Source: Candidatus Omnitrophota bacterium
GTDB lineage: Bacteria; Omnitrophota; Gorgyraeia; Gorgyraeales; Gorgyraeaceae
Direction of reading: 5' to 3'
Length of the DNA stretch: 64,000 bases
NCBI GenBank assembly: GCA_042571405.1
Contig: JBHPHU010000001.1
Coordinates: forward strand, 9,298 to 73,297
Under the pieces are notes generated by a model, which saw nothing but the letters and a program-made list of their open reading frames with translations, was not told where the DNA came from and searched no databases. Both the position numbers and the translations under genes were made by a program. How positions within the stretch are numbered: position 1 is the first letter of the stretch; every line of letters begins with the position of its first letter. This document shows positions 1-64,000 of this stretch, piece after piece.

Positions 1-2
1 CT

Positions 3-542
3 TATACCTTTGGGCACACGCGGCGCGTATCAATAATAGCAGAAAAGATCGCCAAGGCAATTGGATGGGATGAAAACAGAGTATTGGAATTAAGGCTATC
101 TGCTGAGCTGCATGATATAGGAAAGATCCTGATTCCCCTGGAGATATTGAATAAACCTGGCAAACTTTCTATTCTGGAGCTCAAGATGGTCCAGGAACAC
201 GTTGAAAAGTGTTATTTTATGCTTAAGAGCCATACATTCCCTTTTCCTCTGCCAGAGGCTATATACCAGCATCATGAAAGACTTGATGGGAACGGTTATC
301 CGCGTGGACTATCAGGAGACAAGATAATTCCTGAAGCAAGAATCCTGGCTATCGCTGACGTCCTGGAAGCAATGACATTTCACAGACCCTACAGGGCTGC
401 GTTGGGACTGAAAAAAGCTATGAAGGAATTAAAAGATAATTCAGGCTCTAAATATGACACTGATATAGTGAATGCCGCGATGAAGATCCTGGAAGAGAAT
501 AACTACGAGCCCTTCTGGCTAAGCCAAGAAACCGCATATTAA
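3..542 (+). CDS. HD-GYP domain protein (c-di-GMP phosphodiesterase family), 5' end outside window
   Basis: Frame stays open back to nt 3 (YTFGHTRRVSIIAEKIAKAIGW). HD motif AELHDIGK and HHERLDGNGYPRGL (GYP) are visible. Confidence 0.85.
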   Translation, partial: YTFGHTRRVSIIAEKIAKAIGWDENRVLELRLSAELHDIGKILIPLEILNKPGKLSILELKMVQEHVEKCYFMLKSHTFPFPLPEAIYQHHERLDGNGYPRGLSGDKIIPEARILAIADVLEAMTFHRPYRAALGLKKAMKELKDNSGSKYDTDIVNAAMKILEENNYEPFWLSQETAY

Positions 543-556
543 CCCCTTCCTTAAAA

Positions 557-1615
557 ATGAAAAGCAACGTCTATTTTATAAGAACAGGTGATATAAAAAA
601 TAGAGCTGCTTCCCTATTAAAGCTCCTCCAAGCGATAGATCCTTTCTCATCATACAAAAAAGATGAATTTATCCCTATCAAACTTACAATAGGCGATACT
701 AAATGCGTCTACCATGCCAGTCCTGAACTGGTAAAAACAATAATAAACCAAATAAAGAATAAAAAGGCAAAACCATTTCTCTTTGACACAAACGTAATAT
801 ATAAAGGTTCGCGGCTCAATGCTGTAGACCATCTCACGCTAGCACAAAACAAAGGATTCTCTCATTCCAGAGTAGGCGCGCCATTTGTAATAGCAGATGG
901 TTTGTTTGGCCAGGACGGAAACGAATATGACATTGATTCAGAATATATAAAAAAGATAAAAATCCCTTCTTTTATAGGTATGTTGGATAACCTTGTAGTG
1001 CTATCACATGTTACATGTCATGTATTAGCGGGGTATGCAGGGGCATTAAAAAACGTCGCCATGGGTATGGTGTGTAAGCCTACAAAACAGGTGCAGCACT
1101 CTTCCCTTAAGCCGCATGTGATAGAAGAAAAATGCATATCATGCGGATGCTGCATAGATATATGCCCGGTAGATGCAATATCATTTTCAGAAAACAAGAA
1201 AGCAATGATAGACCAAACCAAGTGCGTTGGATGCGGGGAATGCCTTTGCGCATGTAAATTTGACGCGGTCTTTATAAACTGGGATGAAGACGCGGATGTA
1301 TTTTCAAAAAGAATTGCTGAGGTAGCCGCGTTTATATTGCAAAAATTTAAAAACAGCTTTTTCATAAACCTTGCCTTTGACGTAACAAAAGAATGCGATT
1401 GCATATCCACGAAGAATGAAAAGATCGTATGCAAAGACATAGGTATCCTTGCTTCAAAAGACATAATAGCGCTTGAAAAAGCGACCCTGGACCTCGTCAA
1501 TAAAAACGAGGATGTGATCTTAAAAGAGCGATCCAGGAATTCGCACAAGATAGCCCTTGAAGGCGCGCACAAAAAAGGCCTGGGTAATCTAGAATATAAT
1601 CTCATTGATTTATAA
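557..1615 (+). CDS. DUF362 domain protein with inserted 2x[4Fe-4S] ferredoxin domain
   Basis: 352-aa ORF with two CxxCxxCxxxCP-type clusters (CISCGCCIDICP, CVGCGECLCACK). Overall DUF362-like layout recognised by eye. Confidence 0.7.
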   Translation: MKSNVYFIRTGDIKNRAASLLKLLQAIDPFSSYKKDEFIPIKLTIGDTKCVYHASPELVKTIINQIKNKKAKPFLFDTNVIYKGSRLNAVDHLTLAQNKGFSHSRVGAPFVIADGLFGQDGNEYDIDSEYIKKIKIPSFIGMLDNLVVLSHVTCHVLAGYAGALKNVAMGMVCKPTKQVQHSSLKPHVIEEKCISCGCCIDICPVDAISFSENKKAMIDQTKCVGCGECLCACKFDAVFINWDEDADVFSKRIAEVAAFILQKFKNSFFINLAFDVTKECDCISTKNEKIVCKDIGILASKDIIALEKATLDLVNKNEDVILKERSRNSHKIALEGAHKKGLGNLEYNLIDL

Positions 1616-1635
1616 TATGGACTTTTTATTATTTA

Positions 1636-1768
1636 AATTCGAATCTCGAAATACGAAATCCGAAACAAATTCGAAATACAAAATTCAAATACTTTAAATA
1701 ATGTGTTTTGAATTTTTGATTTAGAATTTATGATTTGTTTCGAATTTCGATATTCGGATTTCGGATTT
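1636..1768. repeat. AT-rich imperfect palindrome built from TCGAAAT/CGGATTT motifs
   Basis: Left arm aaattcgaatctcgaaatacgaaatccgaaacaaattcgaaatacaaaattcaaa. Right arm tttgaatttttgatttagaatttatgatttgtttcgaatttcgatattcggatttcggattt. Sits in the intergenic gap. Confidence 0.55.
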
Positions 1769-1790
1769 ATATATATTATCAAGTTGACTT

Positions 1791-2492
1791 ATGACAACAT
1801 TTCAAAAATTATTCGGGATAAAAGATTCGGAGATCAAGAATACATGTATACTGCTGCCTCTTGTGCAAAAAAATGTCCTGAAGTGGTTAGATGTAAAGAA
1901 TTTATCGAAAGGTAAGCTCTACAGCTCGGGAAACAGCAAAGACTTCACAGCAATACACACTGGCATGGGACCTGCATTATCAGGGGACGCAGTTTTATAT
2001 CTAGAGAAAACTCCCTGCAAAAATATTATAGTCTTTGGTTCCTGCGGCCTGATAAAAGAAGAAAAAGATCTGACTATAGGTAGCCTTGTTGCGCCTGATA
2101 AATGCTATTGCATGGAAAGTTTCACTGATATGCTATTACATGAGAAAAAAGAATACGGCCTCTTTTGTCCTGACAAGACACTCCTTGAAAAACTACCGGA
2201 GGCAAAAAAAGTGACCTGCGCTACGCTCGGCTCCCTGAAACTCGAAGAAAAATACAGGGATTCATTTGAACAAAAAGGGATCCAGGTAGTTGATATGGAG
2301 GTCAGCGCTATATTTTCCGCGGCGAGCCACATCAAAAAAAAGGCCGCGGCGCTATTTTATATCACTGATATAATAAACAAAAAACCTTTTTATGAAAACT
2401 TGGGGACCGCAGACAGATCAGCACTTGTTTCCTCGATAAAATACGCGTCTAATATCCTATGCGATCTTATAAAAAAGAATCTGCGAGACTAA
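1791..2492 (+). CDS. nucleoside phosphorylase family protein (PNP_UDP_1-like)
   Basis: 233 aa. GSCGLI and DMEVSAIFSAA segments resemble MTA/futalosine nucleosidase-type phosphorylase folds. Confidence 0.5.
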   Translation: MTTFQKLFGIKDSEIKNTCILLPLVQKNVLKWLDVKNLSKGKLYSSGNSKDFTAIHTGMGPALSGDAVLYLEKTPCKNIIVFGSCGLIKEEKDLTIGSLVAPDKCYCMESFTDMLLHEKKEYGLFCPDKTLLEKLPEAKKVTCATLGSLKLEEKYRDSFEQKGIQVVDMEVSAIFSAASHIKKKAAALFYITDIINKKPFYENLGTADRSALVSSIKYASNILCDLIKKNLRD

Positions 2493-3793
2493 AAAAATCC
2501 AGAAAGCTGGTTACCTGCCTTAAAACAAATAAAAAACAGGAAATAATAAGGCTTCTCTACGAGATATCAAAAAGAGAAAATATAGAGCCCGATAATATAG
2601 TAAAAAAAATAGACCTTAAAAACTTTGACCGCATAAAAAAAGATCTATTGAAAAGAAGATTTCCTCGAGCGCATCCATCCCCATTTAAGGTCCATCTCCC
2701 TAAAATAAAACTGACTACTGATTCAATACAAAATACTAAAAAGCTGGAATTCTATCCAAAAAAAATATTTATAGAAAAATCCGCAAAGGCCTCTGCCATG
2801 GCGCAGAGATTTAAAAAATCCTTTCCCAAGGCCAAATCTACAGAGATTAAATCCCTGAAGGATTATCTTAAGGAAAATAGACGCCTTACGATCCCTGATT
2901 ATAACAAAAGAAAAGATACCGTCTTTATAACTTATGAAAACTACGATTTCTTTAAAAAATGTCCCTGCACAAAAAAGGCGATCGGATGCGGCTACCATAT
3001 ATTTAACCTGAGCTTTGGCTGCCTGTTCGACTGCACTTACTGCTATCTTCAGGAATATACTAATAGCCCCGGCCTTATATTTCCAGCAAATATTGATAAA
3101 TTCTTCAAAAACTTTTCCTTGTATAAAAAACCTGGCATGCGCATAGGAACAGGCGAGTTCTCAGATTCCCTAATGCTCGACCACATAACAGAATATTCCA
3201 TTCCTATAATAGAATTTTTCAAAAAACATAAAGATGTAACATTCGAATTTAAGACAAAAAGTGTAAATATAGATAATCTCTTGAAAACAAAGCATGCCGG
3301 TAATATAGTAGTTGCCTGGTCTTTAAACCCGCAGAAAATCATTGATGAGAATGAATTTTTTACGCCTTCGCTTACAGAACGCCTAGATGCGGCTAAAAAA
3401 TGCGTCGAGGCAGGCTACAAGGCCTCTTGCCATTTTGATCCAGTAGTGTATTCCAGGGGCTGGGAAAAAGAATACAAAAAAGTAATAGAAATGCTTTTTG
3501 ATACGATAAAACCGAAAGACATAGCATGGATAAGCATAGGCACGCTAAGATTTAATCCAAAGGTAAAACAAACTATTGAGGCGCGCTTCCCTGCTAACAA
3601 GATTCTTAACGAAGAATTGATCCTGGATTTTGACAATAAACTAAGATACCCTTACAGCATACGGCAAGAGGTCTATGATAGTATGCTAAAAACGCTTCAC
3701 AGTCATTCTAAAAAACTTTCGATATATCTCTGCATGGAAAATAGTTCTATGTGGCGGGAATTAAAACTAAGACCGACTAGACTTTTCCGGTAA
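2459..3793 (+). CDS. radical SAM protein, spore-photoproduct-lyase-like family
   Basis: CLFDCTYCYLQ is a CX3CX2C radical-SAM motif. Length and surrounding motifs resemble the SplB-like family. Confidence 0.65.
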   Translation: MRSYKKESARLKKSRKLVTCLKTNKKQEIIRLLYEISKRENIEPDNIVKKIDLKNFDRIKKDLLKRRFPRAHPSPFKVHLPKIKLTTDSIQNTKKLEFYPKKIFIEKSAKASAMAQRFKKSFPKAKSTEIKSLKDYLKENRRLTIPDYNKRKDTVFITYENYDFFKKCPCTKKAIGCGYHIFNLSFGCLFDCTYCYLQEYTNSPGLIFPANIDKFFKNFSLYKKPGMRIGTGEFSDSLMLDHITEYSIPIIEFFKKHKDVTFEFKTKSVNIDNLLKTKHAGNIVVAWSLNPQKIIDENEFFTPSLTERLDAAKKCVEAGYKASCHFDPVVYSRGWEKEYKKVIEMLFDTIKPKDIAWISIGTLRFNPKVKQTIEARFPANKILNEELILDFDNKLRYPYSIRQEVYDSMLKTLHSHSKKLSIYLCMENSSMWRELKLRPTRLFR

Positions 3794-5242
3794 AACTTTT
3801 ATTGCCCGCTCAGGCCTTGCAGGGCATTTGTTTTGGCAGATTCCGCAGCCTATACATAAATCCGGGTCAACACTGGGTTTTAATACTATATCATCTATTA
3901 CCTTGATGGCTTTATTGGGCACAGGGCAATGCTCTTCGCATACGATACATTGCATATTCTTAGACCAGGCAATGCATTTTGAACGGTCTACCTTTGCTAT
4001 GCCAAGTCTTGTTCTTTTTTTCTCTTCCACACTTAACTTTGGTATAGCGCCTGTTGGGCAGACATTTCCACAAAGAGTACAGGTATATTCGCAATAGCCT
4101 ATCTCCGGCACAAGATGCGGAGTCCACATACCCTGCAGGCCTGATTCAAAAATAGCTGGCTGGAGTCCATTGGTTACACAGACTCTCATGCAATTGCCGC
4201 AGCGTATACAACGATCCAAAAACTCTCCTTCTTTCAATGCAGCAGGCGGCCTGATCACCTTTTGCGCTATTAAACGCGTCTTATTTCTAAATCCAAGAGA
4301 CAAAGAAGAGGCAAGCATCAAGAATAAAAACTCACGACGCGATATATTGCCTTTTTCCCCATTCCGACCTCGTAGGTCGACCTCGTAGGTCGACCTACGA
4401 GGTCGGAATGGTAATTGTAAGGTAAATCTGGTTCCTTGTACCGGGCAATCATATATGCAGTCCATACAAAGTATGCATTCGCCCTTTACATAGCTTAAAT
4501 CCTTGTTTATAGCTCCCATCCTGCAGTCTTCTTTGCACTTAAGACAATTCGTACATTTTTCAACTACCCGCCCCAGTGGAGAAAATCTGGCCAGTAAAGA
4601 ATATATTGCGCCCAAAGGACAGATTGCGCGGCACCAAAACCTTTTTGCTATTAAAACTGATGAACATACTAAAACAAAAAATATCAAGATTATACCTGAA
4701 TGAGAAAAATAGTAGGTGTTTATTCCGAGGACTGAAGATTTTAGTAAACGATAAAAATCATACAACGGGGTATAGTAATCTGCCTTTATTATAAAAAATC
4801 TAAGTACTCTATCAAGGCCAGAAGTAACGCCCGGGATAAGATTCAGGGAGACAAACCTTGCTGTAATCACTATTGGATCGAAGATCCAGGCAATCTGGAT
4901 TCCCAAAAAAGAAAATATAGCAATAGCGCCAAGGATATAAAATTTTATAGAGTACGGGATTTTATTCTGCTTTTTTTTCTGGCTTCCACACAGATCTATA
5001 ACAGTACCCAGAGGACAAATCCAACCGCAGAAAAACCTACCAATGCCCAATGTCAATAGCATCATAATAACCGCAAATATTATTCCAGGCAGCATTATGC
5101 GTTCGCTTATGGAGGTAAATATCATTATCAAGGGATTGATTTTAAAGAATACATCTAGATATGTCGCGGACCAAAGGATATATACGAATAATGTGAGAAA
5201 TAAAAATTGGGAGGATCTTCTAAGAATGACTAATTTTTTCAT
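3767..5242 (-). CDS. membrane-anchored polyferredoxin (NapH/MauN-like N-terminus plus several 4Fe-4S clusters)
   Basis: N-terminal TM helices with CGWICPLG and CRAICPLG. C-terminal CxxCxxCxxxCP clusters. An internal palindromic element and a Tat-like RREFLF segment sit mid-protein. Confidence 0.65.
   Translation of the reverse strand: MKKLVILRRSSQFLFLTLFVYILWSATYLDVFFKINPLIMIFTSISERIMLPGIIFAVIMMLLTLGIGRFFCGWICPLGTVIDLCGSQKKKQNKIPYSIKFYILGAIAIFSFLGIQIAWIFDPIVITARFVSLNLIPGVTSGLDRVLRFFIIKADYYTPLYDFYRLLKSSVLGINTYYFSHSGIILIFFVLVCSSVLIAKRFWCRAICPLGAIYSLLARFSPLGRVVEKCTNCLKCKEDCRMGAINKDLSYVKGECILCMDCIYDCPVQGTRFTLQLPFRPRRSTYEVDLRGRNGEKGNISRREFLFLMLASSLSLGFRNKTRLIAQKVIRPPAALKEGEFLDRCIRCGNCMRVCVTNGLQPAIFESGLQGMWTPHLVPEIGYCEYTCTLCGNVCPTGAIPKLSVEEKKRTRLGIAKVDRSKCIAWSKNMQCIVCEEHCPVPNKAIKVIDDIVLKPSVDPDLCIGCGICQNKCPARPERAIKVLPEKSSRS
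4359..4411. repeat. GC-rich palindromic element, family 2 (CCTCGTAGG core), translated in frame
   Basis: ccattccgacctcgtaggtcga / cctcgtagg / tcgacctacgaggtcggaatgg gives 22-bp perfect arms. It encodes PFRPRRSTYEVDLRGRNG in the minus-strand ORF. Confidence 0.85.
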
Positions 5243-6198
5243 GTTTCTAATTTAAATATATCCGCCTTGCTGGTGTCGAACTTTCCGAAACCGCGATTTT
5301 TTGCTTCCTGGATATAATTAACAGATAAAGGGTCACGCCCTACCAGCTCTGCCGCATAAGTATCAGCCAGGGTCGGATCTGTGCCAACTATTAATGTCTT
5401 GTAATCTTCCACATCTTTAAGGTTTCCGCCCCTCGGCCCATTTCTGATAAGAACCCTATAGGCATCTATTACTGTTAAATCTGGTTTTATAAAATCAGTG
5501 AGATCCACGAGCTTAACTCCTATATTATCATGAATCGTGGCCCTGTCTCCGCCGCAGACACCCATGAGATTCTTCATCGAGAGAGTCAGTCCTGTAAGGG
5601 CATGATCCTTTAGAATAGGTACATTTATAAACGTGTCGCACTCCAGCACATCCCTATAAATCGGCCAACCATCCATAGGGCTTTTATAAGAAAATTTCGC
5701 CTTTATATAATTCCACTCATCAGTAAAATATACATTTGCGCCTTTATCTCTTGCCGCGGCAGCTATGCCGCTATTTTCATAGCAAAGCTTTGAGTCATTG
5801 CAAGACCTTTCAAATACATTTACCCTTTTTGCGCCTGCTTTAAAACAGAGTTCAACTAGCGCGGCAACTACCATGGGGTTCGTGTTGCCCGCATACTCCG
5901 GGGCCCTGTCCCATGCCATATTTGGCTTAATAATAACTTTATCCCCTCTTTTAACAAACTTCTCCATCCCGCCAATACCTTCAATCGCCTTAACAGTCAT
6001 TAAATAAGGATCTTCCCCTCTCGCAACGACAAGATCATGATTTGTGGAAATATTCTTACCTGTCCTGGCATTCGAAGCCTTGGCTTGTCTCGGGAATATC
6101 CCTCCAAACAACATGCCTCCCAGGCCAACAAGAGCTAATTTTATAAACTCCTTACGGGATATCTTTTTTCTAAATAAGCTGTTCAGCGATCCGTTCAT
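5239..6198 (-). CDS. DUF362 domain protein with Tat-like signal peptide
   Basis: N-terminus SRKEFIKLALVGLGGMLFGG..AKA is signal-like. The body resembles the DUF362 ORF at 557-1615 and the start/stop overlaps the polyferredoxin gene. Confidence 0.65.
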   Translation of the reverse strand: MNGSLNSLFRKKISRKEFIKLALVGLGGMLFGGIFPRQAKASNARTGKNISTNHDLVVARGEDPYLMTVKAIEGIGGMEKFVKRGDKVIIKPNMAWDRAPEYAGNTNPMVVAALVELCFKAGAKRVNVFERSCNDSKLCYENSGIAAAARDKGANVYFTDEWNYIKAKFSYKSPMDGWPIYRDVLECDTFINVPILKDHALTGLTLSMKNLMGVCGGDRATIHDNIGVKLVDLTDFIKPDLTVIDAYRVLIRNGPRGGNLKDVEDYKTLIVGTDPTLADTYAAELVGRDPLSVNYIQEAKNRGFGKFDTSKADIFKLET

Positions 6199-6207
6199 GA
6201 CATCTCC

Positions 6208-6924
6208 TTATTCACGTTTTTGCAATATGAGTTTTTTGTCCACAGTGTCTATCTGAAAATTAAACCTGTTCAAAAATGACATACCCAGAAGGCCGTCTTC
6301 AATACTATCCTCAGCGTCCAGCAGGACAATTGCGCCGACATCCCTGGCCTCAATATCCTGCACTCTTACACTATCTAAAATAATATACCGCGCATCTATC
6401 TTACGGCCATCAGCTACCTGCACTTCAACCATGTTTTTGTCATTGCTCGACCTGGTTTTTATTCCCAATTTCTTTGCTATAGGACTCGAGAGCACCAAGG
6501 TAGACGCGCCAGTATCCAACAAAAGCGACGCCTTGACCTTTTCATTCAACATTGCTTCCACGATTATATGATCTTTCCTGTTAGAAAACTCGACCTCTTT
6601 GGGCTCAAATTCCTCCCTGCGATTAGCTTCCTCTAATTCATGCTCCCTTTTTACTCTCTCCTCTTCCTCTGTTTTCTTCCGTCTTTCCCATTCTTTGCGT
6701 ATAGCCCCGGATTCAACAGGATCCGATCTCTTTATGCTATCTATCTCATGCTTACTAAATTTAATTGTCCCAAATCCAACATCCAGTTCAACAATCTTTT
6801 CGTTTTCCTTTTTTATCAATCCATCCATATTGCGGCCATTCTTGAGATACACAGTATCAGCAATGGACTCTGAAATAAGACCGAAAAATAAAAAGGAAAT
6901 GAATATTAAGATTTTAAGATTCAT
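6208..6924 (-). CDS. retropepsin-like (clan AA) aspartic protease with signal peptide and charged coiled region
   Basis: LLLDTGAS catalytic motif, N-terminal hydrophobic leader and an E/R/K-rich linker. Confidence 0.7.
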   Translation of the reverse strand: MNLKILIFISFLFFGLISESIADTVYLKNGRNMDGLIKKENEKIVELDVGFGTIKFSKHEIDSIKRSDPVESGAIRKEWERRKKTEEEERVKREHELEEANRREEFEPKEVEFSNRKDHIIVEAMLNEKVKASLLLDTGASTLVLSSPIAKKLGIKTRSSNDKNMVEVQVADGRKIDARYIILDSVRVQDIEARDVGAIVLLDAEDSIEDGLLGMSFLNRFNFQIDTVDKKLILQKRE

Positions 6925-7023
6925 ATATCTATAAATAGAATATCACGAAGCCTCGAATTAGCAAGTTGATTTTAATTTCCCAGCATGATAACATAGTAGA
7001 TGTGAAAAATGAGGAGGATTATC

Positions 7024-7518
7024 ATGGAGTTTTTTGAAGTAGTAAAACAAAGAAAAAGCGTAAGGGAATTTTCTGAAAAGATTGTTGAAAAAGAGTTTCT
7101 CGAAAAGATAATAGACGCGGGAAGAGTCGCGGCCACAGCAAGAAATGAGCAGCCGTGGGAATTTATCATAACGTCTGATAAAAATATCCTCAATAAGATC
7201 TGTGACATGTGCCCGAATGGCCCTTTTATTAAGGGCGCGCCGCATTTGATAGCGGTCTTCTCAAAAGATACAAAATATTATCTTGAAGACTGCTCTGCTG
7301 CCACGCAAAACATGCTCCTGGCAATAGAAGCGCTTGGCCTGGGCGGATGCTGGGTCGCGGGAGACAAAAAAGATTATACAGGGGAAATAATAAAAATATT
7401 CAATGTACCCGAAAATCATAAGCTGGTAAGCATGATATCCGTTGGATACCCGAAAACCCCTAAAGAACCAAAAGCAAAAAGAAACACCAAAGAAGTCCTT
7501 CACTGGGAGAAATGGTAA
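7024..7518 (+). CDS. nitroreductase family protein
   Basis: MEFFEVVKQRKSVREF start is typical of the family. AGGAGG lies 7 nt upstream of the ATG at 7024, so the ATG at 7009 is rejected. Confidence 0.8.
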   Translation: MEFFEVVKQRKSVREFSEKIVEKEFLEKIIDAGRVAATARNEQPWEFIITSDKNILNKICDMCPNGPFIKGAPHLIAVFSKDTKYYLEDCSAATQNMLLAIEALGLGGCWVAGDKKDYTGEIIKIFNVPENHKLVSMISVGYPKTPKEPKAKRNTKEVLHWEKW

Positions 7519-7519
7519 C

Positions 7520-9940
7520 ATGACAAATAATCCATTGTGGAAATTCCTGGATGACACAGGCACTTTTGTTGCGAAAAATCCGCACGAGGTAAGCAGGCTC
7601 TATTTTCCGCTTGCGAATGAAAAAGGCTTGCTCTCTTCCATAACCCCTACACTTCACGGAGACATAAAGACAGGCCAGAATACATTCCTCACGCCGCCTG
7701 TTTCCACTGAAGATTTGAGCAATTCAAGATATGGCCGTAACTTCTGGCTTTATATCAAAGGCCATGGCGCATGGTCAGCTGCTTCAGGTGAAGTAGATAA
7801 ATCCCTGATAGAAGCAGGCATGCTGTGGCATAAGGTTATTCGCTCTAATAAAAAAATAGGCCTGAAAGCGGCTTTCACTAATTTTATCCCTGCAGACAAA
7901 CTCGCAGTAGAAATAATGTCTGTAGAGCTCACAAATATATCCTCTAAAAAACTTACTATCACCTCGACAGCTGCCATACCTATATATGCACGCTCAGCAG
8001 ACAGATTACGCGACCACAGGCACGTAAGCGCGCTTTTTAACCGCGTCAGACTGCACAAAAACGGTATTATCGTAAAACCAGCTATGGTATTTGACGAACA
8101 GGGGCATAAAATCAACTCTACATCTTATTTTGTACTTGGCTGTGATGAAAATGGTAATGCTCCTGATAGCTCTATTCCTACTATTTCTCAATTTACAGGC
8201 GAAGGTGGAAATCTTGATAAACCCAAAGCTGTACTAGACCCTGTACGGACGCGGTGTCCGGACAACGCGTCCGTACAGGGAAAAGAAACAATGGGTGCAA
8301 TAGGATTTAAAACCGTTACACTCCTGCCAGGAAGATCTAAGAGATACATCATCGTAATAGGCATAACTCAAGAAGAAAAACCTGAAGCCATATTCAGTAA
8401 ATTCAATTCGCGCAAAAAAATAGATGCCGCGCTTTTAGCAAACAAAGAATTCTGGCTCAAAAATACAAGCTCGATAAGCTCTTCTACGGGAAATAAAGAC
8501 TTTGACAGATGGTTTAGATGGGTAATGCTCCAGCCTATATTGCGTAAGATTTTCGGATGCTCCTTTCTCCCTGATTTTGACTATGGTAAAGGCGGCAGAG
8601 GCTGGCGGGACCTTTGGCAGGATTGTCTTACGCTGCTTCTAATAAATCCAGGCCAGGCCCGCGATATGCTCATTAATAATTTTGGAGGCTGCCGGCCGGA
8701 TGGTTCGAATGCCACTATAATAGGAAAAAAGCAGGGCGAGTTCATTCCTGACAGGAATGATCTAAGGCGTGTGTGGATGGACCATGGAATGTGGCCATTT
8801 ATGACCATTAATCTATATATAAATCAAACAGGAGATACAAATATCCTCTTTAAAAAAGCGCCGTTTTTTGAAAGTAAAAAAATAGCTGATGTTTTAAATC
8901 ATATACTGCGCCAGCATGAAAGACCCTTTACAAAGATCGGTAAACATGGGAATTTCCTGCTCGAAGGCGCGGACTGGAATGACGGACTTGATATGGCATC
9001 TCAACGCGGCGAAAGCGTAGCCTTTACAGCTGCGTATGCGGGTAATTTATATGCGCTTGGAGATTTACTGGAAAAGATAGGGTATAAAAAACAAACTATA
9101 AATGAACTTCGAAGAAAGGCTGATAAACTCGTCAATAACATACGCAAAAACGAATGGATAAAAACAAAATCCGGCTACAGTTTTTTTAATGGTTACTATG
9201 ACAATAAAGGAAAACGCGTTGAGGGAAATAAAAGAATGACCTTAACCGGCCAGGTCTTTCCTATCATGAGTGGTGTTGCAACAGATAAGCAAATCAAAGA
9301 GATATACAGAAGCGCAAAAAAATATCTCTGGGATAAAAAATTAGGAGGATTCAGGCTAAATACTGACTTTGGAGGAGTTTATCCTGATCTCGGCAGGGCA
9401 TTTGGGTTTGCATATGGCGAAAAAGAAAACGGCTCTTTCTTCAGCCACATGAATGTAATGTTTGCCTATGCGCTTTATAAAAGAGGGTTTGCAAAACAGG
9501 GTTTTGAAGTCTTAAATTCTATTTACAAGATGTGCATGAATACAAGCATAAGCAAGATCTATCCAGGCCTTCCTGAATATTTCAATTCTGAGGGGCGAGG
9601 CATGTATCATTATCTTACCGGCTCTGCAAGCTGGTTTGCGCTTACCATGCTTACTCAGGTATTTGGGATCCGGGGGAATATGGGAGACCTTTTAATTGAC
9701 CCGAAACTCACAAAAGAACAATTCGTAAAATCCACAAAGATCTCAATCGATACAAATTTCGCTGGAAGAAAAATAAAGACTACCTACATCAATCCTAGAA
9801 AGCTAGATTATGGAAAGTATAAAATAGGAAAGATTGTCATTAATGAAAAGATTACGACAAAACCACTAATAAAAAGAGAAGAACTTCTAAAAATTACTTC
9901 GAAAAATTTCCCCAACGCAATCAACGTTTATCTAAATTAA
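7520..9940 (+). CDS. GH94/GH36-type glycoside phosphorylase-like protein (cellobiose-phosphorylase superfamily)
   Basis: About 806 aa. GADWNDGLDM catalytic-region motif. The start is moved to the ATG at 7520, just after the nitroreductase stop. Confidence 0.6.
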   Translation: MTNNPLWKFLDDTGTFVAKNPHEVSRLYFPLANEKGLLSSITPTLHGDIKTGQNTFLTPPVSTEDLSNSRYGRNFWLYIKGHGAWSAASGEVDKSLIEAGMLWHKVIRSNKKIGLKAAFTNFIPADKLAVEIMSVELTNISSKKLTITSTAAIPIYARSADRLRDHRHVSALFNRVRLHKNGIIVKPAMVFDEQGHKINSTSYFVLGCDENGNAPDSSIPTISQFTGEGGNLDKPKAVLDPVRTRCPDNASVQGKETMGAIGFKTVTLLPGRSKRYIIVIGITQEEKPEAIFSKFNSRKKIDAALLANKEFWLKNTSSISSSTGNKDFDRWFRWVMLQPILRKIFGCSFLPDFDYGKGGRGWRDLWQDCLTLLLINPGQARDMLINNFGGCRPDGSNATIIGKKQGEFIPDRNDLRRVWMDHGMWPFMTINLYINQTGDTNILFKKAPFFESKKIADVLNHILRQHERPFTKIGKHGNFLLEGADWNDGLDMASQRGESVAFTAAYAGNLYALGDLLEKIGYKKQTINELRRKADKLVNNIRKNEWIKTKSGYSFFNGYYDNKGKRVEGNKRMTLTGQVFPIMSGVATDKQIKEIYRSAKKYLWDKKLGGFRLNTDFGGVYPDLGRAFGFAYGEKENGSFFSHMNVMFAYALYKRGFAKQGFEVLNSIYKMCMNTSISKIYPGLPEYFNSEGRGMYHYLTGSASWFALTMLTQVFGIRGNMGDLLIDPKLTKEQFVKSTKISIDTNFAGRKIKTTYINPRKLDYGKYKIGKIVINEKITTKPLIKREELLKITSKNFPNAINVYLN
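8239..8280. repeat. GC-rich palindromic element, family 1 (GACGCGTTGTC core), translated in frame
   Basis: ccctgtacggacgcggtgtc cg gacaacgcgtccgtacaggg gives 20-bp arms with 1 mismatch. Encodes DPVRTRCPDNASVQGK. Confidence 0.85.
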
Positions 9941-10469
9941 ATCTCCTTATTTCATCTAACTTTCTTCTTCCTCTTTCCTGCTGCGGCACTTCTTCGGGAT
10001 AGCCTACGCTTATTATAATATCTATCTTTTTTCTTTTTGGTATATTTAGAATATTTTTCACTTTCTTCTCATCAAACCATCCAAGCCAGCACGTGCCTAA
10101 ACCCTCTTCGACAGCTTGTAAAATAAAATGCTCACACGCTATAGCTACGTCAACAAGACTAAACTGTATGCCTCTAAAATAACCGCCAACGCGAGCAGTA
10201 TATCTGGATCTCTCTGTAACTACTGCGATGAGAGCAGACGCTTTACTGGCAAAACTATTCATTGAATAAACCCCTGAAAAAGCAGCACTGCAAACTTTGT
10301 TTTTGAGGGCTTCGTCATCAACTACAATAAAAGACCAGGGCTGGGAATTACAAGCGGAAGGCGCAAGACGCGCTGCTTCAAGACAATGCTCCATAGTTTC
10401 TCTGGGCACAGGCCTTGAAGAATATTTCCTTACACTCTTCCTTTTCTTTACAAGCTCTAAAAATTTCAT
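9921..10469 (-). CDS. nitroreductase family protein
   Basis: MKFLELVKKRKSVRKY start, conserved PSACNSQPW segment, 182 aa. Confidence 0.8.
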   Translation of the reverse strand: MKFLELVKKRKSVRKYSSRPVPRETMEHCLEAARLAPSACNSQPWSFIVVDDEALKNKVCSAAFSGVYSMNSFASKASALIAVVTERSRYTARVGGYFRGIQFSLVDVAIACEHFILQAVEEGLGTCWLGWFDEKKVKNILNIPKRKKIDIIISVGYPEEVPQQERGRRKLDEIRRFNLDKR

Positions 10470-10514
10470 ATAACGATCTAAGGTTACACTTCTAACATTG
10501 TAAAAAGTGTCAAC

Positions 10515-11444
10515 TTATGGGATAAATGTGGCTTTTTTGATATAGTCTGGTAGGTTACTGAGTCCTTTGTCCGCTATTTCCTTTAATATAGGCGCGACCT
10601 GAGTGCTATATCTGCTGGAAATGCCTACGGGATCAAGGCCTGGCCAACCCCAGCAAGAGCTATGCATCACGCCATTCACCTCATATGAGATATTGTCTAT
10701 ATATGTAGGGTGCATTGTTTCTATAGGCGACTGCCCAGGTGGATTTGAAACTAAATCCAATATTAAGGCGCCTTTTTTAAAAAGCTTCAGCATTTCTCTG
10801 GTAACAAGGAGTTCCTTGCCGCGTTTTTCCATTGGCCAGTTTATTGCATTAACTAAAATATCTGTGCCAGGGATATGCTTTTGCATCTCTTTAAAATCTT
10901 TTTTGTTCAAGACCTCGACATTGGCAAATCTTCTGGCAGCGCACTGTATGGCGCCCAATGCAAGATTGCCATATCCCATAACTTTGACAACACATTCCTC
11001 TGTATTTTTACCCCACAATTCAAATCCCTTTTCCATGGCAATATAACCCGTTTCATGTAACGCCTCTATCTTGCGATCCCCGAATAAATCCCTTATTTCC
11101 TCCATTGCAATCCCTGTTATTTTATATTTCGCCAGCCATTCTCTTATTTCAGGGCAACCTGGTAAATGCAGCATGCTCATTATAGCAGAACCCGAGCGCA
11201 TCATTTTAAGCTCTTCTTCTCTAGGTTGTCTAAGACGCAAGACTAATGAACTAGAATAGATTTGTTTAGCATCGGCCATCTTCGCGCCGATCTTTTCATA
11301 AGCGCTATCTTCTATGCCTATGCCTTCACCTGCCCCTCTTTCAACAAATACATTATGGCTATGCGCAATCTCTCCTAATTCATCCGGCCTCAATATTACC
11401 CGTTTTTCCACTGGCCTATTTTCAGCTGCTATTCCTATATCCAT
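10515..11444 (-). CDS. alanine dehydrogenase/PNT-family NAD-dependent dehydrogenase (carboxyethyl-ornithine-synthase-like)
   Basis: N-terminal ENRPVEKRVILRPDE..VFVERGAGEGIG pattern and a central Rossmann-like VMGYGNLALGA. Confidence 0.5.
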   Translation of the reverse strand: MDIGIAAENRPVEKRVILRPDELGEIAHSHNVFVERGAGEGIGIEDSAYEKIGAKMADAKQIYSSSLVLRLRQPREEELKMMRSGSAIMSMLHLPGCPEIREWLAKYKITGIAMEEIRDLFGDRKIEALHETGYIAMEKGFELWGKNTEECVVKVMGYGNLALGAIQCAARRFANVEVLNKKDFKEMQKHIPGTDILVNAINWPMEKRGKELLVTREMLKLFKKGALILDLVSNPPGQSPIETMHPTYIDNISYEVNGVMHSSCWGWPGLDPVGISSRYSTQVAPILKEIADKGLSNLPDYIKKATFIP

Positions 11445-11447
11445 TTA

Positions 11448-12491
11448 TCACTCCACATCCGCATAAAAGAATTTTTTGCCTTCAAAATTTTTAAATATAT
11501 ATCTCTTGCCTTTATGTTTGATAATATATTTTGGAAGCAAGGGCGTCTTGCCTCCTCCATGCTTTAAGTCAACTATAAGATGCGGGATCGCCAAACCAGA
11601 GGTATATCCTATTAACTCCCGCATGATTTTTTTGGCCTTGCGTATGCTGACACGAAAATGATACGTACCCTTAACCGCGTCAGCAAGATAAAGATAATAT
11701 GGCCTTACCCTTATCATCAGGAGTTCTTCGAATAGCCTTTTTAGCGTCTTTGCGTCATCATTTACTCCTCGCATAAGAACTGTCTGATTCCCCATGACAA
11801 CACCCGCATCAGCCAGCATATTGCATGCTTTTCGACTTTCCCTGGTTATCTCATAATAATGATTGAAATGCGTATTGAGATAAATAGGCTGGTATTTTTT
11901 AATGATACCGCACAGCTTAGGCGTTATCCTCTGCGGTAAAACGCATGGAGTACGGCTGTCTATCCTGATAATCTGCACGTGCTTTATTTTCTTCAGCTCC
12001 TTCAGGTAATGCTCGATCATATCATCCGGTATGAGCAGCGGGTCTCCTCCTGATATAATAACATCCCTTATGTACTTACGTTTTTGTATATACTTCAGAG
12101 CTTTTTTGAAATTTTCTTTTTTTGAAATCTTATCCTTAAGGCCCACTTTTCTCTTCCTGGTGCAGAAACGACAATATCCAGCGCACATATTGGACACCAC
12201 CACAAGCACGCGATCCCTGTATCTATGGACCAAACCTTCGAAAGGTGTATACTTCTCTTCCATAAGAGGATCTTTTCTGCCAAGCTTCTGAATAATCTCT
12301 ATTGTGTCAGGTATGCACTGCTTCCATATAGGCCCGCCATGTCTTCTTATAAGGCTGAGATAATATGGATTTATTCCAAGAGTATATTTTTTAGAGACTC
12401 TATTTACCTTTTTTTTGTTTATCTTTACATGCTTACTGAGTGTCTCGACATCAGTTATGGTATTAGAAAGAATCTTCTGCCATTTTTCCAT
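11448..12491 (-). CDS. KamA-family radical SAM aminomutase (lysine 2,3-aminomutase-like)
   Basis: CAGYCRFCTRK cluster motif, GGDPL motif, family-typical length of 347 aa. Confidence 0.85.
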   Translation of the reverse strand: MEKWQKILSNTITDVETLSKHVKINKKKVNRVSKKYTLGINPYYLSLIRRHGGPIWKQCIPDTIEIIQKLGRKDPLMEEKYTPFEGLVHRYRDRVLVVVSNMCAGYCRFCTRKRKVGLKDKISKKENFKKALKYIQKRKYIRDVIISGGDPLLIPDDMIEHYLKELKKIKHVQIIRIDSRTPCVLPQRITPKLCGIIKKYQPIYLNTHFNHYYEITRESRKACNMLADAGVVMGNQTVLMRGVNDDAKTLKRLFEELLMIRVRPYYLYLADAVKGTYHFRVSIRKAKKIMRELIGYTSGLAIPHLIVDLKHGGGKTPLLPKYIIKHKGKRYIFKNFEGKKFFYADVE

Positions 12492-12514
12492 GGATCTTCC
12501 TTCTCTCGGATTTT

Positions 12515-13345
12515 TTAAGATAAGATCTTTTCTAGCTGATTAAGATTTATAAACGTACCGTATTTTTTAAGAAGAGTTAATTTTTCTTCTGTCTCTTTTA
12601 TTTTTTCTTTGGACTCATATTCATAGGTATGGCCAAGTACGGAAACCACTATATTGCTTTTATTGTCCACAGATTTACCCTTTAAATCAAGTGCTATTTT
12701 TTCTAACTCTGCCATGTCAGATTTTTCAAAATAGAGGTATTTGCGCTTTGAAACGCCGACAGGTATCTCCCAAACTTTGGAATTTCCAGGTTTACAATGA
12801 TTATCATAGCTCATTCTATACTGCTGTCTGGGCGCGCCTCTCCAATCAGCTATTAAAATATCGCCGTGTTTCAAAAATCTTTCGGGTTCGCATGAAAAAT
12901 CAAAATAAATCTCATTCTGTTCCAGAATTCTTACAATCTTGCTTGAAAATCCCAAAAATCCGCTCCTGTAACACCTGGTGTCCAGACCAGCCTTCCTAAA
13001 TGCCTGGGCCCGCTTGCCAATCACCTTCTCCATCCGAGAGCCATCATGGTAATAATAATCTCTGTAAGAATCATCTTCGTGACAGTGAAGCCCTGTATCT
13101 CCGCCAAATCTTACAAGTTCCTTCCAAAGCTTACAAAATGGCTTCTCAAGAAAAAAATCCCGGCATAGGGGCGAAGTGTGAACAAAATGTATAAATCGGC
13201 CCTGTAGCACACGACTGGCAAGCTCTATCTCACGCTGGACAAGCTCCAACAAAACCTCTTCCTTAGGCAATCGCTCACGATCACTCAATTTAAGATCAAA
13301 ATATTCCCCCCAATCCCCATCTATAGTATATATAAAATACAACAT
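12515..13345 (-). CDS. hypothetical protein (possible deacetylase-like fold)
   Basis: Long clean ORF in operon position behind the KamA-like gene. No motif recognised with confidence. Confidence 0.5.
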   Translation of the reverse strand: MLYFIYTIDGDWGEYFDLKLSDRERLPKEEVLLELVQREIELASRVLQGRFIHFVHTSPLCRDFFLEKPFCKLWKELVRFGGDTGLHCHEDDSYRDYYYHDGSRMEKVIGKRAQAFRKAGLDTRCYRSGFLGFSSKIVRILEQNEIYFDFSCEPERFLKHGDILIADWRGAPRQQYRMSYDNHCKPGNSKVWEIPVGVSKRKYLYFEKSDMAELEKIALDLKGKSVDNKSNIVVSVLGHTYEYESKEKIKETEEKLTLLKKYGTFINLNQLEKILS

Positions 13346-13397
13346 ACCTATATTCTAACTGAATATCCTTCTTTGTTCAAGGTTAATACCTAAAACT

Positions 13398-13601
13398 CTC
13401 GCTCGTCTTTTTGAGCTCACAGGCTGGGGCCTTCGGCACTGGAGAGATTTTGCCGTCCGCTACGGTTTACAACTCGTTTCTCGACCACGCTATCGCCTGG
13501 ATTTCCTGGCCCGAAACTCCCTGTAAATCCTTGCGGACTTTTGCCAAAATCTTCCTAATGTGTCTCAAGCCCCAGCCTGTGAGCTCAAAAAGACGAGCGA
13601 G
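13398..13601. other. 204-nt GC-rich rod-like hairpin with 33-bp perfect terminal inverted repeats (candidate structured RNA or MITE)
   Basis: ctcgctcgtctttttgagctcacaggctggggc at 13398-13430 is the exact reverse complement of 13569-13601. The interior pairs imperfectly (gagattttg / caaaatcttc, gtccgc / gcggac, tttaca / tgtaaa). Confidence 0.7.
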
Positions 13602-13624
13602 CAAATAAAAGGATCTGCTTATAA

Positions 13625-13940
13625 AAGCTAAAAAGGAAGGGTTGAAGAGCGAATTTGAAAATTTAGTCTTTTATGTAGCATTTTGGCGGTTTATTCTGCC
13701 ACATTCTATGAGGCAAAAAGGCCGAAAACTGTTCGACACCCACACCTATGGTGTGGGTGAAGTTTTTTCGGCCCCACCAAAATGCGGAATAAAAGACGAC
13801 CCCGCCCTTTTGTTTAGTGCGTTTCGCATTATGAATGCATCAGCAATTTATAATGCGTAACGCTTACTGTAAAGCTAGACACCTTAACAAAAGGGTGGGG
13901 GAAATTTTCATCTGAGCGAACAGACCTTCCTTTTTAGCTT
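13625..13940 (+). ncRNA. candidate ~316-nt multi-stem structured RNA of unknown family
   Basis: 16-bp perfect closing stem (13625-13640 / 13925-13940). Nested hairpins include ggccgaaaaact..agttttttcggcc around cacccacacc-tat-ggtgtgggtg. Also ccccgcccttttgtt / aacaaaagggtgggg (G.U valid on the + strand only) and gcgtttcgcattat..ataatgcgtaacgc. Confidence 0.45.
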
Positions 13941-14015
13941 AAGACTGTACTGTGACTATTCAAATGCTATAAGCAACAACTATACTTTATTGCACTTATA
14001 AGGTACAATACTTGC

Positions 14016-15941
14016 ATGATTTATGATGCGTTTCAGAAAACGGCTATTGATTATATTAAAGATGGGAATTCGGTTATAGTGTCTGCTCCGACAGGTGCGG
14101 GCAAGACTGTAATTGCTGAATATATCATACTGGACTGCCTTAAAAAAGGTACAAAGGTAATATATACCGCTCCTATAAAGGCCCTGTCTAACCAGAAATT
14201 TCGCGACTTTCAGGAAATATTCCCTGATAAAACAGGCATACTCACGGGTGATGTGTCTATAAATCCCAACGCGAGTGTCCTTATCATGACCACAGAGATA
14301 TTCCGCAACAAAGTGCTTGAAGAAGGGTCTAATGTGGGTGATTATTCCTGGATAATATTTGACGAAGTGCATTATCTTGATGATTACCAGCGCGGGAGCG
14401 TGTGGGAAGAATCTTTGATCTTCCTGCCGAAGCACATGAAAATGCTTGCGCTCTCAGCCACAATACCAAATATAGATGAACTTGCCTTGTGGCTCAAATC
14501 CATACACAAACTGCCTTTAAAGGTAGTAAAAGAAAATACCAGGCCAGTACCGCTTCATTTTTTCTATCAGATACAGGGTCAGATAGTTGATAATATACAT
14601 AAGGCAAGAACCATAGGATACAAAAGAGGCGGGCATAGCTATGGCCATAGAAGATCCCATTCCGGACATAAGCACTTCAAACCAAACAGGTCCACTTCGC
14701 TCATAAAGCATCTTCACGAAAACAATAAACTCCCATGCATATATTTTGCCTTTGGCAGACGCAGATGCGAATCTCTCGCGAATGAAATGACAAACTTTGA
14801 TTTCTTAACGCAGGAAGAAAAAACCAGGGTATTAGAACTTTATAATAAATTATGCGAGAGATTTGAGATCGCAAATGATAAAAGCGCTCAGCTCATGCTT
14901 CCTCTAATTGAAAAAGGTATAGCACACCATCATGCTGGCATGCTCCCTACTTTAAAGGAGGTTATTGAGCGACTTTTTACATCCAGGCTTCTAAAGGTAA
15001 TTTTTACCACAGAGACTTTTGCGCTTGGGATCAATATGCCCGCAAGGACAGTGATCTTTGATGAGCTTAGAAAATTCTATGGGAAATCCTTTGGCACACT
15101 TAAGACACGTGACTTTTTTCAGATGGCTGGCAGGGCTGGCAGGCGCGGTATAGACAAAGAGGGATTTGTGTATAGCCGCGTAAATCCAAATTACACATCA
15201 TTCCCTGAACTCCAAAAAGTAATCTATGGCGCTCCTGAAAAGGTTTTTTCCAGATTCAACGCGTCATACGGCACTATCCTTAACCTGTATGACAAATACG
15301 GTGAAAAGCTGTATGATGTATATCCTCTTTCCTTCCACTGCTTCCAGGCAAAGCAAAAGTTTAGACACAGGGCCACAGAACTACTACGCGCAAAGGTAAA
15401 GATCCTGAAAGAACTCGGCTATATCAGAAAAAATCAAATTTCAGAAAAAGGCGTTTTCGCGTCCAATATCTACGGGTATGAGTTATCACTGGGCGAGCTT
15501 TACGAAAAAGGTGTATTGCAAAATCTAAATGAAATAGAACTTGGAATTCTGTGCGCCGCGCTTATATTTGAACCAAGAAAATCCAGCACCATGCCAAGTA
15601 TCAGCAAAAACGCACGGTCTTTACAAAATGTAACCGACAATCTTACCAGCAATATACAAAAATTAGAAAAAAAGCTAAAGATAAAACCTTTCAGCAAGAC
15701 CTATTATTACCACTTCTCCCCCTGCATTGAGGCGTGGATGAAACAGGAACCATTTGACAGGCTCCTGCGCTACACAGACGCTGACGAAGGTGAGATCATA
15801 AGAAACTTCCGCATGTCTGTCCAGATCCTACGCGAAATCCTAGACACCCCCACTTCCCAGGAGTTCAAAGAAAGAGTAAAAAAGACAATCTACCTAATAA
15901 ATCGAGACATAATCGATGCGGAGAGACAGCTGCGAAGCTAG
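14016..15941 (+). CDS. Ski2-like DEAD/DEAH-box helicase (HelY/Mtr4-like)
   Basis: Motif I APTGAGKT, motif II DEVH, HHAGMLP, QMAGRAGRRG. The C-terminal region is DSHCT-like. Confidence 0.8.
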   Translation: MIYDAFQKTAIDYIKDGNSVIVSAPTGAGKTVIAEYIILDCLKKGTKVIYTAPIKALSNQKFRDFQEIFPDKTGILTGDVSINPNASVLIMTTEIFRNKVLEEGSNVGDYSWIIFDEVHYLDDYQRGSVWEESLIFLPKHMKMLALSATIPNIDELALWLKSIHKLPLKVVKENTRPVPLHFFYQIQGQIVDNIHKARTIGYKRGGHSYGHRRSHSGHKHFKPNRSTSLIKHLHENNKLPCIYFAFGRRRCESLANEMTNFDFLTQEEKTRVLELYNKLCERFEIANDKSAQLMLPLIEKGIAHHHAGMLPTLKEVIERLFTSRLLKVIFTTETFALGINMPARTVIFDELRKFYGKSFGTLKTRDFFQMAGRAGRRGIDKEGFVYSRVNPNYTSFPELQKVIYGAPEKVFSRFNASYGTILNLYDKYGEKLYDVYPLSFHCFQAKQKFRHRATELLRAKVKILKELGYIRKNQISEKGVFASNIYGYELSLGELYEKGVLQNLNEIELGILCAALIFEPRKSSTMPSISKNARSLQNVTDNLTSNIQKLEKKLKIKPFSKTYYYHFSPCIEAWMKQEPFDRLLRYTDADEGEIIRNFRMSVQILREILDTPTSQEFKERVKKTIYLINRDIIDAERQLRS

Positions 15942-16007
15942 GGAATAGTTCTCGACTTCGCTCTAACAATATTGGATCTCCGGTAGCGTTGAGAAAAATA
16001 GTTAAAT

Positions 16008-17855
16008 CTAATGAAACCTGCGGCGTTCGGCTAGTAGGACTATGTTTTTTAGTTCTTCTGTGTTGCGGGCTTCAAACCATTTCTTGTCAAAATCAGCGCC
16101 TTCTGTAATCTGGGCTATTGCGGCAAGAACCTTGAGATGGAGGTTTCGCTCGTCCTGCGAGCCGACGAGGATGAATATTATGTGGGCGAGTTTGTCATCA
16201 GTGAATATAATGCCTGATTTTGCCCTGACTAGCATTATCTTAAAAACATTCTTTCCTTTAACGACTATATGCGGAACTGCCAGGCCTTTTCTAAGTACGG
16301 TGCTGGATTCTTTTTCTCTATGAATAAAATTTTCTACTAATTGCTGTGGCTTTAAATTCAAATCCTTTGCCAGGTCTTCTGAAACCTTTTTAAAAAAGAA
16401 CTCCATGTCATGAGGCTTTTCCATGTCCAAGACCTTGCATTCTTCTATCATCTTATGGAACCTATCCTCTGTGACTTTGTCCCGCTGGATAACTATATCC
16501 TTTAACTCGGTCAAAAGATTATCAGATGTCAATTCTTTATCTTTCGCAACCATATTTTCCAACATATATATCAGGGCTGAATCCTGACTTGCTCTCTTCT
16601 GCCCGTAAAACTTATACCATCCAAATCCCAACACAAGAAATACCATTGTTAAAAATATAATAAATGTTCCCATTTCAATCAAAAGAAAAATCCCTCCCAA
16701 TATCCCTAATATCTGTAGATACGGATAAAATGGAGAATAAAATTTAGGGCGATAACTTAAAATCTTACTCTCTCTAAAAAGGATCACGGTCAGATTTGCA
16801 AACATAAAAAGTAAAATCAATATGCTTGAGGCAACCTTTACCAATAATTCCAGATTCAAAAACAGGATTGTTAAAATCATAAACGCTCCTGTAAAAAAAA
16901 TCGCGACATACGGCATATTTGTCCTAGCGCTTACCTTTTGAAAATAACCAGGCAAAAGCTTATCCCTGCTCATGCCAAGAGGATATCTGGACGCAGTCAT
17001 AAGGCCTGCATTTGCAGTGGATATAAATGCCATAAATGCAGCTATGCTTATCGCTATCTTTAAAACATTCCCGCCAAAAACACCTGCGCCCTCGGATATG
17101 GGAATTAGTGTGCCCTTTAAAACATCCGGATTCAGGACTCCTATAGTCACAAAAATTACCAGCGTATAAACAATAGAAGTAACTATGATAGAAAGTATCA
17201 TGCCAAGGGGTAAATTCTTACCGGGATTCTCTACCTCTTCAGCTAATGCAGCCACCTTGGTCAAACCGCCATAAGATATAAAGACAAAACTTGCTGTCGC
17301 GAAAATAGAACCCATACCTTTGGAAAAAAATGGAGAAAAATTCATGGGATTTACTGTCTTTGCGCCCCAGATAACATAAAGAGTAAGTATACCCAAAAGT
17401 CCTGCAACCAAAAATACCTGGACCCTGCCTGCCTCCTTTACGCCTAAAAGATTCAGCGCGATGAAAAATAAACAACACATTACAGCGATTATATTTAAAG
17501 GGATATTTGTTACTAAGCTCAGGTACGCGCCCATACCTACCAATGCGAACGCGCCTTTAAGGCTCAGCGAAAACCACGAACTAAAACCAGCCACTGTCCC
17601 TAGGAGCGGGCCAAAACCACGCATTATATAAAAATAATCCCCGCCTGCCTTAGGCATAGCTGTTATAAGCTCTGCCTTGCTCAAGAGAGTCGGTATACAT
17701 AAAATCCCGGCTATTATATAGGAGATGATCACTGCCGGCCCAGCCTTGGCAAAAGCCAGTCCCGGAAGGATAAACAGGCCGGAACTTATCATAGCTCCGG
17801 TAGCCACACAAAATATATCTAAAAGACCCAGTTCTTTCTTTAAGTCCTGCTTCAT
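16008..17855 (-). CDS. APC-family amino acid permease fused to a C-terminal PTS EIIA(type 2)-like domain
   Basis: About 12 TM segments followed by a soluble about 150-aa tail containing GLAVPHIV (EIIA-2 His region). Confidence 0.7.
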   Translation of the reverse strand: MKQDLKKELGLLDIFCVATGAMISSGLFILPGLAFAKAGPAVIISYIIAGILCIPTLLSKAELITAMPKAGGDYFYIMRGFGPLLGTVAGFSSWFSLSLKGAFALVGMGAYLSLVTNIPLNIIAVMCCLFFIALNLLGVKEAGRVQVFLVAGLLGILTLYVIWGAKTVNPMNFSPFFSKGMGSIFATASFVFISYGGLTKVAALAEEVENPGKNLPLGMILSIIVTSIVYTLVIFVTIGVLNPDVLKGTLIPISEGAGVFGGNVLKIAISIAAFMAFISTANAGLMTASRYPLGMSRDKLLPGYFQKVSARTNMPYVAIFFTGAFMILTILFLNLELLVKVASSILILLFMFANLTVILFRESKILSYRPKFYSPFYPYLQILGILGGIFLLIEMGTFIIFLTMVFLVLGFGWYKFYGQKRASQDSALIYMLENMVAKDKELTSDNLLTELKDIVIQRDKVTEDRFHKMIEECKVLDMEKPHDMEFFFKKVSEDLAKDLNLKPQQLVENFIHREKESSTVLRKGLAVPHIVVKGKNVFKIMLVRAKSGIIFTDDKLAHIIFILVGSQDERNLHLKVLAAIAQITEGADFDKKWFEARNTEELKNIVLLAERRRFH

Positions 17856-17919
17856 ACCAAATATTATAATGGTGAAAATAACAATTGCAATTCTTTATTT
17901 GATAGTTTACAATCCCCTT

Positions 17920-19044
17920 ATGCAGAAAAAGACCTTAATCACTTCTTTCCGGTTACTCCTTGTAATAGGATGCGTTTATCTATTTCTGGTCTCTATTGGC
18001 CTCATGGGTATAGCCTTCAAAGGTTTTGGCAAGGACTTTGCTGAAAATCTCATAAGGGCCACCTCAAATCCATTCATAGGCCTATTCATAGGAATCCTGG
18101 CAACAAGTATAATGCAAAGCTCATCCACAACCACTTCTATCCTGGTAGGCATGGTAGCCTCTGGAACGCTCACTGTTACTAACGCCATCCCCATTGTCAT
18201 GGGAGCCAACATAGGAACCACGATAACTAATACACTTGTGGCCCTAGCCCACGTGACACGACGCGAAGAATTCAGGCGCGCGATAACAGGGGCAACAGTA
18301 CATGACTTCTTTAAACTCCTATGCGTATCCATATTGTTCCCTCTCGAAATAGCAACAGGTTTTATAGAAAAAATAGCGACTAGGCTGGCTATTTCATTCT
18401 CTAATATCGGTGGTGTAAAATTTACAAGCCCCGTAAAAACAGCTACAAAACCAGTCATAGATCTCATAAAAGACAGCCTTACAAAATTAAATATCCCTGA
18501 AAATGTAGTATATATACTACTACTAACTATCTCTGTAGCGCTCCTTTTCTTCTGTCTCTATTTCATTGTGCAGTCCATGAAATCTCTTGTTATAGGACGG
18601 GTGGAAATAGTTTTCAATAATGTCTTTGGCAAAAACGCTATCTTAGGGATCCTGGCCGGACTGATATTTACTGCCATAATCCAGAGCAGCTCTATTACCA
18701 CTTCTCTTATGGTCCCTCTTGTCGCCTCTGGCATCCTGACAGTCGAAGCCATCTACCCCATTATTATGGGCGCGAATATCGGCACTACAGTCACAGCTAT
18801 ACTTGCTTCACTTGCTACAGGCAATGTCGTCGCTATTTCTGTAGCGTTTGCTCATCTTACCTTTAACCTGATATGTGTCTTTTTTATATATCCTATACCT
18901 ATATTAAGAAACATACCCATAAAGTTAGCAAAGTGGATGGGTAATCTCGCTTTCAAGAAACGAAGATACGCAATAATATATACACTGTCTGTTTACTTTT
19001 TGGTTCCAGGGTTATTAATCTTTATCTCAAAATTCTTTAAATAA
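17920..19044 (+). CDS. Na/Pi cotransporter family protein
   Basis: Duplicated SSSxTTS / GANIGTT motifs. The start is moved to the ATG at 17920 to remove overlap with the permease gene. Confidence 0.8.
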   Translation: MQKKTLITSFRLLLVIGCVYLFLVSIGLMGIAFKGFGKDFAENLIRATSNPFIGLFIGILATSIMQSSSTTTSILVGMVASGTLTVTNAIPIVMGANIGTTITNTLVALAHVTRREEFRRAITGATVHDFFKLLCVSILFPLEIATGFIEKIATRLAISFSNIGGVKFTSPVKTATKPVIDLIKDSLTKLNIPENVVYILLLTISVALLFFCLYFIVQSMKSLVIGRVEIVFNNVFGKNAILGILAGLIFTAIIQSSSITTSLMVPLVASGILTVEAIYPIIMGANIGTTVTAILASLATGNVVAISVAFAHLTFNLICVFFIYPIPILRNIPIKLAKWMGNLAFKKRRYAIIYTLSVYFLVPGLLIFISKFFK

Positions 19045-19055
19045 GGGGGCGCAAA

Positions 19056-19733
19056 ATGTTTAAAAATCTATTACAATTCTGGAAGGGGAAGGATTTTCTA
19101 ACGGAAGTATTGGAAGAATTTAAGGGCATGCTGGACGATACGCATAAGATGTTTGAGTCTGTCTGCAATAAGCTCATTTACAATCAAGAAGAACCTGGCC
19201 TTAGAGACAGGATATACGACATTGACAGAAGAGTAAATGAACTGCAAAAAAATATCAGGAAAAGAATAGTTGAACACCTTGCTCTTCAACCTTCTGTTGA
19301 CATGTCGACAAGTCTTATATTGATGAGTGTAGTAAAAGACGCTGAAAGACTGGGGGATTACGCCAAGAATCTTTTCGAAGTGACAGATCTGCTTGAAAAA
19401 CCAATAAATAGGGACGCTTATGTAAAACTATTCAATAATACCGAAAAGGAAATACTTGAATTATTCAACAAGACAAAGGCAGCCTTTATGGAATCAGACG
19501 AATCAGAAGCGCGTAAAGCTTGGGAATTTGAAACCAAGATAAAAAAGTGCTGCAATGAAGTCGTCAAAAAGGCAGCTAGAAGCAGTTTAAGCGTGAATGA
19601 AGCTGTATGTTTCGCTCTGATGGCAAGACATTTTAAACGCACAGCAGCTCACTTGACTAATATAGCAACGTCTGTAATACTCCCTCTTTCTGAACTGGAC
19701 TATTTTGACGAAAAGACAAGGGACGAAAAATAA
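19056..19733 (+). CDS. PhoU-domain protein (phosphate transport regulator-like)
   Basis: 225 aa, two helical PhoU-like repeats (ERLGDYAKN, AAHLTNIA), directly behind the Na/Pi transporter. Confidence 0.7.
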   Translation: MFKNLLQFWKGKDFLTEVLEEFKGMLDDTHKMFESVCNKLIYNQEEPGLRDRIYDIDRRVNELQKNIRKRIVEHLALQPSVDMSTSLILMSVVKDAERLGDYAKNLFEVTDLLEKPINRDAYVKLFNNTEKEILELFNKTKAAFMESDESEARKAWEFETKIKKCCNEVVKKAARSSLSVNEAVCFALMARHFKRTAAHLTNIATSVILPLSELDYFDEKTRDEK

Positions 19734-19742
19734 AACCTGTAG

Positions 19743-19976
19743 TTACATTACTCCCAGGGCTTCCTGGATCAAAGGAAGTATAGCCGCTGTTTCTTCTTTC
19801 GTCATCCTGCCTAATTTAGTAAACCTGAATTCGCCCTCCATGTTTCTGTTTTCTCTGTTTATCTGGAGTTTTTTGGCGCCCTTATTATAGGAATGTACGC
19901 TTACAGTCAAGCGCAGCGCTTCTGTTTCCCATGATTTTGAAAATAACGTCTCGTCCAACGAGCTGTCGTAAGGCAT
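19743..19976 (-). CDS. small protein, possibly PC4/YdbC-like
   Basis: 77 aa. The FTKLGRMTKEETAAI segment resembles the YdbC family. Weak call. Confidence 0.3.
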   Translation of the reverse strand: MPYDSSLDETLFSKSWETEALRLTVSVHSYNKGAKKLQINRENRNMEGEFRFTKLGRMTKEETAAILPLIQEALGVM

Positions 19977-19986
19977 TTTTACCCTC

Positions 19987-20400
19987 CTATTTTTTTAACA
20001 ACTTGTTTATTCTATCTACTAGCGGCTGGAACTTATCTCCCTTTCTTATGACTATGCGGCCTTTTTCTTTGCCTTTTATATGATCATCTAATTCTCCTAT
20101 TATCCTGTCAAAAGGCCCTATTATCCTGTGAGATATCTTGTAGGCCAGGAATAAAATAATCGAAATAGAAAGCGGCGCCGCATATAATAAAATAGAACTG
20201 ACCTTTTGTGACGCAGGAATAACATTATAAGCAATGGCCTCTGGAATCGCAATCTGCTCTGCTGTAACACCGAAGATTAGATAATAAAGGGAGATGGTAG
20301 CTATGCCAGTCGGTATTATTGCCGCTGCCACTACAAGCAGAAAAATTTCCCTGTGCAGCTTATTAGCGAAATTCTTTCTTCTTTTGTGTTTTTTATTCAT
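19987..20400 (-). CDS. two-TM membrane protein with HAMP-like linker
   Basis: Two hydrophobic helices, then amphipathic IIGPFDRIIGELDD. Confidence 0.35.
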   Translation of the reverse strand: MNKKHKRRKNFANKLHREIFLLVVAAAIIPTGIATISLYYLIFGVTAEQIAIPEAIAYNVIPASQKVSSILLYAAPLSISIILFLAYKISHRIIGPFDRIIGELDDHIKGKEKGRIVIRKGDKFQPLVDRINKLLKK

Positions 20401-21076
20401 CTTTATACCCCACTTTTATGTCTTTATACTCTGCCTCTGCGCTGGACAATGTATTATCTGTATCAGTCATAAGGGCAATCGCGCCAACATTTCCAAAAGG
20501 GGCCTTACCAAATGCCCTTTTATAGTCTTCGTAGATATTGCGCTGCTCAAGTACCCATTTATTCATATTCCCTGTACCTGATTCAACTATAATAAGCTTG
20601 ATATTCTTAAAATATGGGCTTGTCATTACTGTTCCTTCCGGTAAATATTCATCCCATATATATTCTATGCTCTTTGTCTTCCTAAAATTCATGCTCGGAA
20701 AAATAACATATACCCTTGCGGCATAATCGTCCTTTTCTATCCATCCATTTTCCTCAGTAGCTCTATACTTCTTTTTTTCAGGAAATTGCACTACTTTCCA
20801 CTGCCAGCTTATCATAGGGAGTGTTTTGGGACTAAATCTCATCTTATAAAATAGGCCTGAGCAGGCTTGCTCACTTTTAGCTAAAAGGTATCCGTCTTTG
20901 AGTCCTTCTTCTATTGAATACAGGACCTTGTTCTTAAATACCTTTTCCTGCCATTCCTTAAGCGAATTCTTTTCATCAAAAAGAAACCACTTGGGCAAAT
21001 TTCCAGCATAGGCATAATATATGAATAGTATGGATATAGCAGCTATTAGTAAATACCAACTTTTTCGATTTCTCAT
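20393..21076 (-). CDS. DUF3047-like exported protein
   Basis: Signal anchor, ISWQWKV, DDYAARVYVIF, ALMTDTDNT pattern recalled from DUF3047. Confidence 0.45.
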   Translation of the reverse strand: MRNRKSWYLLIAAISILFIYYAYAGNLPKWFLFDEKNSLKEWQEKVFKNKVLYSIEEGLKDGYLLAKSEQACSGLFYKMRFSPKTLPMISWQWKVVQFPEKKKYRATEENGWIEKDDYAARVYVIFPSMNFRKTKSIEYIWDEYLPEGTVMTSPYFKNIKLIIVESGTGNMNKWVLEQRNIYEDYKRAFGKAPFGNVGAIALMTDTDNTLSSAEAEYKDIKVGYKDE

Positions 21077-21124
21077 GCTGTATTATATTCTACTGTCAAA
21101 GAATACATCATGCAATAAAAAAGA

Positions 21125-22072
21125 TTATTCCGCAGCGTTAAAGTAGTCCAAGTAGTCGCTGTCCGGACTAAAGATGATCATTGTGTCGCCGTCTATAGTG
21201 TTTTTGTAAGTATCAAGTGTTTTCAAGAAAGAATAGAACTCCGGGTCTTTATTGTAGGCGTCCGCGTAAATCGCTATTGCGGTTGCATCTCCTTTTCCTT
21301 TTATCTCTTCTGCCTTCTTGTATGCCTCTGAACTAATCTGCTTCAACTCCTTCTGCATCTGGCCCTCTATTTCCCTTTTTTTGCCCTGGCCCTCTGAACG
21401 ATATCTTTCAGCTGCCCTTTTTCTCTCGGATATCATCCTCTCATAGACTTTGTCGCGTACATCGCTTACATAGTTTATCCTCTTAATCCTTAGGTCCACA
21501 AGATTTATGCCATATTGCGGCATTATCTCCCTGGCCTGCTTCAGTATTCCTCGCGTAATAGCATTTCTGCCAACCTTTATTGTCTCAAGCGCTTCGTCAG
21601 ATGCCTTTATCTCATCCTGTTCGCCGGTCTGCCGCCTTTCTATCAAGCTATTTGAATTACGCACGATCTCAACAAGATTGTGACTTGTGATATAATCTCT
21701 TGTCGCGGAATCCACTATGTCATCCAATCTTGCGTGCGCCCCAACTTCACTTGTCACTGACTGCATAAACTTAAGGGCATCAACTATCTTCCATCGCGCT
21801 GTTGTATCCACCCATATATATCTCTTGTCTCTTGTAGGGATCTGGTTCGGATTGCCATCCCATTGAAGAATGCGTTTTTCAAAATAATTTGCCTGCTGAA
21901 CAAATGGCAGCTTAAAATGAAGACCTGCCTTTATGATAGGCCTTCCCATCGGTTCTCCGAACTGCGTAACAACCACCTGCTGGGTTTCATCAATAGTATA
22001 AATCGTACCGCTTAAGAAAAAGAGCCCCACTATCACTAAGACACCTATTAATATATTTATTATTGTCTTCAT
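21125..22072 (-). CDS. hflC: HflC (SPFH/band-7 protease modulator)
   Basis: SPFH domain, N-terminal TM, paired with HflK upstream through an overlapping stop/start. Confidence 0.85.
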   Translation of the reverse strand: MKTIINILIGVLVIVGLFFLSGTIYTIDETQQVVVTQFGEPMGRPIIKAGLHFKLPFVQQANYFEKRILQWDGNPNQIPTRDKRYIWVDTTARWKIVDALKFMQSVTSEVGAHARLDDIVDSATRDYITSHNLVEIVRNSNSLIERRQTGEQDEIKASDEALETIKVGRNAITRGILKQAREIMPQYGINLVDLRIKRINYVSDVRDKVYERMISERKRAAERYRSEGQGKKREIEGQMQKELKQISSEAYKKAEEIKGKGDATAIAIYADAYNKDPEFYSFLKTLDTYKNTIDGDTMIIFSPDSDYLDYFNAAE

Positions 22073-23070
22073 TGCGCACCTCCCTGATTCAGCTTAAGAA
22101 GAGGTAAAATACTGCTAGACGATGCATCCATGATATATTTCTGTCCTGCCATTGGCAATACCTCATTCATTGTCTCCAGATATAATCTTTTGCGCGTAAC
22201 CTCTTTTGCTTCCTTATACGCATTCCATGTATCTATAAATCTCGCTGCGTCTCCTTTTGCCGCGTTTATTCTCTTAAGCGCATACCCCTCAGACTCCTTG
22301 ATAGTCTTTTCTGCCTGACCCTTTGCAGCAGGTATGGCTTTGTTATACGCCTCCCAGGCCTGGTTTATCATCTTTTCCTTTTCCTGCTTTGCCTCGTTCA
22401 CCGCATTAAAGGATGGCTTTACCTCATCAGGAGGATTTACGTCCTGCAGCTTTACTGTTACAACCTTAATGCCGCTATCATAAGAATCAAGTATCTCCTG
22501 CAGTTTATCCTGCACTTTTTGATTTATCTCTACCCTGCGTGTGGTGAGGACCTCGCTTACTGAATCGTCACCCACTGTCTGCCTCATCACTGCCTCAGAG
22601 ATATTCTGCAGCGTCTCTCGAGGATCTCTTATATTAAATAAAAGTTTTACAGGATCCTTTACCTTAAACTGTACTATCCACTCAACCACCAGAACATTCA
22701 AGTCTCCTGTAAGCATAAGCGATTCGTCAAAATATTCCCTTGAGGAATACTGCGTCTTTATGCCTGACTTCAAGGTCCTAAAACCAAATTCTTCCTTAAA
22801 TATGTATTTTACCTTGACCTTGTTGGCCTTTTCTGCGCCCATGGGTATCTTAAAATGAAGTCCCGGATTCGTAGTACGAGCATATTTTCCAAATCTCCTT
22901 ATTACGCCTACCTCATCAGGCCCGACTGAATAGAGTCCTGAAAATATAAATATCAGGACCAAAAATCCAGCCACTGCGGGAATGACATATTTTCTTATAT
23001 CAGGTATTCCTGCCACAGGATTAACCTTCTTGCCGCCTCCTAACAATTCATCAGGTGTATCAAAATCCAT
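22069..23070 (-). CDS. hflK: HflK (SPFH/band-7 protease modulator)
   Basis: SPFH domain. Start chosen at MDFDTPDELLGGG (ATG at 23070) behind an AAGGAGG RBS. Confidence 0.85.
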   Translation of the reverse strand: MDFDTPDELLGGGKKVNPVAGIPDIRKYVIPAVAGFLVLIFIFSGLYSVGPDEVGVIRRFGKYARTTNPGLHFKIPMGAEKANKVKVKYIFKEEFGFRTLKSGIKTQYSSREYFDESLMLTGDLNVLVVEWIVQFKVKDPVKLLFNIRDPRETLQNISEAVMRQTVGDDSVSEVLTTRRVEINQKVQDKLQEILDSYDSGIKVVTVKLQDVNPPDEVKPSFNAVNEAKQEKEKMINQAWEAYNKAIPAAKGQAEKTIKESEGYALKRINAAKGDAARFIDTWNAYKEAKEVTRKRLYLETMNEVLPMAGQKYIMDASSSSILPLLKLNQGGAQ

Positions 23071-23244
23071 GACTGCCTCCTTTTTTTGGATAACAAGCAT
23101 TGTACCGCTAAATAACTTGTTATGCAACGATAATAAAATCTTCAAAAAAAATTTTATTTTTTATCCTTTTCTCTTTGCAAAATAAAAAAACATGTTATAC
23201 TGAAAAATAGACATAGAAAATTTCAACAACGAAAGGGGTGTTTT

Positions 23245-24750
23245 ATGAAATTTAATGGCAAGCTTTTGATTATTGGTTGTGGTTCTGTATCTCAATGCGC
23301 TATTCCTATCGCCTTAAAACTCATCGATATGCCTGCAAAAAATGTCACCATAATGGACTTTGTCGATAACCGCGCGCGCGTAAAAGATTCTTTGGATAAA
23401 GGCGTAAACTACGTCATGGATAGAGTAACTTCTGAAAATTATGCCCAGCTCCTTGCAAAATACGCTGGACCAGGAGATATAATCATTGATCTTGCGTGGA
23501 ACATAGAGTGCGTCACCATCGTCCAATGGTGCAGAGACAACCAGGTCCTATATGTCAATACCTCTGTCGAGGAATGGGACCCCTATAAAGACACTGAAAG
23601 AAACGATCCAACCAAATACACTCTTTATTCCAGACACATGGATCTTCGCCAAAAGATCACCGGATGGAACGACAGAAATACCATCTCTGCCATTGTAGAC
23701 CATGGCGCAAATCCTGGGCTCGTATCACATTTCACGAAACATGCATTACTCGGAATCACTGAAAAAATCTTGAAGGAAAAACCAAAGGACCCAAGAAAAA
23801 AAGATCTGGAGAAAGCGCTGCAGGATAAAAATTTTGCGAAGCTGGCGCAGACTACAGGAGTCAAGATAATACATATAAGTGAACGCGATACGCAGATCAC
23901 TAATAAACCTAAAGAAGTCAATGAATTCGTCAATACCTGGAGCATAGAAGGATTTTTCGAAGAAGGTGTTGCGCCTGCAGAACTTGGCTGGGGAACACAC
24001 GAGTATTACGTCCCTAAAAAAGCTTTTTTCCATAAAGTAGGTCCGAAAAATCAGATTTGCCTTGGTACTATAGGCATGAAGACTTGGGTTCGCTCATGGG
24101 TACCATGCGGTGAAATCACAGGCATGGTCGTACGTCACGGAGAGGCTTTCAGCATCTCGGACCGGCTTACAGTGTGGGACAACGGAAAAGCGATCTATAG
24201 ACCTACTGTGCACTACGCATATTGCCCGTCTAACGCGGCAATAAACTCTCTTCACGAACTGGAAATGAGACAGTTCCATCTCCAGGAAAAGCAAAGGATA
24301 ATGAGCGACGAGATCATAGATGGCAGGGATGAATTAGGTGTCCTTCTTATGGGACATGATTTTAAGTCATGGTGGTGTGGAAGTATTTTGGACATACACG
24401 AATCCAGAAAACTAATTCCTCATCAACAGGCAACCACTATGCAGGTCGCAATATCTGTTGTGGTGGCCGCTATGTGGATGATACAAAATCCAAAAAGAGG
24501 ATTTTTATTGCCGGATGACATAGATCATGAGTTTATCCTAAAACATGCTATGCCTTATATAAAACCTTTTGTCTCAGAGGCAGTGGACTGGACACCTTTA
24601 AAAAACTTAAATACAAAATTCACCAAATTTGATATCCCTAAGCCAAAAGATGAAGATGTCTGGCAATTTACGACATTCTTAGTCGACCCCAGGGAAAGGT
24701 TAAACGCATATGACACAAGGACAATGCAGCCACAAGCAGCAAAAGTCTAA
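23245..24750 (+). CDS. hss: homospermidine synthase / saccharopine-dehydrogenase-like NAD enzyme
   Basis: N-terminal LLIIGCGSVSQCAIPI Rossmann motif and about 500-aa length typical of bacterial HSS. Adjacent to an ODC-type decarboxylase. Confidence 0.65.
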   Translation: MKFNGKLLIIGCGSVSQCAIPIALKLIDMPAKNVTIMDFVDNRARVKDSLDKGVNYVMDRVTSENYAQLLAKYAGPGDIIIDLAWNIECVTIVQWCRDNQVLYVNTSVEEWDPYKDTERNDPTKYTLYSRHMDLRQKITGWNDRNTISAIVDHGANPGLVSHFTKHALLGITEKILKEKPKDPRKKDLEKALQDKNFAKLAQTTGVKIIHISERDTQITNKPKEVNEFVNTWSIEGFFEEGVAPAELGWGTHEYYVPKKAFFHKVGPKNQICLGTIGMKTWVRSWVPCGEITGMVVRHGEAFSISDRLTVWDNGKAIYRPTVHYAYCPSNAAINSLHELEMRQFHLQEKQRIMSDEIIDGRDELGVLLMGHDFKSWWCGSILDIHESRKLIPHQQATTMQVAISVVVAAMWMIQNPKRGFLLPDDIDHEFILKHAMPYIKPFVSEAVDWTPLKNLNTKFTKFDIPKPKDEDVWQFTTFLVDPRERLNAYDTRTMQPQAAKV

Positions 24751-24787
24751 ACAGGAGATCAGCGGTACGGAAAATCTCATAAAGGCG

Positions 24788-25873
24788 ATGCTGAAAAAAC
24801 ATGGCTCGCCCTTAATGCTTATAAGGCGTTCTGCTCTTCAAAAACAGTACGCCCGTTTCCGCAAATGCCTGCCAGATATCACTCCGTACTATGCAATAAA
24901 GGCAAATCCTAACCCAGCCATAATAAAGACATTCGTTAAATTAGGCGCGTCTTTTGATGTAGCAAGCGCGGCAGAAATGAAACTGGTTTTGAGGCTTGGC
25001 GCATCGCCTTCAAAGATCATATTTGCAAACACTATCAAGTCTTCGGAAGACATACAGGCTGCCAGACGCCGCAGAGTAAGGCTGATGACATTTGACAACG
25101 AGCCGGAACTTTACAAGATCGCGAAACACCATCCTAAGGCGCGAGTGCTTGTCCGTATTAAAGTAGCTAATGAAGGTAGTCAGGTAGAACTCTCTCTTAA
25201 ATTTGGCGCGGACCCTGATCAGGCCTTTTTTCTTTTGCGAAAAGCCAAAACTCTGGGGCTTATACCAACAGGTGTAAGTTTTCACGTCGGAAGTCAGGCA
25301 AAGAATGTTGAAAACTATCTTCAGGCGCTTGAAATCTCGGCAAAGATCTTTGAAGAGGCAAAAGAAAATGATCTTCCCTTGAAGATACTGGATATAGGCG
25401 GTGGATTTCCGATACAGCATTTTGACAATGAGTTAGGAATCAACTTTGAAAGAATGGCCTCTCAAATAAGAAGACAAAAGAAAGAGCTTTTTTCCCGCAA
25501 TGTAAAATTCATTGCTGAACCAGGCAGGTTTCTTGTAGGGCCTGCGGGTCTTCTTGTCACGCAGGTCATAGGAAGAACATTTCGCAACAATAAAAACTAC
25601 TATTATCTCAATGATGGCATATACGCGGACTTCTCAGGCATGGTCTTTGACCATTGCAAATATCAGTTCAAGACACTTAGGAGAGGCCCAACATACTTGA
25701 GTACACTAGCTGGTCCTACCTGTGATTCATTCGACACGCTATCCACAAATGAAGAAATACCTGAATTATACGTAGATGATGTTGTGTATGTGAAGAATAT
25801 CGGGGCTTATTCGTCCGCAAGCGCTATACCAAACTTCAACGGTTTCTCGCCAGCAAAGATTATCTTAGTATAA
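24788..25873 (+). CDS. type III PLP-dependent decarboxylase (ornithine/lysine decarboxylase family)
   Basis: YAIKANP (PLP lysine), DIGGGFP, GPTCDSFD motifs. The start is moved to the ATG at 24788, after the upstream stop. Confidence 0.75.
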   Translation: MLKKHGSPLMLIRRSALQKQYARFRKCLPDITPYYAIKANPNPAIIKTFVKLGASFDVASAAEMKLVLRLGASPSKIIFANTIKSSEDIQAARRRRVRLMTFDNEPELYKIAKHHPKARVLVRIKVANEGSQVELSLKFGADPDQAFFLLRKAKTLGLIPTGVSFHVGSQAKNVENYLQALEISAKIFEEAKENDLPLKILDIGGGFPIQHFDNELGINFERMASQIRRQKKELFSRNVKFIAEPGRFLVGPAGLLVTQVIGRTFRNNKNYYYLNDGIYADFSGMVFDHCKYQFKTLRRGPTYLSTLAGPTCDSFDTLSTNEEIPELYVDDVVYVKNIGAYSSASAIPNFNGFSPAKIILV

Positions 25874-25881
25874 AGCTGATT

Positions 25882-28020
25882 CTACTTTCCTTCCCAGAAT
25901 TTTTCTGCTTCTTCTTCCATCTTCTCGAGACGATCGTAATAATCCGGAAATTCATTCAGGTGGGCTAATGCTATCTTTCCTGTAATCAAGGGGTCATTGT
26001 TGCTGACATTTGTGGAAACGTCTTCCAGGCCATGCTCGAGCTCTACATCCATACCTCTTCTGAATTGATCGACATTAAACTTGTCCCATTTAATGCCTAT
26101 CTTCTCACCAACTGCCTTTGCCTCTTCATTGCTGAAATGTTTTTTTAGCACCATAAAGACATCCGGCATAGGATAGTCACCATGTTTTTTCCTGCAATCC
26201 TCTAACCGCTTCTTCTGGTCATTAAGGGTTCTCATTAATATAGCTGGAGTGTCAAAGACCTTTGTATGGTAGATATTTTTTATTCTCTCTATTTTGGCCA
26301 GGCATTCGGGAATACGGATCTTAAATTGTTCTTTGTATTCTTCTTCTGTATAAACCTTGCCGCGTACAGTCTCGAACAATGCTCTGAGATCTTTATATTT
26401 GGGGATATACCCTATTGGCGTCTTTATTACACCTACATCATCATTGACTCGCAGCTCCATCCATTTGATCCATACATGTTTATCTTTGATGTCGTTTAAA
26501 AATTTCCCGTCTTTTCCGCGCAGGAAATAATTTACGTGGAATATAAGCGGCTGGTTTTTAACGCCCTGCACTATATCAAGATTATTTTGAATATATCTAC
26601 CTATTGGTACAGAGAGGAAGTCCAGGTTTGCCATGAGATTAAATTTTCGAACACCCTCCTGACCAAGCGTAGCAGCTGTAGTCTCTGATTCTATCGCGGC
26701 GCCTTGCGCGAGTATGCCATGCGACCAGTCAAATGATTGCGCAATAGGAACACTTGTATCTGAATCACGGCCTCCATAGATAATCCCGCCTACTTCCACG
26801 CCATTTGGATTCTCAAGGTTTTTATCACAGTTCTTGAGGTCTTTTAGGCCTATAGTATAACGCGCATTTTTATGCGCGTACGGAACTTCTTTTCCGTCAG
26901 GATCTTTCTTGCCGGGTATCCATTTTCCTGAAAAATTAATACCTTTTGCCGGAGCTTCTCTGTCATCACCCAGCCAACGCGGATTATTCTTCTCATCTAT
27001 TAATATATTTGAAAAGATAACCTCTCCTGGAGTAGTTAACGCCTCGAATATAGCAGGATCGTTCTTTTCGCTCACATCCTGTATGATCCCAAAAATACCC
27101 TTTTCTACATTGACCGTGCGTATCTTTCCGTCAATTTTGCGTAAATACGCAATATCATCACCTATGATCTTCTCACCACCGAGCATGGCAGTAGCAGTCT
27201 TGCCGCATGCGGACGGGAAAGAGCCAGTAAAATAAGTAACGCGTTTTTTATCAGGGCCGTGTACGCCCATAACAAACATATGTTCTGTAAGCCACCCCTC
27301 TTCTGAAGCGCGCCTGATAGCAAGGCGCATTGAGAGTTTTTTAAGTCCGACAGTGTTGCCGGCATACTGTGTATTCGCACTTAAAACCATTTCCTCTTCA
27401 ATGTCTATATATACACGGCGCTTGTCGACATTTTTACTGACAGCTCCGTCCAATTCACCGGCAGTATGAACAGCTCTAAAAAAACTTCCTTTATCGTTAA
27501 GTTTTTTAACCTGCTCATACCCGCTACGGTAAAGCATGTCTTCTGAATGCGCAACATAGCTTGAATCAGTCACTTGTACGGCTGAAATGGAAAATTCAGA
27601 ATCAGTAGGGCCTAGACAATAAAAACACACGTACATCTCCTTGCCCTTCATCGCATCCTTAAAAAAACCGTGTATCTCTTTTAGCCCCTCTTCTCTGTCA
27701 ACTGACTTTATATCCGAACCAAGCACTTCATCCGGCCTCAGAAGATACCTTGTATTCGCCTTATCCCTTGCCTGATCATGGTATCCGTCAAAATGTATTG
27801 TATGGCCTTTTATGGCAAGAGCCTGCTCTTCTTTATTCTCCAAGGTCTTTTTTCGTATATAATCTGCGTCCTCTTTGGAGTCAGTCCGCACAAACACTGA
27901 ATCCGGGTTACAGAGTTCTACATATTTGGCAACAAAATCTATAACCTTAGCATTTGCAAGCGCTTCCAACTTTTTGTAGCTATCTTCCCCGCATTTTTTC
28001 TTAAGTAATTTTTTATCCAT
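25882..28020 (-). CDS. pckG: GTP-dependent phosphoenolpyruvate carboxykinase with an extra about 95-aa C-terminal DUF5661-like domain
   Basis: FPSACGKT kinase-1a motif and PEPCK-GTP body. The tail GMDVELEHG..TNVSNNDPLITGKIALAHLNEFPDYYDRLEKME is not part of canonical PEPCK. Confidence 0.85.
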   Translation of the reverse strand: MDKKLLKKKCGEDSYKKLEALANAKVIDFVAKYVELCNPDSVFVRTDSKEDADYIRKKTLENKEEQALAIKGHTIHFDGYHDQARDKANTRYLLRPDEVLGSDIKSVDREEGLKEIHGFFKDAMKGKEMYVCFYCLGPTDSEFSISAVQVTDSSYVAHSEDMLYRSGYEQVKKLNDKGSFFRAVHTAGELDGAVSKNVDKRRVYIDIEEEMVLSANTQYAGNTVGLKKLSMRLAIRRASEEGWLTEHMFVMGVHGPDKKRVTYFTGSFPSACGKTATAMLGGEKIIGDDIAYLRKIDGKIRTVNVEKGIFGIIQDVSEKNDPAIFEALTTPGEVIFSNILIDEKNNPRWLGDDREAPAKGINFSGKWIPGKKDPDGKEVPYAHKNARYTIGLKDLKNCDKNLENPNGVEVGGIIYGGRDSDTSVPIAQSFDWSHGILAQGAAIESETTAATLGQEGVRKFNLMANLDFLSVPIGRYIQNNLDIVQGVKNQPLIFHVNYFLRGKDGKFLNDIKDKHVWIKWMELRVNDDVGVIKTPIGYIPKYKDLRALFETVRGKVYTEEEYKEQFKIRIPECLAKIERIKNIYHTKVFDTPAILMRTLNDQKKRLEDCRKKHGDYPMPDVFMVLKKHFSNEEAKAVGEKIGIKWDKFNVDQFRRGMDVELEHGLEDVSTNVSNNDPLITGKIALAHLNEFPDYYDRLEKMEEEAEKFWEGK

Positions 28021-28089
28021 AGTGTTTTATATATTATCATAAGAGATAAATAAAGGCAAGTGGTTTTTTTATGGGCTGGCGACAGAAAG

Positions 28090-28986
28090 TTATTCTAATA
28101 AACTATATCCCTGCAGAATGCTCTCAGCGAAAAAATTAGCTATAGGATCAAATCTATGTATGTCTCCCATCTGCAGAACACCATAGTAACGCTCTCTGTC
28201 TTTATTTTGTATCACACAAGGAGGAAAGCTTTTCGATAATAGCTGAGTTATAGAAATAAGCCTGCCCACTCTACCATTTCCATCGCTAAACGGGTGCATG
28301 TTTTCAAATTCATAATGATTAATAGCTGCTTTTTTTATCACATTACCCTCGTATATATTTACATCTGAGATGAATTCTTTGAATAGCTGCGGGACAAACT
28401 GGTAGTGAGGCAGTTTTTTCTGAAGCCCCCTTATACCTACATTTACTTTTCTTAATTGACCTGCGTCTTTACTTAAACCGTGCATAACCATTCTATGCAA
28501 TGACAATATAAAATCTTCATCTATTTTAAAATTCTTGATTGCTTTTGAAAATATAAACTCCAGCGCTGTTTTGTGGTTTATTGCCTCTTGTTGTTCCTTT
28601 TGGCTTTTATTAGCTAAAACGTCTCCTTTTATAATGATTCTCGCTGTATCATTTTCTGTCAAAGTACTGCCTTCTATTGCATCTGAATTATAGGTCAGTG
28701 TTATCAGAAATTTATTATATATGCTGGGGTTTTCTTTGATTGTTTTTAGGGGATTCTTGTGTCTTTTTTTTAATCCAGCGACCAATAAAGGTAGATCAGC
28801 TTTTTCTATAAATAACTTATACAGTTTTTGTCTATGTGCGGTATACGGTATTCTTTTCTCGTTGATCCACCTGTTTACAGTCTTATAATCGACCTCTAAA
28901 GTCCTGGCTATATCTGCCTGGTTCATGCCAGACATTTTCATAATACAACTAATCTGCTCTTGTACGGAAAATATACCATTTATCAT
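28090..28986 (-). CDS. Fic family protein with N-terminal XRE-type HTH
   Basis: HPFSDGNGRVGR Fic motif. N-terminal MSGMNQADIARTLEVDYKTVNRW is an HTH. Confidence 0.85.
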   Translation of the reverse strand: MINGIFSVQEQISCIMKMSGMNQADIARTLEVDYKTVNRWINEKRIPYTAHRQKLYKLFIEKADLPLLVAGLKKRHKNPLKTIKENPSIYNKFLITLTYNSDAIEGSTLTENDTARIIIKGDVLANKSQKEQQEAINHKTALEFIFSKAIKNFKIDEDFILSLHRMVMHGLSKDAGQLRKVNVGIRGLQKKLPHYQFVPQLFKEFISDVNIYEGNVIKKAAINHYEFENMHPFSDGNGRVGRLISITQLLSKSFPPCVIQNKDRERYYGVLQMGDIHRFDPIANFFAESILQGYSLLE

Positions 28987-29066
28987 AAATAATCACCTAT
29001 TAAAATATACCACATGGTGTATATTCTGTCAAGAGAAATCCTATATAGACGTCCCCAAATCCCGCC

Positions 29067-30170
29067 TTATATATTGGAGGAAAGTTTCTCCAGAAAAAAT
29101 AAGAATCGACCCTTGAAACCTATATCGGAGCTTAATTTTTTACCTTCTTCTTGGCTAACTATATTTTTATTTTCAAACATTGTAGATGCACTTTGAATAT
29201 TAAGATGACCTTGAAGAGCATTAACTATCATATTTTCTATTTTTTCTAATTCATAAATAGTTATTTTATCTTTAGAATCAATAGGAAGCCCTTGATGATA
29301 ACCTAATAATTTGTTAGTTTTCTCAACAGACAAATCTACCATACCCATCTTTACTAATTTTTCTAAGAATAAAAAAATGTATACGTGTTTTAACTCATGT
29401 CTCAAGTGCTCATCTGCTGTTGCAGGCATAGCATATCCTAGATTAAGAAAAGTCGTAGTAAGATAAACTGAAGCGACGATAATCGAAGGGAGGATAACAG
29501 GCAATACTGAAAAATAATTTGCTGAATGCATACATAAAGATATAGCATCTTGTAGGCTTGGTAAGGTCAATACAAAAACGGTCAATGGCACAATAGCTGA
29601 CCATGGGCTTGCAATTATTACTTTGTACTTATGTTTTTCGCCGCTAAAATCATGGGAAGTCTTCGAGTTAGAGTAGCCCATTAGGGCAAGATGTTCGAAT
29701 ATAAAAAATAAAGGTATTCCAATAATAATTAGAAGAACCGCTACAATGATTCTGTTAAAAAGTGATGTAAAAATCGGGCTTGATATAGAAGAGAAAATAC
29801 CGCGCAATCCATATCCAAAATTATTAGGCAGGAAATTAATTGCATTTTCTCTAACTCTAAGATAGTCTGTATTTAATTCTTTGGCTATTTTTTTTATATG
29901 TTTTTCAAATTCTAATCCGCTAAGCTCATCTTTTCCTTCAAAACTTGGTCTCAAATATTCAATAACGACTTTTATCTTCTTCTCTGCCTCGTTCTCCATT
30001 GCAATTCTCTTTTCTGCATTAACAATCCTTTGGTTATCTTCATTGCTAATCTCATCAAGCATTAAATTATTTCTAAGATTAGATGCAGCGTAAGCTATAG
30101 CATGAAAAAATATACACACGCTAACACAAATAGCGATAATTTTGAACAATACTTTTCTAAATCTCTTCAT
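29067..30170 (-). CDS. polytopic membrane protein with HExxH motif (putative metalloprotease)
   Basis: Signal peptide, several TM helices and an HELKH motif. No further family assignment. Confidence 0.4.
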   Translation of the reverse strand: MKRFRKVLFKIIAICVSVCIFFHAIAYAASNLRNNLMLDEISNEDNQRIVNAEKRIAMENEAEKKIKVVIEYLRPSFEGKDELSGLEFEKHIKKIAKELNTDYLRVRENAINFLPNNFGYGLRGIFSSISSPIFTSLFNRIIVAVLLIIIGIPLFFIFEHLALMGYSNSKTSHDFSGEKHKYKVIIASPWSAIVPLTVFVLTLPSLQDAISLCMHSANYFSVLPVILPSIIVASVYLTTTFLNLGYAMPATADEHLRHELKHVYIFLFLEKLVKMGMVDLSVEKTNKLLGYHQGLPIDSKDKITIYELEKIENMIVNALQGHLNIQSASTMFENKNIVSQEEGKKLSSDIGFKGRFLFFLEKLSSNI

Positions 30171-30331
30171 AATCCACCCAAAAAATTCTGCTTCGCTAAA
30201 AAGCTTTCACTTTTAGCTTCGCAGAAACTATTATATGTATCTAACTATAAGTATATCACAAATATTACACCTTGAGAAGGTCCCTACCTAATGATTGACA
30301 ATATTGCGAAAAAGAGGTAAATTAGGAACTT

Positions 30332-31210
30332 ATGGGAGAATTGCCAAAAGATAAACTGCTTACAATCAGAAAAATCCTCACTGAAGCGCAAAAAGGCAAA
30401 GATACGAAAGAACGCATTGAAATTTTTGTAAAAGAATTCAGCGATCAATACGATAATTTAGGTCCTGACGCAATAGCATGGATGCGGCATTCTGTATTGG
30501 TGGCGGAAGAAGTTTTTGGCCTGGAGATAGACCACTTCCTCGATAGCAGCCCGCAAGGCGCATGGGATAGCACCACACCCGTATTGACTGCGGCTATGCT
30601 CCATTACATAAAGCCGGAACACACTGTTATATCACTAGGCCCCGGTCCTTTCGCTACTGAGGCATGTGTGGTAAGCAAAGAAAAAGATATGCAGATTATA
30701 ACGCTGGAAATCTGGGAACCCTACATTGAGAGTGGCAAAAAAACCTCTGAAGCAAACAATGCCAATGTAATATTCATAAAATCTGACGTCTATACACCTA
30801 TAGACCCTGTACAGACGCGTTGTCTGCCGAAGGCAGACAACGCGTCTGTACAGGACAAAAACAAACTACCTGAGAATGTAGACTATATTACGTGGAACCC
30901 CCCTTATGTGCCAAGTGCGGATGCTAAAAAATCAGGTTTCTTTGATAGCCCTAAAGTGGTTTCGTATGCATTCGATGGCGGGCCGGAAGGCACAACATTG
31001 ATAGAGCGCGGCCTCAGAGAACTCCCTGAAAACTGGAAGACAAATGCTAAGCTACTCTTTGGCGTAAACACTGTAAAGGTGTCAGAAGACAGTATGCGTC
31101 GTATTGCAGAAAAAAACGGATTCAATCTGCTTGAGATATTTAAACTCTCTGGCAGTCCATGTGAAGTCTTTGTATTTCAGCACACTTCAGCTATTACCGG
31201 AGATAAATGA
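30332..31210 (+). CDS. SAM-dependent methyltransferase (NPPY-type, HemK/PrmC-like)
   Basis: TWNPPYVPS motif. Interrupted in frame by the palindromic element at 30806-30854. Confidence 0.7.
   Translation: MGELPKDKLLTIRKILTEAQKGKDTKERIEIFVKEFSDQYDNLGPDAIAWMRHSVLVAEEVFGLEIDHFLDSSPQGAWDSTTPVLTAAMLHYIKPEHTVISLGPGPFATEACVVSKEKDMQIITLEIWEPYIESGKKTSEANNANVIFIKSDVYTPIDPVQTRCLPKADNASVQDKNKLPENVDYITWNPPYVPSADAKKSGFFDSPKVVSYAFDGGPEGTTLIERGLRELPENWKTNAKLLFGVNTVKVSEDSMRRIAEKNGFNLLEIFKLSGSPCEVFVFQHTSAITGDK
30806..30854. repeat. GC-rich palindromic element, family 1, translated in frame
   Basis: cctgtacagacgcgttgtctgcc gaa ggcagacaacgcgtctgtacagg gives 23-bp perfect arms. Encodes PVQTRCLPKADNASVQ. Confidence 0.9.
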
Positions 31211-32550
31211 AAAAAATCGTTATTATAGGCGCAGGGCCAACCGGATTGGGAGCGGCTCATAGACTGAAAGAGCTTGGACATAAGAATTTTCTGGTTTACG
31301 AGAAAAACAGCTATCCCGGAGGTCTTTGCGCGAGCTTTAAAGATAAGCAGGGTTTTACCTGGGATCTGGGAGGACATGTCATATTCTCACATTATAAATA
31401 CTTCGATAAATTCTTAACGCATGCCCTTGGCAATAATTATCTAAAACATAAACGCAGGGCCTGGATACGCACAATGGATAGATGGATACCATATCCGTTT
31501 CAAAACAACTTAAGGTATCTGCCAAAAGAGATCATTACAGAGTGCCTGGACAGCCTCAGGCAAGTCCGACTAAAAAAAAAGAAATCAAATAATTTTAAAG
31601 AATGGGTATTTGATAATATGGGTAAAAGTATCGCCAAATATTTCATGCTCCCTTATAATTTTAAAGTCTGGGCGCATCCTATCCATATGTTGAGTTCTGA
31701 CTGGATCAATGAAAGAGTAAGTCCTGTAAAATTAAAAGATGCCGTAGAGTTATTGGCATCCGAAGCGGATGAAACTGACTGGGGACCAAACGCAACGTTT
31801 AAGTTTCCTCTCTTTGGAGGAACTAATACGATATTTAAAAAGACAGTATCTTCTCTGAATAGCCATATCCATTTTAATTCAGAATTAATAGGAGTTGACG
31901 CTGGATCAAAAAAGATCCTGCTCTCAGGAAACAGAAAAGAGAGTTACGATATACTGATAAACACCTCTCCTCTGGACAAATTCATAAAATTGATCAAAGG
32001 ATCCGGGAAGGACCTATCAAGCGCAGGTCTAAACCTAAAACACAACGGAGTATATATAGTAGGTATAGGTTTTAACAAACCATGCCCGAGCAATAAATGC
32101 TGGATGTATTTTCCTGATAAAAATAGCCCCTTTTTCAGAGTTACTTATTTTTCCAATTATTCTCCGAATAATGTTCCTGATAGTAAAAAACATTTCTCTT
32201 TGCTCTGTGAAAGCGCGTATTCTAAATATAAAAAAGAAGAAAAGGCAAAAATTGTGGAAAAGACTATTCAGGGATTAGTCAAATCGGGTTTGATAAAAAA
32301 ATCCGACAGGAAATTTATAATTTCAAAATTTTTATTTGATATAGATTGTGCATACCCAATACCTACTCTAAAAAGAAACGAGGCCTTACGGGAGATTCAA
32401 ACAGAGTTAGAAAAGATGGATATGTATTCTCGCGGCCGTTTTGGCGCATGGAAGTATGAAATTGGAAATACGGATCACTCCATGATGCAAGGTAAGGAAA
32501 TAGTGGATAGGCTTTTAAGAAAAGGAAAAGAAAAGGTGTGGAGTCTGTAA
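31207..32550 (+). CDS. FAD-dependent oxidoreductase, UDP-galactopyranose-mutase-like
   Basis: IIGAGPTGLGAA dinucleotide motif and C-terminal GRFGAWKYEIGNTDHSMMQG. Confidence 0.6.
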   Translation: MKKIVIIGAGPTGLGAAHRLKELGHKNFLVYEKNSYPGGLCASFKDKQGFTWDLGGHVIFSHYKYFDKFLTHALGNNYLKHKRRAWIRTMDRWIPYPFQNNLRYLPKEIITECLDSLRQVRLKKKKSNNFKEWVFDNMGKSIAKYFMLPYNFKVWAHPIHMLSSDWINERVSPVKLKDAVELLASEADETDWGPNATFKFPLFGGTNTIFKKTVSSLNSHIHFNSELIGVDAGSKKILLSGNRKESYDILINTSPLDKFIKLIKGSGKDLSSAGLNLKHNGVYIVGIGFNKPCPSNKCWMYFPDKNSPFFRVTYFSNYSPNNVPDSKKHFSLLCESAYSKYKKEEKAKIVEKTIQGLVKSGLIKKSDRKFIISKFLFDIDCAYPIPTLKRNEALREIQTELEKMDMYSRGRFGAWKYEIGNTDHSMMQGKEIVDRLLRKGKEKVWSL

Positions 32551-32551
32551 T

Positions 32552-33259
32552 ATGTCAGTTTCTATTGTAATGCCATGCTATAACGAAGAAGGAATTATTG
32601 AAAAAACAGTAAGGGCTTTCTATGATGAGATTGATTCCGTAATTAGCGATTCGGAATTCATAGTGATTGATGACTGCAGCATAGATAATACATACAATAT
32701 TCTGGAAAAATTAAAAAGTAACCTCCCGAAACTGAAGATCCTTAAAACACCTATTAATAGCGGTCATGGCAAGGCCATGTGGATGGGATATGAGCAGGCC
32801 CGAAAAGAATGGGTATTCCAGGTAGATAGCGACGGGCAATTTGAGGCCAGGGATTTCCGAAATCTATATGCGCTGAAAAACAAGTATGATTTTATACTTG
32901 GATTTCGCACAGTAAGGCACGATCCCACATATAGACTTCTTTTAGCAAAAATAATTCGCGCTGCGAATTTTGTCCTTTTTGGAACGTGGATCAGAGACGC
33001 CAACTGTCCATTCCGCCTGATAAAAAAAGAAATCCTTGATGAAATTCTTCAAGCAGTAGACAAAGAGACCTTGACGCCAAATATCATGATTTCAATCCTG
33101 GCAAAGAAAAAAAAGATTAATATGATAGAAGTTCCTGTAACCCATTACAAGAGAAAAACAGGTGTTGTCTCAATCGCAAACTGGAACCTTATAAAATTTG
33201 CACTTAAGGGATTAGGACAGCTCATATCTTTCAGAAAGAAACTAGCAAATGAAAGTTAA
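32552..33259 (+). CDS. family 2 glycosyltransferase
   Basis: VSIVMPCYNEE start, DDCSID (DxD), 235 aa. Confidence 0.85.
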   Translation: MSVSIVMPCYNEEGIIEKTVRAFYDEIDSVISDSEFIVIDDCSIDNTYNILEKLKSNLPKLKILKTPINSGHGKAMWMGYEQARKEWVFQVDSDGQFEARDFRNLYALKNKYDFILGFRTVRHDPTYRLLLAKIIRAANFVLFGTWIRDANCPFRLIKKEILDEILQAVDKETLTPNIMISILAKKKKINMIEVPVTHYKRKTGVVSIANWNLIKFALKGLGQLISFRKKLANES

Positions 33260-34733
33260 ACTGCATCCCATCATAATAATAGGCGGCCTTACGCTACTAG
33301 GCGGACTGCTTAGATTTTATCATCTAGGATATAAATCCCTATGGTTCGATGAAGCTGGACTCTACTGGATAGCTCGCGGCAGAGATATTATGGAAATAAT
33401 CTCTTTGAACGCCGCAGGGAACAGCGCTCCGCCCCTATTCCCCCTCCTGGTAAATCTTATCTCAAAGATCGGCGACTCGGAAGCAATATTACGATCTATA
33501 TCTTTCCTGGCCGGAACTGCTGCCATTCCCGCAGTATACTTTTTATGCAAACAGTTCCTTCACAGATACACTGCTTACTTTTGCGCGTTTCTTGTCGCTA
33601 TCTCCTCATCGCAAGTCATGTATTCTCAGGAACTGCGCGAATATTCTGTAGCGTTCCTCCTCGCGACATTGATACTTTTATTCTTCAATAGGTTCCTGCG
33701 CGAACAAAACTACAAAAATCTGCTCTACTTGGCATTGGCCTCTATTATAGGTATTTTTTCTCAATATGGCCTCGCGCTTTTAATCTTGGCTCTTAATCTG
33801 ATCGTAGCCGTAGAGTTATTTTTTATAAACGATAAAAAGAAACTACTTACCGGATGGGCTGCAATTCAATTCCTTGTACTGTGCGCAGCTATTGTGACCT
33901 ACCAGCTTTCACTGAGACATCAGATGGAATCAGGTTTTGGCGCCGGATATCTGGCAAATGCCTATTGGGACGGATCACTGGGCTCTTTGATCAAACTAGC
34001 AACAGTAAACACATATCAGTTTTTCGCATTCGCCTCTTCTGCGTCTGGCCTATTCTGTTTTATATTCTTCATCGGCTTCTTAAACGAGTTGAAAAAACGC
34101 TCTGATCGAACAGCGCTTATGCTGCTTATCTTTCCAATGGTCATTACATTTATCGCTGCGTGCGCCAGGCTATATCCATATCTTGGCAGAAGGCAAGATA
34201 TCTTTCTTGTGCCTATGATTTACGTTTTTGCAGGATTTGGGTTTGAGTTTTTGTCTAAGTTAGACCTTGTCCAGACGCGTTGTCTGCCGAAGGCAGACAA
34301 CGCGTCTGGACAAGGTAAGAAACGAATCATTATCTTGCCTTTAGTGTTAATTCTGGGATTCGTAGGACTTTATCGTACAGGAGAATATCTAAAAGATCCA
34401 GGATTCCAGCATATCAGGCCCGTCATAAAGACTTTGTCAGCTTCGTTTGAACCCAAAGACAGAATGTACATCTATTACGGAGCTAATCCCGCCTTTAGAT
34501 ATTATTATCGAAAGAATATGGATAGAAGGATTTATGGCGTGCGCAGTATAGAGAAACCTGAAAAATATCTCACGCAACTGGATGAAGCTTTATCAAAGCA
34601 AGGCCGTATCTGGATGGTATTTTCGCATTGCCATCCCAATGAACCTGAGTTAATCACGCAGCATACCTCTAAATACCGCAAAGTTAAGCTGGTTTCGACT
34701 AGCCCCGGGGCGTTTCTATATCTTGCGGACTAG
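33249..34733 (+). CDS. GT39/ArnT-like membrane glycosyltransferase
   Basis: Many TM helices and N-terminal YHLGYKSLWFDEA (DE motif loop). Interrupted in frame by the palindrome at 34265-34315. Confidence 0.6.
   Translation: MKVKLHPIIIIGGLTLLGGLLRFYHLGYKSLWFDEAGLYWIARGRDIMEIISLNAAGNSAPPLFPLLVNLISKIGDSEAILRSISFLAGTAAIPAVYFLCKQFLHRYTAYFCAFLVAISSSQVMYSQELREYSVAFLLATLILLFFNRFLREQNYKNLLYLALASIIGIFSQYGLALLILALNLIVAVELFFINDKKKLLTGWAAIQFLVLCAAIVTYQLSLRHQMESGFGAGYLANAYWDGSLGSLIKLATVNTYQFFAFASSASGLFCFIFFIGFLNELKKRSDRTALMLLIFPMVITFIAACARLYPYLGRRQDIFLVPMIYVFAGFGFEFLSKLDLVQTRCLPKADNASGQGKKRIIILPLVLILGFVGLYRTGEYLKDPGFQHIRPVIKTLSASFEPKDRMYIYYGANPAFRYYYRKNMDRRIYGVRSIEKPEKYLTQLDEALSKQGRIWMVFSHCHPNEPELITQHTSKYRKVKLVSTSPGAFLYLAD
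34265..34315. repeat. GC-rich palindromic element, family 1, translated in frame
   Basis: ccttgtccagacgcgttgtctgcc gaa ggcagacaacgcgtctggacaagg gives 24-bp perfect arms. Encodes LVQTRCLPKADNASGQ. Confidence 0.9.
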
Positions 34734-36148
34734 ATTTTTATGATCCTGTAATCTCTAAGCCTCTGTATCAGGAATTTTATCTGGCGCAGCCTGACAAATT
34801 TAACAAGCTTTAAAATTATAGAAAATCTAAAATAAAAAACCCTGAACGCCTTAGCTTGAGCCTTCATAAGTTCTTCTCGAGTCAAACCTTCAGGAATCCA
34901 CTCAGGTTCTTTATAGCTATTCTTATTCCAGTCGGGCTTGAAACTTCCTTTTAGTCTGCACCAAAGTTCTGACCCTGGCAGTATATCCAGTATCACAAAC
35001 TGTGCCCTTGAAAGCCTTGACCTTCTTGCGAAATCTATAGTCTCCTCTATAGTCTCACGCGTTTCTCCAGGCAGTCCAAAAATGAAAAACCCCTGACATG
35101 AGATCCCTTCTTTATCCGCTATCTCTATAGCCTTGTTAATGGTTTCTAGCGTTGTGTGTTTTTTTAGATTATTCAAGATAGCTGGACTAGCGGATTCTAT
35201 GCCCATGGAAAAATAATAACAGCCGCTCTTTACCATTAATTTCACTAATTCCTTATCGATCTTGTCTGCCCGCACACCACTGGGAAGGCTCCAACTTATC
35301 TTCAGTTTATTCTGAATTATAAGATTGCATATTTGCTCTATATGAGTTCTCTTGAACGTAATATTATCATCTACAAACTGGATTTCTTTAACGCCGAAAT
35401 CTTTAACCAAATGCTTGATCTCTTCTACGACATTTTCAGGCGACCTGAATCGTATCTTCCTATCACAGAATCCCGGACTAGCGCAAAAAATACACTCGTA
35501 AGGACAGCCTCGCGTAGTTATCATAGAACCGATGGGGAAATTTTTTACTATAGCTCCGTACGGAGCCCTTGAATAAAGCTTTGGGGATATTTGCGTCCAA
35601 TCAGGAAATGGTATTTTGTCCAAGTCTTGAATGACCTCTGCTTTTACTATCACGTCATCATCGCTCTTTAAATCTCCCATTGAATATACGCCTGGTATTC
35701 CGTCGTTCTTGAAATTATTCTGGATCAATTTTAGAAATGCTATCTCAGCCTCTCCGCATATAACAAAATCAGCCCTGGTATCTAATAAAGTTGAATAGGG
35801 TAAAAAGGTAGGATGAACTCCTCCGATAACGCATCGGATACTATGGTCTTTTATGCCTTTGCATAAATCTACTGTTTCATTGTAAAAAGCCGTTAAACTG
35901 CTTATCCCGACTATGTCTGGTTTTTCATCGAGTATTATTTTCAGTATCTCTTTATTATTTAGCCTATCCCTTAACCCATCTATTATTTTTATCTCGATCC
36001 TGTGTTTTTCTAAATATGAGGCCAGGTATCCTATTCCTAGAGGGGGTGTGATAATGTGGCTTTTATAATTTGGCCTGACTAATATAACCTTCATTTGGGT
36101 ACAGCCATCCACTCCCCTCTTATTTTGATTGCGTGCTGCGGCTCGCAC
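34730..36148 (-). CDS. B12-binding-domain radical SAM protein
   Basis: N-terminal cobalamin-binding-like domain followed by TRGCPYECIFCAS (CX3CX2C variant). Confidence 0.8.
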   Translation of the reverse strand: MRAAARNQNKRGVDGCTQMKVILVRPNYKSHIITPPLGIGYLASYLEKHRIEIKIIDGLRDRLNNKEILKIILDEKPDIVGISSLTAFYNETVDLCKGIKDHSIRCVIGGVHPTFLPYSTLLDTRADFVICGEAEIAFLKLIQNNFKNDGIPGVYSMGDLKSDDDVIVKAEVIQDLDKIPFPDWTQISPKLYSRAPYGAIVKNFPIGSMITTRGCPYECIFCASPGFCDRKIRFRSPENVVEEIKHLVKDFGVKEIQFVDDNITFKRTHIEQICNLIIQNKLKISWSLPSGVRADKIDKELVKLMVKSGCYYFSMGIESASPAILNNLKKHTTLETINKAIEIADKEGISCQGFFIFGLPGETRETIEETIDFARRSRLSRAQFVILDILPGSELWCRLKGSFKPDWNKNSYKEPEWIPEGLTREELMKAQAKAFRVFYFRFSIILKLVKFVRLRQIKFLIQRLRDYRIIKI

Positions 36149-37955
36149 GCTTGCGGTCTTCTTCTGTTAAATGCAATTTCCTGAGCCTTATGTACTTGGG
36201 GGTTATCTCGACTGATTCATCATCCTCAATAAACTCAAGAGCGAACTCTAGGGTCATTTGCCGTGGAGGTATAAGCGCGATCGCGTCATCACTTCCTGCA
36301 GCGCGCATATTAGTTAATTTCTTTCCACGTAAGGCGTTTACAACAAGATCAACGCCTTTATTGTTTACTCCTATTATCATCCCTTCGTACAGTTTTTCCC
36401 CAGGTTTAACAAAAATCTCACCACGCGCCTGTAAATTAAAAAGAGCGTACGCCACCGCGTCACCGCATCCATGTGAAATAAGAACGCCATTTTGACGGGT
36501 AGGCATATCTCCTTTGTAGGTCTGATATTCAAGGAAATTTTGGTACATAATGCCATTGCCTCGTGTCATCATAAGAAATTCGCTTCTAAACCCGATTAAG
36601 GCCCTTGAGGCAATAACAAATTCCATGCGAAGAGTTCCGGAAGATGTTGGCTTTAAACCGCGCATTTGAGCCTTGCGAGCGCCAAGCGCCTGCATAACAA
36701 CACCCTGATATTCATCCTCCACCTCAACTATCACCTCTTCAACAGGCTCAAGCGTTCGATCGCCCATTTTCTTCAAAATAACCTGCGGCTTGGAGACTTC
36801 CATTTCATACCCCTCACGGCGCATTGTTTCAATAAGAATAGCAAGATGCAGTTCACCGCGGCCTGAAACCTTTAATAGTTCAGTTCCAACAACATCCTCG
36901 ACCTTTATGCCGACATTGATCATAGCCTCATGCTCGAGACGCTCCCTGATATGTCGTGATGTTAAAAATCTACCTCCATCCTTACCGGAAAGAGGGCTTG
37001 TATTATGAGAAAAATTCATAGAGATCGTAGGTTCGTCTATCTTGATAGCAGGTAATCCTTTTGGGTCATCAATGCACGTAATCGTCTCTCCAACCTCTAC
37101 ACCCTCTATACCGGAGATCAATATAATATCTCCTGCTATAGCCTCATTGGCATCAATGCGGATTAGCCCACGATACTTCATGATCTTAGTTACCTTGCCT
37201 CTGGAAATAGTTCCATCGCGTTTCACAAGCGCCACAGGATCCCCAATACGGACAGCCCCATGAAAAACCCGCCCTATAGCGATCCGCCCGACATAAGAGT
37301 CATAATCAAGCATTGTAACCAGCATCTGAAAAGGCAGATCAGGGTTAGCTATCGGCGGCAACACCCTATGCAAAATAGTCTCTAAAAGAGGTTTCATAGA
37401 ATCTCTCGGCTCATCAAGATCAAGAGTAGCGTAACCATCCTTCCCCGAAGCGTAAACAATCGGAAAATCAAGCTGTTCATTAGAAGCGTTCAGCTCGCAG
37501 AAAAGATCAAATGTCATATCCGCCACTTCATCCGGACGGGCGTGGGGACGATCAAGCTTATTTATCACAAGTATCGGTTTTAAATGTAACTCCAGTGACT
37601 TCTTCAAAACAAATTTAGTCTGCGGCATTGGCCCTTCAAAAGCGTCAACAAGAAGAAGCACGCCATCAACCATTTTAAGAATACGTTCGACCTCACTGCC
37701 AAAATCAGCATGTCCTGGCGTATCAACAAGATTGAATTGCACTCCTTTATATTGCAGGGAGGCGTTTTTAGACAAGATGGTAATGCCTCTTTCTTTCTCA
37801 AGAGGGTTTGAGTCCATTATGGCGGTCTCGCCCTCTTTAAACTCATAGGCGCCTGTATATTTGAGCAGGGCATCTACAAGCGTAGTTTTCCCATGGTCAA
37901 CGTGCGCTATAATCGCAAGATTCCTTACATCTTTTCTTCTTTTTTGATTCGGCAT
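36120..37955 (-). CDS. typA: translational GTPase TypA/BipA
   Basis: AHVDHGKTT, DTPGHADF, NKLD G-motifs and full-length similarity to BipA. Confidence 0.95.
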   Translation of the reverse strand: MPNQKRRKDVRNLAIIAHVDHGKTTLVDALLKYTGAYEFKEGETAIMDSNPLEKERGITILSKNASLQYKGVQFNLVDTPGHADFGSEVERILKMVDGVLLLVDAFEGPMPQTKFVLKKSLELHLKPILVINKLDRPHARPDEVADMTFDLFCELNASNEQLDFPIVYASGKDGYATLDLDEPRDSMKPLLETILHRVLPPIANPDLPFQMLVTMLDYDSYVGRIAIGRVFHGAVRIGDPVALVKRDGTISRGKVTKIMKYRGLIRIDANEAIAGDIILISGIEGVEVGETITCIDDPKGLPAIKIDEPTISMNFSHNTSPLSGKDGGRFLTSRHIRERLEHEAMINVGIKVEDVVGTELLKVSGRGELHLAILIETMRREGYEMEVSKPQVILKKMGDRTLEPVEEVIVEVEDEYQGVVMQALGARKAQMRGLKPTSSGTLRMEFVIASRALIGFRSEFLMMTRGNGIMYQNFLEYQTYKGDMPTRQNGVLISHGCGDAVAYALFNLQARGEIFVKPGEKLYEGMIIGVNNKGVDLVVNALRGKKLTNMRAAGSDDAIALIPPRQMTLEFALEFIEDDESVEITPKYIRLRKLHLTEEDRKRASRSTQSK

Positions 37956-38027
37956 ATTTTTTTAGTTTCCTTCAAAAAAAATAAGAAGGCCTTAGTTTTC
38001 TTTCGCCTTCTCATTTCATTCAAATAT

Positions 38028-38504
38028 TTAAGCGCGTTTTTTTCTACTCGCGAAAAATGGCTTCTTCTTTTTAGCGGACTTCTGCCTTTTTTCAGTGTGC
38101 TTCTTATTGGAATGTCGTTCTCGAGGAAAATCTCTTTCTGGGGGTCTGTTATCCTGGTTTGCGTTAAACGGGTTGCCTGTTTTTCGCTTTGAAAAGCATT
38201 CCTTGCAATATACCGGACGGTCTCCGCTGGGTTTGAACGGAATCTCACATTCTTTGTTGCAGTCTGCGCAAATAACCTTGGTATAAGTTCTTTCCCTGTC
38301 ATGACGATGAGAGCGATCAAAGTGGCGAGGAGGGTTTTGGGAGTAACTTTTCTCAAAAGGCCTTTTTGAAGACTGGCTGATTAAGATATCCAGCTTCTTC
38401 CCCATATCGCTCAACTGCTGCTGCACTTTATTAATAAGATCAGCTACACCAGGTTCATCCTGCGGCGCAACTAATATACTTTTGCGTTTAAAACGTTTTT
38501 TCAC
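38028..38504 (-). CDS. CxxC-x17-CxxC zinc-ribbon domain protein
   Basis: CADCNKECEIPFKPSGDRPVYCKEC. Paralogous core to the ORF at 51612-51794. Confidence 0.7.
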   Translation of the reverse strand: MKKRFKRKSILVAPQDEPGVADLINKVQQQLSDMGKKLDILISQSSKRPFEKSYSQNPPRHFDRSHRHDRERTYTKVICADCNKECEIPFKPSGDRPVYCKECFSKRKTGNPFNANQDNRPPERDFPRERHSNKKHTEKRQKSAKKKKPFFASRKKRA

Positions 38505-38535
38505 ACTACCCCCTTCTTTTACCTACTATAACACA

Positions 38536-38572
38536 AATAAAAATCCCTTGCAACTTATTTTACTACAAGGGG
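38536..38572 (-). terminator. intrinsic terminator downstream of macB
   Basis: Minus sense: ccccttgtag-taaaataa-gttgcaaggg followed by a T-run. The stem needs G.U pairs that exist only on the minus strand. Confidence 0.6.
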
Positions 38573-38599
38573 TTAAAAATATTTAGCTCCACTATTATG

Positions 38600-40558
38600 T
38601 TACTCGTATCGAAGCGCTTCAATTGGATTAAGCTTGGATGCCTTTTTGGCAGGCCAAAGACCGAAGAATATGCCTACGGCAATTGAAAATCCTGCTGCGA
38701 TTAAGATATTGGAAATAGTGACTTTGGTGGCCCAACCAGCCAGAAATGAAAGCGCTGCGGACGTTAGCACACCAAGCAGTATTCCCATTAAGCCTCCGCT
38801 TAATGTCATAACTACTGCTTCTATAAGAAACTGGGTCATAATGTCTTTTGCCCGCGCTCCGATTGCCTTGCGCAGGCCTATTTCGCGCGTACGCTCAGTA
38901 ACAGAGACAAGCATGATATTCATAATACCAATGCCTCCGACCAAAAGAGAAATAGCGGCTATGCAACCTAAAAGCATGCTCATAGTTTTGGTAGTAGAAG
39001 AGAGCATTTCCTGGATCTCGCTCATGTCACGCATATGGAAATAATCATCGGGGTTCTTATATATACGATGACGTTTTGCGATAAGTTGTTCGATCTCCTC
39101 CTGAGCGTCTTTCATTGACTCTACTTCATCTATCTCGGCATAAATACCGTCCAGATAATCCTTTCCCAGCACCCTATACATGGCTGTTGTCACAGGCAGA
39201 TAAATAACATCGTCTCTGTCTCGCCAGCCGCTTGCGCCCTTTTCAGGAGCAATACCTATCACCTTAAAATTAATACGGTTTATTTTTATTGTCTCACCAA
39301 CAGGATTTACATTGCCAAAAAGTTTCTCGACCACGCTGAATCCAAGGATAGCTACTTTATAGCGCTGGGCGATCTCTTCTTTTGTAAACCACCTTCCTAT
39401 CTCAGGTATAGCAGCCCGCATTTCGCCATAATCATAACCTACTCCTTCGACTCTTGTACTCCAGTTCTCGCTTTTATAGACCACTTGGCCGCTTCCATTT
39501 GCATAGCCAGCGGCGCTTTTCACCATAGGTCCCAGACCCTTAATAGCTTCGATGTCACCTGTGGTAAAACGCGTTACAGAGCCAGCTGCGCGCGAAGCGC
39601 CTCTTGCCTTTCCAGAGCCGCCTTGTATTGAAAGAAGATTGGAACCCAGCGTCTTAAGCCTCTGTTCCATGGATACCTTGGCGCCCTGTCCAAGCGCAAC
39701 CATTGCTATGACTGCGGCCACGCCGAATAATATACCAAGCATTGAAAGAAATGAGCGGACTTTATTCGAAAAAATAGCCCTGAATGACTGGCGAATATGT
39801 TCCTTAAGTTCAATTTTTCCAAAATGGGACTGCTCTTGACCAGCCAAATCTTTAATTGAGATAATGGCTCTCTCCGGGCTTTCAGTCTTATGCCTGGTCT
39901 CATCAGAAACAATCCTTCCGTCTCGCATGGTTATGATTCTTTTTGCGTGCCGGGCTATTTCTTTCTCGTGCGTTACCAGGATTATAGTTTTGCCATCCTC
40001 GTTTAAATGCTTTAAAATTTTTATTATTTCTTCCTCGCTCTTTGTGTCCAGATTTCCGGTGGGTTCATCTGCTAACAAAATCAATGGATCGTTCACTAAT
40101 GCCCGAGCAATAGCCACTCTCTGCTGCTCGCCTCCTGATAACTCACTGGGTATATGAGTCACGCGGTCAGCAAGGCCCACTGACTTTAAATTCTCCCTGG
40201 CGTTTTCGATTATGCTTTTTTTACCTGAATATACGAGCGGGAGTTCAACATTTTCAAGCGCGCTTGTCCTCCGCAAAAGATGAAACTGTTGAAACACAAA
40301 ACCAAGCAGGCGGTTCCTTAGATGCGCAAGCTCATCATCCGAAAGTTCTGAGATCTCAGTCCCTAAAATCTTATACGAGCCTTTGTCCGGACGGTCCAGA
40401 AAACCCAGCATGTGTAAAAGAGTGGATTTACCTGAGCCGGACGATCCCATAATAGCCACGAACTCGCCCTGCCCGACACTAAGCGAGACATCGTCTAACG
40501 CAGCAATAGACACCTCTCCCTTGCCATAAGTTTTATATAGGCTCTTTAATTCTATCAT
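38600..40558 (-). CDS. macB: MacB-type ABC transporter (fused ATPase plus FtsX-like permease)
   Basis: Walker A GSSGSGKST, signature LSGGEQQRV, Walker B LLADEPT, and a C-terminal 4-TM permease. Confidence 0.9.
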   Translation of the reverse strand: MIELKSLYKTYGKGEVSIAALDDVSLSVGQGEFVAIMGSSGSGKSTLLHMLGFLDRPDKGSYKILGTEISELSDDELAHLRNRLLGFVFQQFHLLRRTSALENVELPLVYSGKKSIIENARENLKSVGLADRVTHIPSELSGGEQQRVAIARALVNDPLILLADEPTGNLDTKSEEEIIKILKHLNEDGKTIILVTHEKEIARHAKRIITMRDGRIVSDETRHKTESPERAIISIKDLAGQEQSHFGKIELKEHIRQSFRAIFSNKVRSFLSMLGILFGVAAVIAMVALGQGAKVSMEQRLKTLGSNLLSIQGGSGKARGASRAAGSVTRFTTGDIEAIKGLGPMVKSAAGYANGSGQVVYKSENWSTRVEGVGYDYGEMRAAIPEIGRWFTKEEIAQRYKVAILGFSVVEKLFGNVNPVGETIKINRINFKVIGIAPEKGASGWRDRDDVIYLPVTTAMYRVLGKDYLDGIYAEIDEVESMKDAQEEIEQLIAKRHRIYKNPDDYFHMRDMSEIQEMLSSTTKTMSMLLGCIAAISLLVGGIGIMNIMLVSVTERTREIGLRKAIGARAKDIMTQFLIEAVVMTLSGGLMGILLGVLTSAALSFLAGWATKVTISNILIAAGFSIAVGIFFGLWPAKKASKLNPIEALRYE

Positions 40559-41514
40559 TATCTTTTTCGTCCAGGCATGAACGGGTTAGTCCCTGATTTT
40601 TTTCTTTTGGGTAAGCGAGCGGTATCTTGCGCGATAACATTATCTTCCAGGCTTAGTCCGGAAATAATCTCAGCTGTCTGGTCATTGTTCAGACCTATTT
40701 CAACATCACGTTCTTGAGTCTTGCCGCGGTGGTCATTGACAAGAACAAACTGCCTTTTTCCGTCGTAATAAATGACGCTTGAGGGAATAGTTATGACATT
40801 TTCTGCTTTCTTTTCAATTACTTCCACTGTAACACTCATCCCCGAGCGAAGCGTATCAGGTATATCTTTTGGCAAAACATCGACATCATATATTGTAACG
40901 TTATTTATTGTCTCAGACTCATACGCCACATGATCTACCACACCTTCTATTTTGATATCAGGATATGCGTCAAGTGTTATCAATGCTTCCTGGCCCACCT
41001 TTACCCTTCCTATGTCAGTCTCATCAAACTGTCCACTCACTACAAGCCGATCAGATAAAACAAGTACCGCGTCAGAAGTCGCTACTGTCTGCCCCGGTTC
41101 AACAGCGCGCACTATGACCTCGCCGTCTATCGGAGAGATAATAGGCGTCTTTTTATACGCCTCCTCCCAATATTCTAATGTCTCTTCACCCTGTGAACGA
41201 GCAGCATCCACTAAAGCCGCCCTCTCAGTAGAACTCATCCATGCCAGTATGTCACCCTTATTTACATGGATCCCCTCTTTAACCAAAATTTCTTCAATGC
41301 GACCGCTTATAGATGGCTTTAGCTCAAGCCGATTCTGCGGTTCTACAACACCTGTCGTAGTAACAACTATTTCTACGCTACCCATACTTGGATTTATAAT
41401 TTTATCGCTTCCGCCGATAAGCCGATCATCACCGCTTCTTAAGCGAACAATCAAAAATACCACAATACATAATATAATTACTGTCAGAATAAAGCCTTTT
41501 CTGTTTTTAATCAT
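40558..41514 (-). CDS. macA: HlyD/MacA-family periplasmic adaptor
   Basis: N-terminal TM, lipoyl/beta-barrel pattern, operon position between TolC-like and MacB. Confidence 0.75.
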   Translation of the reverse strand: MIKNRKGFILTVIILCIVVFLIVRLRSGDDRLIGGSDKIINPSMGSVEIVVTTTGVVEPQNRLELKPSISGRIEEILVKEGIHVNKGDILAWMSSTERAALVDAARSQGEETLEYWEEAYKKTPIISPIDGEVIVRAVEPGQTVATSDAVLVLSDRLVVSGQFDETDIGRVKVGQEALITLDAYPDIKIEGVVDHVAYESETINNVTIYDVDVLPKDIPDTLRSGMSVTVEVIEKKAENVITIPSSVIYYDGKRQFVLVNDHRGKTQERDVEIGLNNDQTAEIISGLSLEDNVIAQDTARLPKRKKSGTNPFMPGRKR

Positions 41515-42763
41515 ATTCCAATGTCCCTCCTATTGCCTGGATCCAATATGCCTCGGCAATCAGCATAGTCGCCTGAGCATTAAGATATGACTTTTTGGCG
41601 CTCACAAGATTATCTTCTATAATTATCCAATTATCAAATGACATAAGGCCTGTTTCATATTGTGCTTGAGTTATCTTCGCTCTCTCCTCAGCTGCTTCAA
41701 GAAATTTCTTCCTAACAGAAACATTTTCTATGGTGTCCTGCAAGTCTTTCCACATCTCCTCTAGAGTAAGCAAAACACTATCGCGGCCACTTCGCTCATC
41801 TGATTCTGCCTGACGAAGCTTTGATCTGGCCTTGGAGATATCAGCGAAACGGCTCCCGCCTTCGAATATAGGTAAAGATACAGTGGCGCCAAAAGACCAC
41901 GTGTCATTTTCAGGCGACCAGTCGCTACCGGTTTTTCCTGCAGAACCGTTTACATAAACCTTTGGGAAAAAATCAGCTTGATTAGATTTAAGGTCATAAC
42001 GCGCCGATTCTTTCTTAGCGATTAACTCCTGAAGAAACGGCGTGGTATCAGCAAGATCCTCAATGTCAGGTTTAGTCTCATAGTCCTTTGCAACAGAAAA
42101 CTCTCCTTTAACTTTCATGGAATTCAGTTTCTCAAGACCCATTTCTTTTGATAGCTCGCGTTGTGAAAGTATAATACTTCTCTCAGCCTGCCTGAGCTCG
42201 TATTCTGCGCTTGCAAGGTCTGCCTCAGCTGTTAAAAGCGAACCCTTGTGTTCCCTTCCTGCTTCATATCGCAACTTAACAAGTTCAAGATTTTGTCTTC
42301 TACGTTCAGAGATCTCCTCTGTAAGGGAAACTAGCTCCTGTGCCTTCAAAAGCCCGGTAAAGGCATCTCTCAAATCGAGCCTTATGTTAGAAGAGGTTAC
42401 TATAAAATTATACTCTTCTGCCTCAAGAGTCTTCGATGAACTCGATATATTATGCAATGTCTTAAATCCATCGAAAATCAGCTGCTCCCCGGTTACGCTA
42501 TACGAATAAGTATCAGTAGTAACCCCACTTGAAGCCTTCGCGCTTTTGCCTGATAGCGAACCATCTATTTGAGGAAGGGCTGAGCTTATTTCTATGAATT
42601 TGTCTTCTCTTGCTTGTTTGACACCTTCACTGGCAGAAATCAAATCAGGGTGCCTTTTCTTTGCTTCACTCACACAGTCTTCCCACATAAGTATCTCTCG
42701 AGCAGATGAGACACCTGCAAATAAAAATAAATATACAAAAATAATTATATATGCCTTCTTCAT
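41507..42763 (-). CDS. TolC-family outer membrane efflux protein
   Basis: Signal peptide and two tandem coiled-coil/beta repeats typical of outer membrane factors. Confidence 0.75.
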   Translation of the reverse strand: MKKAYIIIFVYLFLFAGVSSAREILMWEDCVSEAKKRHPDLISASEGVKQAREDKFIEISSALPQIDGSLSGKSAKASSGVTTDTYSYSVTGEQLIFDGFKTLHNISSSSKTLEAEEYNFIVTSSNIRLDLRDAFTGLLKAQELVSLTEEISERRRQNLELVKLRYEAGREHKGSLLTAEADLASAEYELRQAERSIILSQRELSKEMGLEKLNSMKVKGEFSVAKDYETKPDIEDLADTTPFLQELIAKKESARYDLKSNQADFFPKVYVNGSAGKTGSDWSPENDTWSFGATVSLPIFEGGSRFADISKARSKLRQAESDERSGRDSVLLTLEEMWKDLQDTIENVSVRKKFLEAAEERAKITQAQYETGLMSFDNWIIIEDNLVSAKKSYLNAQATMLIAEAYWIQAIGGTLEYD

Positions 42764-42775
42764 CTTTCTACTTTT

Positions 42776-43018
42776 TCATCCAACAATACGCAACGCAAAA
42801 TACGGGACAATATTAAATACAAACACGGCTATTTTGAAAAATGCTATGCCGGCATAATGAATTGTATCAAAGCTTTCTACCGACAGCTTAAACCATTTGC
42901 TATGAAACCGGTAGACCCAATCATGTAACACCGTAATAGCAAAAAACCACCACAGAAGCAGTCCCATATTAATTATCGAACACCATCCTAGTGTTGCGCG
43001 CATCATCTCAATTGTCAT
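42776..43018 (-). CDS. small two-TM membrane protein
   Basis: 80 aa, GAGGAGG RBS upstream, hydrophobic helices. Confidence 0.45.
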   Translation of the reverse strand: MTIEMMRATLGWCSIINMGLLLWWFFAITVLHDWVYRFHSKWFKLSVESFDTIHYAGIAFFKIAVFVFNIVPYFALRIVG

Positions 43019-43098
43019 TTAACACCTCCTCTTTCAATGTATTATATTCCAAATAAAATCCCCTTGCAACTTAATTTATTGCAAGGGGTTAGAAAGAG

Positions 43099-43134
43099 TG
43101 GCTCCACCTATATAGCGCATTTCGCAACTGGTTG
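43099..43134 (-). repeat. tRNA-3'-half-like boundary element, copy a
   Basis: Minus sense: caaccagttgcgaaatgcgctatataggtggagcca. It is followed by the terminator hairpin at 43060-88 plus a T-run. Confidence 0.7.
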
Positions 43135-43182
43135 GATTCAGGGGAAGCTGGAAAAACTGTCAAAAGAATTAGTGTTTATCGG

Positions 43183-43560
43183 CTAAATATCATCTTTTGT
43201 AATCCAACTAATAGCATTATCATAATTCTCAAATACTTTAGTTATATTCCCTGTTTTTATCTTATCGCCTTGAGACCACAGTTTATGCCATCCGTCAGAC
43301 AATCCAACATTAACTACAATGGCTGACTTTCCATTCCCAATTTTTTCTTCGTTTTTCTTATGAAAGGTTCTTATTTTTTGCAAATCATCAAAAGACACTT
43401 TGTTAAATTCCAGAGCTGTGTGGTCAAATACTACATTGCAATTTTGCGAAAAATAAGGATGGCGCAACAAGTCTTCTGCCATCTTAATGAAATCCTCAGC
43501 ATTCATCCTGCCGCTTGTCTTTACAACAAGTAATTTAGTATAGTTTATTTTATAATTCAT
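43183..43560 (-). CDS. hypothetical protein (single-gene cassette)
   Basis: 125-aa ORF bounded by element copies a and b. No motif recognised. Confidence 0.5.
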   Translation of the reverse strand: MNYKINYTKLLVVKTSGRMNAEDFIKMAEDLLRHPYFSQNCNVVFDHTALEFNKVSFDDLQKIRTFHKKNEEKIGNGKSAIVVNVGLSDGWHKLWSQGDKIKTGNITKVFENYDNAISWITKDDI

Positions 43561-43622
43561 TTTCTTATTTTACTCCAAAACAAAACTCTCCACAACTATT
43601 TTAATTGCAGAGTGTTACGTAG

Positions 43623-43658
43623 TGGCTCTCTGTATTAAATGAGTTTCGCAACTGGTTA
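43623..43658 (-). repeat. tRNA-3'-half-like boundary element, copy b
   Basis: Minus sense: taaccagttgcgaaactcatttaatacagagagcca, then the hairpin ctctgcaa..ttgtggagag plus a T-run. Confidence 0.7.
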
Positions 43659-43936
43659 CACCTGAAAGGAGCCAACCTATTTACTCAAAAATCAGCTAAT
43701 TTGATTGTGATTTAAGGATTTTAAAAAAGCTCTCGTTAGAGCTTTCTTGTAGGATTATCGCTCAGAGGCATGCAAAAATTAAGAAACTTGTCCCTTTTAC
43801 TCACAGAAAGTTCTCTTAACTGCTTATAAAATATTGCCTTAACCAAAGTAGAATGTATCATGTCAACTGTCATAAGTATTAAAGATTTTATGTCCATTGT
43901 GAGCTACTCTACTTTTAGGAAATGGGTTAATAATGC

Positions 43937-45196
43937 CTATATATAGTTTTGCATCTTCATATAACATTTTATCTGTTTATCTCTTAATTCTTGATCCACA
44001 ATTGGGACTACTTCTCTTATATGTTGAGGAAGCCCATAATCAGTTTCTTTTAATGTATCTATACGTATAACCCTGCAGGCCTTTTTAATCAATTGAAAAT
44101 AAGGCACTTCTATTTCAGGAAGTTTTATCGGAAATTTATCGCTCATATCTGGGGAGCCTGGTGATGCTCCAGCAATATCATCTGTAACAAAGTAAGATTT
44201 TCTTTTTTTCATTTTCTTTTCATAAAGAAAAGTTATAATATTACCTAATCTTTGACTTACATTACTAGAATATTCCGAAACAAGATTCTGACCTGCCCGC
44301 AAATAAACCGCATTAAGGCTTTTATCGGAGATAAGCTCGTCAATAACGGGTTCGTAAATGGGGGGATAAGCAAGATTTACACTAACAAACGTGATTGCAT
44401 ACCACTCTTTCTTGTTACCGGGATATTTCAATTGAAATTTTATACGCGGGTGCCCCTTTTCTTCGTCAACTTTAATATTTGCAACATCAGCACCAATACC
44501 GTAAAAATCCAATGCTAAATGTTCCAGAGTATGATCCAAACTCATTAAATTGGGAAATAAGCTAAGTCCGTTTTTAAATCTATATTCAAGCCCAGGAGCA
44601 TTTTTTTGTTTTAATTTCTCTATTTTATCTTGGCTTAAATTTTCAAAGTATTCCTTAAATCGCGCAGTAACTTCTTTATTTTTACCTAAAGCTCCATACA
44701 TTCCATCCTGATAAAAAGCCATAAAATATCCTATTCGAGCATTAAAAGATCGCATGAAATTAATAACGTCATACGCTGCTCCCAGATAAACAGCGGTATA
44801 TTCAGGATCATCATCTGGGTTTACAATTCTCTTAATCTCCATATCATGAAAAAGATATGAAACATCCAACATATCTGTTGCAATACCAATATTGAGTTTT
44901 TTGGCAATTGCAAGCCGTTTTTCAGAAGATGTTTCTCCTGCAAGCCGTACAAGAAGATTCTCTTTTTCATCCTCGACAAACAAAACAGGTTTTTTCAATA
45001 TATTTTTCTTATTAATAACTTGTTGCATCCTATTTTTGCTATCCAAGGTACTATATTTTAGGGGAATACGAAGCGTGGTGACCCTAGTATTTGACATAAG
45101 AGATAATCTTAGATACCTATCAGCACTATAAGCTGCAGCTGAAAATAAAACCACAAACAATATTATTAAAGTTAACTGTTTTTTAATCCTTATCAT
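43937..45196 (-). CDS. secreted hypothetical protein
   Basis: Signal peptide MIRIKKQLTLIILFVVLFSAAAYSA. Start at 45196 behind GGGTGGA. Its translation-initiation region is shared with 29067-30170. Confidence 0.6.
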   Translation of the reverse strand: MIRIKKQLTLIILFVVLFSAAAYSADRYLRLSLMSNTRVTTLRIPLKYSTLDSKNRMQQVINKKNILKKPVLFVEDEKENLLVRLAGETSSEKRLAIAKKLNIGIATDMLDVSYLFHDMEIKRIVNPDDDPEYTAVYLGAAYDVINFMRSFNARIGYFMAFYQDGMYGALGKNKEVTARFKEYFENLSQDKIEKLKQKNAPGLEYRFKNGLSLFPNLMSLDHTLEHLALDFYGIGADVANIKVDEEKGHPRIKFQLKYPGNKKEWYAITFVSVNLAYPPIYEPVIDELISDKSLNAVYLRAGQNLVSEYSSNVSQRLGNIITFLYEKKMKKRKSYFVTDDIAGASPGSPDMSDKFPIKLPEIEVPYFQLIKKACRVIRIDTLKETDYGLPQHIREVVPIVDQELRDKQIKCYMKMQNYI

Positions 45197-45354
45197 AATC
45201 CACCCAAAAAACAACCCTTTCTCAAGAGTTGAGTTAATCTACTTATTCAATTATAAGTATACCACAAATATTGCTTATTTACAAAAAAATAACCTGCCAA
45301 AAATGACAGGTTACCCTAGTCGTTACTTATTGTAAATAAATGAGTTACAAGTAG

Positions 45355-45390
45355 TGGCTCCCCGTATTGGACGAGTTTCGTAACTGGCTA
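45355..45390 (-). repeat. tRNA-3'-half-like boundary element, copy c
   Basis: Minus sense: tagccagttacgaaactcgtccaatacggggagcca. It is followed by the two-hairpin module at 45290-45347. Confidence 0.7.
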
Positions 45391-45460
45391 ATTAGTATAA
45401 AAAATTAATATTCCACTTTCTATGCTTCTTTTGTGGTATACTGCAAGAAAAGGAGAAACC

Positions 45461-45619
45461 ATGAAAGAAATTGCCTCGATTAAAAAAAAGAGAATCTGTA
45501 AGTTACTTCACTGTAAGAGTGTTTTAAGTATTTACAACCGTGGGGAGTACTGTTATTTCCACAAGAGAGAAGTTTTTAATAAAAAATCTCATCCATTATC
45601 CAGCATCAGCGCCAGTTAA
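45461..45619 (+). CDS. small Cys/His-rich protein
   Basis: Strong RBS (AAAGGAGAAACC then ATG). 52 aa with C..C...C.FH pattern. One of the few plus-strand ORFs in the array. Confidence 0.4.
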   Translation: MKEIASIKKKRICKLLHCKSVLSIYNRGEYCYFHKREVFNKKSHPLSSISAS

Positions 45620-45720
45620 CAATACAAACTTTAAGAACCCTGCCCTCTTATTTTTACATACTGCAACATAAACAAAAAACCCCTTGCAACTTATTTAGTT
45701 ACGAGGGGGGTTAAAAGTAG

Positions 45721-45752
45721 TGGCTCTCCCAAGACTACGACTTTCGCAATAC
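45721..45752 (-). repeat. tRNA-3'-half-like boundary element, copy d (subfamily with copy i)
   Basis: Minus sense: gtattgcgaaagtcgtagtcttgggagagcca, then the hairpin cccctcgtaac..gttgcaagggg plus a T-run. Confidence 0.6.
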
Positions 45753-45787
45753 TTCGGTAAGCTCAGTGCAAGCTTTTTTGGAGGAGT

Positions 45788-46000
45788 TTAGGGATTATTG
45801 CTTATCGCAAAAGCATGGTGATGAGTAATAACCCCACTTGCCATTCTTTCAGTAAATGGCAGCGCAAGGACATGTTGCTTTGGATGATTCTCAAAAGCCT
45901 GTTTGGTTATCTCAAATATTGCATTTATCTCTGATTCTTTCTCTGCGCGGATAATCAAAGTGAACCCTCCAAATAATATAAATTCTACTCCAAAACACAA
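45788..46000 (-). pseudogene. possible GNAT acetyltransferase N-terminal fragment
   Basis: IIRAEKESEINAIFEITKQAF resembles a GNAT N-terminus, but the ORF is only 70 aa. Confidence 0.3.
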
Positions 46001-46083
46001 CCCTCTGCTACTATATTAGTCGCAGAGGGTTATAAAAAGTTTTATATATTATGTTTGGCTACGTAGTTTCTTTAAAAAATTTA

Positions 46084-46347
46084 TTACTCCCAGTCTTCCA
46101 AATCGTCCCAGCCCGGCCCATCAGGAATACCGTCTCCTGAGTTTGGTGCTGGCCCTGGGCTCTTCCCTGTATCTGAGCCATTGGGGCCATTTGGTGTGTC
46201 AAGACCGCTGCCATCAGGAATTCCATCTCCTGAATTTGTTGCTGGTCCAGGACTATTCCCTGAATCAGCAGCCATCGCGGAGCCAATACCAACTAATAAT
46301 AAAGCCATTAACATTGATAAAACCAATATTTTCTTCATGCTTTTCAC
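46084..46347 (-). CDS. small secreted Gly/Pro/Asp-rich repeat protein
   Basis: Signal peptide plus two SPGPA[TP]NSGDGIPDG[SP]G repeats and a GGAGG RBS. Other frames in this GC-rich patch are rejected. Confidence 0.5.
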   Translation of the reverse strand: MKSMKKILVLSMLMALLLVGIGSAMAADSGNSPGPATNSGDGIPDGSGLDTPNGPNGSDTGKSPGPAPNSGDGIPDGPGWDDLEDWE

Positions 46348-46456
46348 CTCCTTATCTGAATATTTTTTATTATATGTCCGCTACATGCTGAATGTCAAGG
46401 CTTATAAAAAATAAGCCCTCTACACCAAAAGTTTGGTGAGAGCGCTTACCGATATG

Positions 46457-46497
46457 TGGCTCCCCCCCCCCTATATGACGCATTTAGCAACTGGTTG
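46457..46497 (-). repeat. tRNA-3'-half-like boundary element, copy e (contains a G10 run)
   Basis: Minus sense: caaccagttgctaaatgcgtcatatag-G10-agcca, followed by the terminator at 46401-46447. Confidence 0.65.
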
Positions 46498-46539
46498 TGG
46501 CAGGATTTAGCTCTATAAATAAGGTACTCTAAGAATATT

Positions 46540-46908
46540 TTACCCTATGAACTTTCTTACTTTACTCAATAATTCCTCTGGCTCAAACGGTTTCATTATA
46601 CAATTATCCGCGCCCATTTCTTTTATCTTCTCAGGAAGTTTGGAGCGAATGGCACTGGCAGTAAACAAAATAATGGGAATATGTTTAAATTTGTCATCAG
46701 ATTTTAGCTTTTTACAAAGTTCATCCCCCTGCATTTTGGGTAAGAGTAAATCCAGTAATATTAAATCACAAACATCATTTTGCAGAAAGGCTATCGCCCC
46801 CTCTGCGTCAACTGCAGATATAATTTCATACCCTGAATGCTTTAATCTCATTGTTGCAACATCCATTATATCCGGCTCATCATCAACAATAAGTATTTTT
46901 TTTGCCAT
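46540..46908 (-). CDS. response regulator receiver protein
   Basis: KILIVDDEPD, LILLDLLLP, receiver-only domain. Start MAKKIL at 46908. Confidence 0.85.
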   Translation of the reverse strand: MAKKILIVDDEPDIMDVATMRLKHSGYEIISAVDAEGAIAFLQNDVCDLILLDLLLPKMQGDELCKKLKSDDKFKHIPIILFTASAIRSKLPEKIKEMGADNCIMKPFEPEELLSKVRKFIG

Positions 46909-46909
46909 A

Positions 46910-48118
46910 TTATATCCTCCGCTCTTCAATAGGCAAGATAAAATAAAAAGCTGTGCCCTTACCAAATTCTGATTCTGCCCAGATTTTTCCTTTATGCGCT
47001 TCTATTATTTTCTTACAAATGGAAAGTCCCAAGCCCGTACCTCCTACTCTTCTTTGTAGTTGCGTGAATTCTTGAAATAGTTTTTGTATGTCTTTTTTTT
47101 CGACGCCTATACCCGTATCTTTAACCATGACTTGAATAAAATTATCTCCTCTATTAGTACTAACAGTAATACCGCCCTTTTCTGTAAATTTAAGGGCATT
47201 ATTTATCAAATTGGTTAAAACTTGAATGATTTTATCCTTATCTAACTTCACTTGAGGGAGATTGTCGTAAAGTTGAACCTCTAAAGTTAGGCCCTTCTCC
47301 TTAGATAAGAGCACCATTGCATTGCATATGCTCTTAACTATCTCATTTATATCGCTATTTTCTATTTTAAACTCCATTTTTCTGGCTTCAAGTTTCTGAA
47401 AATCTAAAACTGCGGTAATTAATCTATCTAATCTATCCACATTATTTTTGGCCATATTCAAATACTTGCCTTGCTCCTCATTGATATCACCGATTAACTT
47501 ATTTAAAACTATACAGATCACTTCTTTGATAACGGCAAGCGGTGTTCTTAATTCGTGAGAAACCATGCCTGTAAACTGCATCCTTATACGCGAAACCTCT
47601 TGCAAATCGCCCATCATATGGAGCATTGCCCTTCGCATTCTGATTAAGTTTTCATTGCGCTCTTCAGTTTCTATTTTATTCTCTTCCAAATCTTTTATAA
47701 TTGCCATAGTCTGGCGCATATCTCTGGCCACACCCACAATGCCGATAACCTTGTTATCCTGCAGCATCTGCCCACACTTAAAATTTACAGGTATAGCCTC
47801 GCCTTGTTTTGTAATGCAAGTCAAACTAATATTATATGTCGAGCCTACAGTAACTATGCTTTCGAAGTATACTTGTAATATTTTTTCTTCTTGTAGAAAA
47901 ATTTTTTTCACTGGTTGGCCGATAAGCTCATCTTCCTGATAATCCAATAAATCCAATACGGCTTTATTTACTGACCTTATCGTGGCATCAAGATTGACTA
48001 CGATCAGAGCATCCATCATTGAGGACATAATACAGTCTAAATACATTTTTTCCTCAAGTTTATTTTCTTTTTTTTCTTTAATGGTAGCTATTTTTCTGGC
48101 CATGTTTTTAAGTATCAT
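46910..48118 (-). CDS. PAS-domain sensor histidine kinase
   Basis: H-box SHELRTPL and N/G boxes (NLINNALKFT, DTGIGV, GGTGLGLSI). Confidence 0.9.
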   Translation of the reverse strand: MILKNMARKIATIKEKKENKLEEKMYLDCIMSSMMDALIVVNLDATIRSVNKAVLDLLDYQEDELIGQPVKKIFLQEEKILQVYFESIVTVGSTYNISLTCITKQGEAIPVNFKCGQMLQDNKVIGIVGVARDMRQTMAIIKDLEENKIETEERNENLIRMRRAMLHMMGDLQEVSRIRMQFTGMVSHELRTPLAVIKEVICIVLNKLIGDINEEQGKYLNMAKNNVDRLDRLITAVLDFQKLEARKMEFKIENSDINEIVKSICNAMVLLSKEKGLTLEVQLYDNLPQVKLDKDKIIQVLTNLINNALKFTEKGGITVSTNRGDNFIQVMVKDTGIGVEKKDIQKLFQEFTQLQRRVGGTGLGLSICKKIIEAHKGKIWAESEFGKGTAFYFILPIEERRI

Positions 48119-49055
48119 CCTGCTTTCGGCTTTTCCTCAAGCTCTTTTAACTTCTTCTCTAATTCTTCCATCTTCAACTCCCTATCTACGGAAAATTTAC
48201 TGAACCGCTCTAAGTCCTGCATCTTCTCGCTTAACTCCTTCTGTATTTTTTTACGCTCGGAGATATCGCTAATGTTACATTGGACAACTTTTGCCTTGTT
48301 GACTAAAAAAACTTCAGAGTTCAATGCCGGGCCTTTTTTGGTTTTTATTGGTGTGTCTTTGTAATGTATTACACCTTCTCTTTCTAATCTAAACATCATC
48401 TCTCGAAAGGCTTTCTCATTTTTAATCACTCCTAAGTCCCAGAGCTTCTTTTTCAAAAACTCCTCTTTGGAATAACCTAGCAATTTCTGGGCTATTTCAT
48501 TAGCATTAAGGACGGTGGCTTCGATTTTGTGAATAAGCAATAATACATTATGCGATGTCTCAAAAGCCCTGTGATAGCGCTCTTCGGACTCCTCCAATTC
48601 TTTCTGTAAATTCTTACGTTCGGTTATGTCTTCAATAGCCAGTAAGATTAACTCTTCTTCTGTTGCTGTTGCAGTAACTCCTTTCACTATTATTGATGCT
48701 ACTTGCCCAGGGATGCGCAACTGACAGACATTTAGGCTCATTATTCTCTGTCCAATTTTCTCAAATTTATGGGCTACTTCATAATTGTTCACAACTTTTT
48801 TTTTGGTAAGACTTCTTTTAATAGTTTGATCAGCTCAGGTACATTCCATTGCTTATCATCTAAATCATAGAAAAACTGGCCTATTGTATCTTGTTTTTTA
48901 GCCTTAAAAGTGTTATAGAAAGCTTCGTTAGCAGAAATAACCCGCAATTTTTTATCCAACACTAAAAACGGCTCTCTTAGAGTAGAGATAATGCGATTGC
49001 CATAATCTAAGGCTGCTTTAATTTCTAACTCTTTACCCTGGTTTTTATCTTTCAT
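48115..49055 (-). pseudogene. PAS sensor protein split by a frameshift in an A9 run (or slippage-dependent gene)
   Basis: ORFs 48789-49055 and 48115-48792 together reconstitute one PAS domain matching the N-terminus of 49673-51277. They are separated by the run at 48796-48804. One extra A restores ...LPKKKVVNNYEV... Confidence 0.6.
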
Positions 49056-49101
49056 TTTTCAATCCCTCCTTTTTTTATGTCCTTATTCTTTTACGGATTT
49101 T

Positions 49102-49479
49102 CTAAAGAGTTTCTTCATTTAATAATCCCTCCACTTTATGTATGAATTCTGTGGGATGGAATGGCTTTACTATAACGTCTTTTACTCCAAGTACTAAGGC
49201 ATCATCTTTCATCTTTTCATTTTTTGCTTCAGTAACAATGATAGCGGGAATATCTTTTAGCCTGTCATCGTTTCTGACTCTTGACAATAGCTCGCAGCCG
49301 TCCATCACAGGCATCATCAGATCTACAACTAGCACGTCAAACTTTTCTTTTTTGAGTACGCTAAGGGCTTCTTTGCCGTTAGCAACAACTTTCACCGCAT
49401 ACCCTTTAAACCGCAGAGCCAGGTTTACGATCTTTATGGCCATTGTCGAATCATCCGCTATTAATATTCTCTTACTCAT
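49102..49479 (-). CDS. response regulator receiver protein
   Basis: ILIADDS, VLVVDLMMP, KP motifs, 125 aa. Confidence 0.85.
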   Translation of the reverse strand: MSKRILIADDSTMAIKIVNLALRFKGYAVKVVANGKEALSVLKKEKFDVLVVDLMMPVMDGCELLSRVRNDDRLKDIPAIIVTEAKNEKMKDDALVLGVKDVIVKPFHPTEFIHKVEGLLNEETL

Positions 49480-49672
49480 TGAATATACCTATCTTTTCAA
49501 TGACATTAACAGTGCCGAATCTATTGTCATTACATTCTCTCATAATACATAGAGTAATAATGATAAACGTTTTCTTGCTTCAAATCGAAGTATATGTATT
49601 TTTATTTAATGTGACAATGAGGAAATAACAGGTAGGTAATGGGTATGATAAATACCTACTAAGGCTTTTCTT

Positions 49673-51277
49673 CTAAAGACTTTGTAAGAAAGAAGTTAGA
49701 TTAATATTCTTTTTAGCGAGGCCGAGTTTTTTACGAATATTCCTGCGGTGTTTATCGGTTGTCTGGGAGGAAATATTCAAAAGATTTGAGATCTCCTTGG
49801 TCGTCAGGCCTGACTTGACTATATTGCAAATCTCGATCTCTTTAGGCGTAAGTTTATTTTTTTGTTCTATCAGTCTATGACCAAACGAACCAATCAATGC
49901 CTTTAGACTACTTTCGAGTAAATCAAAATATTTACGTGAAACTCCGCCCTTCATCTTGATCCTCTTTAAGATAGGCATGATTACATCATCTACATTTATA
50001 ATAATATCATCTTTTAGCCTGTTTTTTTCGATCTCGATCTCTTTTATGATTTCCTGAAAAGCAATATTTTTATCTGATAGAAGCTTTTTTTCCTTTTCCA
50101 ATTCCGAGTAAGCTTTTCTCAGATCCTCTTCGGCGTTCTTGCGCTTTGTGATATCAATGGCATATGAATTTATATATCCGCTTTCAATCACAGGAACTAG
50201 GTCAAACAAAAACACTCTTCCGCTAAGTTCTGCTTCTACTCGTTGTCTCTTCTTAGAATCATAAACGTTTTTGATCATCTTGATCCATTTTTCAGGTATC
50301 TTATTTCCTATTTTTGTTCTATCTTCCAAAATTAGTTCTCTACTAGCGGGGTTGGCATATAATAATATGCCATCCTTTGAAACCCTGTATACTGGATTTG
50401 AATTTTCTTCCGGGAATCTGGCGAGGGCTCGAATCTCTTTCTCTGTCTTCTTACGTTCGGTGATGTCAACATTGACTTCTGCTACCAACCATTCGCCTTT
50501 TTCATTCTGAAAAGGGATGGTGGTAACTTGAACTGGTCTGTTATCCTCCCTTGACAACACCTCTTCGCTCACTATAGGCTTTTTTGTCTTTAGCGCTTTT
50601 TTAACTCCGCAATCTGTGCAAATTTTATTTTTTTCCATAAAGTATTCGTAACACTTTCTTCCTTCATATCCGCCGTAAATCTTCTGCCACTCCGGGTCAA
50701 TATAGACCACATTAAAATCCGAATCTATAATATCCAACCCTGTCTTTGTGACACCTAGGATAAATTCCATGTGTTGTCTTGTTCCCCTCAGGCTATTCTT
50801 CGTCTCCTTGAGATCAGTAATATCCTCAATAGCAAGAAGTATCATCTCCACGCTATCAAGACGGCGGGCATTTAAAAGCATTGATTTTAATCCGATGGTC
50901 TCAAAGTTATGCTCAATCTTGTAGTTCTCAAAACATTTTTTTTTGGGAAGGATGTTCTCCAGAAGATGTCTCAGTTTAGGGATGTCCCACTGCTTATTGC
51001 CCAAATCGTAAATGAAATGCCCTACAGTTTCTTCAGGGTTAACTTTAAAGATCTGATAGAAAGAACGGTTGGCTGAGATTATTTTCAAGTCAGCACCAAG
51101 CACTATTAATGGCTCCCGCACTGTATCTACGATACTTTCGGCATATTCACGTGCTTTCTTTATCACTTGTTCATTCTTCTTGTGCTCAATATCAGTTATC
51201 TCAAATTCAGCTATCTGCTTTTGCAAGAGTTTTATCTCATAAATGAGTTCTTCTTTTGTTTTGTCTTTCTGCGGCAT
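49673..51277 (-). CDS. multi-PAS sensor with C-terminal LuxR-type HTH
   Basis: PAS modules followed by LTPKEIEICNIVKSGLTTKEISNLLNISSQTTDKHRRNIRKKLG. Confidence 0.8.
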   Translation of the reverse strand: MPQKDKTKEELIYEIKLLQKQIAEFEITDIEHKKNEQVIKKAREYAESIVDTVREPLIVLGADLKIISANRSFYQIFKVNPEETVGHFIYDLGNKQWDIPKLRHLLENILPKKKCFENYKIEHNFETIGLKSMLLNARRLDSVEMILLAIEDITDLKETKNSLRGTRQHMEFILGVTKTGLDIIDSDFNVVYIDPEWQKIYGGYEGRKCYEYFMEKNKICTDCGVKKALKTKKPIVSEEVLSREDNRPVQVTTIPFQNEKGEWLVAEVNVDITERKKTEKEIRALARFPEENSNPVYRVSKDGILLYANPASRELILEDRTKIGNKIPEKWIKMIKNVYDSKKRQRVEAELSGRVFLFDLVPVIESGYINSYAIDITKRKNAEEDLRKAYSELEKEKKLLSDKNIAFQEIIKEIEIEKNRLKDDIIINVDDVIMPILKRIKMKGGVSRKYFDLLESSLKALIGSFGHRLIEQKNKLTPKEIEICNIVKSGLTTKEISNLLNISSQTTDKHRRNIRKKLGLAKKNINLTSFLQSL

Positions 51278-51550
51278 AATTCTCTTCCCAAAAAATAAAA
51301 AAACCAAGGCCTGCATATCTGCAATGACTTGGGTTCGTCTTACGAAGCTATCTAAAACAGGCTAATTTTACTTGTTTATATTTCTTATCCAAAAAAACTT
51401 CTTTGGCTAGGTATTTAATTGATATTATACGTTTTTACATACTTAAGTCAACTATAAATTACACTTACAGACTGTCCAGTGTAAGAGATAAGGTCACTAC
51501 ATACGAGAAGGCCCTTTGACTAATAAGTCGAAGGGCCTTCTCGTTTAAAC

Positions 51551-51586
51551 TGGCTCCCTGTATTGGACAGGTTTCGCAAATGGTTA
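51551..51586 (-). repeat. tRNA-3'-half-like boundary element, copy f
   Basis: Minus sense: taaccatttgcgaaacctgtccaatacagggagcca, then the 13-bp hairpin cgagaaggccctt..aagggccttctcg. Confidence 0.7.
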
Positions 51587-51611
51587 TGCCGTGAAGCAAA
51601 AGCTGTCTCTT

Positions 51612-51794
51612 TTAGCGACTGCCTTCCTTACGCTTTGAGAAACATTCCTTACAGTAGACTGGGCGGTCTCCGCTAGGCTTAAAAGGGACTTCACATTCTT
51701 TTTTACACTCTTCGCAAATCGCCTTGTGCATCTCTCTGGGACGTCCAAATCCACTACCACCTTGAAACCCCATGCTTCCTCCTTTATTGTTCAA
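51612..51794 (-). CDS. CxxC-x17-CxxC zinc-ribbon domain protein
   Basis: CEECKKECEVPFKPSGDRPVYCKEC. 60 aa with a Gly-rich N-terminus. Confidence 0.7.
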   Translation of the reverse strand: MNNKGGSMGFQGGSGFGRPREMHKAICEECKKECEVPFKPSGDRPVYCKECFSKRKEGSR

Positions 51795-51940
51795 TTAATC
51801 TGCTAAACACCAATAGTATATTCCAGGCAAAAGCCAATTGCAACATATTTTATCACATAAGGTTAGAATTAGCGCGCGCGAGGAAGCGGAGAAATTATTG
51901 AGCAAAATTGTCTGACTATCTCTATTTAATATACACAATT

Positions 51941-52846
51941 TCATCTATTAAGTATTGTCTTAACAGCCTGCTCAAGCGCAGGATTGAACCGTTCAGGAGA
52001 TTTAAGCATTAGAAAATGGTCCAGCCCGTCCAACTCAATCAACTCAAAATCTTTTATATGTCGTTTGTTAGCCTCAATATCAGTCGGCCAAAGGTCAGCA
52101 TTTACGGCTATAACCGGAATATACAACTCATCAAACAACTTAGCTACATCACCTCTCAGATAATTACCCAATGTTTCATTAATAGCACTGATGGCAACTT
52201 CAGGATCAGCCAAAGACATATCAGAAATAATCCACTCATTAACCTGCAAATTATCCAAACGCAGCATCCCTCCAACAAAACCTCTCATAGCCTGCTTAAA
52301 ATCTTCTCTAAAGGGTGTAACCATCTCCTCAAACTGTTTTTCGCTTAAAGGATATTCCACATTTTGGAAGTCATCAACCACAACTAATCCAATAACCTTA
52401 TCCGGCATCAAAAGGGCCGCCTCTACACTCACAAGAGCCCCCATAGAATGACCGATTAAAATAACTTTGTCTGCTTTAATGCTCTCAACAACAGTCTTCA
52501 CATCCTGGCCAAAAGCTTCAGTTGTGTAGTTCTCTCGTTCACTCCCGGAACGGCCATGTCCAGCCAAATCAAGCAAAATTATACGATATTTCTCCTTAAA
52601 ATAGTTGACCTGCTCCCTCCAGTAAGTAGCGTCACAACTCCATCCATGAACAAACACAAGCACCGGCCCCTTTTGGCCATGCTCGTAGTAGTTAATCTCT
52701 ATGTTATCGTTAGAGATAGCTATTTTACCGACCTCAAAGCTCTGCTGAGTATCACCTTGCTTAACAACCGATAAAAGAGCAATTCCGGCTGTTAAAATCA
52801 TCGTCACTAGAAGTACTAATTTAATAATTTTATTTTGTCTCATCAT
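51941..52846 (-). CDS. alpha/beta hydrolase with signal anchor
   Basis: HGW..(oxyanion) and GHSMG nucleophile elbow, 301 aa. Confidence 0.8.
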   Translation of the reverse strand: MMRQNKIIKLVLLVTMILTAGIALLSVVKQGDTQQSFEVGKIAISNDNIEINYYEHGQKGPVLVFVHGWSCDATYWREQVNYFKEKYRIILLDLAGHGRSGSERENYTTEAFGQDVKTVVESIKADKVILIGHSMGALVSVEAALLMPDKVIGLVVVDDFQNVEYPLSEKQFEEMVTPFREDFKQAMRGFVGGMLRLDNLQVNEWIISDMSLADPEVAISAINETLGNYLRGDVAKLFDELYIPVIAVNADLWPTDIEANKRHIKDFELIELDGLDHFLMLKSPERFNPALEQAVKTILNR

Positions 52847-52940
52847 TTTCTCCTCCTCTATAGATATTAATAATAGGTTATGATTTTACTACAAATAAAA
52901 ACCCGTTACAACTTTAATAATTACAACGGGTTAAAATAAG

Positions 52941-52976
52941 TGGCTCCCCGCATTAGATGAGTTTCGCAACTGGTTA
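52941..52976 (-). repeat. tRNA-3'-half-like boundary element, copy g
   Basis: Minus sense: taaccagttgcgaaactcatctaatgcggggagcca, then the terminator cccgttgtaa..ttgtaacggg plus a T-run (G.U pairs only in minus sense). Confidence 0.75.
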
Positions 52977-53053
52977 TATATAGGAGGAGCTAATAAACTA
53001 CATAAAGAATCAGTAATTGTATCACTAGCGACCAGATAGTAGCTAGTAGAAAT

Positions 53054-54181
53054 CTAGATATAAGTCAAATTTTCATTCACAGCGACTACCAATCTTTTTA
53101 AGCTTAATACTGTATTTACTCCAACAGCATTGGCAAAATCAATAGCAGTATCAACCGGATTTTCAGACTGAGTTATAGCGGCATTTACTAAAACAGAGTT
53201 AAATCCCATTTGCATGGCCCCTCGAGCCTGTGCAGCTGTACCTATGCCACATTCGGCTATCAATGGAATGTCAGGCTTTATCCCCCTAGCCAAAGTCATG
53301 ACTTTCCTTATTAAACCCTTCTCTGCTTTTGTCCCTAATCCTTTACCAGAACCTGGCCGCGTTCCTTCAATGCGCAATGCAACAACTTGGTCAAAGTCCA
53401 GCAATGTTTCCAGCATTTCCCTTGTTATTCCTTTACCTATCAAAGGTAGGATTCTAATATCTTTATTAAGACTGACTAATCGTTTTACAGTAGCGACTAT
53501 TTCGACATTTTTTGTCATTAAATCTGGGCCTCGTATTTCAAGCTTAATGTAGGGGATTTTTGAAAACTTGGCCCATAACCCTACCATTATTATGGCTTCG
53601 TCTTGTGTCTGAACTTTGCTAGTGTTCCCCACTATGATAAATTCCCTCGTTTGGCCTAGCTGCTTCAACTCTTCGTCAACTAATCTCACATGTTCGATCT
53701 GCATCGCCCTGGGAAGCATTGCAATGTTACTTTCCTTGCCTAAGTTACAAAAACCAGAATTCTCCTCAAAATTGGAATTTCGCAACCATTCTTCTGCGTC
53801 TTTTAAAGCAATACTTGATCTCAACTGCTCTATATCTCCTAGTAAAAAAATAAAAAATTGAGATTTAGATTTGATAATAAGATCGCATGCGACTTTTGGC
53901 AAAAGCGTAGCGATAGGGGCATTGTTATCATTATCGGCGCTAAGCAAGTGAGTAATTGCTGTTGGAGCTATTAAAGCATATAACGACTTATTGTTAATAA
54001 TCAACCCATAAGAACCTTGAATACCATCCTTGTTTTGGATTTTTTGGAACAAAAAAGGAACTCGTAAGGAATCATTTGAACTTGGACAAGAATAAACAGT
54101 AGCAATAAACATGGGCACAATAGTTATCACTAATGATATCATTTTTATGTTAAAATTATATATTTTTCTAAATCCCTTCAT
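53054..54181 (-). CDS. exported protein with divergent ThiG-like (thiazole synthase TIM-barrel) C-terminal domain
   Basis: KLEIRGPD...LIAECGIGTAAQARGAMQMGFNSVLVNAAI parallels ThiG IKLEVIGD...VIVDAGIGTPSDAAxAMELGADAVLxNTAIA. The N-terminal about 170 aa are unrelated and begin with a signal peptide. Confidence 0.45.
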   Translation of the reverse strand: MKGFRKIYNFNIKMISLVITIVPMFIATVYSCPSSNDSLRVPFLFQKIQNKDGIQGSYGLIINNKSLYALIAPTAITHLLSADNDNNAPIATLLPKVACDLIIKSKSQFFIFLLGDIEQLRSSIALKDAEEWLRNSNFEENSGFCNLGKESNIAMLPRAMQIEHVRLVDEELKQLGQTREFIIVGNTSKVQTQDEAIIMVGLWAKFSKIPYIKLEIRGPDLMTKNVEIVATVKRLVSLNKDIRILPLIGKGITREMLETLLDFDQVVALRIEGTRPGSGKGLGTKAEKGLIRKVMTLARGIKPDIPLIAECGIGTAAQARGAMQMGFNSVLVNAAITQSENPVDTAIDFANAVGVNTVLSLKRLVVAVNENLTYI

Positions 54182-54254
54182 AATTACCCCAAAAAAATAA
54201 CCTCGTCCTCCTATTAAGGCTACACTGTATCATCAATCTAGTCTGACATTGATA

Positions 54255-54283
54255 ATTATATCACAGAGGTTATCTTTTGACAA
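54255..54283 (-). promoter_or_regulatory. sigma70-type promoter for 53054-54181
   Basis: Minus sense: TTGTCA - 17 nt (ending TGTGA) - TATAAT. Confidence 0.45.
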
Positions 54284-54390
54284 GAAATTCTGATGTACAA
54301 TCCGATGTCATATCGACAAAAAAATAACCTGCCAAAAAATGACAGGTTATTTTAATCGTAACTTATTGATAATAAATAAGTTACAAGTAG

Positions 54391-54412
54391 TGGCTCCCTG
54401 GGATGGACGATG
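54391..54412 (-). repeat. tRNA-3'-half-like boundary element, copy h (3' part only)
   Basis: Minus sense: catcgtccatcccagggagcca. It is followed by the two-hairpin module at 54325-54384. Confidence 0.6.
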
Positions 54413-54466
54413 TTGATAGCGCTGGAGAATTTAACTCGTTTCTGCAAGTATATAATAAATCTACTA

Positions 54467-55630
54467 CTATATTTTTAAAATATACCCTGTTGTTCTTCCT
54501 CTTCCAATTTTTTGGATAACTCCTATCTCAAGAAGCCGATTAAAATCCTTACGTGCTGTTTCATCAGAACATTGAGCAAGTTTACAATATTTCTTGGTTG
54601 TCATTTTCTCAGAATGTTCAAGCATCCACTTGAGCGCTTTTATCTGTTTCTTGTCAAGCTCAGCTTGGACCTTTTGACTTAGAATATCTCGGATACCTCT
54701 GACGTTTGTTTCTTTTTCGATTTCAACTTGAACATCTTTCAATTGCTCAGCAAGAGCCTTCAGGTAATAAAGGATAAAAAATGTTGCGTCATTGCCATGA
54801 ACTTCTGCATTTTGTATCGCTCTATAATATTCGCCACGATGATGATCAAAATAATCTGAAGGTGAAAGAAAATTAATAAATTGATAATCTTGGTTCATCA
54901 GATACAAATTTGATAAAGCTCTAGCTAATCTACCGTTACCATCATCAAAAGGATGTACATGCACAAAATATAGGTGTACTAGCGATGCCTTGATCAACGG
55001 ATGAGTCTCATAAACCATATTTACCCACTGAACGTAGGAATCCATCATTTGCACGACTTTAGATGCTGGTGGACCTTCATAAACAACTTGTCCTTGACCG
55101 TTAACAACATATATGGGCCCTTTACGGTACTTCCCGACAGTAATGGGCTTTTCCTTGTGAGTATTTTTGACAAGAATCTTGTGTAATTCGCAGATCATGT
55201 TATGTCTAAAAGGCTGGTTCCTTTTACTGCGGATGTATCCTAATGCCTCCCTATTATTGGCTATCATTTGAAGGCTTTCATCTCCATAGTCTTCTTTAGA
55301 AGGTCTGTTTAGACAAAGCAGTGCTTCTTCCAATGACGTTACAGCCCCTTCAATATGGCTGGAATAATAAGCTTCTTTTTTTTCAATTTCTGATTCTAAT
55401 CTATTTAGAAACTTTTTTGGAAGCTTAAGCGATGCCAAAAAACCCCTGTTTCTTTCTATTTCTGAGATCAGGTTTAGAAGTTCGGAAGGCAAAACAAACC
55501 AAAATGGTTTGTCCTTTTTATCAAAAAGCTCCAGCGAATTTGCTTTGCGATAGCGCTCTTTCTCGATCTCACGCCACTTTGAGATACTATATTTAGCTAC
55601 AATTTTGTGTTTTTCTGGATAATTTATCAT
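54467..55630 (-). CDS. Fic family protein with C-terminal winged-helix domain
   Basis: HPFDDGNGRLAR Fic motif. The C-terminal IGVIQKIGRGRTTGYILK is wHTH-like. Confidence 0.85.
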   Translation of the reverse strand: MINYPEKHKIVAKYSISKWREIEKERYRKANSLELFDKKDKPFWFVLPSELLNLISEIERNRGFLASLKLPKKFLNRLESEIEKKEAYYSSHIEGAVTSLEEALLCLNRPSKEDYGDESLQMIANNREALGYIRSKRNQPFRHNMICELHKILVKNTHKEKPITVGKYRKGPIYVVNGQGQVVYEGPPASKVVQMMDSYVQWVNMVYETHPLIKASLVHLYFVHVHPFDDGNGRLARALSNLYLMNQDYQFINFLSPSDYFDHHRGEYYRAIQNAEVHGNDATFFILYYLKALAEQLKDVQVEIEKETNVRGIRDILSQKVQAELDKKQIKALKWMLEHSEKMTTKKYCKLAQCSDETARKDFNRLLEIGVIQKIGRGRTTGYILKI

Positions 55631-55842
55631 AATAAAATCACCAACTATTCGCCAATAGTATGCCTTATCTTTTACTGTTTGTCAAGTATAATCGCCAATA
55701 AATTGCCAATTATTCGCCAAGCAGAAAAACTTAATGCCATCTACTTTCGACTTATGAATCTTTTTCAGATAAAAAAATAACCTGCCAAAAAATGACAGGT
55801 TATTTTAGTCGTAACTTATTTAAAATAAATAAGTTAAAGAAG

Positions 55843-56069
55843 TGGCTCCCCCGCGAGGACTCCGGCCTTCGGCCTAGAACCTGTCGCTCATTTGCATTCG
55901 CTCCCCAAAGGGGCTCTCCTTCGACTCTGCTCAGGATGGTTCAAGGGATGGTGAGCCTGTCGAACCATGCCCCTATGGCGTTCCTCGCTTCGCTCGTCAC
56001 TGTTACCCCGAAAGCGTGGGGAAAATTTTTCCCCACACCCCTTTGGTTCTCGTCCTCGCGGGGGAGCCA
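55843..56069. other. 227-nt GC-rich element bracketed by 18-bp perfect inverted copies of the tRNA-Asn 3' end
   Basis: tggctcccccgcgaggac at 55843-55860 is the reverse complement of 56052-56069. 55843-55862 is 20/20 identical to the tRNA 3' end at 59066-59085. The interior shares tcgcttcgctcgt with the tRNA intron. Confidence 0.65.
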
Positions 56070-56117
56070 AATTTGACACAAAAAAAGACACCAGGCAAAA
56101 ATGCCTGGTGTCAAATT

Positions 56118-56147
56118 TGGCTCCCCCAAGACTACGAGTTTCGCAAC
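56118..56147 (-). repeat. tRNA-3'-half-like boundary element, copy i
   Basis: Minus sense: gttgcgaaactcgtagtcttgggggagcca, followed by the terminator gacaccaggca-tttt-tgcctggtgtc plus T7. Confidence 0.65.
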
Positions 56148-56312
56148 TTTTTGGATGAGTTTAGGAATTATTGTTTGAGCAAGGAAGTAGATAAGCTATT
56201 AGCAATTATGACTTAAAAATAGCTATTTTTTCTTAGTTTCCATATATTCCACAACTTGCAAGAGAAAAGAACATCCACCGGCTAAGCCGGTGGATGTTTA
56301 CTAATATGGCCT

Positions 56313-56840
56313 TTATTTCTTAAATTCTTTCGATGCGCAGTTCATAGAAGATGAGCGAAAAGTAATTTTTTTGATTGGCATCTTGTCTTTAAGAAGCTCG
56401 TATAAGAGTTCACACCAATTCTCACAAGTAGTAACTTTTTTGCTAACAACTATTCTGTATTCTGGATACGACCAAGCAAGTGGGTGGTCTATCTTTTTAA
56501 GAGGAACGCAATGCTCTGGGTCGTTAGTAATGTTTGCCTTTTTATATACCTCAAGCATCGGCTCAAGAAGAGGGTCGCCTTCCTGCAATATTGTTGCGTG
56601 GTGAAAATGGTCACAAACTTCCCATGCTTTTTTGAACCCATCTTTACAAGCATGTGCAAATCCAGTTACCGGGTCTACGGTATCTTCGAGTTCAATCGTT
56701 ACAAGGCCTGAATGACCATGAAGGTGCTTTGCTTCGCGCGGCCAATTCATAAACCTATGTGCATACTGAAAATCAAGTTTTACTATTGATGTATACTTAT
56801 CTTTTGACATGATAGTTTCCTCCTTTTGGTTAATGTCCAT
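56313..56840 (-). CDS. 6-pyruvoyl-tetrahydropterin synthase/QueD-family protein
   Basis: FQYAHRF...HLHGHSGLVTIELE resembles the PTPS zinc-binding His pattern. Confidence 0.5.
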   Translation of the reverse strand: MDINQKEETIMSKDKYTSIVKLDFQYAHRFMNWPREAKHLHGHSGLVTIELEDTVDPVTGFAHACKDGFKKAWEVCDHFHHATILQEGDPLLEPMLEVYKKANITNDPEHCVPLKKIDHPLAWSYPEYRIVVSKKVTTCENWCELLYELLKDKMPIKKITFRSSSMNCASKEFKK

Positions 56841-56948
56841 ATTTTTATATTATTTACTGCATGCCGCTAGTTACGCTTTATTTTCTAAACTAACCCCCTT
56901 TCGTAATATCTACTAATAGTAATTATTCCTATTAGTAGGTCAAAAAAC

Positions 56949-57380
56949 TTACTTCTTACACTTACCGCAGATACCCTCCAATACAACTTTTTTATTAAGC
57001 ACTGTCAACTTATTCTTAATGTAACTAGGTATTTCGATTTCATCATATGCTTTATTATGAAAATCTATTATTTTATGACACTTTACGCATTGGAAATGGT
57101 GATGATTGTCTATATCCGGGTCAAATCTTTTTGGCTTTCCATAGCCTTCAACTACTTTAATAATTCCTAAATCCGCAAAGGAAAGCACGGTTCTATTGAC
57201 AGTGTCTAATGAAATATGAGGAAACTTTTTTCTGACCCTTTGATAAATAAGGTCTGCGGAAGGATGGTCAGAAGCACCAAGTAACTCTTGATATATAGCA
57301 GTTCTCTGTGGTGTAATCTTTAGATTATTTTCCTGACACTTATTTACAAACAAGTTTAATGACTCGGTTTTCTTATTCAT
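56949..57380 (-). CDS. Fur family transcriptional regulator
   Basis: wHTH N-terminus, HHHFQCVKC...CGKC double CxxC, 143 aa. Confidence 0.85.
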   Translation of the reverse strand: MNKKTESLNLFVNKCQENNLKITPQRTAIYQELLGASDHPSADLIYQRVRKKFPHISLDTVNRTVLSFADLGIIKVVEGYGKPKRFDPDIDNHHHFQCVKCHKIIDFHNKAYDEIEIPSYIKNKLTVLNKKVVLEGICGKCKK

Positions 57381-57500
57381 ACTAACTACTATATAGGATT
57401 AACTACTATTTGTCAAGCCATGTTTTAAAAAAGTTCGATAATAAAAATTGGGTTAAAGAAAAACCCACTGCAACTTATTTAATTGCAGTGGGTTATATAA

Positions 57501-57525
57501 TGGCTCCCCGGGCAGGACTCGAACC
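57501..57525 (-). repeat. tRNA gene fragment (T-loop to CCA), att-like remnant
   Basis: Minus sense ggttcgagtcctgcccggggagcca, compared with the real tRNA ggttcgagtcctcgcgggggagcca. There is no 5' half. Confidence 0.7.
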
Positions 57526-57636
57526 AAACTCTTAATTACTCTTAACTATACTTAACTGTATGTCGATGTTCTTAACCTCGAACTATTCTCTAAGTTATCT
57601 CTATGTTTATTCTAGTAAAATTTTTCTCCTTTAAGC

Positions 57637-57685
57637 TTGACTTTGTAATATAAATAGGTTACAATTGTAATACAAAGAGGTTACA
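57637..57685 (+). promoter_or_regulatory. sigma70-type promoter with a 21-nt direct repeat (putative operator) for the MNT/HEPN pair
   Basis: TTGACT - 17 nt - TACAAT. ttgtaatataaataggttaca (57643-63) and ttgtaatacaaagaggttaca (57665-85) are direct repeats. Confidence 0.45.
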
Positions 57686-57689
57686 GACT

Positions 57690-58262
57690 ATGGATATAAC
57701 AAGAATCTTCAAATCTAAGGCCAGGCAGGCAATATTTCGTCTGTATTTCACCAATCCGGAAAAAAGTTTTTATCTTAGGGAATTAGAGCGTGAGCTTGGC
57801 ACTCCTGTTTCTATATTGCGCAAGGAACTCATATCTTTAGAAAAGGAGGGTTTTTTCTCCTCTTCTAGACATGGAAACCTCTTATATTACTCCCTTAACA
57901 AGGAATATACGCTTTATAACGAAATCAAAGCCATTGTGTTTAAAACCGTCGGCATACAAGGGTCTCTTTCGAAGGCACTTCTGGATATAAAAGGCATTGA
58001 GGCGGCTTTCATATATGGATCATACGCTAAAAACGCGAGTAACGCCAAAAGCGACATTGATCTTTTTATTTTGGGTAATCCTGACGAAGATATAATCGTG
58101 AAAAAAATAAACAGTCTTGAGAAAAGCTTAAATCGTGAAATAAACTATAGTATATATACAAAAACTAACTTCGGGAAAAAGAAAAAACAAAAAGATTCAT
58201 TTATTGAAGATGTTTTAAAAAATAGGAAGATTTTTCTGATAGGAGGTAAAAATGACCTTTGA
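57690..58262 (+). CDS. nucleotidyltransferase (MNT-type) with N-terminal winged-helix domain
   Basis: GSYAKN..SDIDLFILG minimal NTase motif. The N-terminal part is ArsR-like wHTH. Confidence 0.75.
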   Translation: MDITRIFKSKARQAIFRLYFTNPEKSFYLRELERELGTPVSILRKELISLEKEGFFSSSRHGNLLYYSLNKEYTLYNEIKAIVFKTVGIQGSLSKALLDIKGIEAAFIYGSYAKNASNAKSDIDLFILGNPDEDIIVKKINSLEKSLNREINYSIYTKTNFGKKKKQKDSFIEDVLKNRKIFLIGGKNDL

Positions 58263-58716
58263 TAGCTTCATAAAAGAATATATAAAACGCGGGCTTATTA
58301 AAAAACAGCCAAAAAATTTAAAGACTATTGAGAACCTTATTTCCAGATCCTATAAAGAAATCAAGGCTGCCGAGGCGAATATAAAGATCGATGAAGGAAT
58401 TGCCTTTACTATTGCATATACAGCGATGCTTCACGCAGGCAGGGCTATTATGCTATTTAAAGGTTATAGACCCCACGATGGCTATCAGCATAAAACAGTT
58501 GTCGATTTTGCGTCAATTGTGCTTGGTGAACATTACAAAACTCTAACACAACGTTTTGACAAGATGCGAAGAAAAAGAAATATATTTACCTACGAAGTCA
58601 GTATTTCGATTTCAGAAGAAGAAGTAAAAAATGCGCTTAAGTCTGCTAAAGATTTCATAAAAGCCGTCCGTGAGTTAATCGAAAAAGAAGACCCCCAACA
58701 TAAATTCAGATTCTAG
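58252..58716 (+). CDS. HEPN domain protein (partner of the MNT)
   Basis: Overlaps the MNT stop. All-helical 154 aa with a FDKMRRKRNIFTYE HEPN-type segment. Confidence 0.7.
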   Translation: MTFDSFIKEYIKRGLIKKQPKNLKTIENLISRSYKEIKAAEANIKIDEGIAFTIAYTAMLHAGRAIMLFKGYRPHDGYQHKTVVDFASIVLGEHYKTLTQRFDKMRRKRNIFTYEVSISISEEEVKNALKSAKDFIKAVRELIEKEDPQHKFRF

Positions 58717-58995
58717 CGTCTTATCCGCTCGCGTAACTAGAGATAAAGAGAGATAATACAGAGATAAAATCCTAGTTTATCTCTGTATTCAGGAAAATAT
58801 ATATTGGATATACTTCGAAATAATCGCCAAAATAGCCCGTTACTAGAAAGTGTTAACTAAGTGGCGATTTAGAGATAAAGAGATAAGGTGGGAGTGAAAT
58901 CCCTAAAGAAGATCTTTTAGAGATAATCGAATAAATTAAGAACAAAATACCGTCGGAAAACATAGCGCCTAAGTGTTTGACGCGTTGTCAGATAC

Positions 58996-59025
58996 AAAAA
59001 TAGCCTGGCAAATTCTACCAGGCTA
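58996..59025 (-). terminator. intrinsic terminator of tRNA-Asn
   Basis: Minus sense: tagcctgg-tagaatttg-ccaggcta followed by a T-run. Confidence 0.6.
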
Positions 59026-59065
59026 TTTTGTTGTAACTCATTATATCTCAATAAGTTACGATATA

Positions 59066-59396
59066 TGGCTCCCCCGCGAGGACTCGAACCTCGGACAACG
59101 TGGTTACACTCTGACTCCGATTACTCGGAGAGTCGGACTATACCTTTGCCATAGCCATTTCTGGCTTTAGGCAGCGAGTGTCTAGTCTCTGCACCTTTCC
59201 GTCTTCGCCAAGCAACTTTCGTGCTTGGCTTCGCCGGACTTGGCTCAGGATTGACCCAATTGCTTGGGCTTTCCCTGAATTTACTCGCTTTTTCACTCCA
59301 GAGTTTCCTCTGGAGGCTGCTAACTTTTGCGAAGTTTTTGTGCACTCGCTTCGCTCGTGCAACAGCCACGCGCTCTACCAACTGAGCTACAGGGGA
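59066..59396 (-). tRNA. tRNA-Asn(GUU) interrupted by a group I intron; CCA encoded
   Basis: Exons 59362-59396 and 59066-59106 join to TCCCCTGTAGCTCAGTTGGTAGAGCGCGTGGCTGTTAACCACGTTGTCCGAGGTTCGAGTCCTCGCGGGGGAGCCA. That is 76 nt with a clean cloverleaf, and closely resembles E. coli tRNA-Asn. Confidence 0.9.
59107..59361 (-). mobile_element. group I intron (IC3-like) in the anticodon loop
   Basis: AAUCCUGAGCCAAG and GGUGCAGAGACUAGAC...CCUAAAGCC...GGCUAUGG cores match the cyanobacterial tRNA-Leu and Azoarcus tRNA-Ile introns. IGS GCAGCC pairs with the exon end GGCUGU (U.G at the splice site). The terminal residue is G. Confidence 0.85.
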
Positions 59397-59426
59397 GTGT
59401 GAATTTTGTTAAAGAACGAATATTAA

Positions 59427-61466
59427 TTATGCTACTTTACAATTAGCCTCGCACATACGTTCCAGGCGGGCCCAGTTTTCATCAATATCTTTTTGGATTT
59501 CTTCCAGGATATGTTTATTTTCTTCCTTAAAGAGATGCTTGAATCTGCCCTGGGGTTTTAAGAATTCCACGACGGGCTTACGTTGTTTTGGCTTGTATGT
59601 AAATTTCCAATTTCCATTTTCTATTTCGATCAAAGGCCAGAAACCTGTTTCAACTGCTAGTTTTGATATCTCGATCGTCTTTTCCTGCGGGAATCTCCAG
59701 CCTCTGTGACACATGGAGATCACATTTAAGAATGCCGGGCCATCTACCTTAAATGCCTTTTCTGCTTTTGTTACAAGGTCATTCCAGCTAGACGCAGAAG
59801 CTTGAGCTACATATGGGATCTTGTGAGCAGCTACTATTGTTGTGAGATCTTTTCTAAATTGCTGTTTACCAGAACTTGCCTTTCCCGCAGGCGCAGTTGT
59901 TGTCGACGCGCCTTTAGGCGTTGCACCGGAACGTTGAATCCCGGTATTGTGAACCACTATGCCATCAGCAATAAAATTATGTTCACCTTCTACCCTTAGA
60001 TCTAATGTCGGCTCTTTACCTACTAACTTTATACTTCCTACCTTTTCCATTTCGAAATATTCGTTACCTATTAAAAAATTCTGATACTTATATTGATTAG
60101 GGTATTTTTTAACATTCCATTTTTCCCTGTCACTGAAGCATACATATCCATACTTCGAATCCTTCAATAACCTCCTGTTTACACATTTTGCTCCTCTTTC
60201 CTTGACCTGCCAATGGATCTTTCCTACTCTTTTACCCATTGTCTGTAAAAATAGTCTTAGGCTCTTGAGTAAATCTTCACTTACTGAAACATAACGCCAA
60301 CTATTTCCGCATTTATACCCGTCTGAAAGCATAAGCCCTTCTACTAGCGCTTCTTTTTGTTCTATTGGCAAAGCAAATGCCCAGCCAGGAATGGTTTTAT
60401 TCTTCGCGCCAATACCAACACCCAAACTCTTTATGAAATTCCCCAAATTTACAGAATTTGCATAAACGTACTCTTCATCAACAGAATTTATCTTGCTTCC
60501 GAAAATCTTCGCGTGAATCTTTACAAGCTCTTTCCTGCCAACTGTATTTTCAGGAAGCGCAAACCCCACTTCTCCTCTTTTTTCTCTTATCCAGCCATCA
60601 CCTATATATAATCCCAGATACTTCATGAGGTCTGGACTAGAGGAACGCGGTATATTGATATCGTTTAACTTATTTACCTTATAATCGCCTTTCTTAACCT
60701 TCCTAAAATCAAATATAGCTGACTTAGAGTATCCATTTAACCCTTTTAAAGTTACTACCTCATCTCCTATCTTTACATCTTCCAGTTTCTTCCACGCAAG
60801 CCTGTTGGTCTTGCCTGTTCCGCCTCTCTTTAAAACTAAAAACGGGTGATTCGAAGTAGCTTTTATAGAATGGTGCAAAGTATTAAGCTCGTAAACATCT
60901 TTTACCCCATTATCAAAGACGCCTGAGCATTCTTTTAAAACCAATTGATGCGTCTTCTGGTCAAAGGCATATACTTTATCGCCTATTTTTATTTCAGTAA
61001 TTTTTTTAAGTCCCTTTTCCGTCATTATCATAGATGAAAGGCTCAAGCAGTTCATATAAGCTTCGTTATTATAGCAGACATATACAAAATTATGGCCGCG
61101 TTCTAGCGCGCCTGAAAGCGATTGAAGTCCTATGTCAAAGGTCCCTCCATCGCCGCCGAATGCAACGAACTTGATTTCCTTTTTGATCTTTCCTTTTTTC
61201 TTTAATGCTCGATAAGCTGTTTCAACGCCGCTTATCGTCGCCGCCACATTTTCAAATGCATTATGGATAAATGGCGTTTTCCATGCAGTATACGGGTAAA
61301 TAGTAGTTGCTACTTCGAGACATCCTGTAGACGCTCCAACTACTACAGGATCTTTTGTCCCCAGTAAGACCTGACGCACTACAATAGACGCGCCGCATCC
61401 TGCACAAAGCCTGTGTCCGCCTGATAAACGTTCCGGTTGTTTCGAAAGTTCTTTTATGTTGGCCAT
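59427..61466 (-). CDS. porB: pyruvate/2-oxoacid:ferredoxin oxidoreductase beta (TPP-binding) subunit, containing an intein
   Basis: CAGCG N-terminus, GDG-x25-NN TPP motif, and extein junction NEAYMN | TGIQRSG. Start at MANIKEL (61466) behind a GAGAGGG RBS. Confidence 0.9.
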   Translation of the reverse strand: MANIKELSKQPERLSGGHRLCAGCGASIVVRQVLLGTKDPVVVGASTGCLEVATTIYPYTAWKTPFIHNAFENVAATISGVETAYRALKKKGKIKKEIKFVAFGGDGGTFDIGLQSLSGALERGHNFVYVCYNNEAYMNCLSLSSMIMTEKGLKKITEIKIGDKVYAFDQKTHQLVLKECSGVFDNGVKDVYELNTLHHSIKATSNHPFLVLKRGGTGKTNRLAWKKLEDVKIGDEVVTLKGLNGYSKSAIFDFRKVKKGDYKVNKLNDINIPRSSSPDLMKYLGLYIGDGWIREKRGEVGFALPENTVGRKELVKIHAKIFGSKINSVDEEYVYANSVNLGNFIKSLGVGIGAKNKTIPGWAFALPIEQKEALVEGLMLSDGYKCGNSWRYVSVSEDLLKSLRLFLQTMGKRVGKIHWQVKERGAKCVNRRLLKDSKYGYVCFSDREKWNVKKYPNQYKYQNFLIGNEYFEMEKVGSIKLVGKEPTLDLRVEGEHNFIADGIVVHNTGIQRSGATPKGASTTTAPAGKASSGKQQFRKDLTTIVAAHKIPYVAQASASSWNDLVTKAEKAFKVDGPAFLNVISMCHRGWRFPQEKTIEISKLAVETGFWPLIEIENGNWKFTYKPKQRKPVVEFLKPQGRFKHLFKEENKHILEEIQKDIDENWARLERMCEANCKVA
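59946..61049 (-). mobile_element. 368-aa intein with LAGLIDADG homing-endonuclease domain
   Basis: Begins CLSLSSMIMTEKG (block A), with TSNHPF (block B). LGLYIGDGWI and VEGLMLSDGY are the LAGLIDADG motifs. Ends NFIADGIVVHN followed by Thr+1. Confidence 0.9.
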
Positions 61467-61479
61467 GTTTAACCCTCTC

Positions 61480-61514
61480 AACCTCGTAGGTTGCCTACGG
61501 CAACCTACGAGGTT
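61480..61514. repeat. GC-rich palindromic element, family 2, in the porA-porB intergenic spacer
   Basis: aacctcgtaggttgc ctacg gcaacctacgaggtt gives 15-bp perfect arms and shares ACCTCGTAGGT with the copy at 4359-4411. Confidence 0.85.
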
Positions 61515-61519
61515 AAATA

Positions 61520-62701
61520 TCACTCCCTCGAGCCTAAATAGTTTAAGGGTGTTTTTACCTTACCTGCTTTTAATGTATCCTGTAACTCTACGTAAACCTT
61601 ACTTATATCTGACGGAAAGATATCTCTTCCGCCAAGACCATATATGTAATTTGTGATCAGCGGTTTTATACCTGAATCATATAATGCTGCCTTTATCTCT
61701 GTATAAAGCGGCCCGCCTTCTGCTGAAAATGATTCGCTCCTGTCAAGGATAGCGACTGATTTTACATTCTTTAAGGCGTTTACAATTCTCTCCTTTGGAA
61801 ACGGCCTGAAAATCCTTGGCCTTAAAAGTCCCGCCTTTATGCCTTTTTGTCTTAATTCATCTATGGTAAACTTTACTGTTCCAGCTGTTGAAGACATCGC
61901 AACTATTGCAATTTCAGCGTCTTCTAATTTATATGTTTCAATAAAATCGTATTTTTTGCCAAATGTCTTTTCAAATTCATTTAATACTTCAGGAATCGCG
62001 CTCAAGGCATCCCTCATTGCTTCTCCTTGCTGGCGTTTGTGCTCAAAATAATAGTCCTGTAGGTCGAGCGGCCCGTATGTTGCAGGATTATCAACATCCA
62101 GCAAAGGATTTTCGATCTTATATTCACCGACAAAATCCTTAACTTTTTTATCATCAAGCATATCTACGCCCTCTACACCATGAGACGTTATAAAACCATC
62201 CTGGCATACCATTACAGGGAGAAGTATTTTTTTATGCTCTGCGATCCTTACCGCAAGTACTGTATTTTCATATACCTCCTGGGCATTTTCGCAGTAGATC
62301 TGTATCCAGCCTGAATCGCGTGCGCCCATTGTATCTGAATGGTCACAATGTATATTTATCGGGCCCGAAAGTGCGCGATTTACAACAGGCATTACTATAG
62401 GTAGCCTGGTTGAAGCAGCAATATATACGATCTCCCACATGAGCGCAAGACCATTCGCGGATGTCGCTGTCATAGTACGCGCCCCTGCTGCTGCCGCGCC
62501 TACGCACGCGCTCATTGCGCTATGCTCTGACTCAACATGTATCACCTCTGTTGACACCTGGCCATTCGCAACATAATTCGCAAAGCTCATAACAATCGCT
62601 GTCTGCGGCGTAATAGGATATGCAGCCACTACATCCGGCTCTATCTGCTTCATTGCATACGCAACTGCCTGATCGCCTGTTAATGGAATCTTCTTGCTCA
62701 T
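61520..62701 (-). CDS. porA: pyruvate/2-oxoacid:ferredoxin oxidoreductase alpha subunit
   Basis: 393 aa. Typical N-terminal GDQAVAYAMKQ..VVAAYPITPQT. Confidence 0.9.
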   Translation of the reverse strand: MSKKIPLTGDQAVAYAMKQIEPDVVAAYPITPQTAIVMSFANYVANGQVSTEVIHVESEHSAMSACVGAAAAGARTMTATSANGLALMWEIVYIAASTRLPIVMPVVNRALSGPINIHCDHSDTMGARDSGWIQIYCENAQEVYENTVLAVRIAEHKKILLPVMVCQDGFITSHGVEGVDMLDDKKVKDFVGEYKIENPLLDVDNPATYGPLDLQDYYFEHKRQQGEAMRDALSAIPEVLNEFEKTFGKKYDFIETYKLEDAEIAIVAMSSTAGTVKFTIDELRQKGIKAGLLRPRIFRPFPKERIVNALKNVKSVAILDRSESFSAEGGPLYTEIKAALYDSGIKPLITNYIYGLGGRDIFPSDISKVYVELQDTLKAGKVKTPLNYLGSRE

Positions 62702-62985
62702 TTTAGTTCCTTTTTCATGTCAATGCACTTTACAGGGCAGATTGACGCGCATATGCCGCAGCCTTTGCAATGCTCATAATCAAAACCAACCATCTTACTG
62801 TCTTCTACCTTTATAGAAGAATCAGGACAATATATCCAACAGAAAAGACAGTTTATGCACTTCTTTTCATTCTTCTCAGGCCTGAATGTGCGCCAGCTGC
62901 CGGTATTGTACTTTTCGGCATTGCCTGCCTCTATAATTTTTCCGCCTATTGGGATTTCTTTCCAGGATTTCTTTTGCTCAGCCAA
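62698..62985 (-). CDS. porD: oxidoreductase delta subunit (2x[4Fe-4S] ferredoxin)
   Basis: CINCLFCWIYCP and CKGCGICASICP clusters, 95 aa. Confidence 0.85.
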   Translation of the reverse strand: MAEQKKSWKEIPIGGKIIEAGNAEKYNTGSWRTFRPEKNEKKCINCLFCWIYCPDSSIKVEDSKMVGFDYEHCKGCGICASICPVKCIDMKKELK

Positions 62986-63547
62986 TTTTAACCTCGTTAT
63001 ACGCTCTTTTTATGCCTTCGAGATTTGCATTAGTCTTCTCTTCGCCAATCTTCTTCAAAAACTTCCCCTTTATTCTTTCAGAAAGCTGATCTATTGAAAC
63101 AAGAGAGTTCGCCTTTAAAAGCGCGCCGAGCATTGGCATGTTCGGCATAGGCAGCTTTAGAGTCTCAAGCGCAATCTTTGTAGCATCCACTGTTCCAACT
63201 TTGCCTTTTTTAAAATCTACCATCTTTCGTATCTCTTCAGGTGATTTATCTGTATTTACAAGAAGTATGCCGTCATCGCCCAAACCCTCTACTACATCGA
63301 TAGCTCCTATAAGTGTAGGATCTATGACAACTACCATCTCTGGATTTGTGACAGAAGAATGGATAGATATCTGTTTTTCACTTATGCGATTAAAGGCCTT
63401 CATGGGGGCGCCCGCGCGCTCAGGCCCATACTCAGGAAACGACTGTATAAACTTACCCGTGTCAAGCGCTGCTTCTCCCAAAAACTGCGAAGCTGTCTTT
63501 GCGCCCTGTCCACCTCTGCCATGCCATCTAATTTCTATCATTGCCAT
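62978..63547 (-). CDS. porG: oxidoreductase gamma subunit
   Basis: IRWHGRGGQGAKTAS N-terminus typical of gamma subunits. Confidence 0.85.
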   Translation of the reverse strand: MAMIEIRWHGRGGQGAKTASQFLGEAALDTGKFIQSFPEYGPERAGAPMKAFNRISEKQISIHSSVTNPEMVVVIDPTLIGAIDVVEGLGDDGILLVNTDKSPEEIRKMVDFKKGKVGTVDATKIALETLKLPMPNMPMLGALLKANSLVSIDQLSERIKGKFLKKIGEEKTNANLEGIKRAYNEVKIG

Positions 63548-63611
63548 AATTGTTCCTTATTTTGAGAAAACGTCTTATTATTGTATAATCCAGAGCCTCT
63601 TTTGTCAAGTG

Positions 63612-64000
63612 CTAGATTGACTGGCGACCTTCAAGGGCTTTTACGAGGGTTGCCTGATCTATGTAGTCTAAATTCCCGCCTACTGGAATGCCGTACGCGA
63701 TCCTGCTTATTTTGACTTTAAGAGGTTTAAGTTCCTTCGAGAGATAAAGCGCTGTTGTCTCTCCTTCAGCATCTGAATCAGTAGCAAGGATAATCTCGCC
63801 CACCTTATCCTCTTTAACGCGATTTAAAAGCTCTTTTATTCTCAAATCATCTGGCCCTATGCCGTCTAAGGGAGCAATTGAGCCTAAAAGAACGTGAAAT
63901 GTTCCCTTATACTGGCCTGACTTTTCTATTACAATAAGATCCTTTGGTTCTTCCACCACACATATAATGCCTTTATCCCTGCGCGCGTCACTACAGATAG
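63612..64000 (-). CDS. recR: recombination protein RecR, 5' end outside window
   Basis: Toprim segment EIILATDSDAEGETTALYL and C-terminal GIPVGGNLDYID. The frame stays open to the window edge. Confidence 0.9.
   Translation of the reverse strand, partial: ICSDARRDKGIICVVEEPKDLIVIEKSGQYKGTFHVLLGSIAPLDGIGPDDLRIKELLNRVKEDKVGEIILATDSDAEGETTALYLSKELKPLKVKISRIAYGIPVGGNLDYIDQATLVKALEGRQSI

Follow-up and report, generated by a model that had tools for sequence, protein, structure and literature searches.

The MITEs Correia/NEMIS of Neisseria, RUP of Streptococcus pneumoniae and Nezha of cyanobacteria are present in tens to hundreds of copies per genome, are flanked by short perfect target duplications (e.g. 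TA), and in several cases have a known parent IS. The enterobacterial palindromes ERIC/IRU and YPAL measure ~127-170 nt and have variants in which whole blocks are inserted or deleted at set internal sites, with ERICs usually found inside transcribed regions. Hairpin repeats of the REP/REPIN type are mobilised by RAYT and are thought to act as folded single-stranded DNA; the REPs themselves are 20-40 nt long, carry a conserved GTAG and depend on a RAYT gene. Elements derived from IS200/IS605 have subterminal hairpins without inverted-repeat ends, produce no duplication, use a fixed 4-5-nt left target and have TnpA in the genome.

Here we describe a block of two adjacent palindromes, element A and element B, in a 64-kb stretch of DNA (the whole of it hereafter called the window) whose best protein relatives are named Candidatus Omnitrophota. 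Like Correia/NEMIS, RUP and Nezha, the A-B block is short, non-coding, intergenic near promoters, polymorphic for presence or absence between close strains, and without a transposase of its own, and its element A is bounded by terminal inverted repeats. It differs from them in its apparently low copy number, in showing no parent IS, in a duplication that is imperfect and ~12 nt long, and in that A travels with a second element. No sequence similarity of the block to these MITEs was found in Rfam or in plasmid and phage collections, the latter returning no match at all. With ERIC/IRU and YPAL, A shares the form of an imperfect intergenic palindrome, conservation above that of neutral DNA and an unknown mobility mechanism, and the block variants of ERIC parallel the exchangeable tips of A and B. 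The host, however, belongs to another phylum, there is no sequence similarity, and the block lies between divergent promoters rather than in a transcribed region. The maintained complementarity of the arms in A and B recalls REP/REPIN, although A is far longer than a REP (204 nt) and no Y1_Tnp domain was found in the window ORFs scanned, which argues against placing the block with that group. The ends of A are true inverted repeats, arguing against membership among IS200/IS605-derived elements, and the window shows no TnpA. We regard the block as a new family within a familiar kind of element: it works like hairpin-forming MITEs and the ERIC/YPAL palindromes, with no sequence relation found to either. 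Our preferred reading, to which we give a probability of roughly 60%, is that A is one module of an A-B composite belonging to undescribed, low-copy, modular non-autonomous mobile elements of the MITE/foldback type in one Omnitrophota lineage.

Architecture of the A-B block

The block lies inside a 670-nt region between two divergent genes, one encoding a 276-aa protein (12515-13345, minus strand) with no Pfam or PHROG family, the other a DEAD/DSHCT (Ski2-like) helicase (14016-15941, plus strand), which was used to find orthologous loci. The divergent intergenic position given by an earlier sequence-only reading of this DNA was thereby borne out. The predicted promoter of the 276-aa gene (13352-13380, minus strand) is 17 nt from the left end of A and is retained at the related locus L012, where 8042-8084 is 93% identical to window 13347-13389. 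A predicted promoter of the helicase gene (13959-13986, plus strand), a consensus match only, is located just right of the block. Since the block sits between two divergent promoters, neither neighbour would transcribe it. The closest MAG (GCA_964637815), which carries the depositors' label 'uncultured Planctomycetia', encodes a helicase 93% identical to that of the window; neither flanking protein was on record in an exact look-up in protein collections.

Element A (13398-13601) is a 204-nt rod-like palindrome and the feature that the sequence-only reading had reported. Its left arm (13398-13430, plus strand) is a 33-nt perfect repeat of which the right arm (13569-13601, minus strand) is the exact reverse complement, as had been stated. 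A search of the 64-kb window at ≤3 mismatches found these two matches and no further match to either arm, against 0 expected by chance; with mismatches, the arms reach 42 nt at 90% complementarity. Folding of the 204 nt likewise agreed with the earlier description of a rod, giving a single rod of -114.3 kcal/mol (z -12.6) on the plus strand and -124.9 kcal/mol (z -14.3) on the minus strand, with 0/200 shuffles folding as well. The 10 x 13 internal loop that had been proposed after the stem was not recovered: beyond the 33-bp stem, the helix of the minimum-energy fold is first broken by a 4 x 4 loop, past which pairing continues. Two further features had been read correctly, the raised GC content (53.5% in 13400-13599 versus 39-44% in the flanks) and the spurious ORFs on both strands (65 aa on plus, 45 aa on minus). 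These ORFs are not conserved, the apical module being replaced with a change in length, and a comparison of the 65-aa ORF with a protein collection, made to catch mis-called copies, gave no homologue.

Alignment of the copies of A described below showed that their common core starts with GTCTTTTTGAGCTCACAGGCTGGGG (13405) and ends with its complement (13594). The outer 8 nt of the left arm (CTCGCTCG) occur in other copies only at this gene-proximal end (CTAGCTTG), and the outer 8 nt of the right arm (CGAGCGAG) are palindromic in the window copy only. The arms, perfect over 33 nt in the window, extend over ~25 nt with 1-2 mismatches in L016 and L020. Alignment and folds together delimit an apical module (13472-13521): in the L016-type copy these ~45-50 nt are swapped for an unrelated ~62-nt hairpin, so that the tip of A is exchangeable. 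The stems of A hardly vary and are therefore uninformative on covariation, none of which was seen among the aligned copies.

Missed in the sequence-only reading was a second, larger nested palindrome, element B (13625-13946), which starts 23 nt right of A and is branched (fold z -16.3). From outside inwards it consists of a 16-bp perfect outer stem (13625-13640/13925-13940), GAGCGAA loops (13647-13653 and 13914-13920) and an inner stem (13656-13664/13902-13910), which encloses two sub-hairpins. H1 (13666-13797) is conserved in all three full copies of B; it begins GTCTTTTA and ends TAAAAGAC, like A, and its apex holds a terminator-like stem (13737-13759) followed by a T-run, conserved with compensatory changes. 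Sub-hairpin C (13800-13900) is specific to the window, its place in the L012 and L016 copies being taken by a different ~55-nt hairpin of the CCAGCCCTTTCGTAGAAAGGGCTGG type. Hairpin tips are thus exchangeable modules in A and B. The tail of the inserted block (13947-13972, TGTGACTATTCAAATG...), read directly, may weakly resemble the matching end of the L016 fur-site block (TGTGAGTATTACAAAAG); homology with the relative resumes at ~13976-13981, right of this tail. The composite insert of A and B, about 570 nt (window ~13390-13975), is hairpin-rich, lacks coding capacity and has no terminal inverted repeats of its own.

Among the three copies of B, pair-keeping double changes were counted at 19 of the 97 predicted pairs, compared with 7.2 +/- 2.0 in shuffles and 1-6 in slid controls, while 4 pairs were altered on one side only. 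Eight of the 19 lie in the outer stem, which exists in two versions, AAGCTAAAAGGAAGG and AACCCAAAATGAGG. The better-folding strand in all copies is minus for A and plus for B; because the favoured strand differs between the two, strand asymmetry is uninformative as an RNA test and gives no consistent signal of a transcribed strand.

Short motifs recur in the block. At the frequency of the hexamer across the window, GAGCGA or its complement should turn up 0.32 times in the 586-nt block; it is present four times (13399, 13595, 13647 and 13914), and every occurrence marks a helix junction or the end of an element. The pair of GAGCGAA copies in B runs in direct rather than inverted orientation, one on either side of an internal loop. 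Both A (13405-13412 / 13587-13594) and H1 (13666-13673 / 13790-13797) start with GTCTTTTW and finish with WAAAAGAC. As a candidate recognition motif these termini were set aside and are left as an observation only: they are not enriched elsewhere, and in the L012 H1 a compensatory change gives GCCTTTTA...TAAAAGGC, which shows conservation of the motif to be less than strict.

Copies, empty sites and other palindromes

The sequence-only reading had suggested a search for further copies, and this was productive. An exact 23-mer of the A arm occurred at one place among 185,579 species genomes, a contig start in the fragmented MAG GCA_964637815 beside fur (L001), and longer contigs of the fur locus were found by looking up that Fur protein. 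Copies of A were recovered at L020 503-699 (92% identity), at L016 7700-7910 and, truncated at contig ends, in L001, L018 and L025. Copies of B were recovered at L012 19918-20192 and L016 7424-7693, with a minimal version at L012 9898-9958.

In L016 a radical-SAM gene ending at 7409 is followed by rc(B) (7424-7693), a 9 nt spacer, rc(A) (7700-7910), the fur promoter and fur at 8001. In alignment, window 13398-13801 corresponds collinearly, as a single match, to L016 7910-7519, and 13899-13964 to L016 7465-7403. The closest relative therefore carries the A-B pair, with internal order and orientation unchanged, at a locus unrelated to that of the window, and the layout at both loci is rc(B)-rc(A)-promoter-gene, the gene being that of the 276-aa protein in the window and fur in L016.

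A and B are each also found singly, and across the two lineages A occurs in three different contexts and B in four. In L019 and L020, A lacks B and stands between the fur flank and a different gene; it is 92% identical to the window copy and has the same apical module. In these two independent assemblies (L019 1-362, L020 1-505) a different upstream gene, seen as a 146-aa fragment, replaces B and the radical-SAM gene; the junction reflects a genuine rearrangement of the allele or, alternatively, a chimeric assembly formed through a second copy of A. The solo B at L012 19918-20192 is 90% identical to window B and sits exactly where synteny between L012 and the window ends. The 61-nt minimal B (L012 9898-9958) occupies the orthologous place upstream of the helicase and shares its outer stem with the B of the fur site. 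The 64-kb window holds one copy of A and one of B, and copy number looks low. Contigs of several assemblies break inside A or B.

Other candidate copies were rejected. A metagenome scan with a 20-mer core returned nine loci (L002-L010) and a viral contig (L011) that share only 20-23 nt without hairpin context and were treated as chance; matches of the L002 type belong to a different, GGGCTCA-rich repeat. Three further conserved sub-patterns of A and B gave no matches in viral contigs. Possible remnants of A at L012 9691-9900, two weak and non-collinear matches (27/500 shuffles), are not claimed.

Comparison with relatives showed the block to be an insertion relative to compact empty sites. In L026-L035, whose Fur is 96% identical and whose flanks are ~95% identical to L016, the fur site carries no insert: the radical-SAM gene runs up to a stop codon that overlaps the -35 box of fur, leaving 62 nt between the two genes. 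The orthologous intergenic region, which the sequence-only reading had proposed to inspect for an empty site, is indeed empty in two relatives, where the genes flanking the window site are 93 nt (L041) and 35 nt (L015) apart. The ~525-nt insert at the fur site has ACCTGCCAGGGC at its left border and AACTACCAGTGT at its right border, with a single ACCTACCAGGGC in the empty site. This direct repeat of 12 nt is imperfect, its right copy matching the empty site at 9/12 positions; by our own calculation, with boundaries fixed by the empty-site alignment, such a match has a chance of ~1e-3, and a free-alignment shuffle test on a longer junction stretch containing the repeat was marginal (53/1000). 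At the window site the candidate repeat 13388-13397 versus 13972-13981 matches at 7/10 positions and is not significant. No duplication flanks A alone, in line with the earlier remark that no target-site duplication was recognised.

Between the 276-aa gene and the helicase gene, related loci carry different inserts, which makes this intergenic position a hot spot. L041 and L015 have nothing between the two genes. L014 has a TrkA_C gene and a 157-nt hairpin with 28-nt arms (4943-5099), L044 a 161-nt hairpin alone with 26-nt perfect arms (1289-1449), and L012 (8085-9965) an ORF6N anti-repressor-like gene, a 311-aa gene of no family and then the minimal B. The L014 and L044 hairpins lie just upstream of the helicase promoter and are unrelated to each other and to A or B; a candidate homology of A or B with the L014 hairpin was not significant (35 and 147 of 300 shuffles). 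The presence of different hairpins at the same site indicates that long GC-rich hairpin inserts are recurrent in this clade and belong to several unrelated families.

The window contains other palindromes and structured features. Short perfect palindromes with the core GGCAGACAACGCGTCTG(T/G)ACAGG, REP-like and separate from A, occur at 8239-8280, 30806-30854 and 34264-34316. The copy at 8239-8280 is in frame inside a GH94 gene (7442-9940) and resembles the in-frame Rickettsia palindromic elements; the L012 orthologue lacks it, so that the palindrome adds ~10 residues (DPVRTRCPDN). The other two copies are also inside long ORFs. A second type, a perfect palindrome of 23-25 bp (GACCTCGTAGGTC...) containing CGTAG, is found at 4359-4411 inside the ORF of a 4Fe-4S protein (3767-5242), and a similar CGTAG palindrome in L012 (16502-16547) lies between genes. 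A 90-nt hairpin with 31-nt arms (56049-56138, 87% complementary) is downstream of a PTPS gene, with a Fur-family paralogue nearby (56949-57380). A group I intron (RF00028, 81 bits; 59114-59341, minus strand), the sole Rfam match in the window, adjoins a TPP-enzyme gene (59427-61523, minus strand) with an intein (Intein_splicing, Hint). No tRNA gene was found in the window.

Probable mobility and alternative explanations

The copies of A and B are much more alike than the neutral sites of their host genomes. Five flanking orthologues compared between the window and L012 have 86.5% DNA identity and 63.9% identity at four-fold sites (n=773), the latter figure far below the 92% of A (window versus L020) and the 90% of B (window versus L012). 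Such identity indicates that the elements were recently exchanged or moved, or are constrained. The block is found at different places in close relatives and is absent from the same sites in others, making a small non-autonomous mobile element the most likely explanation. The sequence-only reading had offered a MITE as one of two possibilities, and this stands in essence: the lack of coding capacity, the terminal inverted repeats on A, a size under the ~600 bp of MITEs for both A and the block, a second locus, presence/absence polymorphism with intact empty sites and conservation above neutral. What does not fit is the apparently low copy number, the association of A with B, a direct repeat that flanks the whole block only, and the absence from the window of a cognate autonomous IS with matching ends. 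As had been noted for transposases, the window ORFs scanned showed no transposase, integrase or recombinase domain. On balance we describe the block as MITE-like rather than as an established MITE.

In a mobile-element model, a gene elsewhere in the genome would supply the enzyme that moves the block in trans. This enzyme would recognise the hairpins as DNA, in the form of folded single strands or of paired inverted repeats. Selection for the ability to transpose might preserve the complementarity of the arms, or template switching within a strand might do so, and landing just upstream of -35 boxes would be tolerated because genes are not disrupted. A plausible history places A-B upstream of the helicase already in the common ancestor of the window and GCA_964637815 lineages. 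Within the GCA_964637815 lineage, once this had diverged from the P0122 strain, a copy may have reached the fur site, and the helicase-site copy may then have decayed to the minimal B with the same outer stem.

The alternative that A-B encodes a structured non-coding RNA or works in cis as an RNA element, with helices under RNA-folding selection and the whole relocated or horizontally exchanged between loci, draws on the very strong folding z-scores, the conservation far above neutral, the arrangement of rc(B) and rc(A) before a promoter and gene at both loci, and the terminator-like stem and T-run in the H1 apex; a functional RNA would likewise account for the strong covariation in B (19 compensatory pairs in the three copies). 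We nevertheless consider it unlikely. The 6S-like or other regulatory RNA raised by the sequence-only reading found no backing in Rfam, where the 6S models had no match at gathering threshold or E<=10, and where nothing relevant was found at gathering threshold across the window or at E<=10 in 13300-14050. The likeness of A to 6S RNA, a rod with internal loops, is superficial: 6S is a conserved single-copy gene, whereas A is absent from the orthologous region in L041, L015, L014 and L044, and the predicted fold of A is without a 6S-type central bubble. The element is missing at both sites in close relatives, the stems of A show no covariation, and no promoter-like site is conserved between copies, the sole internal one being in the window-specific module C. 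In addition, the excess of double changes over wobble intermediates in B (19 to 4) is unusual for RNA-level selection. Together with the folding of both strands, the better one differing between A and B, and the position between divergent promoters, this excess fits single-stranded DNA folding or arm-to-arm template switching better than selection on RNA; such quasi-palindrome correction is a known mutational mechanism.

Different cargo lies beside a hairpin at the same intergenic site in L012 and L014, with the hairpin alone in L044, and the solo B in L012 is placed exactly at a synteny break. These observations would agree with the hairpins being att-like or attC-like recombination sites, placed at integration hot spots on the borders of gene cassettes or islets that can be exchanged; the copy in the window would be a remnant that has no cassette, and the site-specific recombinase would be encoded elsewhere. 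The imperfect repeat at the fur site is also more like hybrid att sites than a fresh target duplication; read more widely, as a repeat of ~25 nt, it has about 9 differences/50 nt by our own count, versus ~6% in neighbouring intergenic DNA. We regard this explanation as quite improbable, because no integrase or recombinase was found in the window or the fetched loci, the hairpins are upstream rather than downstream of the cargo genes, and hairpins of different lineages are not detectably related. Integron attC sites are imperfect palindromes of 57-141 nt, situated in cassette arrays and/or near intI, and have R''/R' core sites (RYYYAAC/GTTRRRY), which were not seen by eye at the element ends; these read GTCTTTTT...AAAAAGAC, and the elements measure 204-322 nt. 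Very improbable is the view of A as an inert palindrome generated locally, e.g. by inverted duplication during replication, and devoid of mobility or function. The window does hold only one copy, and template switching can perfect palindromes, a process that the window-only 8-nt palindromic extension fits. Against it stand the same sequence at an unrelated locus in another lineage (92-95% identity), the clean empty sites and again the conservation far above neutral.

A broader proposal, which we hold to be doubtful, is that A-B and the unrelated long hairpins found at this site in sister lineages form a distinct class of modular 'hairpin-in-hairpin' Omnitrophota elements. These would spread as folded single-stranded DNA or as mobile structured RNA via an unrecognised enzyme; they would land immediately before promoters and within the loops of one another, and would mark hot spots of small gene-cassette exchange.

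Significance for Omnitrophota

Omnitrophota are uncultivated and their mobile DNA is essentially undescribed; full-text searches of the literature met no description of such elements in this phylum, and 'Omnitrophica' combined with 'miniature inverted-repeat' returned no paper. The interest of the finding, which we judge to be moderate, comes chiefly from the phylum of the host, the clean pairing of occupied with empty sites, and an architecture that is both composite and modular. Palindromes of this kind break metagenome assemblies, as seen from the contigs that end inside A or B, and generate spurious ORF calls. With a clean pair of occupied and empty sites, a second occupied locus and arms that co-evolve by double substitutions, the locus gives a practical starting point from which the enzyme responsible could be sought when complete genomes become available. 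More speculatively, an insert placed immediately before the fur-feoAB promoter might change how the host regulates iron.

Follow-up and report, generated by a model that had tools for sequence, protein, structure and literature searches.

The present analysis identified positions 13625-13940 of the window, by which we mean the whole 64,000-nt stretch of Candidatus Omnitrophota DNA under study, as one copy of a structured repeat that is dispersed, modular and non-coding, and not as an RNA specific to the helicase gene that lies next to it. We consider it reasonably probable that this element, which probably reaches to ~13963, belongs to an as yet uncatalogued repeat family of Candidatus Omnitrophota whose interspersed members are structured and non-coding, non-autonomous and mobile or formerly mobile, and of the same kind as ERIC, BOX, SPRITE and REPIN. 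The family is scattered between unrelated genes and is therefore better described as a mobile-type palindromic element than as a helicase-dedicated RNA. A first-pass annotation of this DNA had singled out the same interval as a candidate large structured RNA; the conserved, non-coding multi-helix structure stands, while the idea of a single large RNA tied to the helicase does not.

The window copy folds into a multi-helix structure in which a 16-bp closing stem encloses several near-perfect helices, with a stability far above chance: over 13620-13945 the minimum free energy (MFE) as RNA is -147 kcal/mol, compared with -76.3 +/- 4.35 kcal/mol for dinucleotide shuffles (z = -16.25; none of 100 shuffles was as good). 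The earlier argument from G.U pairs for the plus strand fails on the window copy alone. Its minus strand is nearly as stable (-142.3 kcal/mol, z = -14.7), the MFE structures hold 112 Watson-Crick (WC) and 3 G.U pairs on one strand versus 112 WC and 4 G.U pairs on the other, and since both strands fold about equally, this copy by itself carries no strand information.

Read on the plus strand, the element opens with the 5' arm of the closing stem P1 (AAGCTAAAAAGGAAGG, 13625-13640), which pairs perfectly with the 3' arm CCTTCCTTTTTAGCTT at 13925-13940. A purine-rich internal loop with a first GAGCGAA (13647-13653) separates P1 from P2, whose 5' arm TTGAAAATTT (13655-13664) finds its partner at 13902-13910. 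The main arm (13666-13797) was delimited from the MFE structure, the RNAalifold consensus, pair counts and covariance model R1, which scores it at 171 bits. It comprises P3 (13666-13674 / 13789-13797), P4 (CATTTTGGCGG / CCACCAAAATG, 13678-13689 / 13774-13785), an optional hairpin P4a (13696-13715) that is missing in four of nine aligned copies, and P5 (GGCCGAAAAC / GTTTTTTCGGCC, 13720-13729 / 13762-13773), which encloses the perfect hairpin P6 (CACCCACACC-TAT-GGTGTGGGTG, 13737-13759). A consensus terminator scan marked 13720-13773 as a terminator-like module composed of an A-tract, the GC-rich hairpin 13737-13759 and then AAGTTTTTTC. The variable nested palindromic module V2 (13800-13900), which differs in length and content among copies, consists of an outer 15-bp helix (CCCCGCCCTTTTGTT / AACAAAAGGGTGGGG, 13800-13814 / 13886-13900) and an inner hairpin (13819-13863) with the arms GCGTTTCGCATTAT / ATAATGCGTAACGC (13819-13832 / 13850-13863). 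It is followed by the conserved 3' motif GGGAAATTTTCATCTGAGCGAA (13899-13920), made up of the P2 3' arm (13902-13910) and the second GAGCGAA (13914-13920). The closing stem, the P6 hairpin with its surrounding helix, both V2 helices and the GAGCGAA direct repeats had all been described in the first-pass annotation and are present. The strands it had read as a possible pseudoknot proved instead to form two nested helices, each backed by covariation in related copies: P4 is an ordinary nested helix, and in P3 AATAAAAG pairs with CTTTTAT immediately upstream of the P4 strand. Judging from the sequence that follows other copies, the element probably extends ~25 nt past 13940, to ~13963, by a putative 3' extension (AAGACTGTACTGTGACTATTCAA, 13941-13963; flank TAAGACTGTACTGTGACTATTCAA); this flank recurs after the copies in L059 (87% over 13899-13963) and L076, and partly in L069 (L numbers denote loci).

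The element matches no known RNA family; the first-pass annotation had failed to match signatures of RNase P, tmRNA, SRP, 6S or riboswitches. Against Rfam 15, cmscan had no hit at the gathering threshold, and with the cut-off relaxed to E <= 10 its only four hits (E 3-9.7) were to short, unrelated families and did not exceed the level of chance. To our knowledge this repeat family has not been described, and nothing relevant on repeats or ncRNAs of Omnitrophota came up in a search of the literature. Copies became apparent through a 20-nt pattern from the element's 3' end (GGGAAATTTTCANCTGAGCG, one N position allowed), which was scanned against GTDB with a single genome for each species and had 16 hits, 14 in MAGs of Omnitrophota; by our own arithmetic, a pattern with 19 fixed bases should hit ~4 times by chance in 2 x 596 Gb, and the cyanobacterial and clostridial hits outside Omnitrophota showed no flanking similarity. 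Several MAGs hold more than one motif copy, namely six on five contigs in CAZWYD01, the closest relative (93% identical helicase), three in JAHIUV01 and two in JBDRJN01. Seen in context, the Omnitrophota hits prove to be homologues, either full or truncated, that share one order of blocks, and the 3' motif is invariant in every close copy save for the one N position of the pattern.

A profile search of ~0.5 Mb of DNA recovered full-length copies in L057, L058, L060, L061, L062, L066 and L069, copies that are 5'-truncated or internally deleted in L001, L054, L059, L063 and L067, and one copy in L068 that is split by an IS481-family insertion sequence; the window holds a single copy. Two further copies (L075, L076) surfaced in a protein-database search with the spurious 72-aa ORF of the element, L039 (80% identical helicase) carries a full homologue with a different closing stem, and a covariance model of the P3-P6 arm detected a distant member (L029, 35.7 bits) upstream of a 56%-identical helicase. 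With the metagenome and ORF-derived finds included, the family amounts to 11 full-length copies, one distant member and several truncated ones. Copies measure 217-316 nt, and their cores are 60-90% identical to one another (66-88% within one genome). Multiple dispersed copies, as in a MITE, are what the first-pass annotation had set against its own proposal, and dispersed MITE-like copies are in substance what we found, albeit not identical ones. The copies are old and bear no sign of recent bursts, an observation that counts against a mobile repeat. Beyond cellular genomes, viral contigs yielded no hit to the 3' motif and five 17-mer hits to the 5' motif that nhmmer rated as chance, and plasmid and phage collections gave no blastn match.

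All copies share one plan, which on the plus strand runs 5' to 3' from P1 through the purine loop and P2 into a junction with a long arm (P3, P4, optional P4a, P5, P6) and the short V2 arm, and then through the 3' motif back to P1. P1 spans 8-24 bp and its sequence varies among copies, with self-complementarity always kept; its variants (AAGCTAAAAGGAAGG, AAACCCAAAGGGAGAC, TAAGCCAAAAGTAGAGGCC, CCCTGAGCATACAGCAACCCCTG) have arms that diverged in a compensatory manner, and the termini are the least conserved part of the element, complementary nonetheless. GAGCGAA occupies both strands of the purine-rich internal loop, and GCGAA is kept in nearly all copies, the distant L029 included; set against itself, 5'-GAGCGA-3' can form the series G.A, A.G, G-C, C-G, G.A, A.G. 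The 9-bp helix P2 (TGAAAATTT / AAATTTTCA) is invariant in eleven close copies (9/9 of alignment A1) and fully covaried in L029, where it reads GTCGATTTT / AAAATCGAC. P5 and P6 take the form of an A-tract, a GC-rich hairpin and AGTTTTTT, terminator-like according to the consensus scan; the P6 hairpin covaries in all aligned copies between the fixed flanks AAACTGTyCGA and AGTTTTTTCG.

Several copies document exchange and rearrangement of modules. V2 ranges from ~10 to 100 nt, and the V2 of the window recurs in inverted orientation in L068, with 32/33 bases identical in the asymmetric part, which implies that V2 is itself a nested, invertible or separately inserted palindrome. Besides, L060 is chimeric in that its P1 arms do not match and stem from two different variants, and in L067 the 3' motif is joined to a different body. 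Coding potential was rejected because no reading frame is shared between copies, the open frames differing from one to the next. In the window as a whole, GAGCGAA occurs 20 times versus 7.9 expected; most occurrences lie inside coding regions and this enrichment is therefore uninformative on the element.

The helices are kept across the family by many compensatory changes. In an alignment of nine full-length copies, 90.7% of cells are paired versus 37-54% in slid controls, and double changes affect 33/75 pairs, as compared with 18.1 +/- 2.5 in column shuffles (0 of 500 reached this value) and 9-14 in the slid controls; with twelve sequences, among which MAFFT shifts P2-P4 of L029, double changes are seen in 37/68 pairs. 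Individual copies retain 72-73 of the 75 pairs as Watson-Crick pairs at only 60-90% identity, which means that the pairing is under active maintenance. Selection could account for this, as could, at the DNA level, templated correction of quasi-palindromes, and covariation above controls is equally expected of a structure that is selected as single-stranded DNA (ssDNA).

Taken together, the copies favour a structure that is read on the plus strand. This strand is the more stable one in all twelve copies, by 1.4-17.5 kcal/mol, a bias that owes much to the purine-rich loops; G.U pairs number 41 (plus) versus 27 (minus) in the MFE structures, alifold energies are -76.6 (plus) versus -57.9 (minus), G.U cells outnumber A.C cells in the alignment by 29 to 17, and pair 258-355, at the foot of the V2 arm, is U.G in 5/12 copies, yet tandem G.A pairs as well as G.T wobbles are tolerated in ssDNA too, and the copies do not represent independent cases. 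G.U pairs make up ~4% of cells, and the stems are nearly perfect and closed by 3-nt loops. An architecture that survives deep divergence (helicase 56% identical), a P2 that has covaried in full and a purine loop specific to one strand form a pattern that is expected of a functional RNA and untypical of plain MITEs.

As to their genomic context, all copies are intergenic and lie beside unrelated housekeeping genes, namely those for a chorismate-binding enzyme, two ammonium transporters (Amt), a heptosyltransferase (GT9), radical SAM enzymes, BioB, LacI, RNase III, UvrA, AIR synthase/TsaE, MscS, SPFH, FBP aldolase (FBA), GT2 and CvpA; the two UvrA-adjacent copies, found in different MAGs, are orthologous and truncated. 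At least 12 copies adjoin unrelated genes, and both orientations occur. With respect to their flanking genes, roughly nine copies are co-oriented, two of them ascertained through plus-strand ORFs, and six are opposed. Across about 15 loci, no transposase, recombinase, reverse transcriptase or nuclease recurred near the copies and neither an autonomous partner nor any other recurrent neighbour gene was found; a RAYT (Y1/HUH) gene was likewise absent among the neighbours examined. Presence is patchy at orthologous sites. The L069 copy, for example, adjoins DNA orthologous to the region of the window around ~23144, where the spacer of the window is ~100 nt long and lacks the element. The other flank of L069 does not occur in the window, so that this site is a rearrangement breakpoint as well, and its comparison with the window gave no clean filled/empty site pair that would fix the exact ends. 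The signs of movement comprise only such presence/absence differences and rearranged flanks, a point that counts against a mobile repeat.

Among the alternatives, the one that survives best is a free-standing structured ncRNA family of ~220-320 nt with several paralogous copies per genome, in which the RNA would be the functional product (scaffold, guide or ribozyme-like), the GA-rich loop and P2 would make up a protein- or RNA-binding core, and dispersal would be secondary. This is the reading that the strong covariation in nearly all helices, the architecture retained with a fully covaried P2 at deep divergence, the preference for the plus strand in 12/12 copies and the U.G pair at the V2 base in 5/12 would lead one to expect. 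It would also account for copies that are old yet intact and for junction sequences (AAACTGTyCGA and TTTATAAAAGG) that are conserved though unneeded for pairing; besides, the CGAGCGAAGCGAG mini-hairpin of several copies is found inside the window's group I intron, a bona fide RNA. However, a consensus scan and inspection of the alignment revealed no conserved promoter-like site preceding or inside the copies. One internal candidate of sigma-70 type (TTGAAA plus a -10 box) was rejected for its wrong spacing and since its -10-like hexamer is not conserved. The mixed orientation relative to flanking genes means that read-through transcription cannot serve all copies either. Rare G.U pairs, near-perfect Watson-Crick stems and 3-nt loops are features of DNA palindromes, modules have been inverted, deleted and swapped without loss of the copy, many copies are truncated, and an Rfam match is absent. 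On balance, we regard a free-standing RNA as unlikely, albeit as a minority possibility.

Somewhat less probable still, and a tentative proposal at best, is a new class of self-contained structured RNA or ssDNA element of ~250 nt that multiplies without encoding a protein and whose core, the tandem-G.A loop of GAGCGAA against GAGCGAA together with P2 and a three-way junction, would act as an RNP scaffold, guide or catalytic RNA. A parallel would be HEARO RNAs at the time before their link to IscB was understood. HEARO and omega-RNAs are multi-copy structured RNAs of IS200/IS605-related elements, are represented in Rfam and have an IscB or TnpB gene beside at least some of their copies. The present family resembles them as a set of large, structured, non-coding and mobile-looking units with several copies per genome; unlike them, its copies come without an associated ORF and cmscan finds nothing.

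We further weighed a classical cut-and-paste MITE, that is, a deletion derivative of a DDE-type insertion sequence (IS) mobilised via terminal inverted repeats (here P1), whose internal folding would be incidental. The element is small (under about 500 bp), non-coding, multi-copy and intergenic, it has complementary ends, and IS elements do occur in these genomes (the IS481-type in L068). But in this family the terminal sequences are the least conserved part and preserve complementarity only, without any conserved terminal nucleotides among copies; no target-site duplication or flanking direct repeat was visible at any of 11 copies; the internal helices are maintained by compensatory changes; and the copies are far from identical. 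The ~0.5 Mb examined contained no autonomous IS with the same ends. Its sole IS is the IS481-type one in L068, whose transposase was rejected as an autonomous parent, since it is a secondary insertion with unrelated ends that splits a copy. The notion that the core inserted into a target hairpin, P1, which was there beforehand was rejected as well, because the ~0.5 Mb contained no empty P1 hairpins and a given P1 variant accompanies the core across loci and genomes. A classical DDE-type MITE hence appears improbable, less likely than the free-standing RNA.

The Ski2-like helicase gene (14016-15941, plus strand) is a neighbour that lies outside the element. The first-pass annotation had placed it 75 nt downstream, which agrees with its ATG at 14016, and had called it RNA-helicase-like, which agrees with its Pfam domains (DEAD, Helicase_C and DSHCT); given these domains, the label "Ski2-like" is fair. 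Its best matches (93% to 66% identity) are all from Candidatus Omnitrophota, and orthologues occur throughout Omnitrophota, most of them without the element. Relatives keep the order of the genes for AlaDH, a lysine-aminomutase-like radical SAM protein and a 276-aa unknown protein, with those for the helicase, an amino-acid permease and a Na/Pi transporter following in divergent orientation; the spacer 5' of the helicase is not conserved among them. It measures 35 nt with nothing in it in L004 (77% identical helicase), in L003 (80%) holds an additional TrkA_C gene along with an unrelated hairpin, and in L001 and L002 (93%) contains two extra genes and a 70-nt hairpin, a remnant that in L001 retains only GGGAAATTTTCACCTGAGCGAACAG, within a different 16-bp stem. 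In L049 (94%), the spacer carries only a reversed copy resembling a second repeat of the window, here called A, directly abutting the helicase promoter. Repeat A (13398-13601) is a separate palindromic repeat that lies just upstream of the present element and is unrelated to it, with a 33-bp perfect terminal stem (13398-13430 / 13569-13601) and a similarly stable fold on either strand (z = -14.1 plus, -12.9 minus); another A-like copy lies near a copy of the present family in L057. Insertion of the element and of A would have enlarged the helicase spacer from the 35 nt of L004 to 670 nt in the window.

Among 49 metagenomic helicase loci, the 3' motif was found in L039 only, in addition to the window and L001/L002. 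About 45 helicase orthologues have short upstream spacers without TGAGCG; overall, an element or remnant precedes the helicase at 4 of ~50 orthologous loci, and most spacers are < 100 nt and without the motif. The three or four cases in which the element or its remnant precedes the helicase in one and the same orientation (window, the L001 remnant, L039 and L029) could reflect a site preference, yet the helicase loci were those sampled and the count of copies near this gene is therefore inflated by ascertainment. The conserved promoter-like hexamers of the helicase (TATACT at 13981-13986 and TACAAT at 14004-14009) are located downstream of the element, for which reason the element is probably not part of the helicase mRNA. 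The consensus scan paired TATACT with a TTCAAA in the putative 3' extension (13941-13963), which, going by a consensus match only, could be a -35 box. In all, nothing points to a dedicated link between element and helicase. The idea that the element is a cis-regulatory 5' leader of this gene or an RNA partner dedicated to it, a link at which the first-pass annotation had hinted and which would fit the same-orientation family members in the window, L039 (80%) and L029 (56%) and the L001 remnant, is essentially excluded, as co-occurrence breaks down at about 45 orthologues including L049 (94%) and L004 (77%), most copies adjoin unrelated genes, the promoter-like hexamers lie downstream, and the copies near the helicase are partly an effect of ascertainment.

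Returning to the interspersed, non-autonomous repeat as our preferred reading, we envisage that the folded single strand (ssDNA, or RNA if transcribed) would be recognised and propagated by a trans-acting protein, much as in hairpin-dependent HUH/RAYT-type systems. Such a protein might read the near-invariant P2 and the GAGCGAA/GAGCGAA purine loop and not the freely varying termini. We infer recognition of a folded P1-loop-P2 rod because the termini vary, target duplications are missing, and P2 with its GAGCGAA flanks is the only near-invariant paired segment; this mode of reading would explain why conserved termini and target-site duplications are absent. Where a copy is transcribed, the A-tract/hairpin/T-tract module of P5/P6 may serve as a terminator or RNA-stabilising hairpin, a putative activity suggested by its composition.

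Among the known systems, ERIC/IRU sequences, the enterobacterial intergenic repeats classed as MITEs by Delihas (2011; PMC3184786), share with the element that they are non-coding, intergenic, imperfectly palindromic, multi-copy and found in either orientation, that they occur in size variants created by internal insertions, and that they are predicted to fold as RNA when co-transcribed. ERIC differs in being ~127 bp long and essentially a single long hairpin, whereas the element has 220-320 nt, a multi-way junction and variable termini. ERIC-type repeats of Photorhabdus and Xenorhabdus were reported to have terminal inverted repeats, target duplications and a flanking TA (PMC3184786), while the element is without detectable duplication. 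In those passages of the same review that draw on Croucher et al. 2011, pneumococcal BOX is presented as modular with sub-elements in variable number, SPRITE as containing a Rho-independent-terminator-like motif, and SPRITE and other repeats as proposed to terminate or stabilise transcripts (PMC3184786). As far as these passages go, the likeness lies in modular nested hairpins and in the A-tract/hairpin/T-tract core; BOX modules are arranged in tandem, whereas those of the element are nested within a closing stem, the sequences are not similar, and the elements belong to different phyla. REP sequences comprise 20-40 nt, with stems of 5-13 bp and a GTAG or CGTC tag (PMC3733652), and the REP/REPIN-RAYT system involves hairpin-dependent recognition of one folded strand, with dimers forming one long stem-loop (PMC3116915, PMC3733652). 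The element is similar in that the hairpin is conserved rather than the sequence, in lacking target-site duplications, and in populations that persist and diverge inside genomes. It falls outside the REP definition, as it is ten times larger (220-320 nt) and has no conserved GTAG or CGTC tag: the GTAG before P4 in the window is replaced by GGAG, TTTG, GAAG or GCCG in other copies.

In summary, what is new is the family itself, which is absent from Rfam 15; its kind, that of bacterial interspersed structured repeats, is known, within which it is unusual in its size, the complexity of its junction and the evolutionary depth of its fold. A false lead, a helicase-linked large RNA, has thereby been removed, and searches of Omnitrophota and comparable MAGs for structured RNAs should accordingly begin with a repeat filter. 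Repeats of this sort probably break MAG assemblies, because the L059 copy starts at the beginning of its contig stretch, the L062 copy lies within 70 nt of the start and the A-like copy in L057 is cut off at the end of its stretch; as they also mark points of rearrangement, a model of them aids assembly curation and the analysis of synteny. Beyond these practical aspects, the present work documents a repeat family in a phylum that is known almost only from metagenomes. Old, with a complex fold that is kept, ends that are not conserved and a purine loop that is strand-specific, it provides a useful test case for how interspersed palindromes persist, that is, through selection on the folded single strand or through templated repair of palindromes.

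Immediately upstream of the dispersed structured repeat B (window copy at 13625-13940) lies a separate 204-nt palindromic element, termed element A (13398-13601), whose terminal stem of 33 bp, CTCGCTCGTCTTTTTGAGCTCACAGGCTGGGGC, is perfect. Element A is itself a repeat: an A-like copy adjoins the helicase gene in reversed orientation in locus L049 (2678-2954), and another lies at the end of locus L057 (5556-5622), 180 nt from a B copy. The ends of element A bear CTCGCTCGTC / GACGAGCGAG, which recall both the GAGCGA motif of B and 'CGTC-tagged' repeats. Besides, a perfect, REP-like palindrome, TAGACCCTGTACAGACGCGTTGTCTGCC-GAAG-GCAGACAACGCGTCTGTACAGG, occurs three times in the window (8235-8280, 30801-30861 and 34261-34321); its tip, CTGCC-GAAG-GCAG, also caps the P6 hairpin in the B copies of L039 and L061. 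Another perfect palindrome, of 25 bp, lies at 4359-4411.

The B copy of locus L068 contains an IS481-family insertion sequence (6288-7572) in place of its P5/P6 hairpin region, encoding a 396-aa transposase with rve/HTH domains (6347-7537). L068 belongs, together with L056, L059, L060, L062 and L069, to a single MAG (GCA_964637815.1, CAZWYD01). Of note, this MAG is labelled 'uncultured Planctomycetia', a label that is probably wrong because both the helicase and the synteny of the MAG agree with Omnitrophota and with the window, at 86-93%.

Further towards the end of the window, a tRNA-like gene (59060-59400, minus strand; possibly Asn-GUU) apparently carries a group I intron (Rfam RF00028, 81 bits, 59114-59341) that splits it in the anticodon loop; its exons are CCCCTGTAGCTCAGTTGGTAGAGCGCGTGGCTGTT ... 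AACCACGTTGTCCGAGGTTCGAGTCCTCGCGGGGGAGCCA. Neither ARAGORN nor Rfam reported a tRNA anywhere in the 64 kb. Two additional minus-strand sequences resembling tRNA 3' ends, GGTTCGAGTCCTGCCCGGGGAGCCA (55842-55867 and 57500-57525), have no recognisable 5' half nearby and could represent intron-containing tRNAs or tRNA fragments, e.g. att-site remnants. The minus strand at 55880-56060 is structured in appearance, with sub-threshold Rfam matches only. A mini-hairpin, CGAGCGAAGCGAG, with a GC stem, a GAA loop and tandem G.A pairs, occurs on the minus strand at 59345-59356 and 55984-55995, one site being within the group I intron and the second elsewhere in the window. It recurs within several B-family copies of other genomes (L054, L062 and L060) and may be a small structural or mobile module in common. 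A 40-nt unit, GTTACAAGTAGTGGCTCCCCGTATTGGACGAGTTTCGTAA, is present eight times between 43000 and 57500, each time next to a AAAAACCCCTTGCAACTTATTT..GCAAGGGG type of hairpin; these may represent conserved gene ends, plus terminators, of paralogous genes arrayed on the minus strand.

As for the helicase gene downstream of B, a conserved TACAAT (region 14004-14018) ends 6 nt ahead of the ATG, likewise in L001 and L049. The helicase mRNA may have no leader or hardly any; another possibility is that the -10 box is TATACT (13981-13986). In L003, an 80% relative, the same upstream position is occupied by a different palindromic element of ∼155 nt (3790-3950; closing stem CTTCAGGGCTGGGTGG / CCACCCAGCCCTGAAG, including GTGAGCGAAGG). 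The spacer upstream of the helicase appears to be a collecting place for palindromic elements.

Follow-up and report, generated by a model that had tools for sequence, protein, structure and literature searches.

Two palindrome families and their host genes

The window, the whole 64-kb stretch of DNA analyzed here, comes from a MAG of the Omnitrophota. Four of its five full palindromes lie in frame within intact genes and are thus not extragenic. The first host gene (30332-31210, plus strand; MFC1620700.1, locus tag ACFL2G_00195) is annotated as an intact CDS and encodes a HemK/MTQ2-like NPPY methyltransferase, for which NCBIfam matches were weak and a Pfam search gave no match. The second (33249-34733, plus strand; MFC1620703.1) has a PMT_2 match and encodes a GT39-like membrane glycosyltransferase, labelled GT39 by NCBI. 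The product of the third (7442-9940, plus strand) is a laminaribiose-phosphorylase-like GH94 phosphorylase, whose best solved relative is the laminaribiose phosphorylase 6GGY (E about 1e-254). These three genes carry palindromes of family 1, while a gene for a polyferredoxin-type membrane protein with Fer4_5 and Fer4 domains (3767-5242, minus strand) holds a family-2 copy.

Palindrome A (30806-30854) was found in the methyltransferase gene exactly as described in an earlier note on this DNA, with 23-nt perfect arms and the loop GAA. Palindrome B, which the note had placed at 34265-34315 in the GT39-like gene, is present at this site, but really extends over 34264-34316, with one more base at either end (25-nt perfect arms around the loop GAA). 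The other shared features named there were also recovered: A and B have a common 37-nt core (CAGACGCGTTGTCTGCC-GAA-GGCAGACAACGCGTCTG), each is directly preceded by TAGACC, and both are translated in one common frame. Palindrome A corresponds to codons 159-174 of the methyltransferase (peptide PVQTRCLPKADNASVQ) and palindrome B to residues 340-356 of the GT39-like protein (peptide LVQTRCLPKADNASGQG).

Beyond the earlier note, the window contains a third family-1 palindrome, a half-arm and a second palindrome family. Palindrome C (8239-8280; 21-nt arms with one mismatch, no loop) is located inside the GH94 gene and is read as (D)PVRTRCPDNASVQG, in the frame of A and B. The common frame of the three copies is only weakly informative, with a chance agreement of about 0.25, because a TAGAC target permits two frames. 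The half-arm (GACGCGTTGTC; 58979-58989, plus strand) is solitary and intergenic; it could represent one REP-like monomer on its own, or else a relic. In family 2, the palindrome at 4359-4411 has 25-nt perfect arms and consists of three GACCTCGTAGGTC units within CCATTCC/GGAATGG; its in-frame translation, from the minus strand, is PFRPRRSTYEVDLRGRN and lies in the linker of the 4Fe-4S membrane protein. The second copy (61480-61514; 16-nt perfect arms) is intergenic and placed after the stop codon of a POR alpha-like gene and before the ribosome-binding site of a POR beta-like gene. GTAG is contained in the family-2 units (CCTCGTAGG).

With three family-1 copies plus the half-arm and two family-2 copies per 64 kb, the repeats are far above shuffle expectation and the repeat family is real. 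The 17-mer arm had four matches, compared to 0.03 expected by chance, and the hairpin stems in 10 dinucleotide shuffles were never longer than 10 bp. The whole element folds into one hairpin: single-stranded folding of A and B yielded -47 and -51.5 kcal/mol as RNA and -31 and -34 kcal/mol as DNA, with z-scores of approximately -12 to -13. Furthermore, a mini stem-loop can be read directly within each arm (CAGAC-GCGTT-GTCTG in family 1 and AACCT-CGT-AGGTT in family 2). Among six family-1 copies, four stem positions were changed on both sides, and 93% of the cells were paired.

Empty sites and junctions of family 1

All 24 GT39-like homologues (41-61% identity) were devoid of exactly the 17 palindrome-encoded residues, and the two closest relatives of the methyltransferase (52% and 45% identity) were devoid of exactly 16. 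In nucleotides, this corresponds to additions of 51 nt (34266-34316) and 48 nt (30806-30853), respectively. Judged by these alignments, the peptides encoded by A and B are lineage-specific insertions of 16 and 17 residues, in agreement with the 16-18 aa insert that the earlier note had proposed to look for among orthologues. The orthologous empty site reads GTAGAT/AGAAAACGA, the slash marking the insertion point. Compared in codons, the empty locus L045 has AAG GTA GAT/AGA AAA CGA and the window has AAG TTA GAC/51 nt/AAG AAA CGA. No target-site duplication was detected at copy B (empty GAT/AGA, filled GAC/51 nt/AAG). A classical MITE was rejected, since there is no internal segment between inverted repeats and no duplication at copy B.

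The peptide of palindrome C aligns without gaps to a loop of 6GGY, showing that a distant GH94 homologue without the palindrome has the same length here. Therefore, a simple insertion is not demonstrated at the GH94 copy. The earlier note had named a homologous peptide in distant orthologues without palindromic DNA as evidence against its proposal; such evidence was partly obtained, at this third copy only.

TAGAC is located 5' of copies A (30801-30805, plus strand), B (34261-34265) and C (8235-8239), and the 3' context is AARAAAC at all three sites. Four family-1 copies have TAGAC or TAGAA on their 5' side; family 1 also has an internal CGTC, and no clear 5' GTAG tag was found at its copies. 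This recurrent junction suggests that TAGAC is a target or recognition site for family 1.

The AlphaFold models of the GT39-like protein and the methyltransferase had mean pLDDT values of 90 and 83, respectively. In line with the loop positions suggested in the earlier note, confidence fell at both inserts: over residues 341-360 in the GT39-like protein, where the insert occupies 340-356, and over 161-176 in the methyltransferase, where it occupies 159-174. According to these models, the inserts occupy tolerated loop positions. The host proteins are presumably still functional.

A transposase gene bracketed by the same palindromes

The RAYT/TnpA-like gene that the earlier note had suggested searching for was found in other Omnitrophota assemblies, where the same two palindrome families directly flank both ends of a gene for an HUH/Y1 transposase of 210-225 aa. 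In Ca. Gorgyraea atricola (L043/L046), a 211-aa protein (P0054) is encoded between family-1 palindromes, of which the upstream one ends 19 nt before the ATG and the downstream one starts 2 nt past the stop codon. Palindrome C of the window and the palindrome at this RAYT gene's 3' end are identical except for one base. The upstream arrangement is the same in L041. Family-2 palindromes flank the gene of RAYT P0084 in L096, and their arms are identical to those of the palindrome at 61480-61514. Three further loci (L049, L050-L054 and L055/L057) have their own long palindrome on each side of the transposase; that of L055 terminates in GGTAGAT. Altogether, long near-perfect palindromes were present on both sides at five of the seven RAYT-type loci compared (L046, L049, L050-L054, L055/L057 and L096). 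At L095 both flanks contain imperfect palindromes only, and L098 has a pair of small hairpins on the upstream side and lacks any downstream.

These flanked loci belong to related genomes and not to the MAG of the window, and no RAYT gene was found in the 64-kb window. A RAYT homologue, P0086 (MFC1621106.1), is very probably part of the same MAG, since its accession is 406 numbers past that of the window methyltransferase MFC1620700.1 (window proteins, MFC1620697-731). P0086 is approximately equidistant (60-70% identity) from all sampled RAYTs. The homologue search yielded 2817 transposase homologues, and among the matches listed every organism-named one was from Omnitrophota/Omnitrophica.

A Y1 transposase with hairpins on both sides would also be expected if the palindromes were miniature (PATE/MITE-like) derivatives of an autonomous IS200/IS605-type element instead of a domesticated REP/RAYT system. 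Transposase and hairpins would then constitute a multicopy insertion sequence entering 3' of a fixed pentanucleotide. Indeed, P0054 passes the Pfam model Y1_Tnp, 'IS200 like' (29.6 bits; cut-off, 23), and matches the NCBIfam RAYT model only below the curated cut-off (52 bits versus 80). In addition, the hairpins at both gene ends resemble left and right IS ends, and TAGAC before all three family-1 copies recalls the target specificity of IS608 and ISDra2 (PMC3479197). The systems have in common the Y1 HUH transposase chemistry, probably the recognition of single-stranded DNA hairpins, and insertion beside a fixed tetra- or pentanucleotide with no target duplication (copy B).

However, the top NCBIfam family of P0054 is REP_Tyr_transpos (E 6e-14), and the best solved relative of P0086 is 4ER8, the E. 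coli TnpA-REP (E 1e-4), whereas the E value with the IS200/IS605 TnpA of ISDra2 is about 0.6 (0.64). In the alignment with 4ER8, MPTHIHLV lies over LPEHMHCI (HUH motif), RYIHLNP lies over DYIYINP, and the catalytic Tyr is aligned. Moreover, both flanking hairpins are one and the same palindrome and not distinct left and right ends, and the dispersed copies are bare hairpins without internal sequence. The transposase was also found in a single conserved chromosomal context at each locus examined; the neighbourhood of P0060, for example, was the same in five samples. We consider a derivation from IS200/IS605-type elements unlikely.

Less likely still is that the hairpins are functional modules selected by the host and spread by recruitment, not selfish insertions. 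Such modules might be RNase III targets, ribosome-pausing sites, transcription attenuators or DNA sites for protein binding, or else the encoded Cys-containing peptide loop might be useful. The perfect 21-25 bp RNA helices (-34 to -52 kcal/mol) are in principle long enough for double-strand-specific RNases, symmetry is preserved by compensatory changes, and one copy is situated exactly between two operon cistrons. However, the hosts are functionally unrelated (methyltransferase, glycosyltransferase, phosphorylase and ferredoxin), the inserts are within low-confidence loops, homologues manage without them, and the hairpin conservation is already explained by the RAYT association. Family 1 has no stop codon in any frame, in contrast to family 2, in which stops are present in some frames. 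Of the suggestion in the earlier note that the lineage tolerates, or is selected for, translation of the repeats, tolerance was supported rather than selection.

An origin of the palindromes as artefacts of assembly or amplification, for example from chimeric fold-back reads, is highly improbable: all window copies are from one MAG and displacement amplification can yield perfect inverted repeats, but the 48- and 51-nt additions and the 42-nt third palindrome all leave long ORFs open, the same palindromes are beside the same gene in independent JGI, ENA and NCBI assemblies, and the differences between copies are symmetric substitutions.

Proposed REPIN-like elements and related systems

We propose, with a probability of about 0.78, that these palindromes of Omnitrophota are REP-dimer (REPIN)-like, non-autonomous elements, mobilized by a RAYT and tolerated by their hosts in the form of disordered loops. 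The element would be a near-perfect, GC-rich hairpin of 35-55 nt with a REP-like stem-loop in each arm. It would be recognized as a single-stranded DNA hairpin and moved by its cognate RAYT; this HUH/Y1 tyrosine transposase is a relative of E. coli TnpA-REP, and its gene is bracketed by the same palindromes. Family 1 would have entered three genes of the MAG, on the coding strand and directly 3' of TAGAC, and the surviving copies would be those with an added length that is a multiple of three and a position in a surface loop. Each insert would add a disordered loop of 14-17 residues while the fold is kept, and compensatory changes in both arms would hold the hairpin symmetry among copies. The lineage-specific insertions and the RAYT flanking in relatives support the idea, already put forward in the earlier note, that the hairpin repeats form a mobile family whose translation is tolerated. 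Mobility is deduced here rather than observed as excision or insertion polymorphism, and the copy numbers refer to the 64-kb window.

Of the known classes, REP/REPIN-RAYT comes closest, ahead of Rickettsia palindromic elements (RPEs) as such. Our comparison included E. coli TnpA-REP with REP/BIME and the Pseudomonas REPINs (PMC2817692, PMC3116915, PMC3479197); RAYTs flanked by cognate REPs have already been described (PMC2817692). Common features are an HUH/Y1 transposase nearest to TnpA-REP among solved structures, a transposase gene bracketed by cognate palindromes, a separate palindrome family for each RAYT lineage, and bare hairpins dispersed away from the gene. As in REPINs, each arm is a REP-like unit, and the two, in inverted orientation, form one long hairpin with conserved symmetry. 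In REPINs, a pair of REPs and the spacer between them span about 100 nt. Unlike classical REPs, which are imperfect and 20-40 nt long, the palindromes described here are perfect or near-perfect, almost spacer-free and 35-55 nt long. Further differences from the systems compared are the 5' foot of family 1, which is TAGA(C/A) and not GTAG, the intragenic and translated state of four of the five window copies, and the host phylum. No paper linking RAYTs with Omnitrophota was found in the literature searched, and our data extend RAYT/REP-type repeat systems to this uncultivated phylum. Similarly, no defined RAYT insertion target was found in the REP/RAYT literature examined; from the TAGAC junction, a concrete and testable target site can be postulated for a RAYT.

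Intragenic, codogenic REPs and REP dimers have also been described, with the largest numbers of GTAG- or CGTC-tagged intragenic REPs in Opitutus terrae and Rickettsia conorii (Di Nocera 2013; PMC3733652). As in our case, they are in frame in otherwise normal genes, a RAYT association was proposed, and GTAG is present, here in the family-2 unit. In contrast to those REPs, which are reported to be enriched in replication and repair genes and treated as the minority, the inserts in the window encode 14-17 residues, their hosts are glycan and energy-metabolism genes, and the intragenic copies are four of five. The palindromes are apparently unrelated to the families of PMC3733652, as judged without formal comparison.

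RPEs (RPE-1 to RPE-8; Ogata et al. 2000, 2002, cited in PMC3733652) are likewise in-frame palindromes in apparently functional ORFs that add a surface peptide. The RPE-like behaviour claimed in the earlier note holds insofar as an in-frame palindrome missing from orthologues was found in two hosts (the GT39-like protein and the methyltransferase), but REP/REPIN-RAYT is the closer class. The likeness to RPEs considered here is one of behaviour, and the host is a member of the Omnitrophota, not Rickettsia. RPEs are not known outside Rickettsia and for the most part exceed this length (about 100-150 bp for RPE-1), and we know of no established cognate transposase flanked by RPEs for RPE-1. The palindromes open no new category and are a further example of a known element type, since in-frame intragenic REPs and RPEs were already described. 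They represent clean cases of hairpin absorption into proteins, as the additions are exactly 48 and 51 nt, an empty site is available and the inserts are positioned in loops. Such inserts put loops without homology, as well as highly stable mRNA hairpins, into otherwise ordinary genes, where they can mislead alignments, the calling of domains and the quality control of assemblies.

It is conceivable, albeit rather doubtful, that coding sequence and not extragenic space is the main niche of the REPIN-like population in this lineage, with site-specific RAYT insertion 3' of TAGAC, possibly in an A-rich 3' context. If so, most surviving copies in a gene-dense genome would be in-frame loops of 14-17 residues, and genes would contain perfect mRNA helices of 21-25 bp that are read through by the cell or modulate expression.

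Palindromes in coding sequences of the window

Both palindromes described in the earlier note are present. Copy A (30806-30854; CCTGTACAGACGCGTTGTCTGCC-GAA-GGCAGACAACGCGTCTGTACAGG) has 23-nt perfect arms, and copy B (34264-34316; ACCTTGTCCAGACGCGTTGTCTGCC-GAA-GGCAGACAACGCGTCTGGACAAGGT) has 25-nt perfect arms. Both lie in long ORFs and, as stated in that note, share one reading frame. The hosts agree with its description: a HemK/MTQ2-like methyltransferase with a WNPPY motif (30332-31210) and a PMT_2 protein named GT39 by NCBI (33249-34733). The methyltransferase, MFC1620700.1 (locus tag ACFL2G_00195), gave only weak NCBIfam matches and no Pfam match. MFC1620703.1, encoded on an 85,133-bp contig of "Candidatus Omnitrophota bacterium", matches the GT39-like protein with 100% identity, and neighboring ORFs of the window correspond to MFC1620697 to MFC1620731; according to the NCBI annotation, the methyltransferase and GT39-like genes are intact coding sequences.

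A third copy of this family (family 1), copy C (8239-8280; CCCTGTACGGACGCGGTGTCC/GGACAACGCGTCCGTACAGGG, 1 mismatch), was detected within the GH94 gene (7442-9940), where it is read in the same frame as copies A and B and encodes LDPVRTRCPDNASVQG. Furthermore, a lone family-1 half-arm (GACGCGTTGTC) is located in an intergenic region at 58979-58989. The members of a second family share the unit ACCTCGTAGGT. One of them (4359-4411, 25-nt perfect arms) is translated in frame as PFRPRRSTYEVDLRGRN, within the linker of a 4Fe-4S membrane protein. The other (61480-61514, 16-nt arms) separates the stop codon of a POR alpha-like gene from the ribosome-binding site of its beta-like neighbor. Of the five full palindromes in the 64-kb window, four are therefore intragenic; ORFs of at least 150 aa cover approximately 84% of the window.

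The 17-nt arm core occurs 4 times, compared with 0.03 occurrences expected from shuffles, and the longest hairpin stem in 10 dinucleotide shuffles of the window was at most 10 bp. Single-stranded folding of copies A and B yielded -31 and -34 kcal/mol as DNA and -47 and -51.5 kcal/mol as RNA, with z-scores of about -12 to -13. An Rfam search with the palindromes matched no known RNA family. In a scan of viral contigs, family 1 was not found, and a family-2 15-mer gave 37 single matches, by a rough estimate no more than expected by chance. An AT-rich imperfect inverted repeat, with 55-nt arms (76% complementary) and short CGAAAT-like units, is present at 1635-1761, between the ORFs 557-1615 and 1791-2492.

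Insertion in the host proteins

Alignment of orthologues, proposed in the earlier note to reveal a lineage-specific insert, showed that the palindrome-encoded segment is absent from relatives of two of the host proteins. In the GT39-like protein, LVQTRCLPKADNASGQG is exactly missing from 24 of 24 homologues (41-61% identity), and the flanking D and KKR are conserved. The orthologue on contig L045 (59% identity), which is embedded in the same gene order (GT2/FAD oxidoreductase/PMT_2), reads AAG GTA GAT/AGA AAA CGA, compared with AAG TTA GAC/51 nt/AAG AAA CGA in the window. In this comparison, L045 has a clean empty site without target duplication. In the two closest methyltransferase representatives (52% and 45% identity), the missing stretch is exactly PVQTRCLPKADNASVQ, 16 residues or 48 nt. 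Most of the remoter matches are split in two, ending near residue 158 and restarting near residues 178-184, with the insert in between.

The claim that the inserts occupy loops agrees with AlphaFold models of the two proteins, which are of high confidence overall (mean pLDDT, 90.1 and 82.9) and in which pLDDT drops at the inserts and both are predicted as low-pLDDT coil or loop. In the GT39-like model, residues 341-360 have a pLDDT of 55-62; the insert (340-356) starts in the final residues of helix 318-345 and continues into coil 346-361, which is followed by helix 362-382. In the methyltransferase model, residues 161-176 have a pLDDT below 50, and the insert (159-174) is modeled as coil between the preceding strand and the strand leading into NPPY.

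Lineage specificity was not apparent for copy C. The GH94 protein is a close relative of the laminaribiose phosphorylase 6GGY (E value of ~1e-254), to a loop of which the 14 palindrome-encoded residues align without gaps or length change; V-(Q/E)-G is common to both at the right edge. In cellobiose phosphorylase, this stretch is shorter by 4 residues. Either the loop was shorter in an Omnitrophota ancestor, or native sequence was replaced by the element.

The methyltransferase and GT39-like genes are located in a variable region, since the 10-kb block that contains them is missing from a related Omnitrophota contig, L100. On this contig, whose TypA is 93% and Orn/DAP decarboxylase 84% identical to those of the window, just three small genes lie between decarboxylase and TypA (10001-14655). 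The same interval of the window (25882-36148) contains PEPCK, Fic, a 367-aa membrane protein, the methyltransferase, the FAD oxidoreductase, GT2, the GT39-like gene, and radical SAM. A 33-nt palindrome in a 227-aa gene of L100 was dropped from consideration, because this gene is not homologous to the 227-aa ORF of the window. The GTP-dependent PEPCK (25882-28020, minus strand) comprises 712 aa with a C-terminal DUF5661 domain at residues 634-704; its cluster relatives at 86-88% identity have 621-625 aa.

RAYT genes flanked by the palindromes

The search for a RAYT/TnpA-like gene, also suggested in the earlier note, uncovered RAYT-type ORFs flanked by family-1 and family-2 palindromes in other Omnitrophota contigs. 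When metagenomes were scanned for the palindrome core, a C-type palindrome, a perfect 42-mer, was found on the low-GC contigs L041 and L043. On L043, this palindrome closely follows the stop of a 211-aa ORF, and the start of the ORF is closely preceded by an A-type palindrome, ACCTGTACAGACGCGTTGTCTAGACACCGCGTCTGTACAGGT; on L041, the C-type palindrome is upstream of the same ORF. The 211-aa ORF matched Pfam Y1_Tnp ("Transposase IS200 like") with 29.6 bits (cutoff, 23), and its best NCBIfam family was "REP-associated tyrosine transposase" (E value of 6e-14; 52 bits, below the 80-bit cutoff). It corresponds to the "transposase" of Candidatus Gorgyraea atricola, whose gene on the 119-kb contig L046 (1696-2331) is bracketed by palindromes at 1635-1676 and 2334-2375. 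A search with the 211-aa protein yielded 2817 homologues, and all organism names among the matches listed were Omnitrophota or Omnitrophica.

Six further RAYT loci were sampled. Long near-perfect palindromes of the locus's own family were present on both sides at four of them (L049, L050-L054, L055/L057, and L096), the RAYT of L095 has imperfect palindromes on its flanks, and that of L098 has two small hairpins on the upstream side only. The flanking palindrome of L096, GGCAACCTCGTAGGTTGCC...GGCAACCTACGAGGTTGCC, has arms identical to those of the window copy at 61480-61514, and that of L055, CCATCCGCAACCTCGTAGGTTGCGGATGG, is similar to the copy at 4359-4411 in outer stem and unit. Additional copies at these loci are both intragenic, such as a family-2 copy in frame within a TPR protein gene of L096 (...WQPRRLPPLPLATYEVAKG...), and intergenic (L049 and L095). 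Because of this mixture, the intragenic bias in the window may be particular to its MAG or may represent sampling noise.

No RAYT was detected in the 64-kb window by tblastn. A 224-aa homologue, MFC1621106.1 ("Candidatus Omnitrophota bacterium"), is encoded on a 43-kb contig, almost certainly of the same MAG, because its accession number is 406 past that of the methyltransferase MFC1620700.1, itself roughly the 39th locus tag of its assembly (ACFL2G_00195). Among solved structures, E. coli TnpA-REP is the closest to this homologue (4ER8; E value of 1e-4), with the HUH motif and the catalytic tyrosine aligned; the E value against ISDra2 TnpA was 0.64. RAYT similarity did not link this protein to either family 1 or family 2, since identities among all RAYTs sampled are 57-71%, with a star-like pattern, and it is equidistant from them.

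Each arm contains a mini stem-loop (CAGAC-GCGTT-GTCTG in family 1 and AACCT-CGT-AGGTT in family 2), so that a full element consists of two inverted REP-like units with next to no spacer between them. This is the architecture of REPINs, which were reportedly defined by Bertels and Rainey. The half-arm at 58979 fits a monomer. When the three window copies and three RAYT-flanking copies of family 1 were aligned (n = 6), four stem positions were found to change on both sides (e.g., CAG...CTG versus CGG...CCG and CCTGTAC versus CTTGTCC), and 93% of cells pair, compared with 24-43% with the partner slid. The conserved feature of family 1 is thus the hairpin itself. Such conservation would be expected if a Y1 transposase recognizes it as folded single-stranded DNA, a mode of recognition shown for TnpA-REP and IS608 (PMC3479197).

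TAGAC is located directly 5' of all three family-1 copies in the window, including copy C, and the 3' flanks of copies A, B, and C are GACAAAAAC, AAGAAAC, and AAAAGAAAC, respectively. The junctions of the 3'-flanking copy at the L046 RAYT are TTAGAA/palindrome/AAAAGG. The flanks of copy B are host sequence, the orthologous empty site being TAGAT/AGAAAAC. Together, these three or four junctions point to site-specific insertion 3' of TAGAC. In this role, TAGAC would be analogous to the target sequences of 4 or 5 nt used by IS200/IS605 elements and to the GTAG tag of E. coli REPs; Messing et al. (PMC3479197) demonstrated this tag and the binding of hairpins in single-stranded DNA. We propose that the RAYT would recognize the hairpin as folded single-stranded DNA, that the element would insert 3' of TAGAC, and that survival in genes would reflect simple filtering for copies that keep the frame and lie in loops that tolerate the insert. 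Copies A and B add 48 and 51 nt, and copy C is a palindrome of 42 nt; the frame is kept in all, and the two tested inserts are in loops.

The earlier note had considered that the hairpins are tolerated in, or selected for, translation. Selection was not supported: the window family-1 copies lack stop codons in any frame, but stops are present in family 2, in the L049 family, and in one RAYT-flanking family-1 copy, and a stop-free design in all frames was rejected as a general rule. A preference for frame or orientation was likewise not supported; all 3 family-1 copies agree in both, yet this is not significant at n = 3, and the shared frame is weak evidence, because the TAGAC target already excludes one frame. 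The proposal of mobile hairpin repeats that are tolerated in translation is supported by the two in-frame inserts, the empty site, and the flanking of RAYTs. We conclude that the data support RAYT-associated, REPIN-like palindromes inserted in frame.

RAYTs flanked by cognate, coevolving REPs were defined by Nunvar et al. (PMC2817692). The intragenic behavior is already known, since Di Nocera et al. reported REPs and REP dimers inside genes, encoding 20-30 residues; these were most numerous in Opitutus terrae and R. conorii, those of the latter being RPE-4 and RPE-6 (PMC3733652). Within the literature library searched, no paper mentions both RAYTs and Omnitrophota. New are Omnitrophota as a host phylum of RAYT/REP-type repeats, the perfect, spacerless form of 42-53 nt, the clean empty site, the recurrent TAGAC junction, and the high intragenic share in the window.

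Other palindromes and neighboring elements

Other Omnitrophota contigs carry further long palindrome families at or overlapping gene 3' ends, at L095 4689-4735, L096 4991-5039, 8638-8674, and 12914-12964, and L053 5645-5678; examples are AAGTTGACACTT(C/G)TGACA..., AACTTTACATTT.AGGTA..., and AGCCGTGTAGGTCGCC.... Omnitrophota seem to harbor several distinct families of hairpin repeats side by side. A degenerate-pattern scan of genome contigs gave 36 matches; the genomes concerned all have 55-79% GC, and the hairpins apparently arose by chance. Two Caldilineaceae matches are vaguely similar to family 1: palindromes such as ACAGACGCGGTGTCC(N5)GGACACCGCGTCTG in Caldilineaceae MAG chromosomes (L010 4288-4316 and L019 5816-5844) resemble the family-1 arm beyond the pattern-fixed bases, which may be due to chance or distant relationship. 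Five JGI metagenome contigs (L037, L038, L039, L042, and L044; 52-55% GC) share the hairpin AAAGCAACGGACGCGTTGTCGT...ACGACAACGCGTCCGTTGC with similar flanks; this is a separate palindromic repeat family, which has only the pattern-imposed core in common with family 1.

A group I catalytic intron (Rfam RF00028; 81 bits; E value of 4e-19) was detected on the minus strand at 59114-59341, within 59066-59397. Its flanks read as a tRNA-Asn(GUU)-like gene interrupted within the anticodon loop (...GCGTGGCTGTT/intron/AACCACG...GGTTCGAGTCC...GCCA), and ARAGORN found no tRNA in the window, presumably due to this intron. The adjacent POR beta/TPP-binding subunit gene (59427-61466, minus strand) contains an intein at residues ~147-507 (Pfam Intein_splicing, 53.9 bits; Hint also matched) with the LAGLIDADG-like motifs LGLYIGDGW and VEGLMLSDGY. 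The intein is presumably kept in POR beta relatives of ~90% identity from other datasets, since these have the same length of 679 aa.
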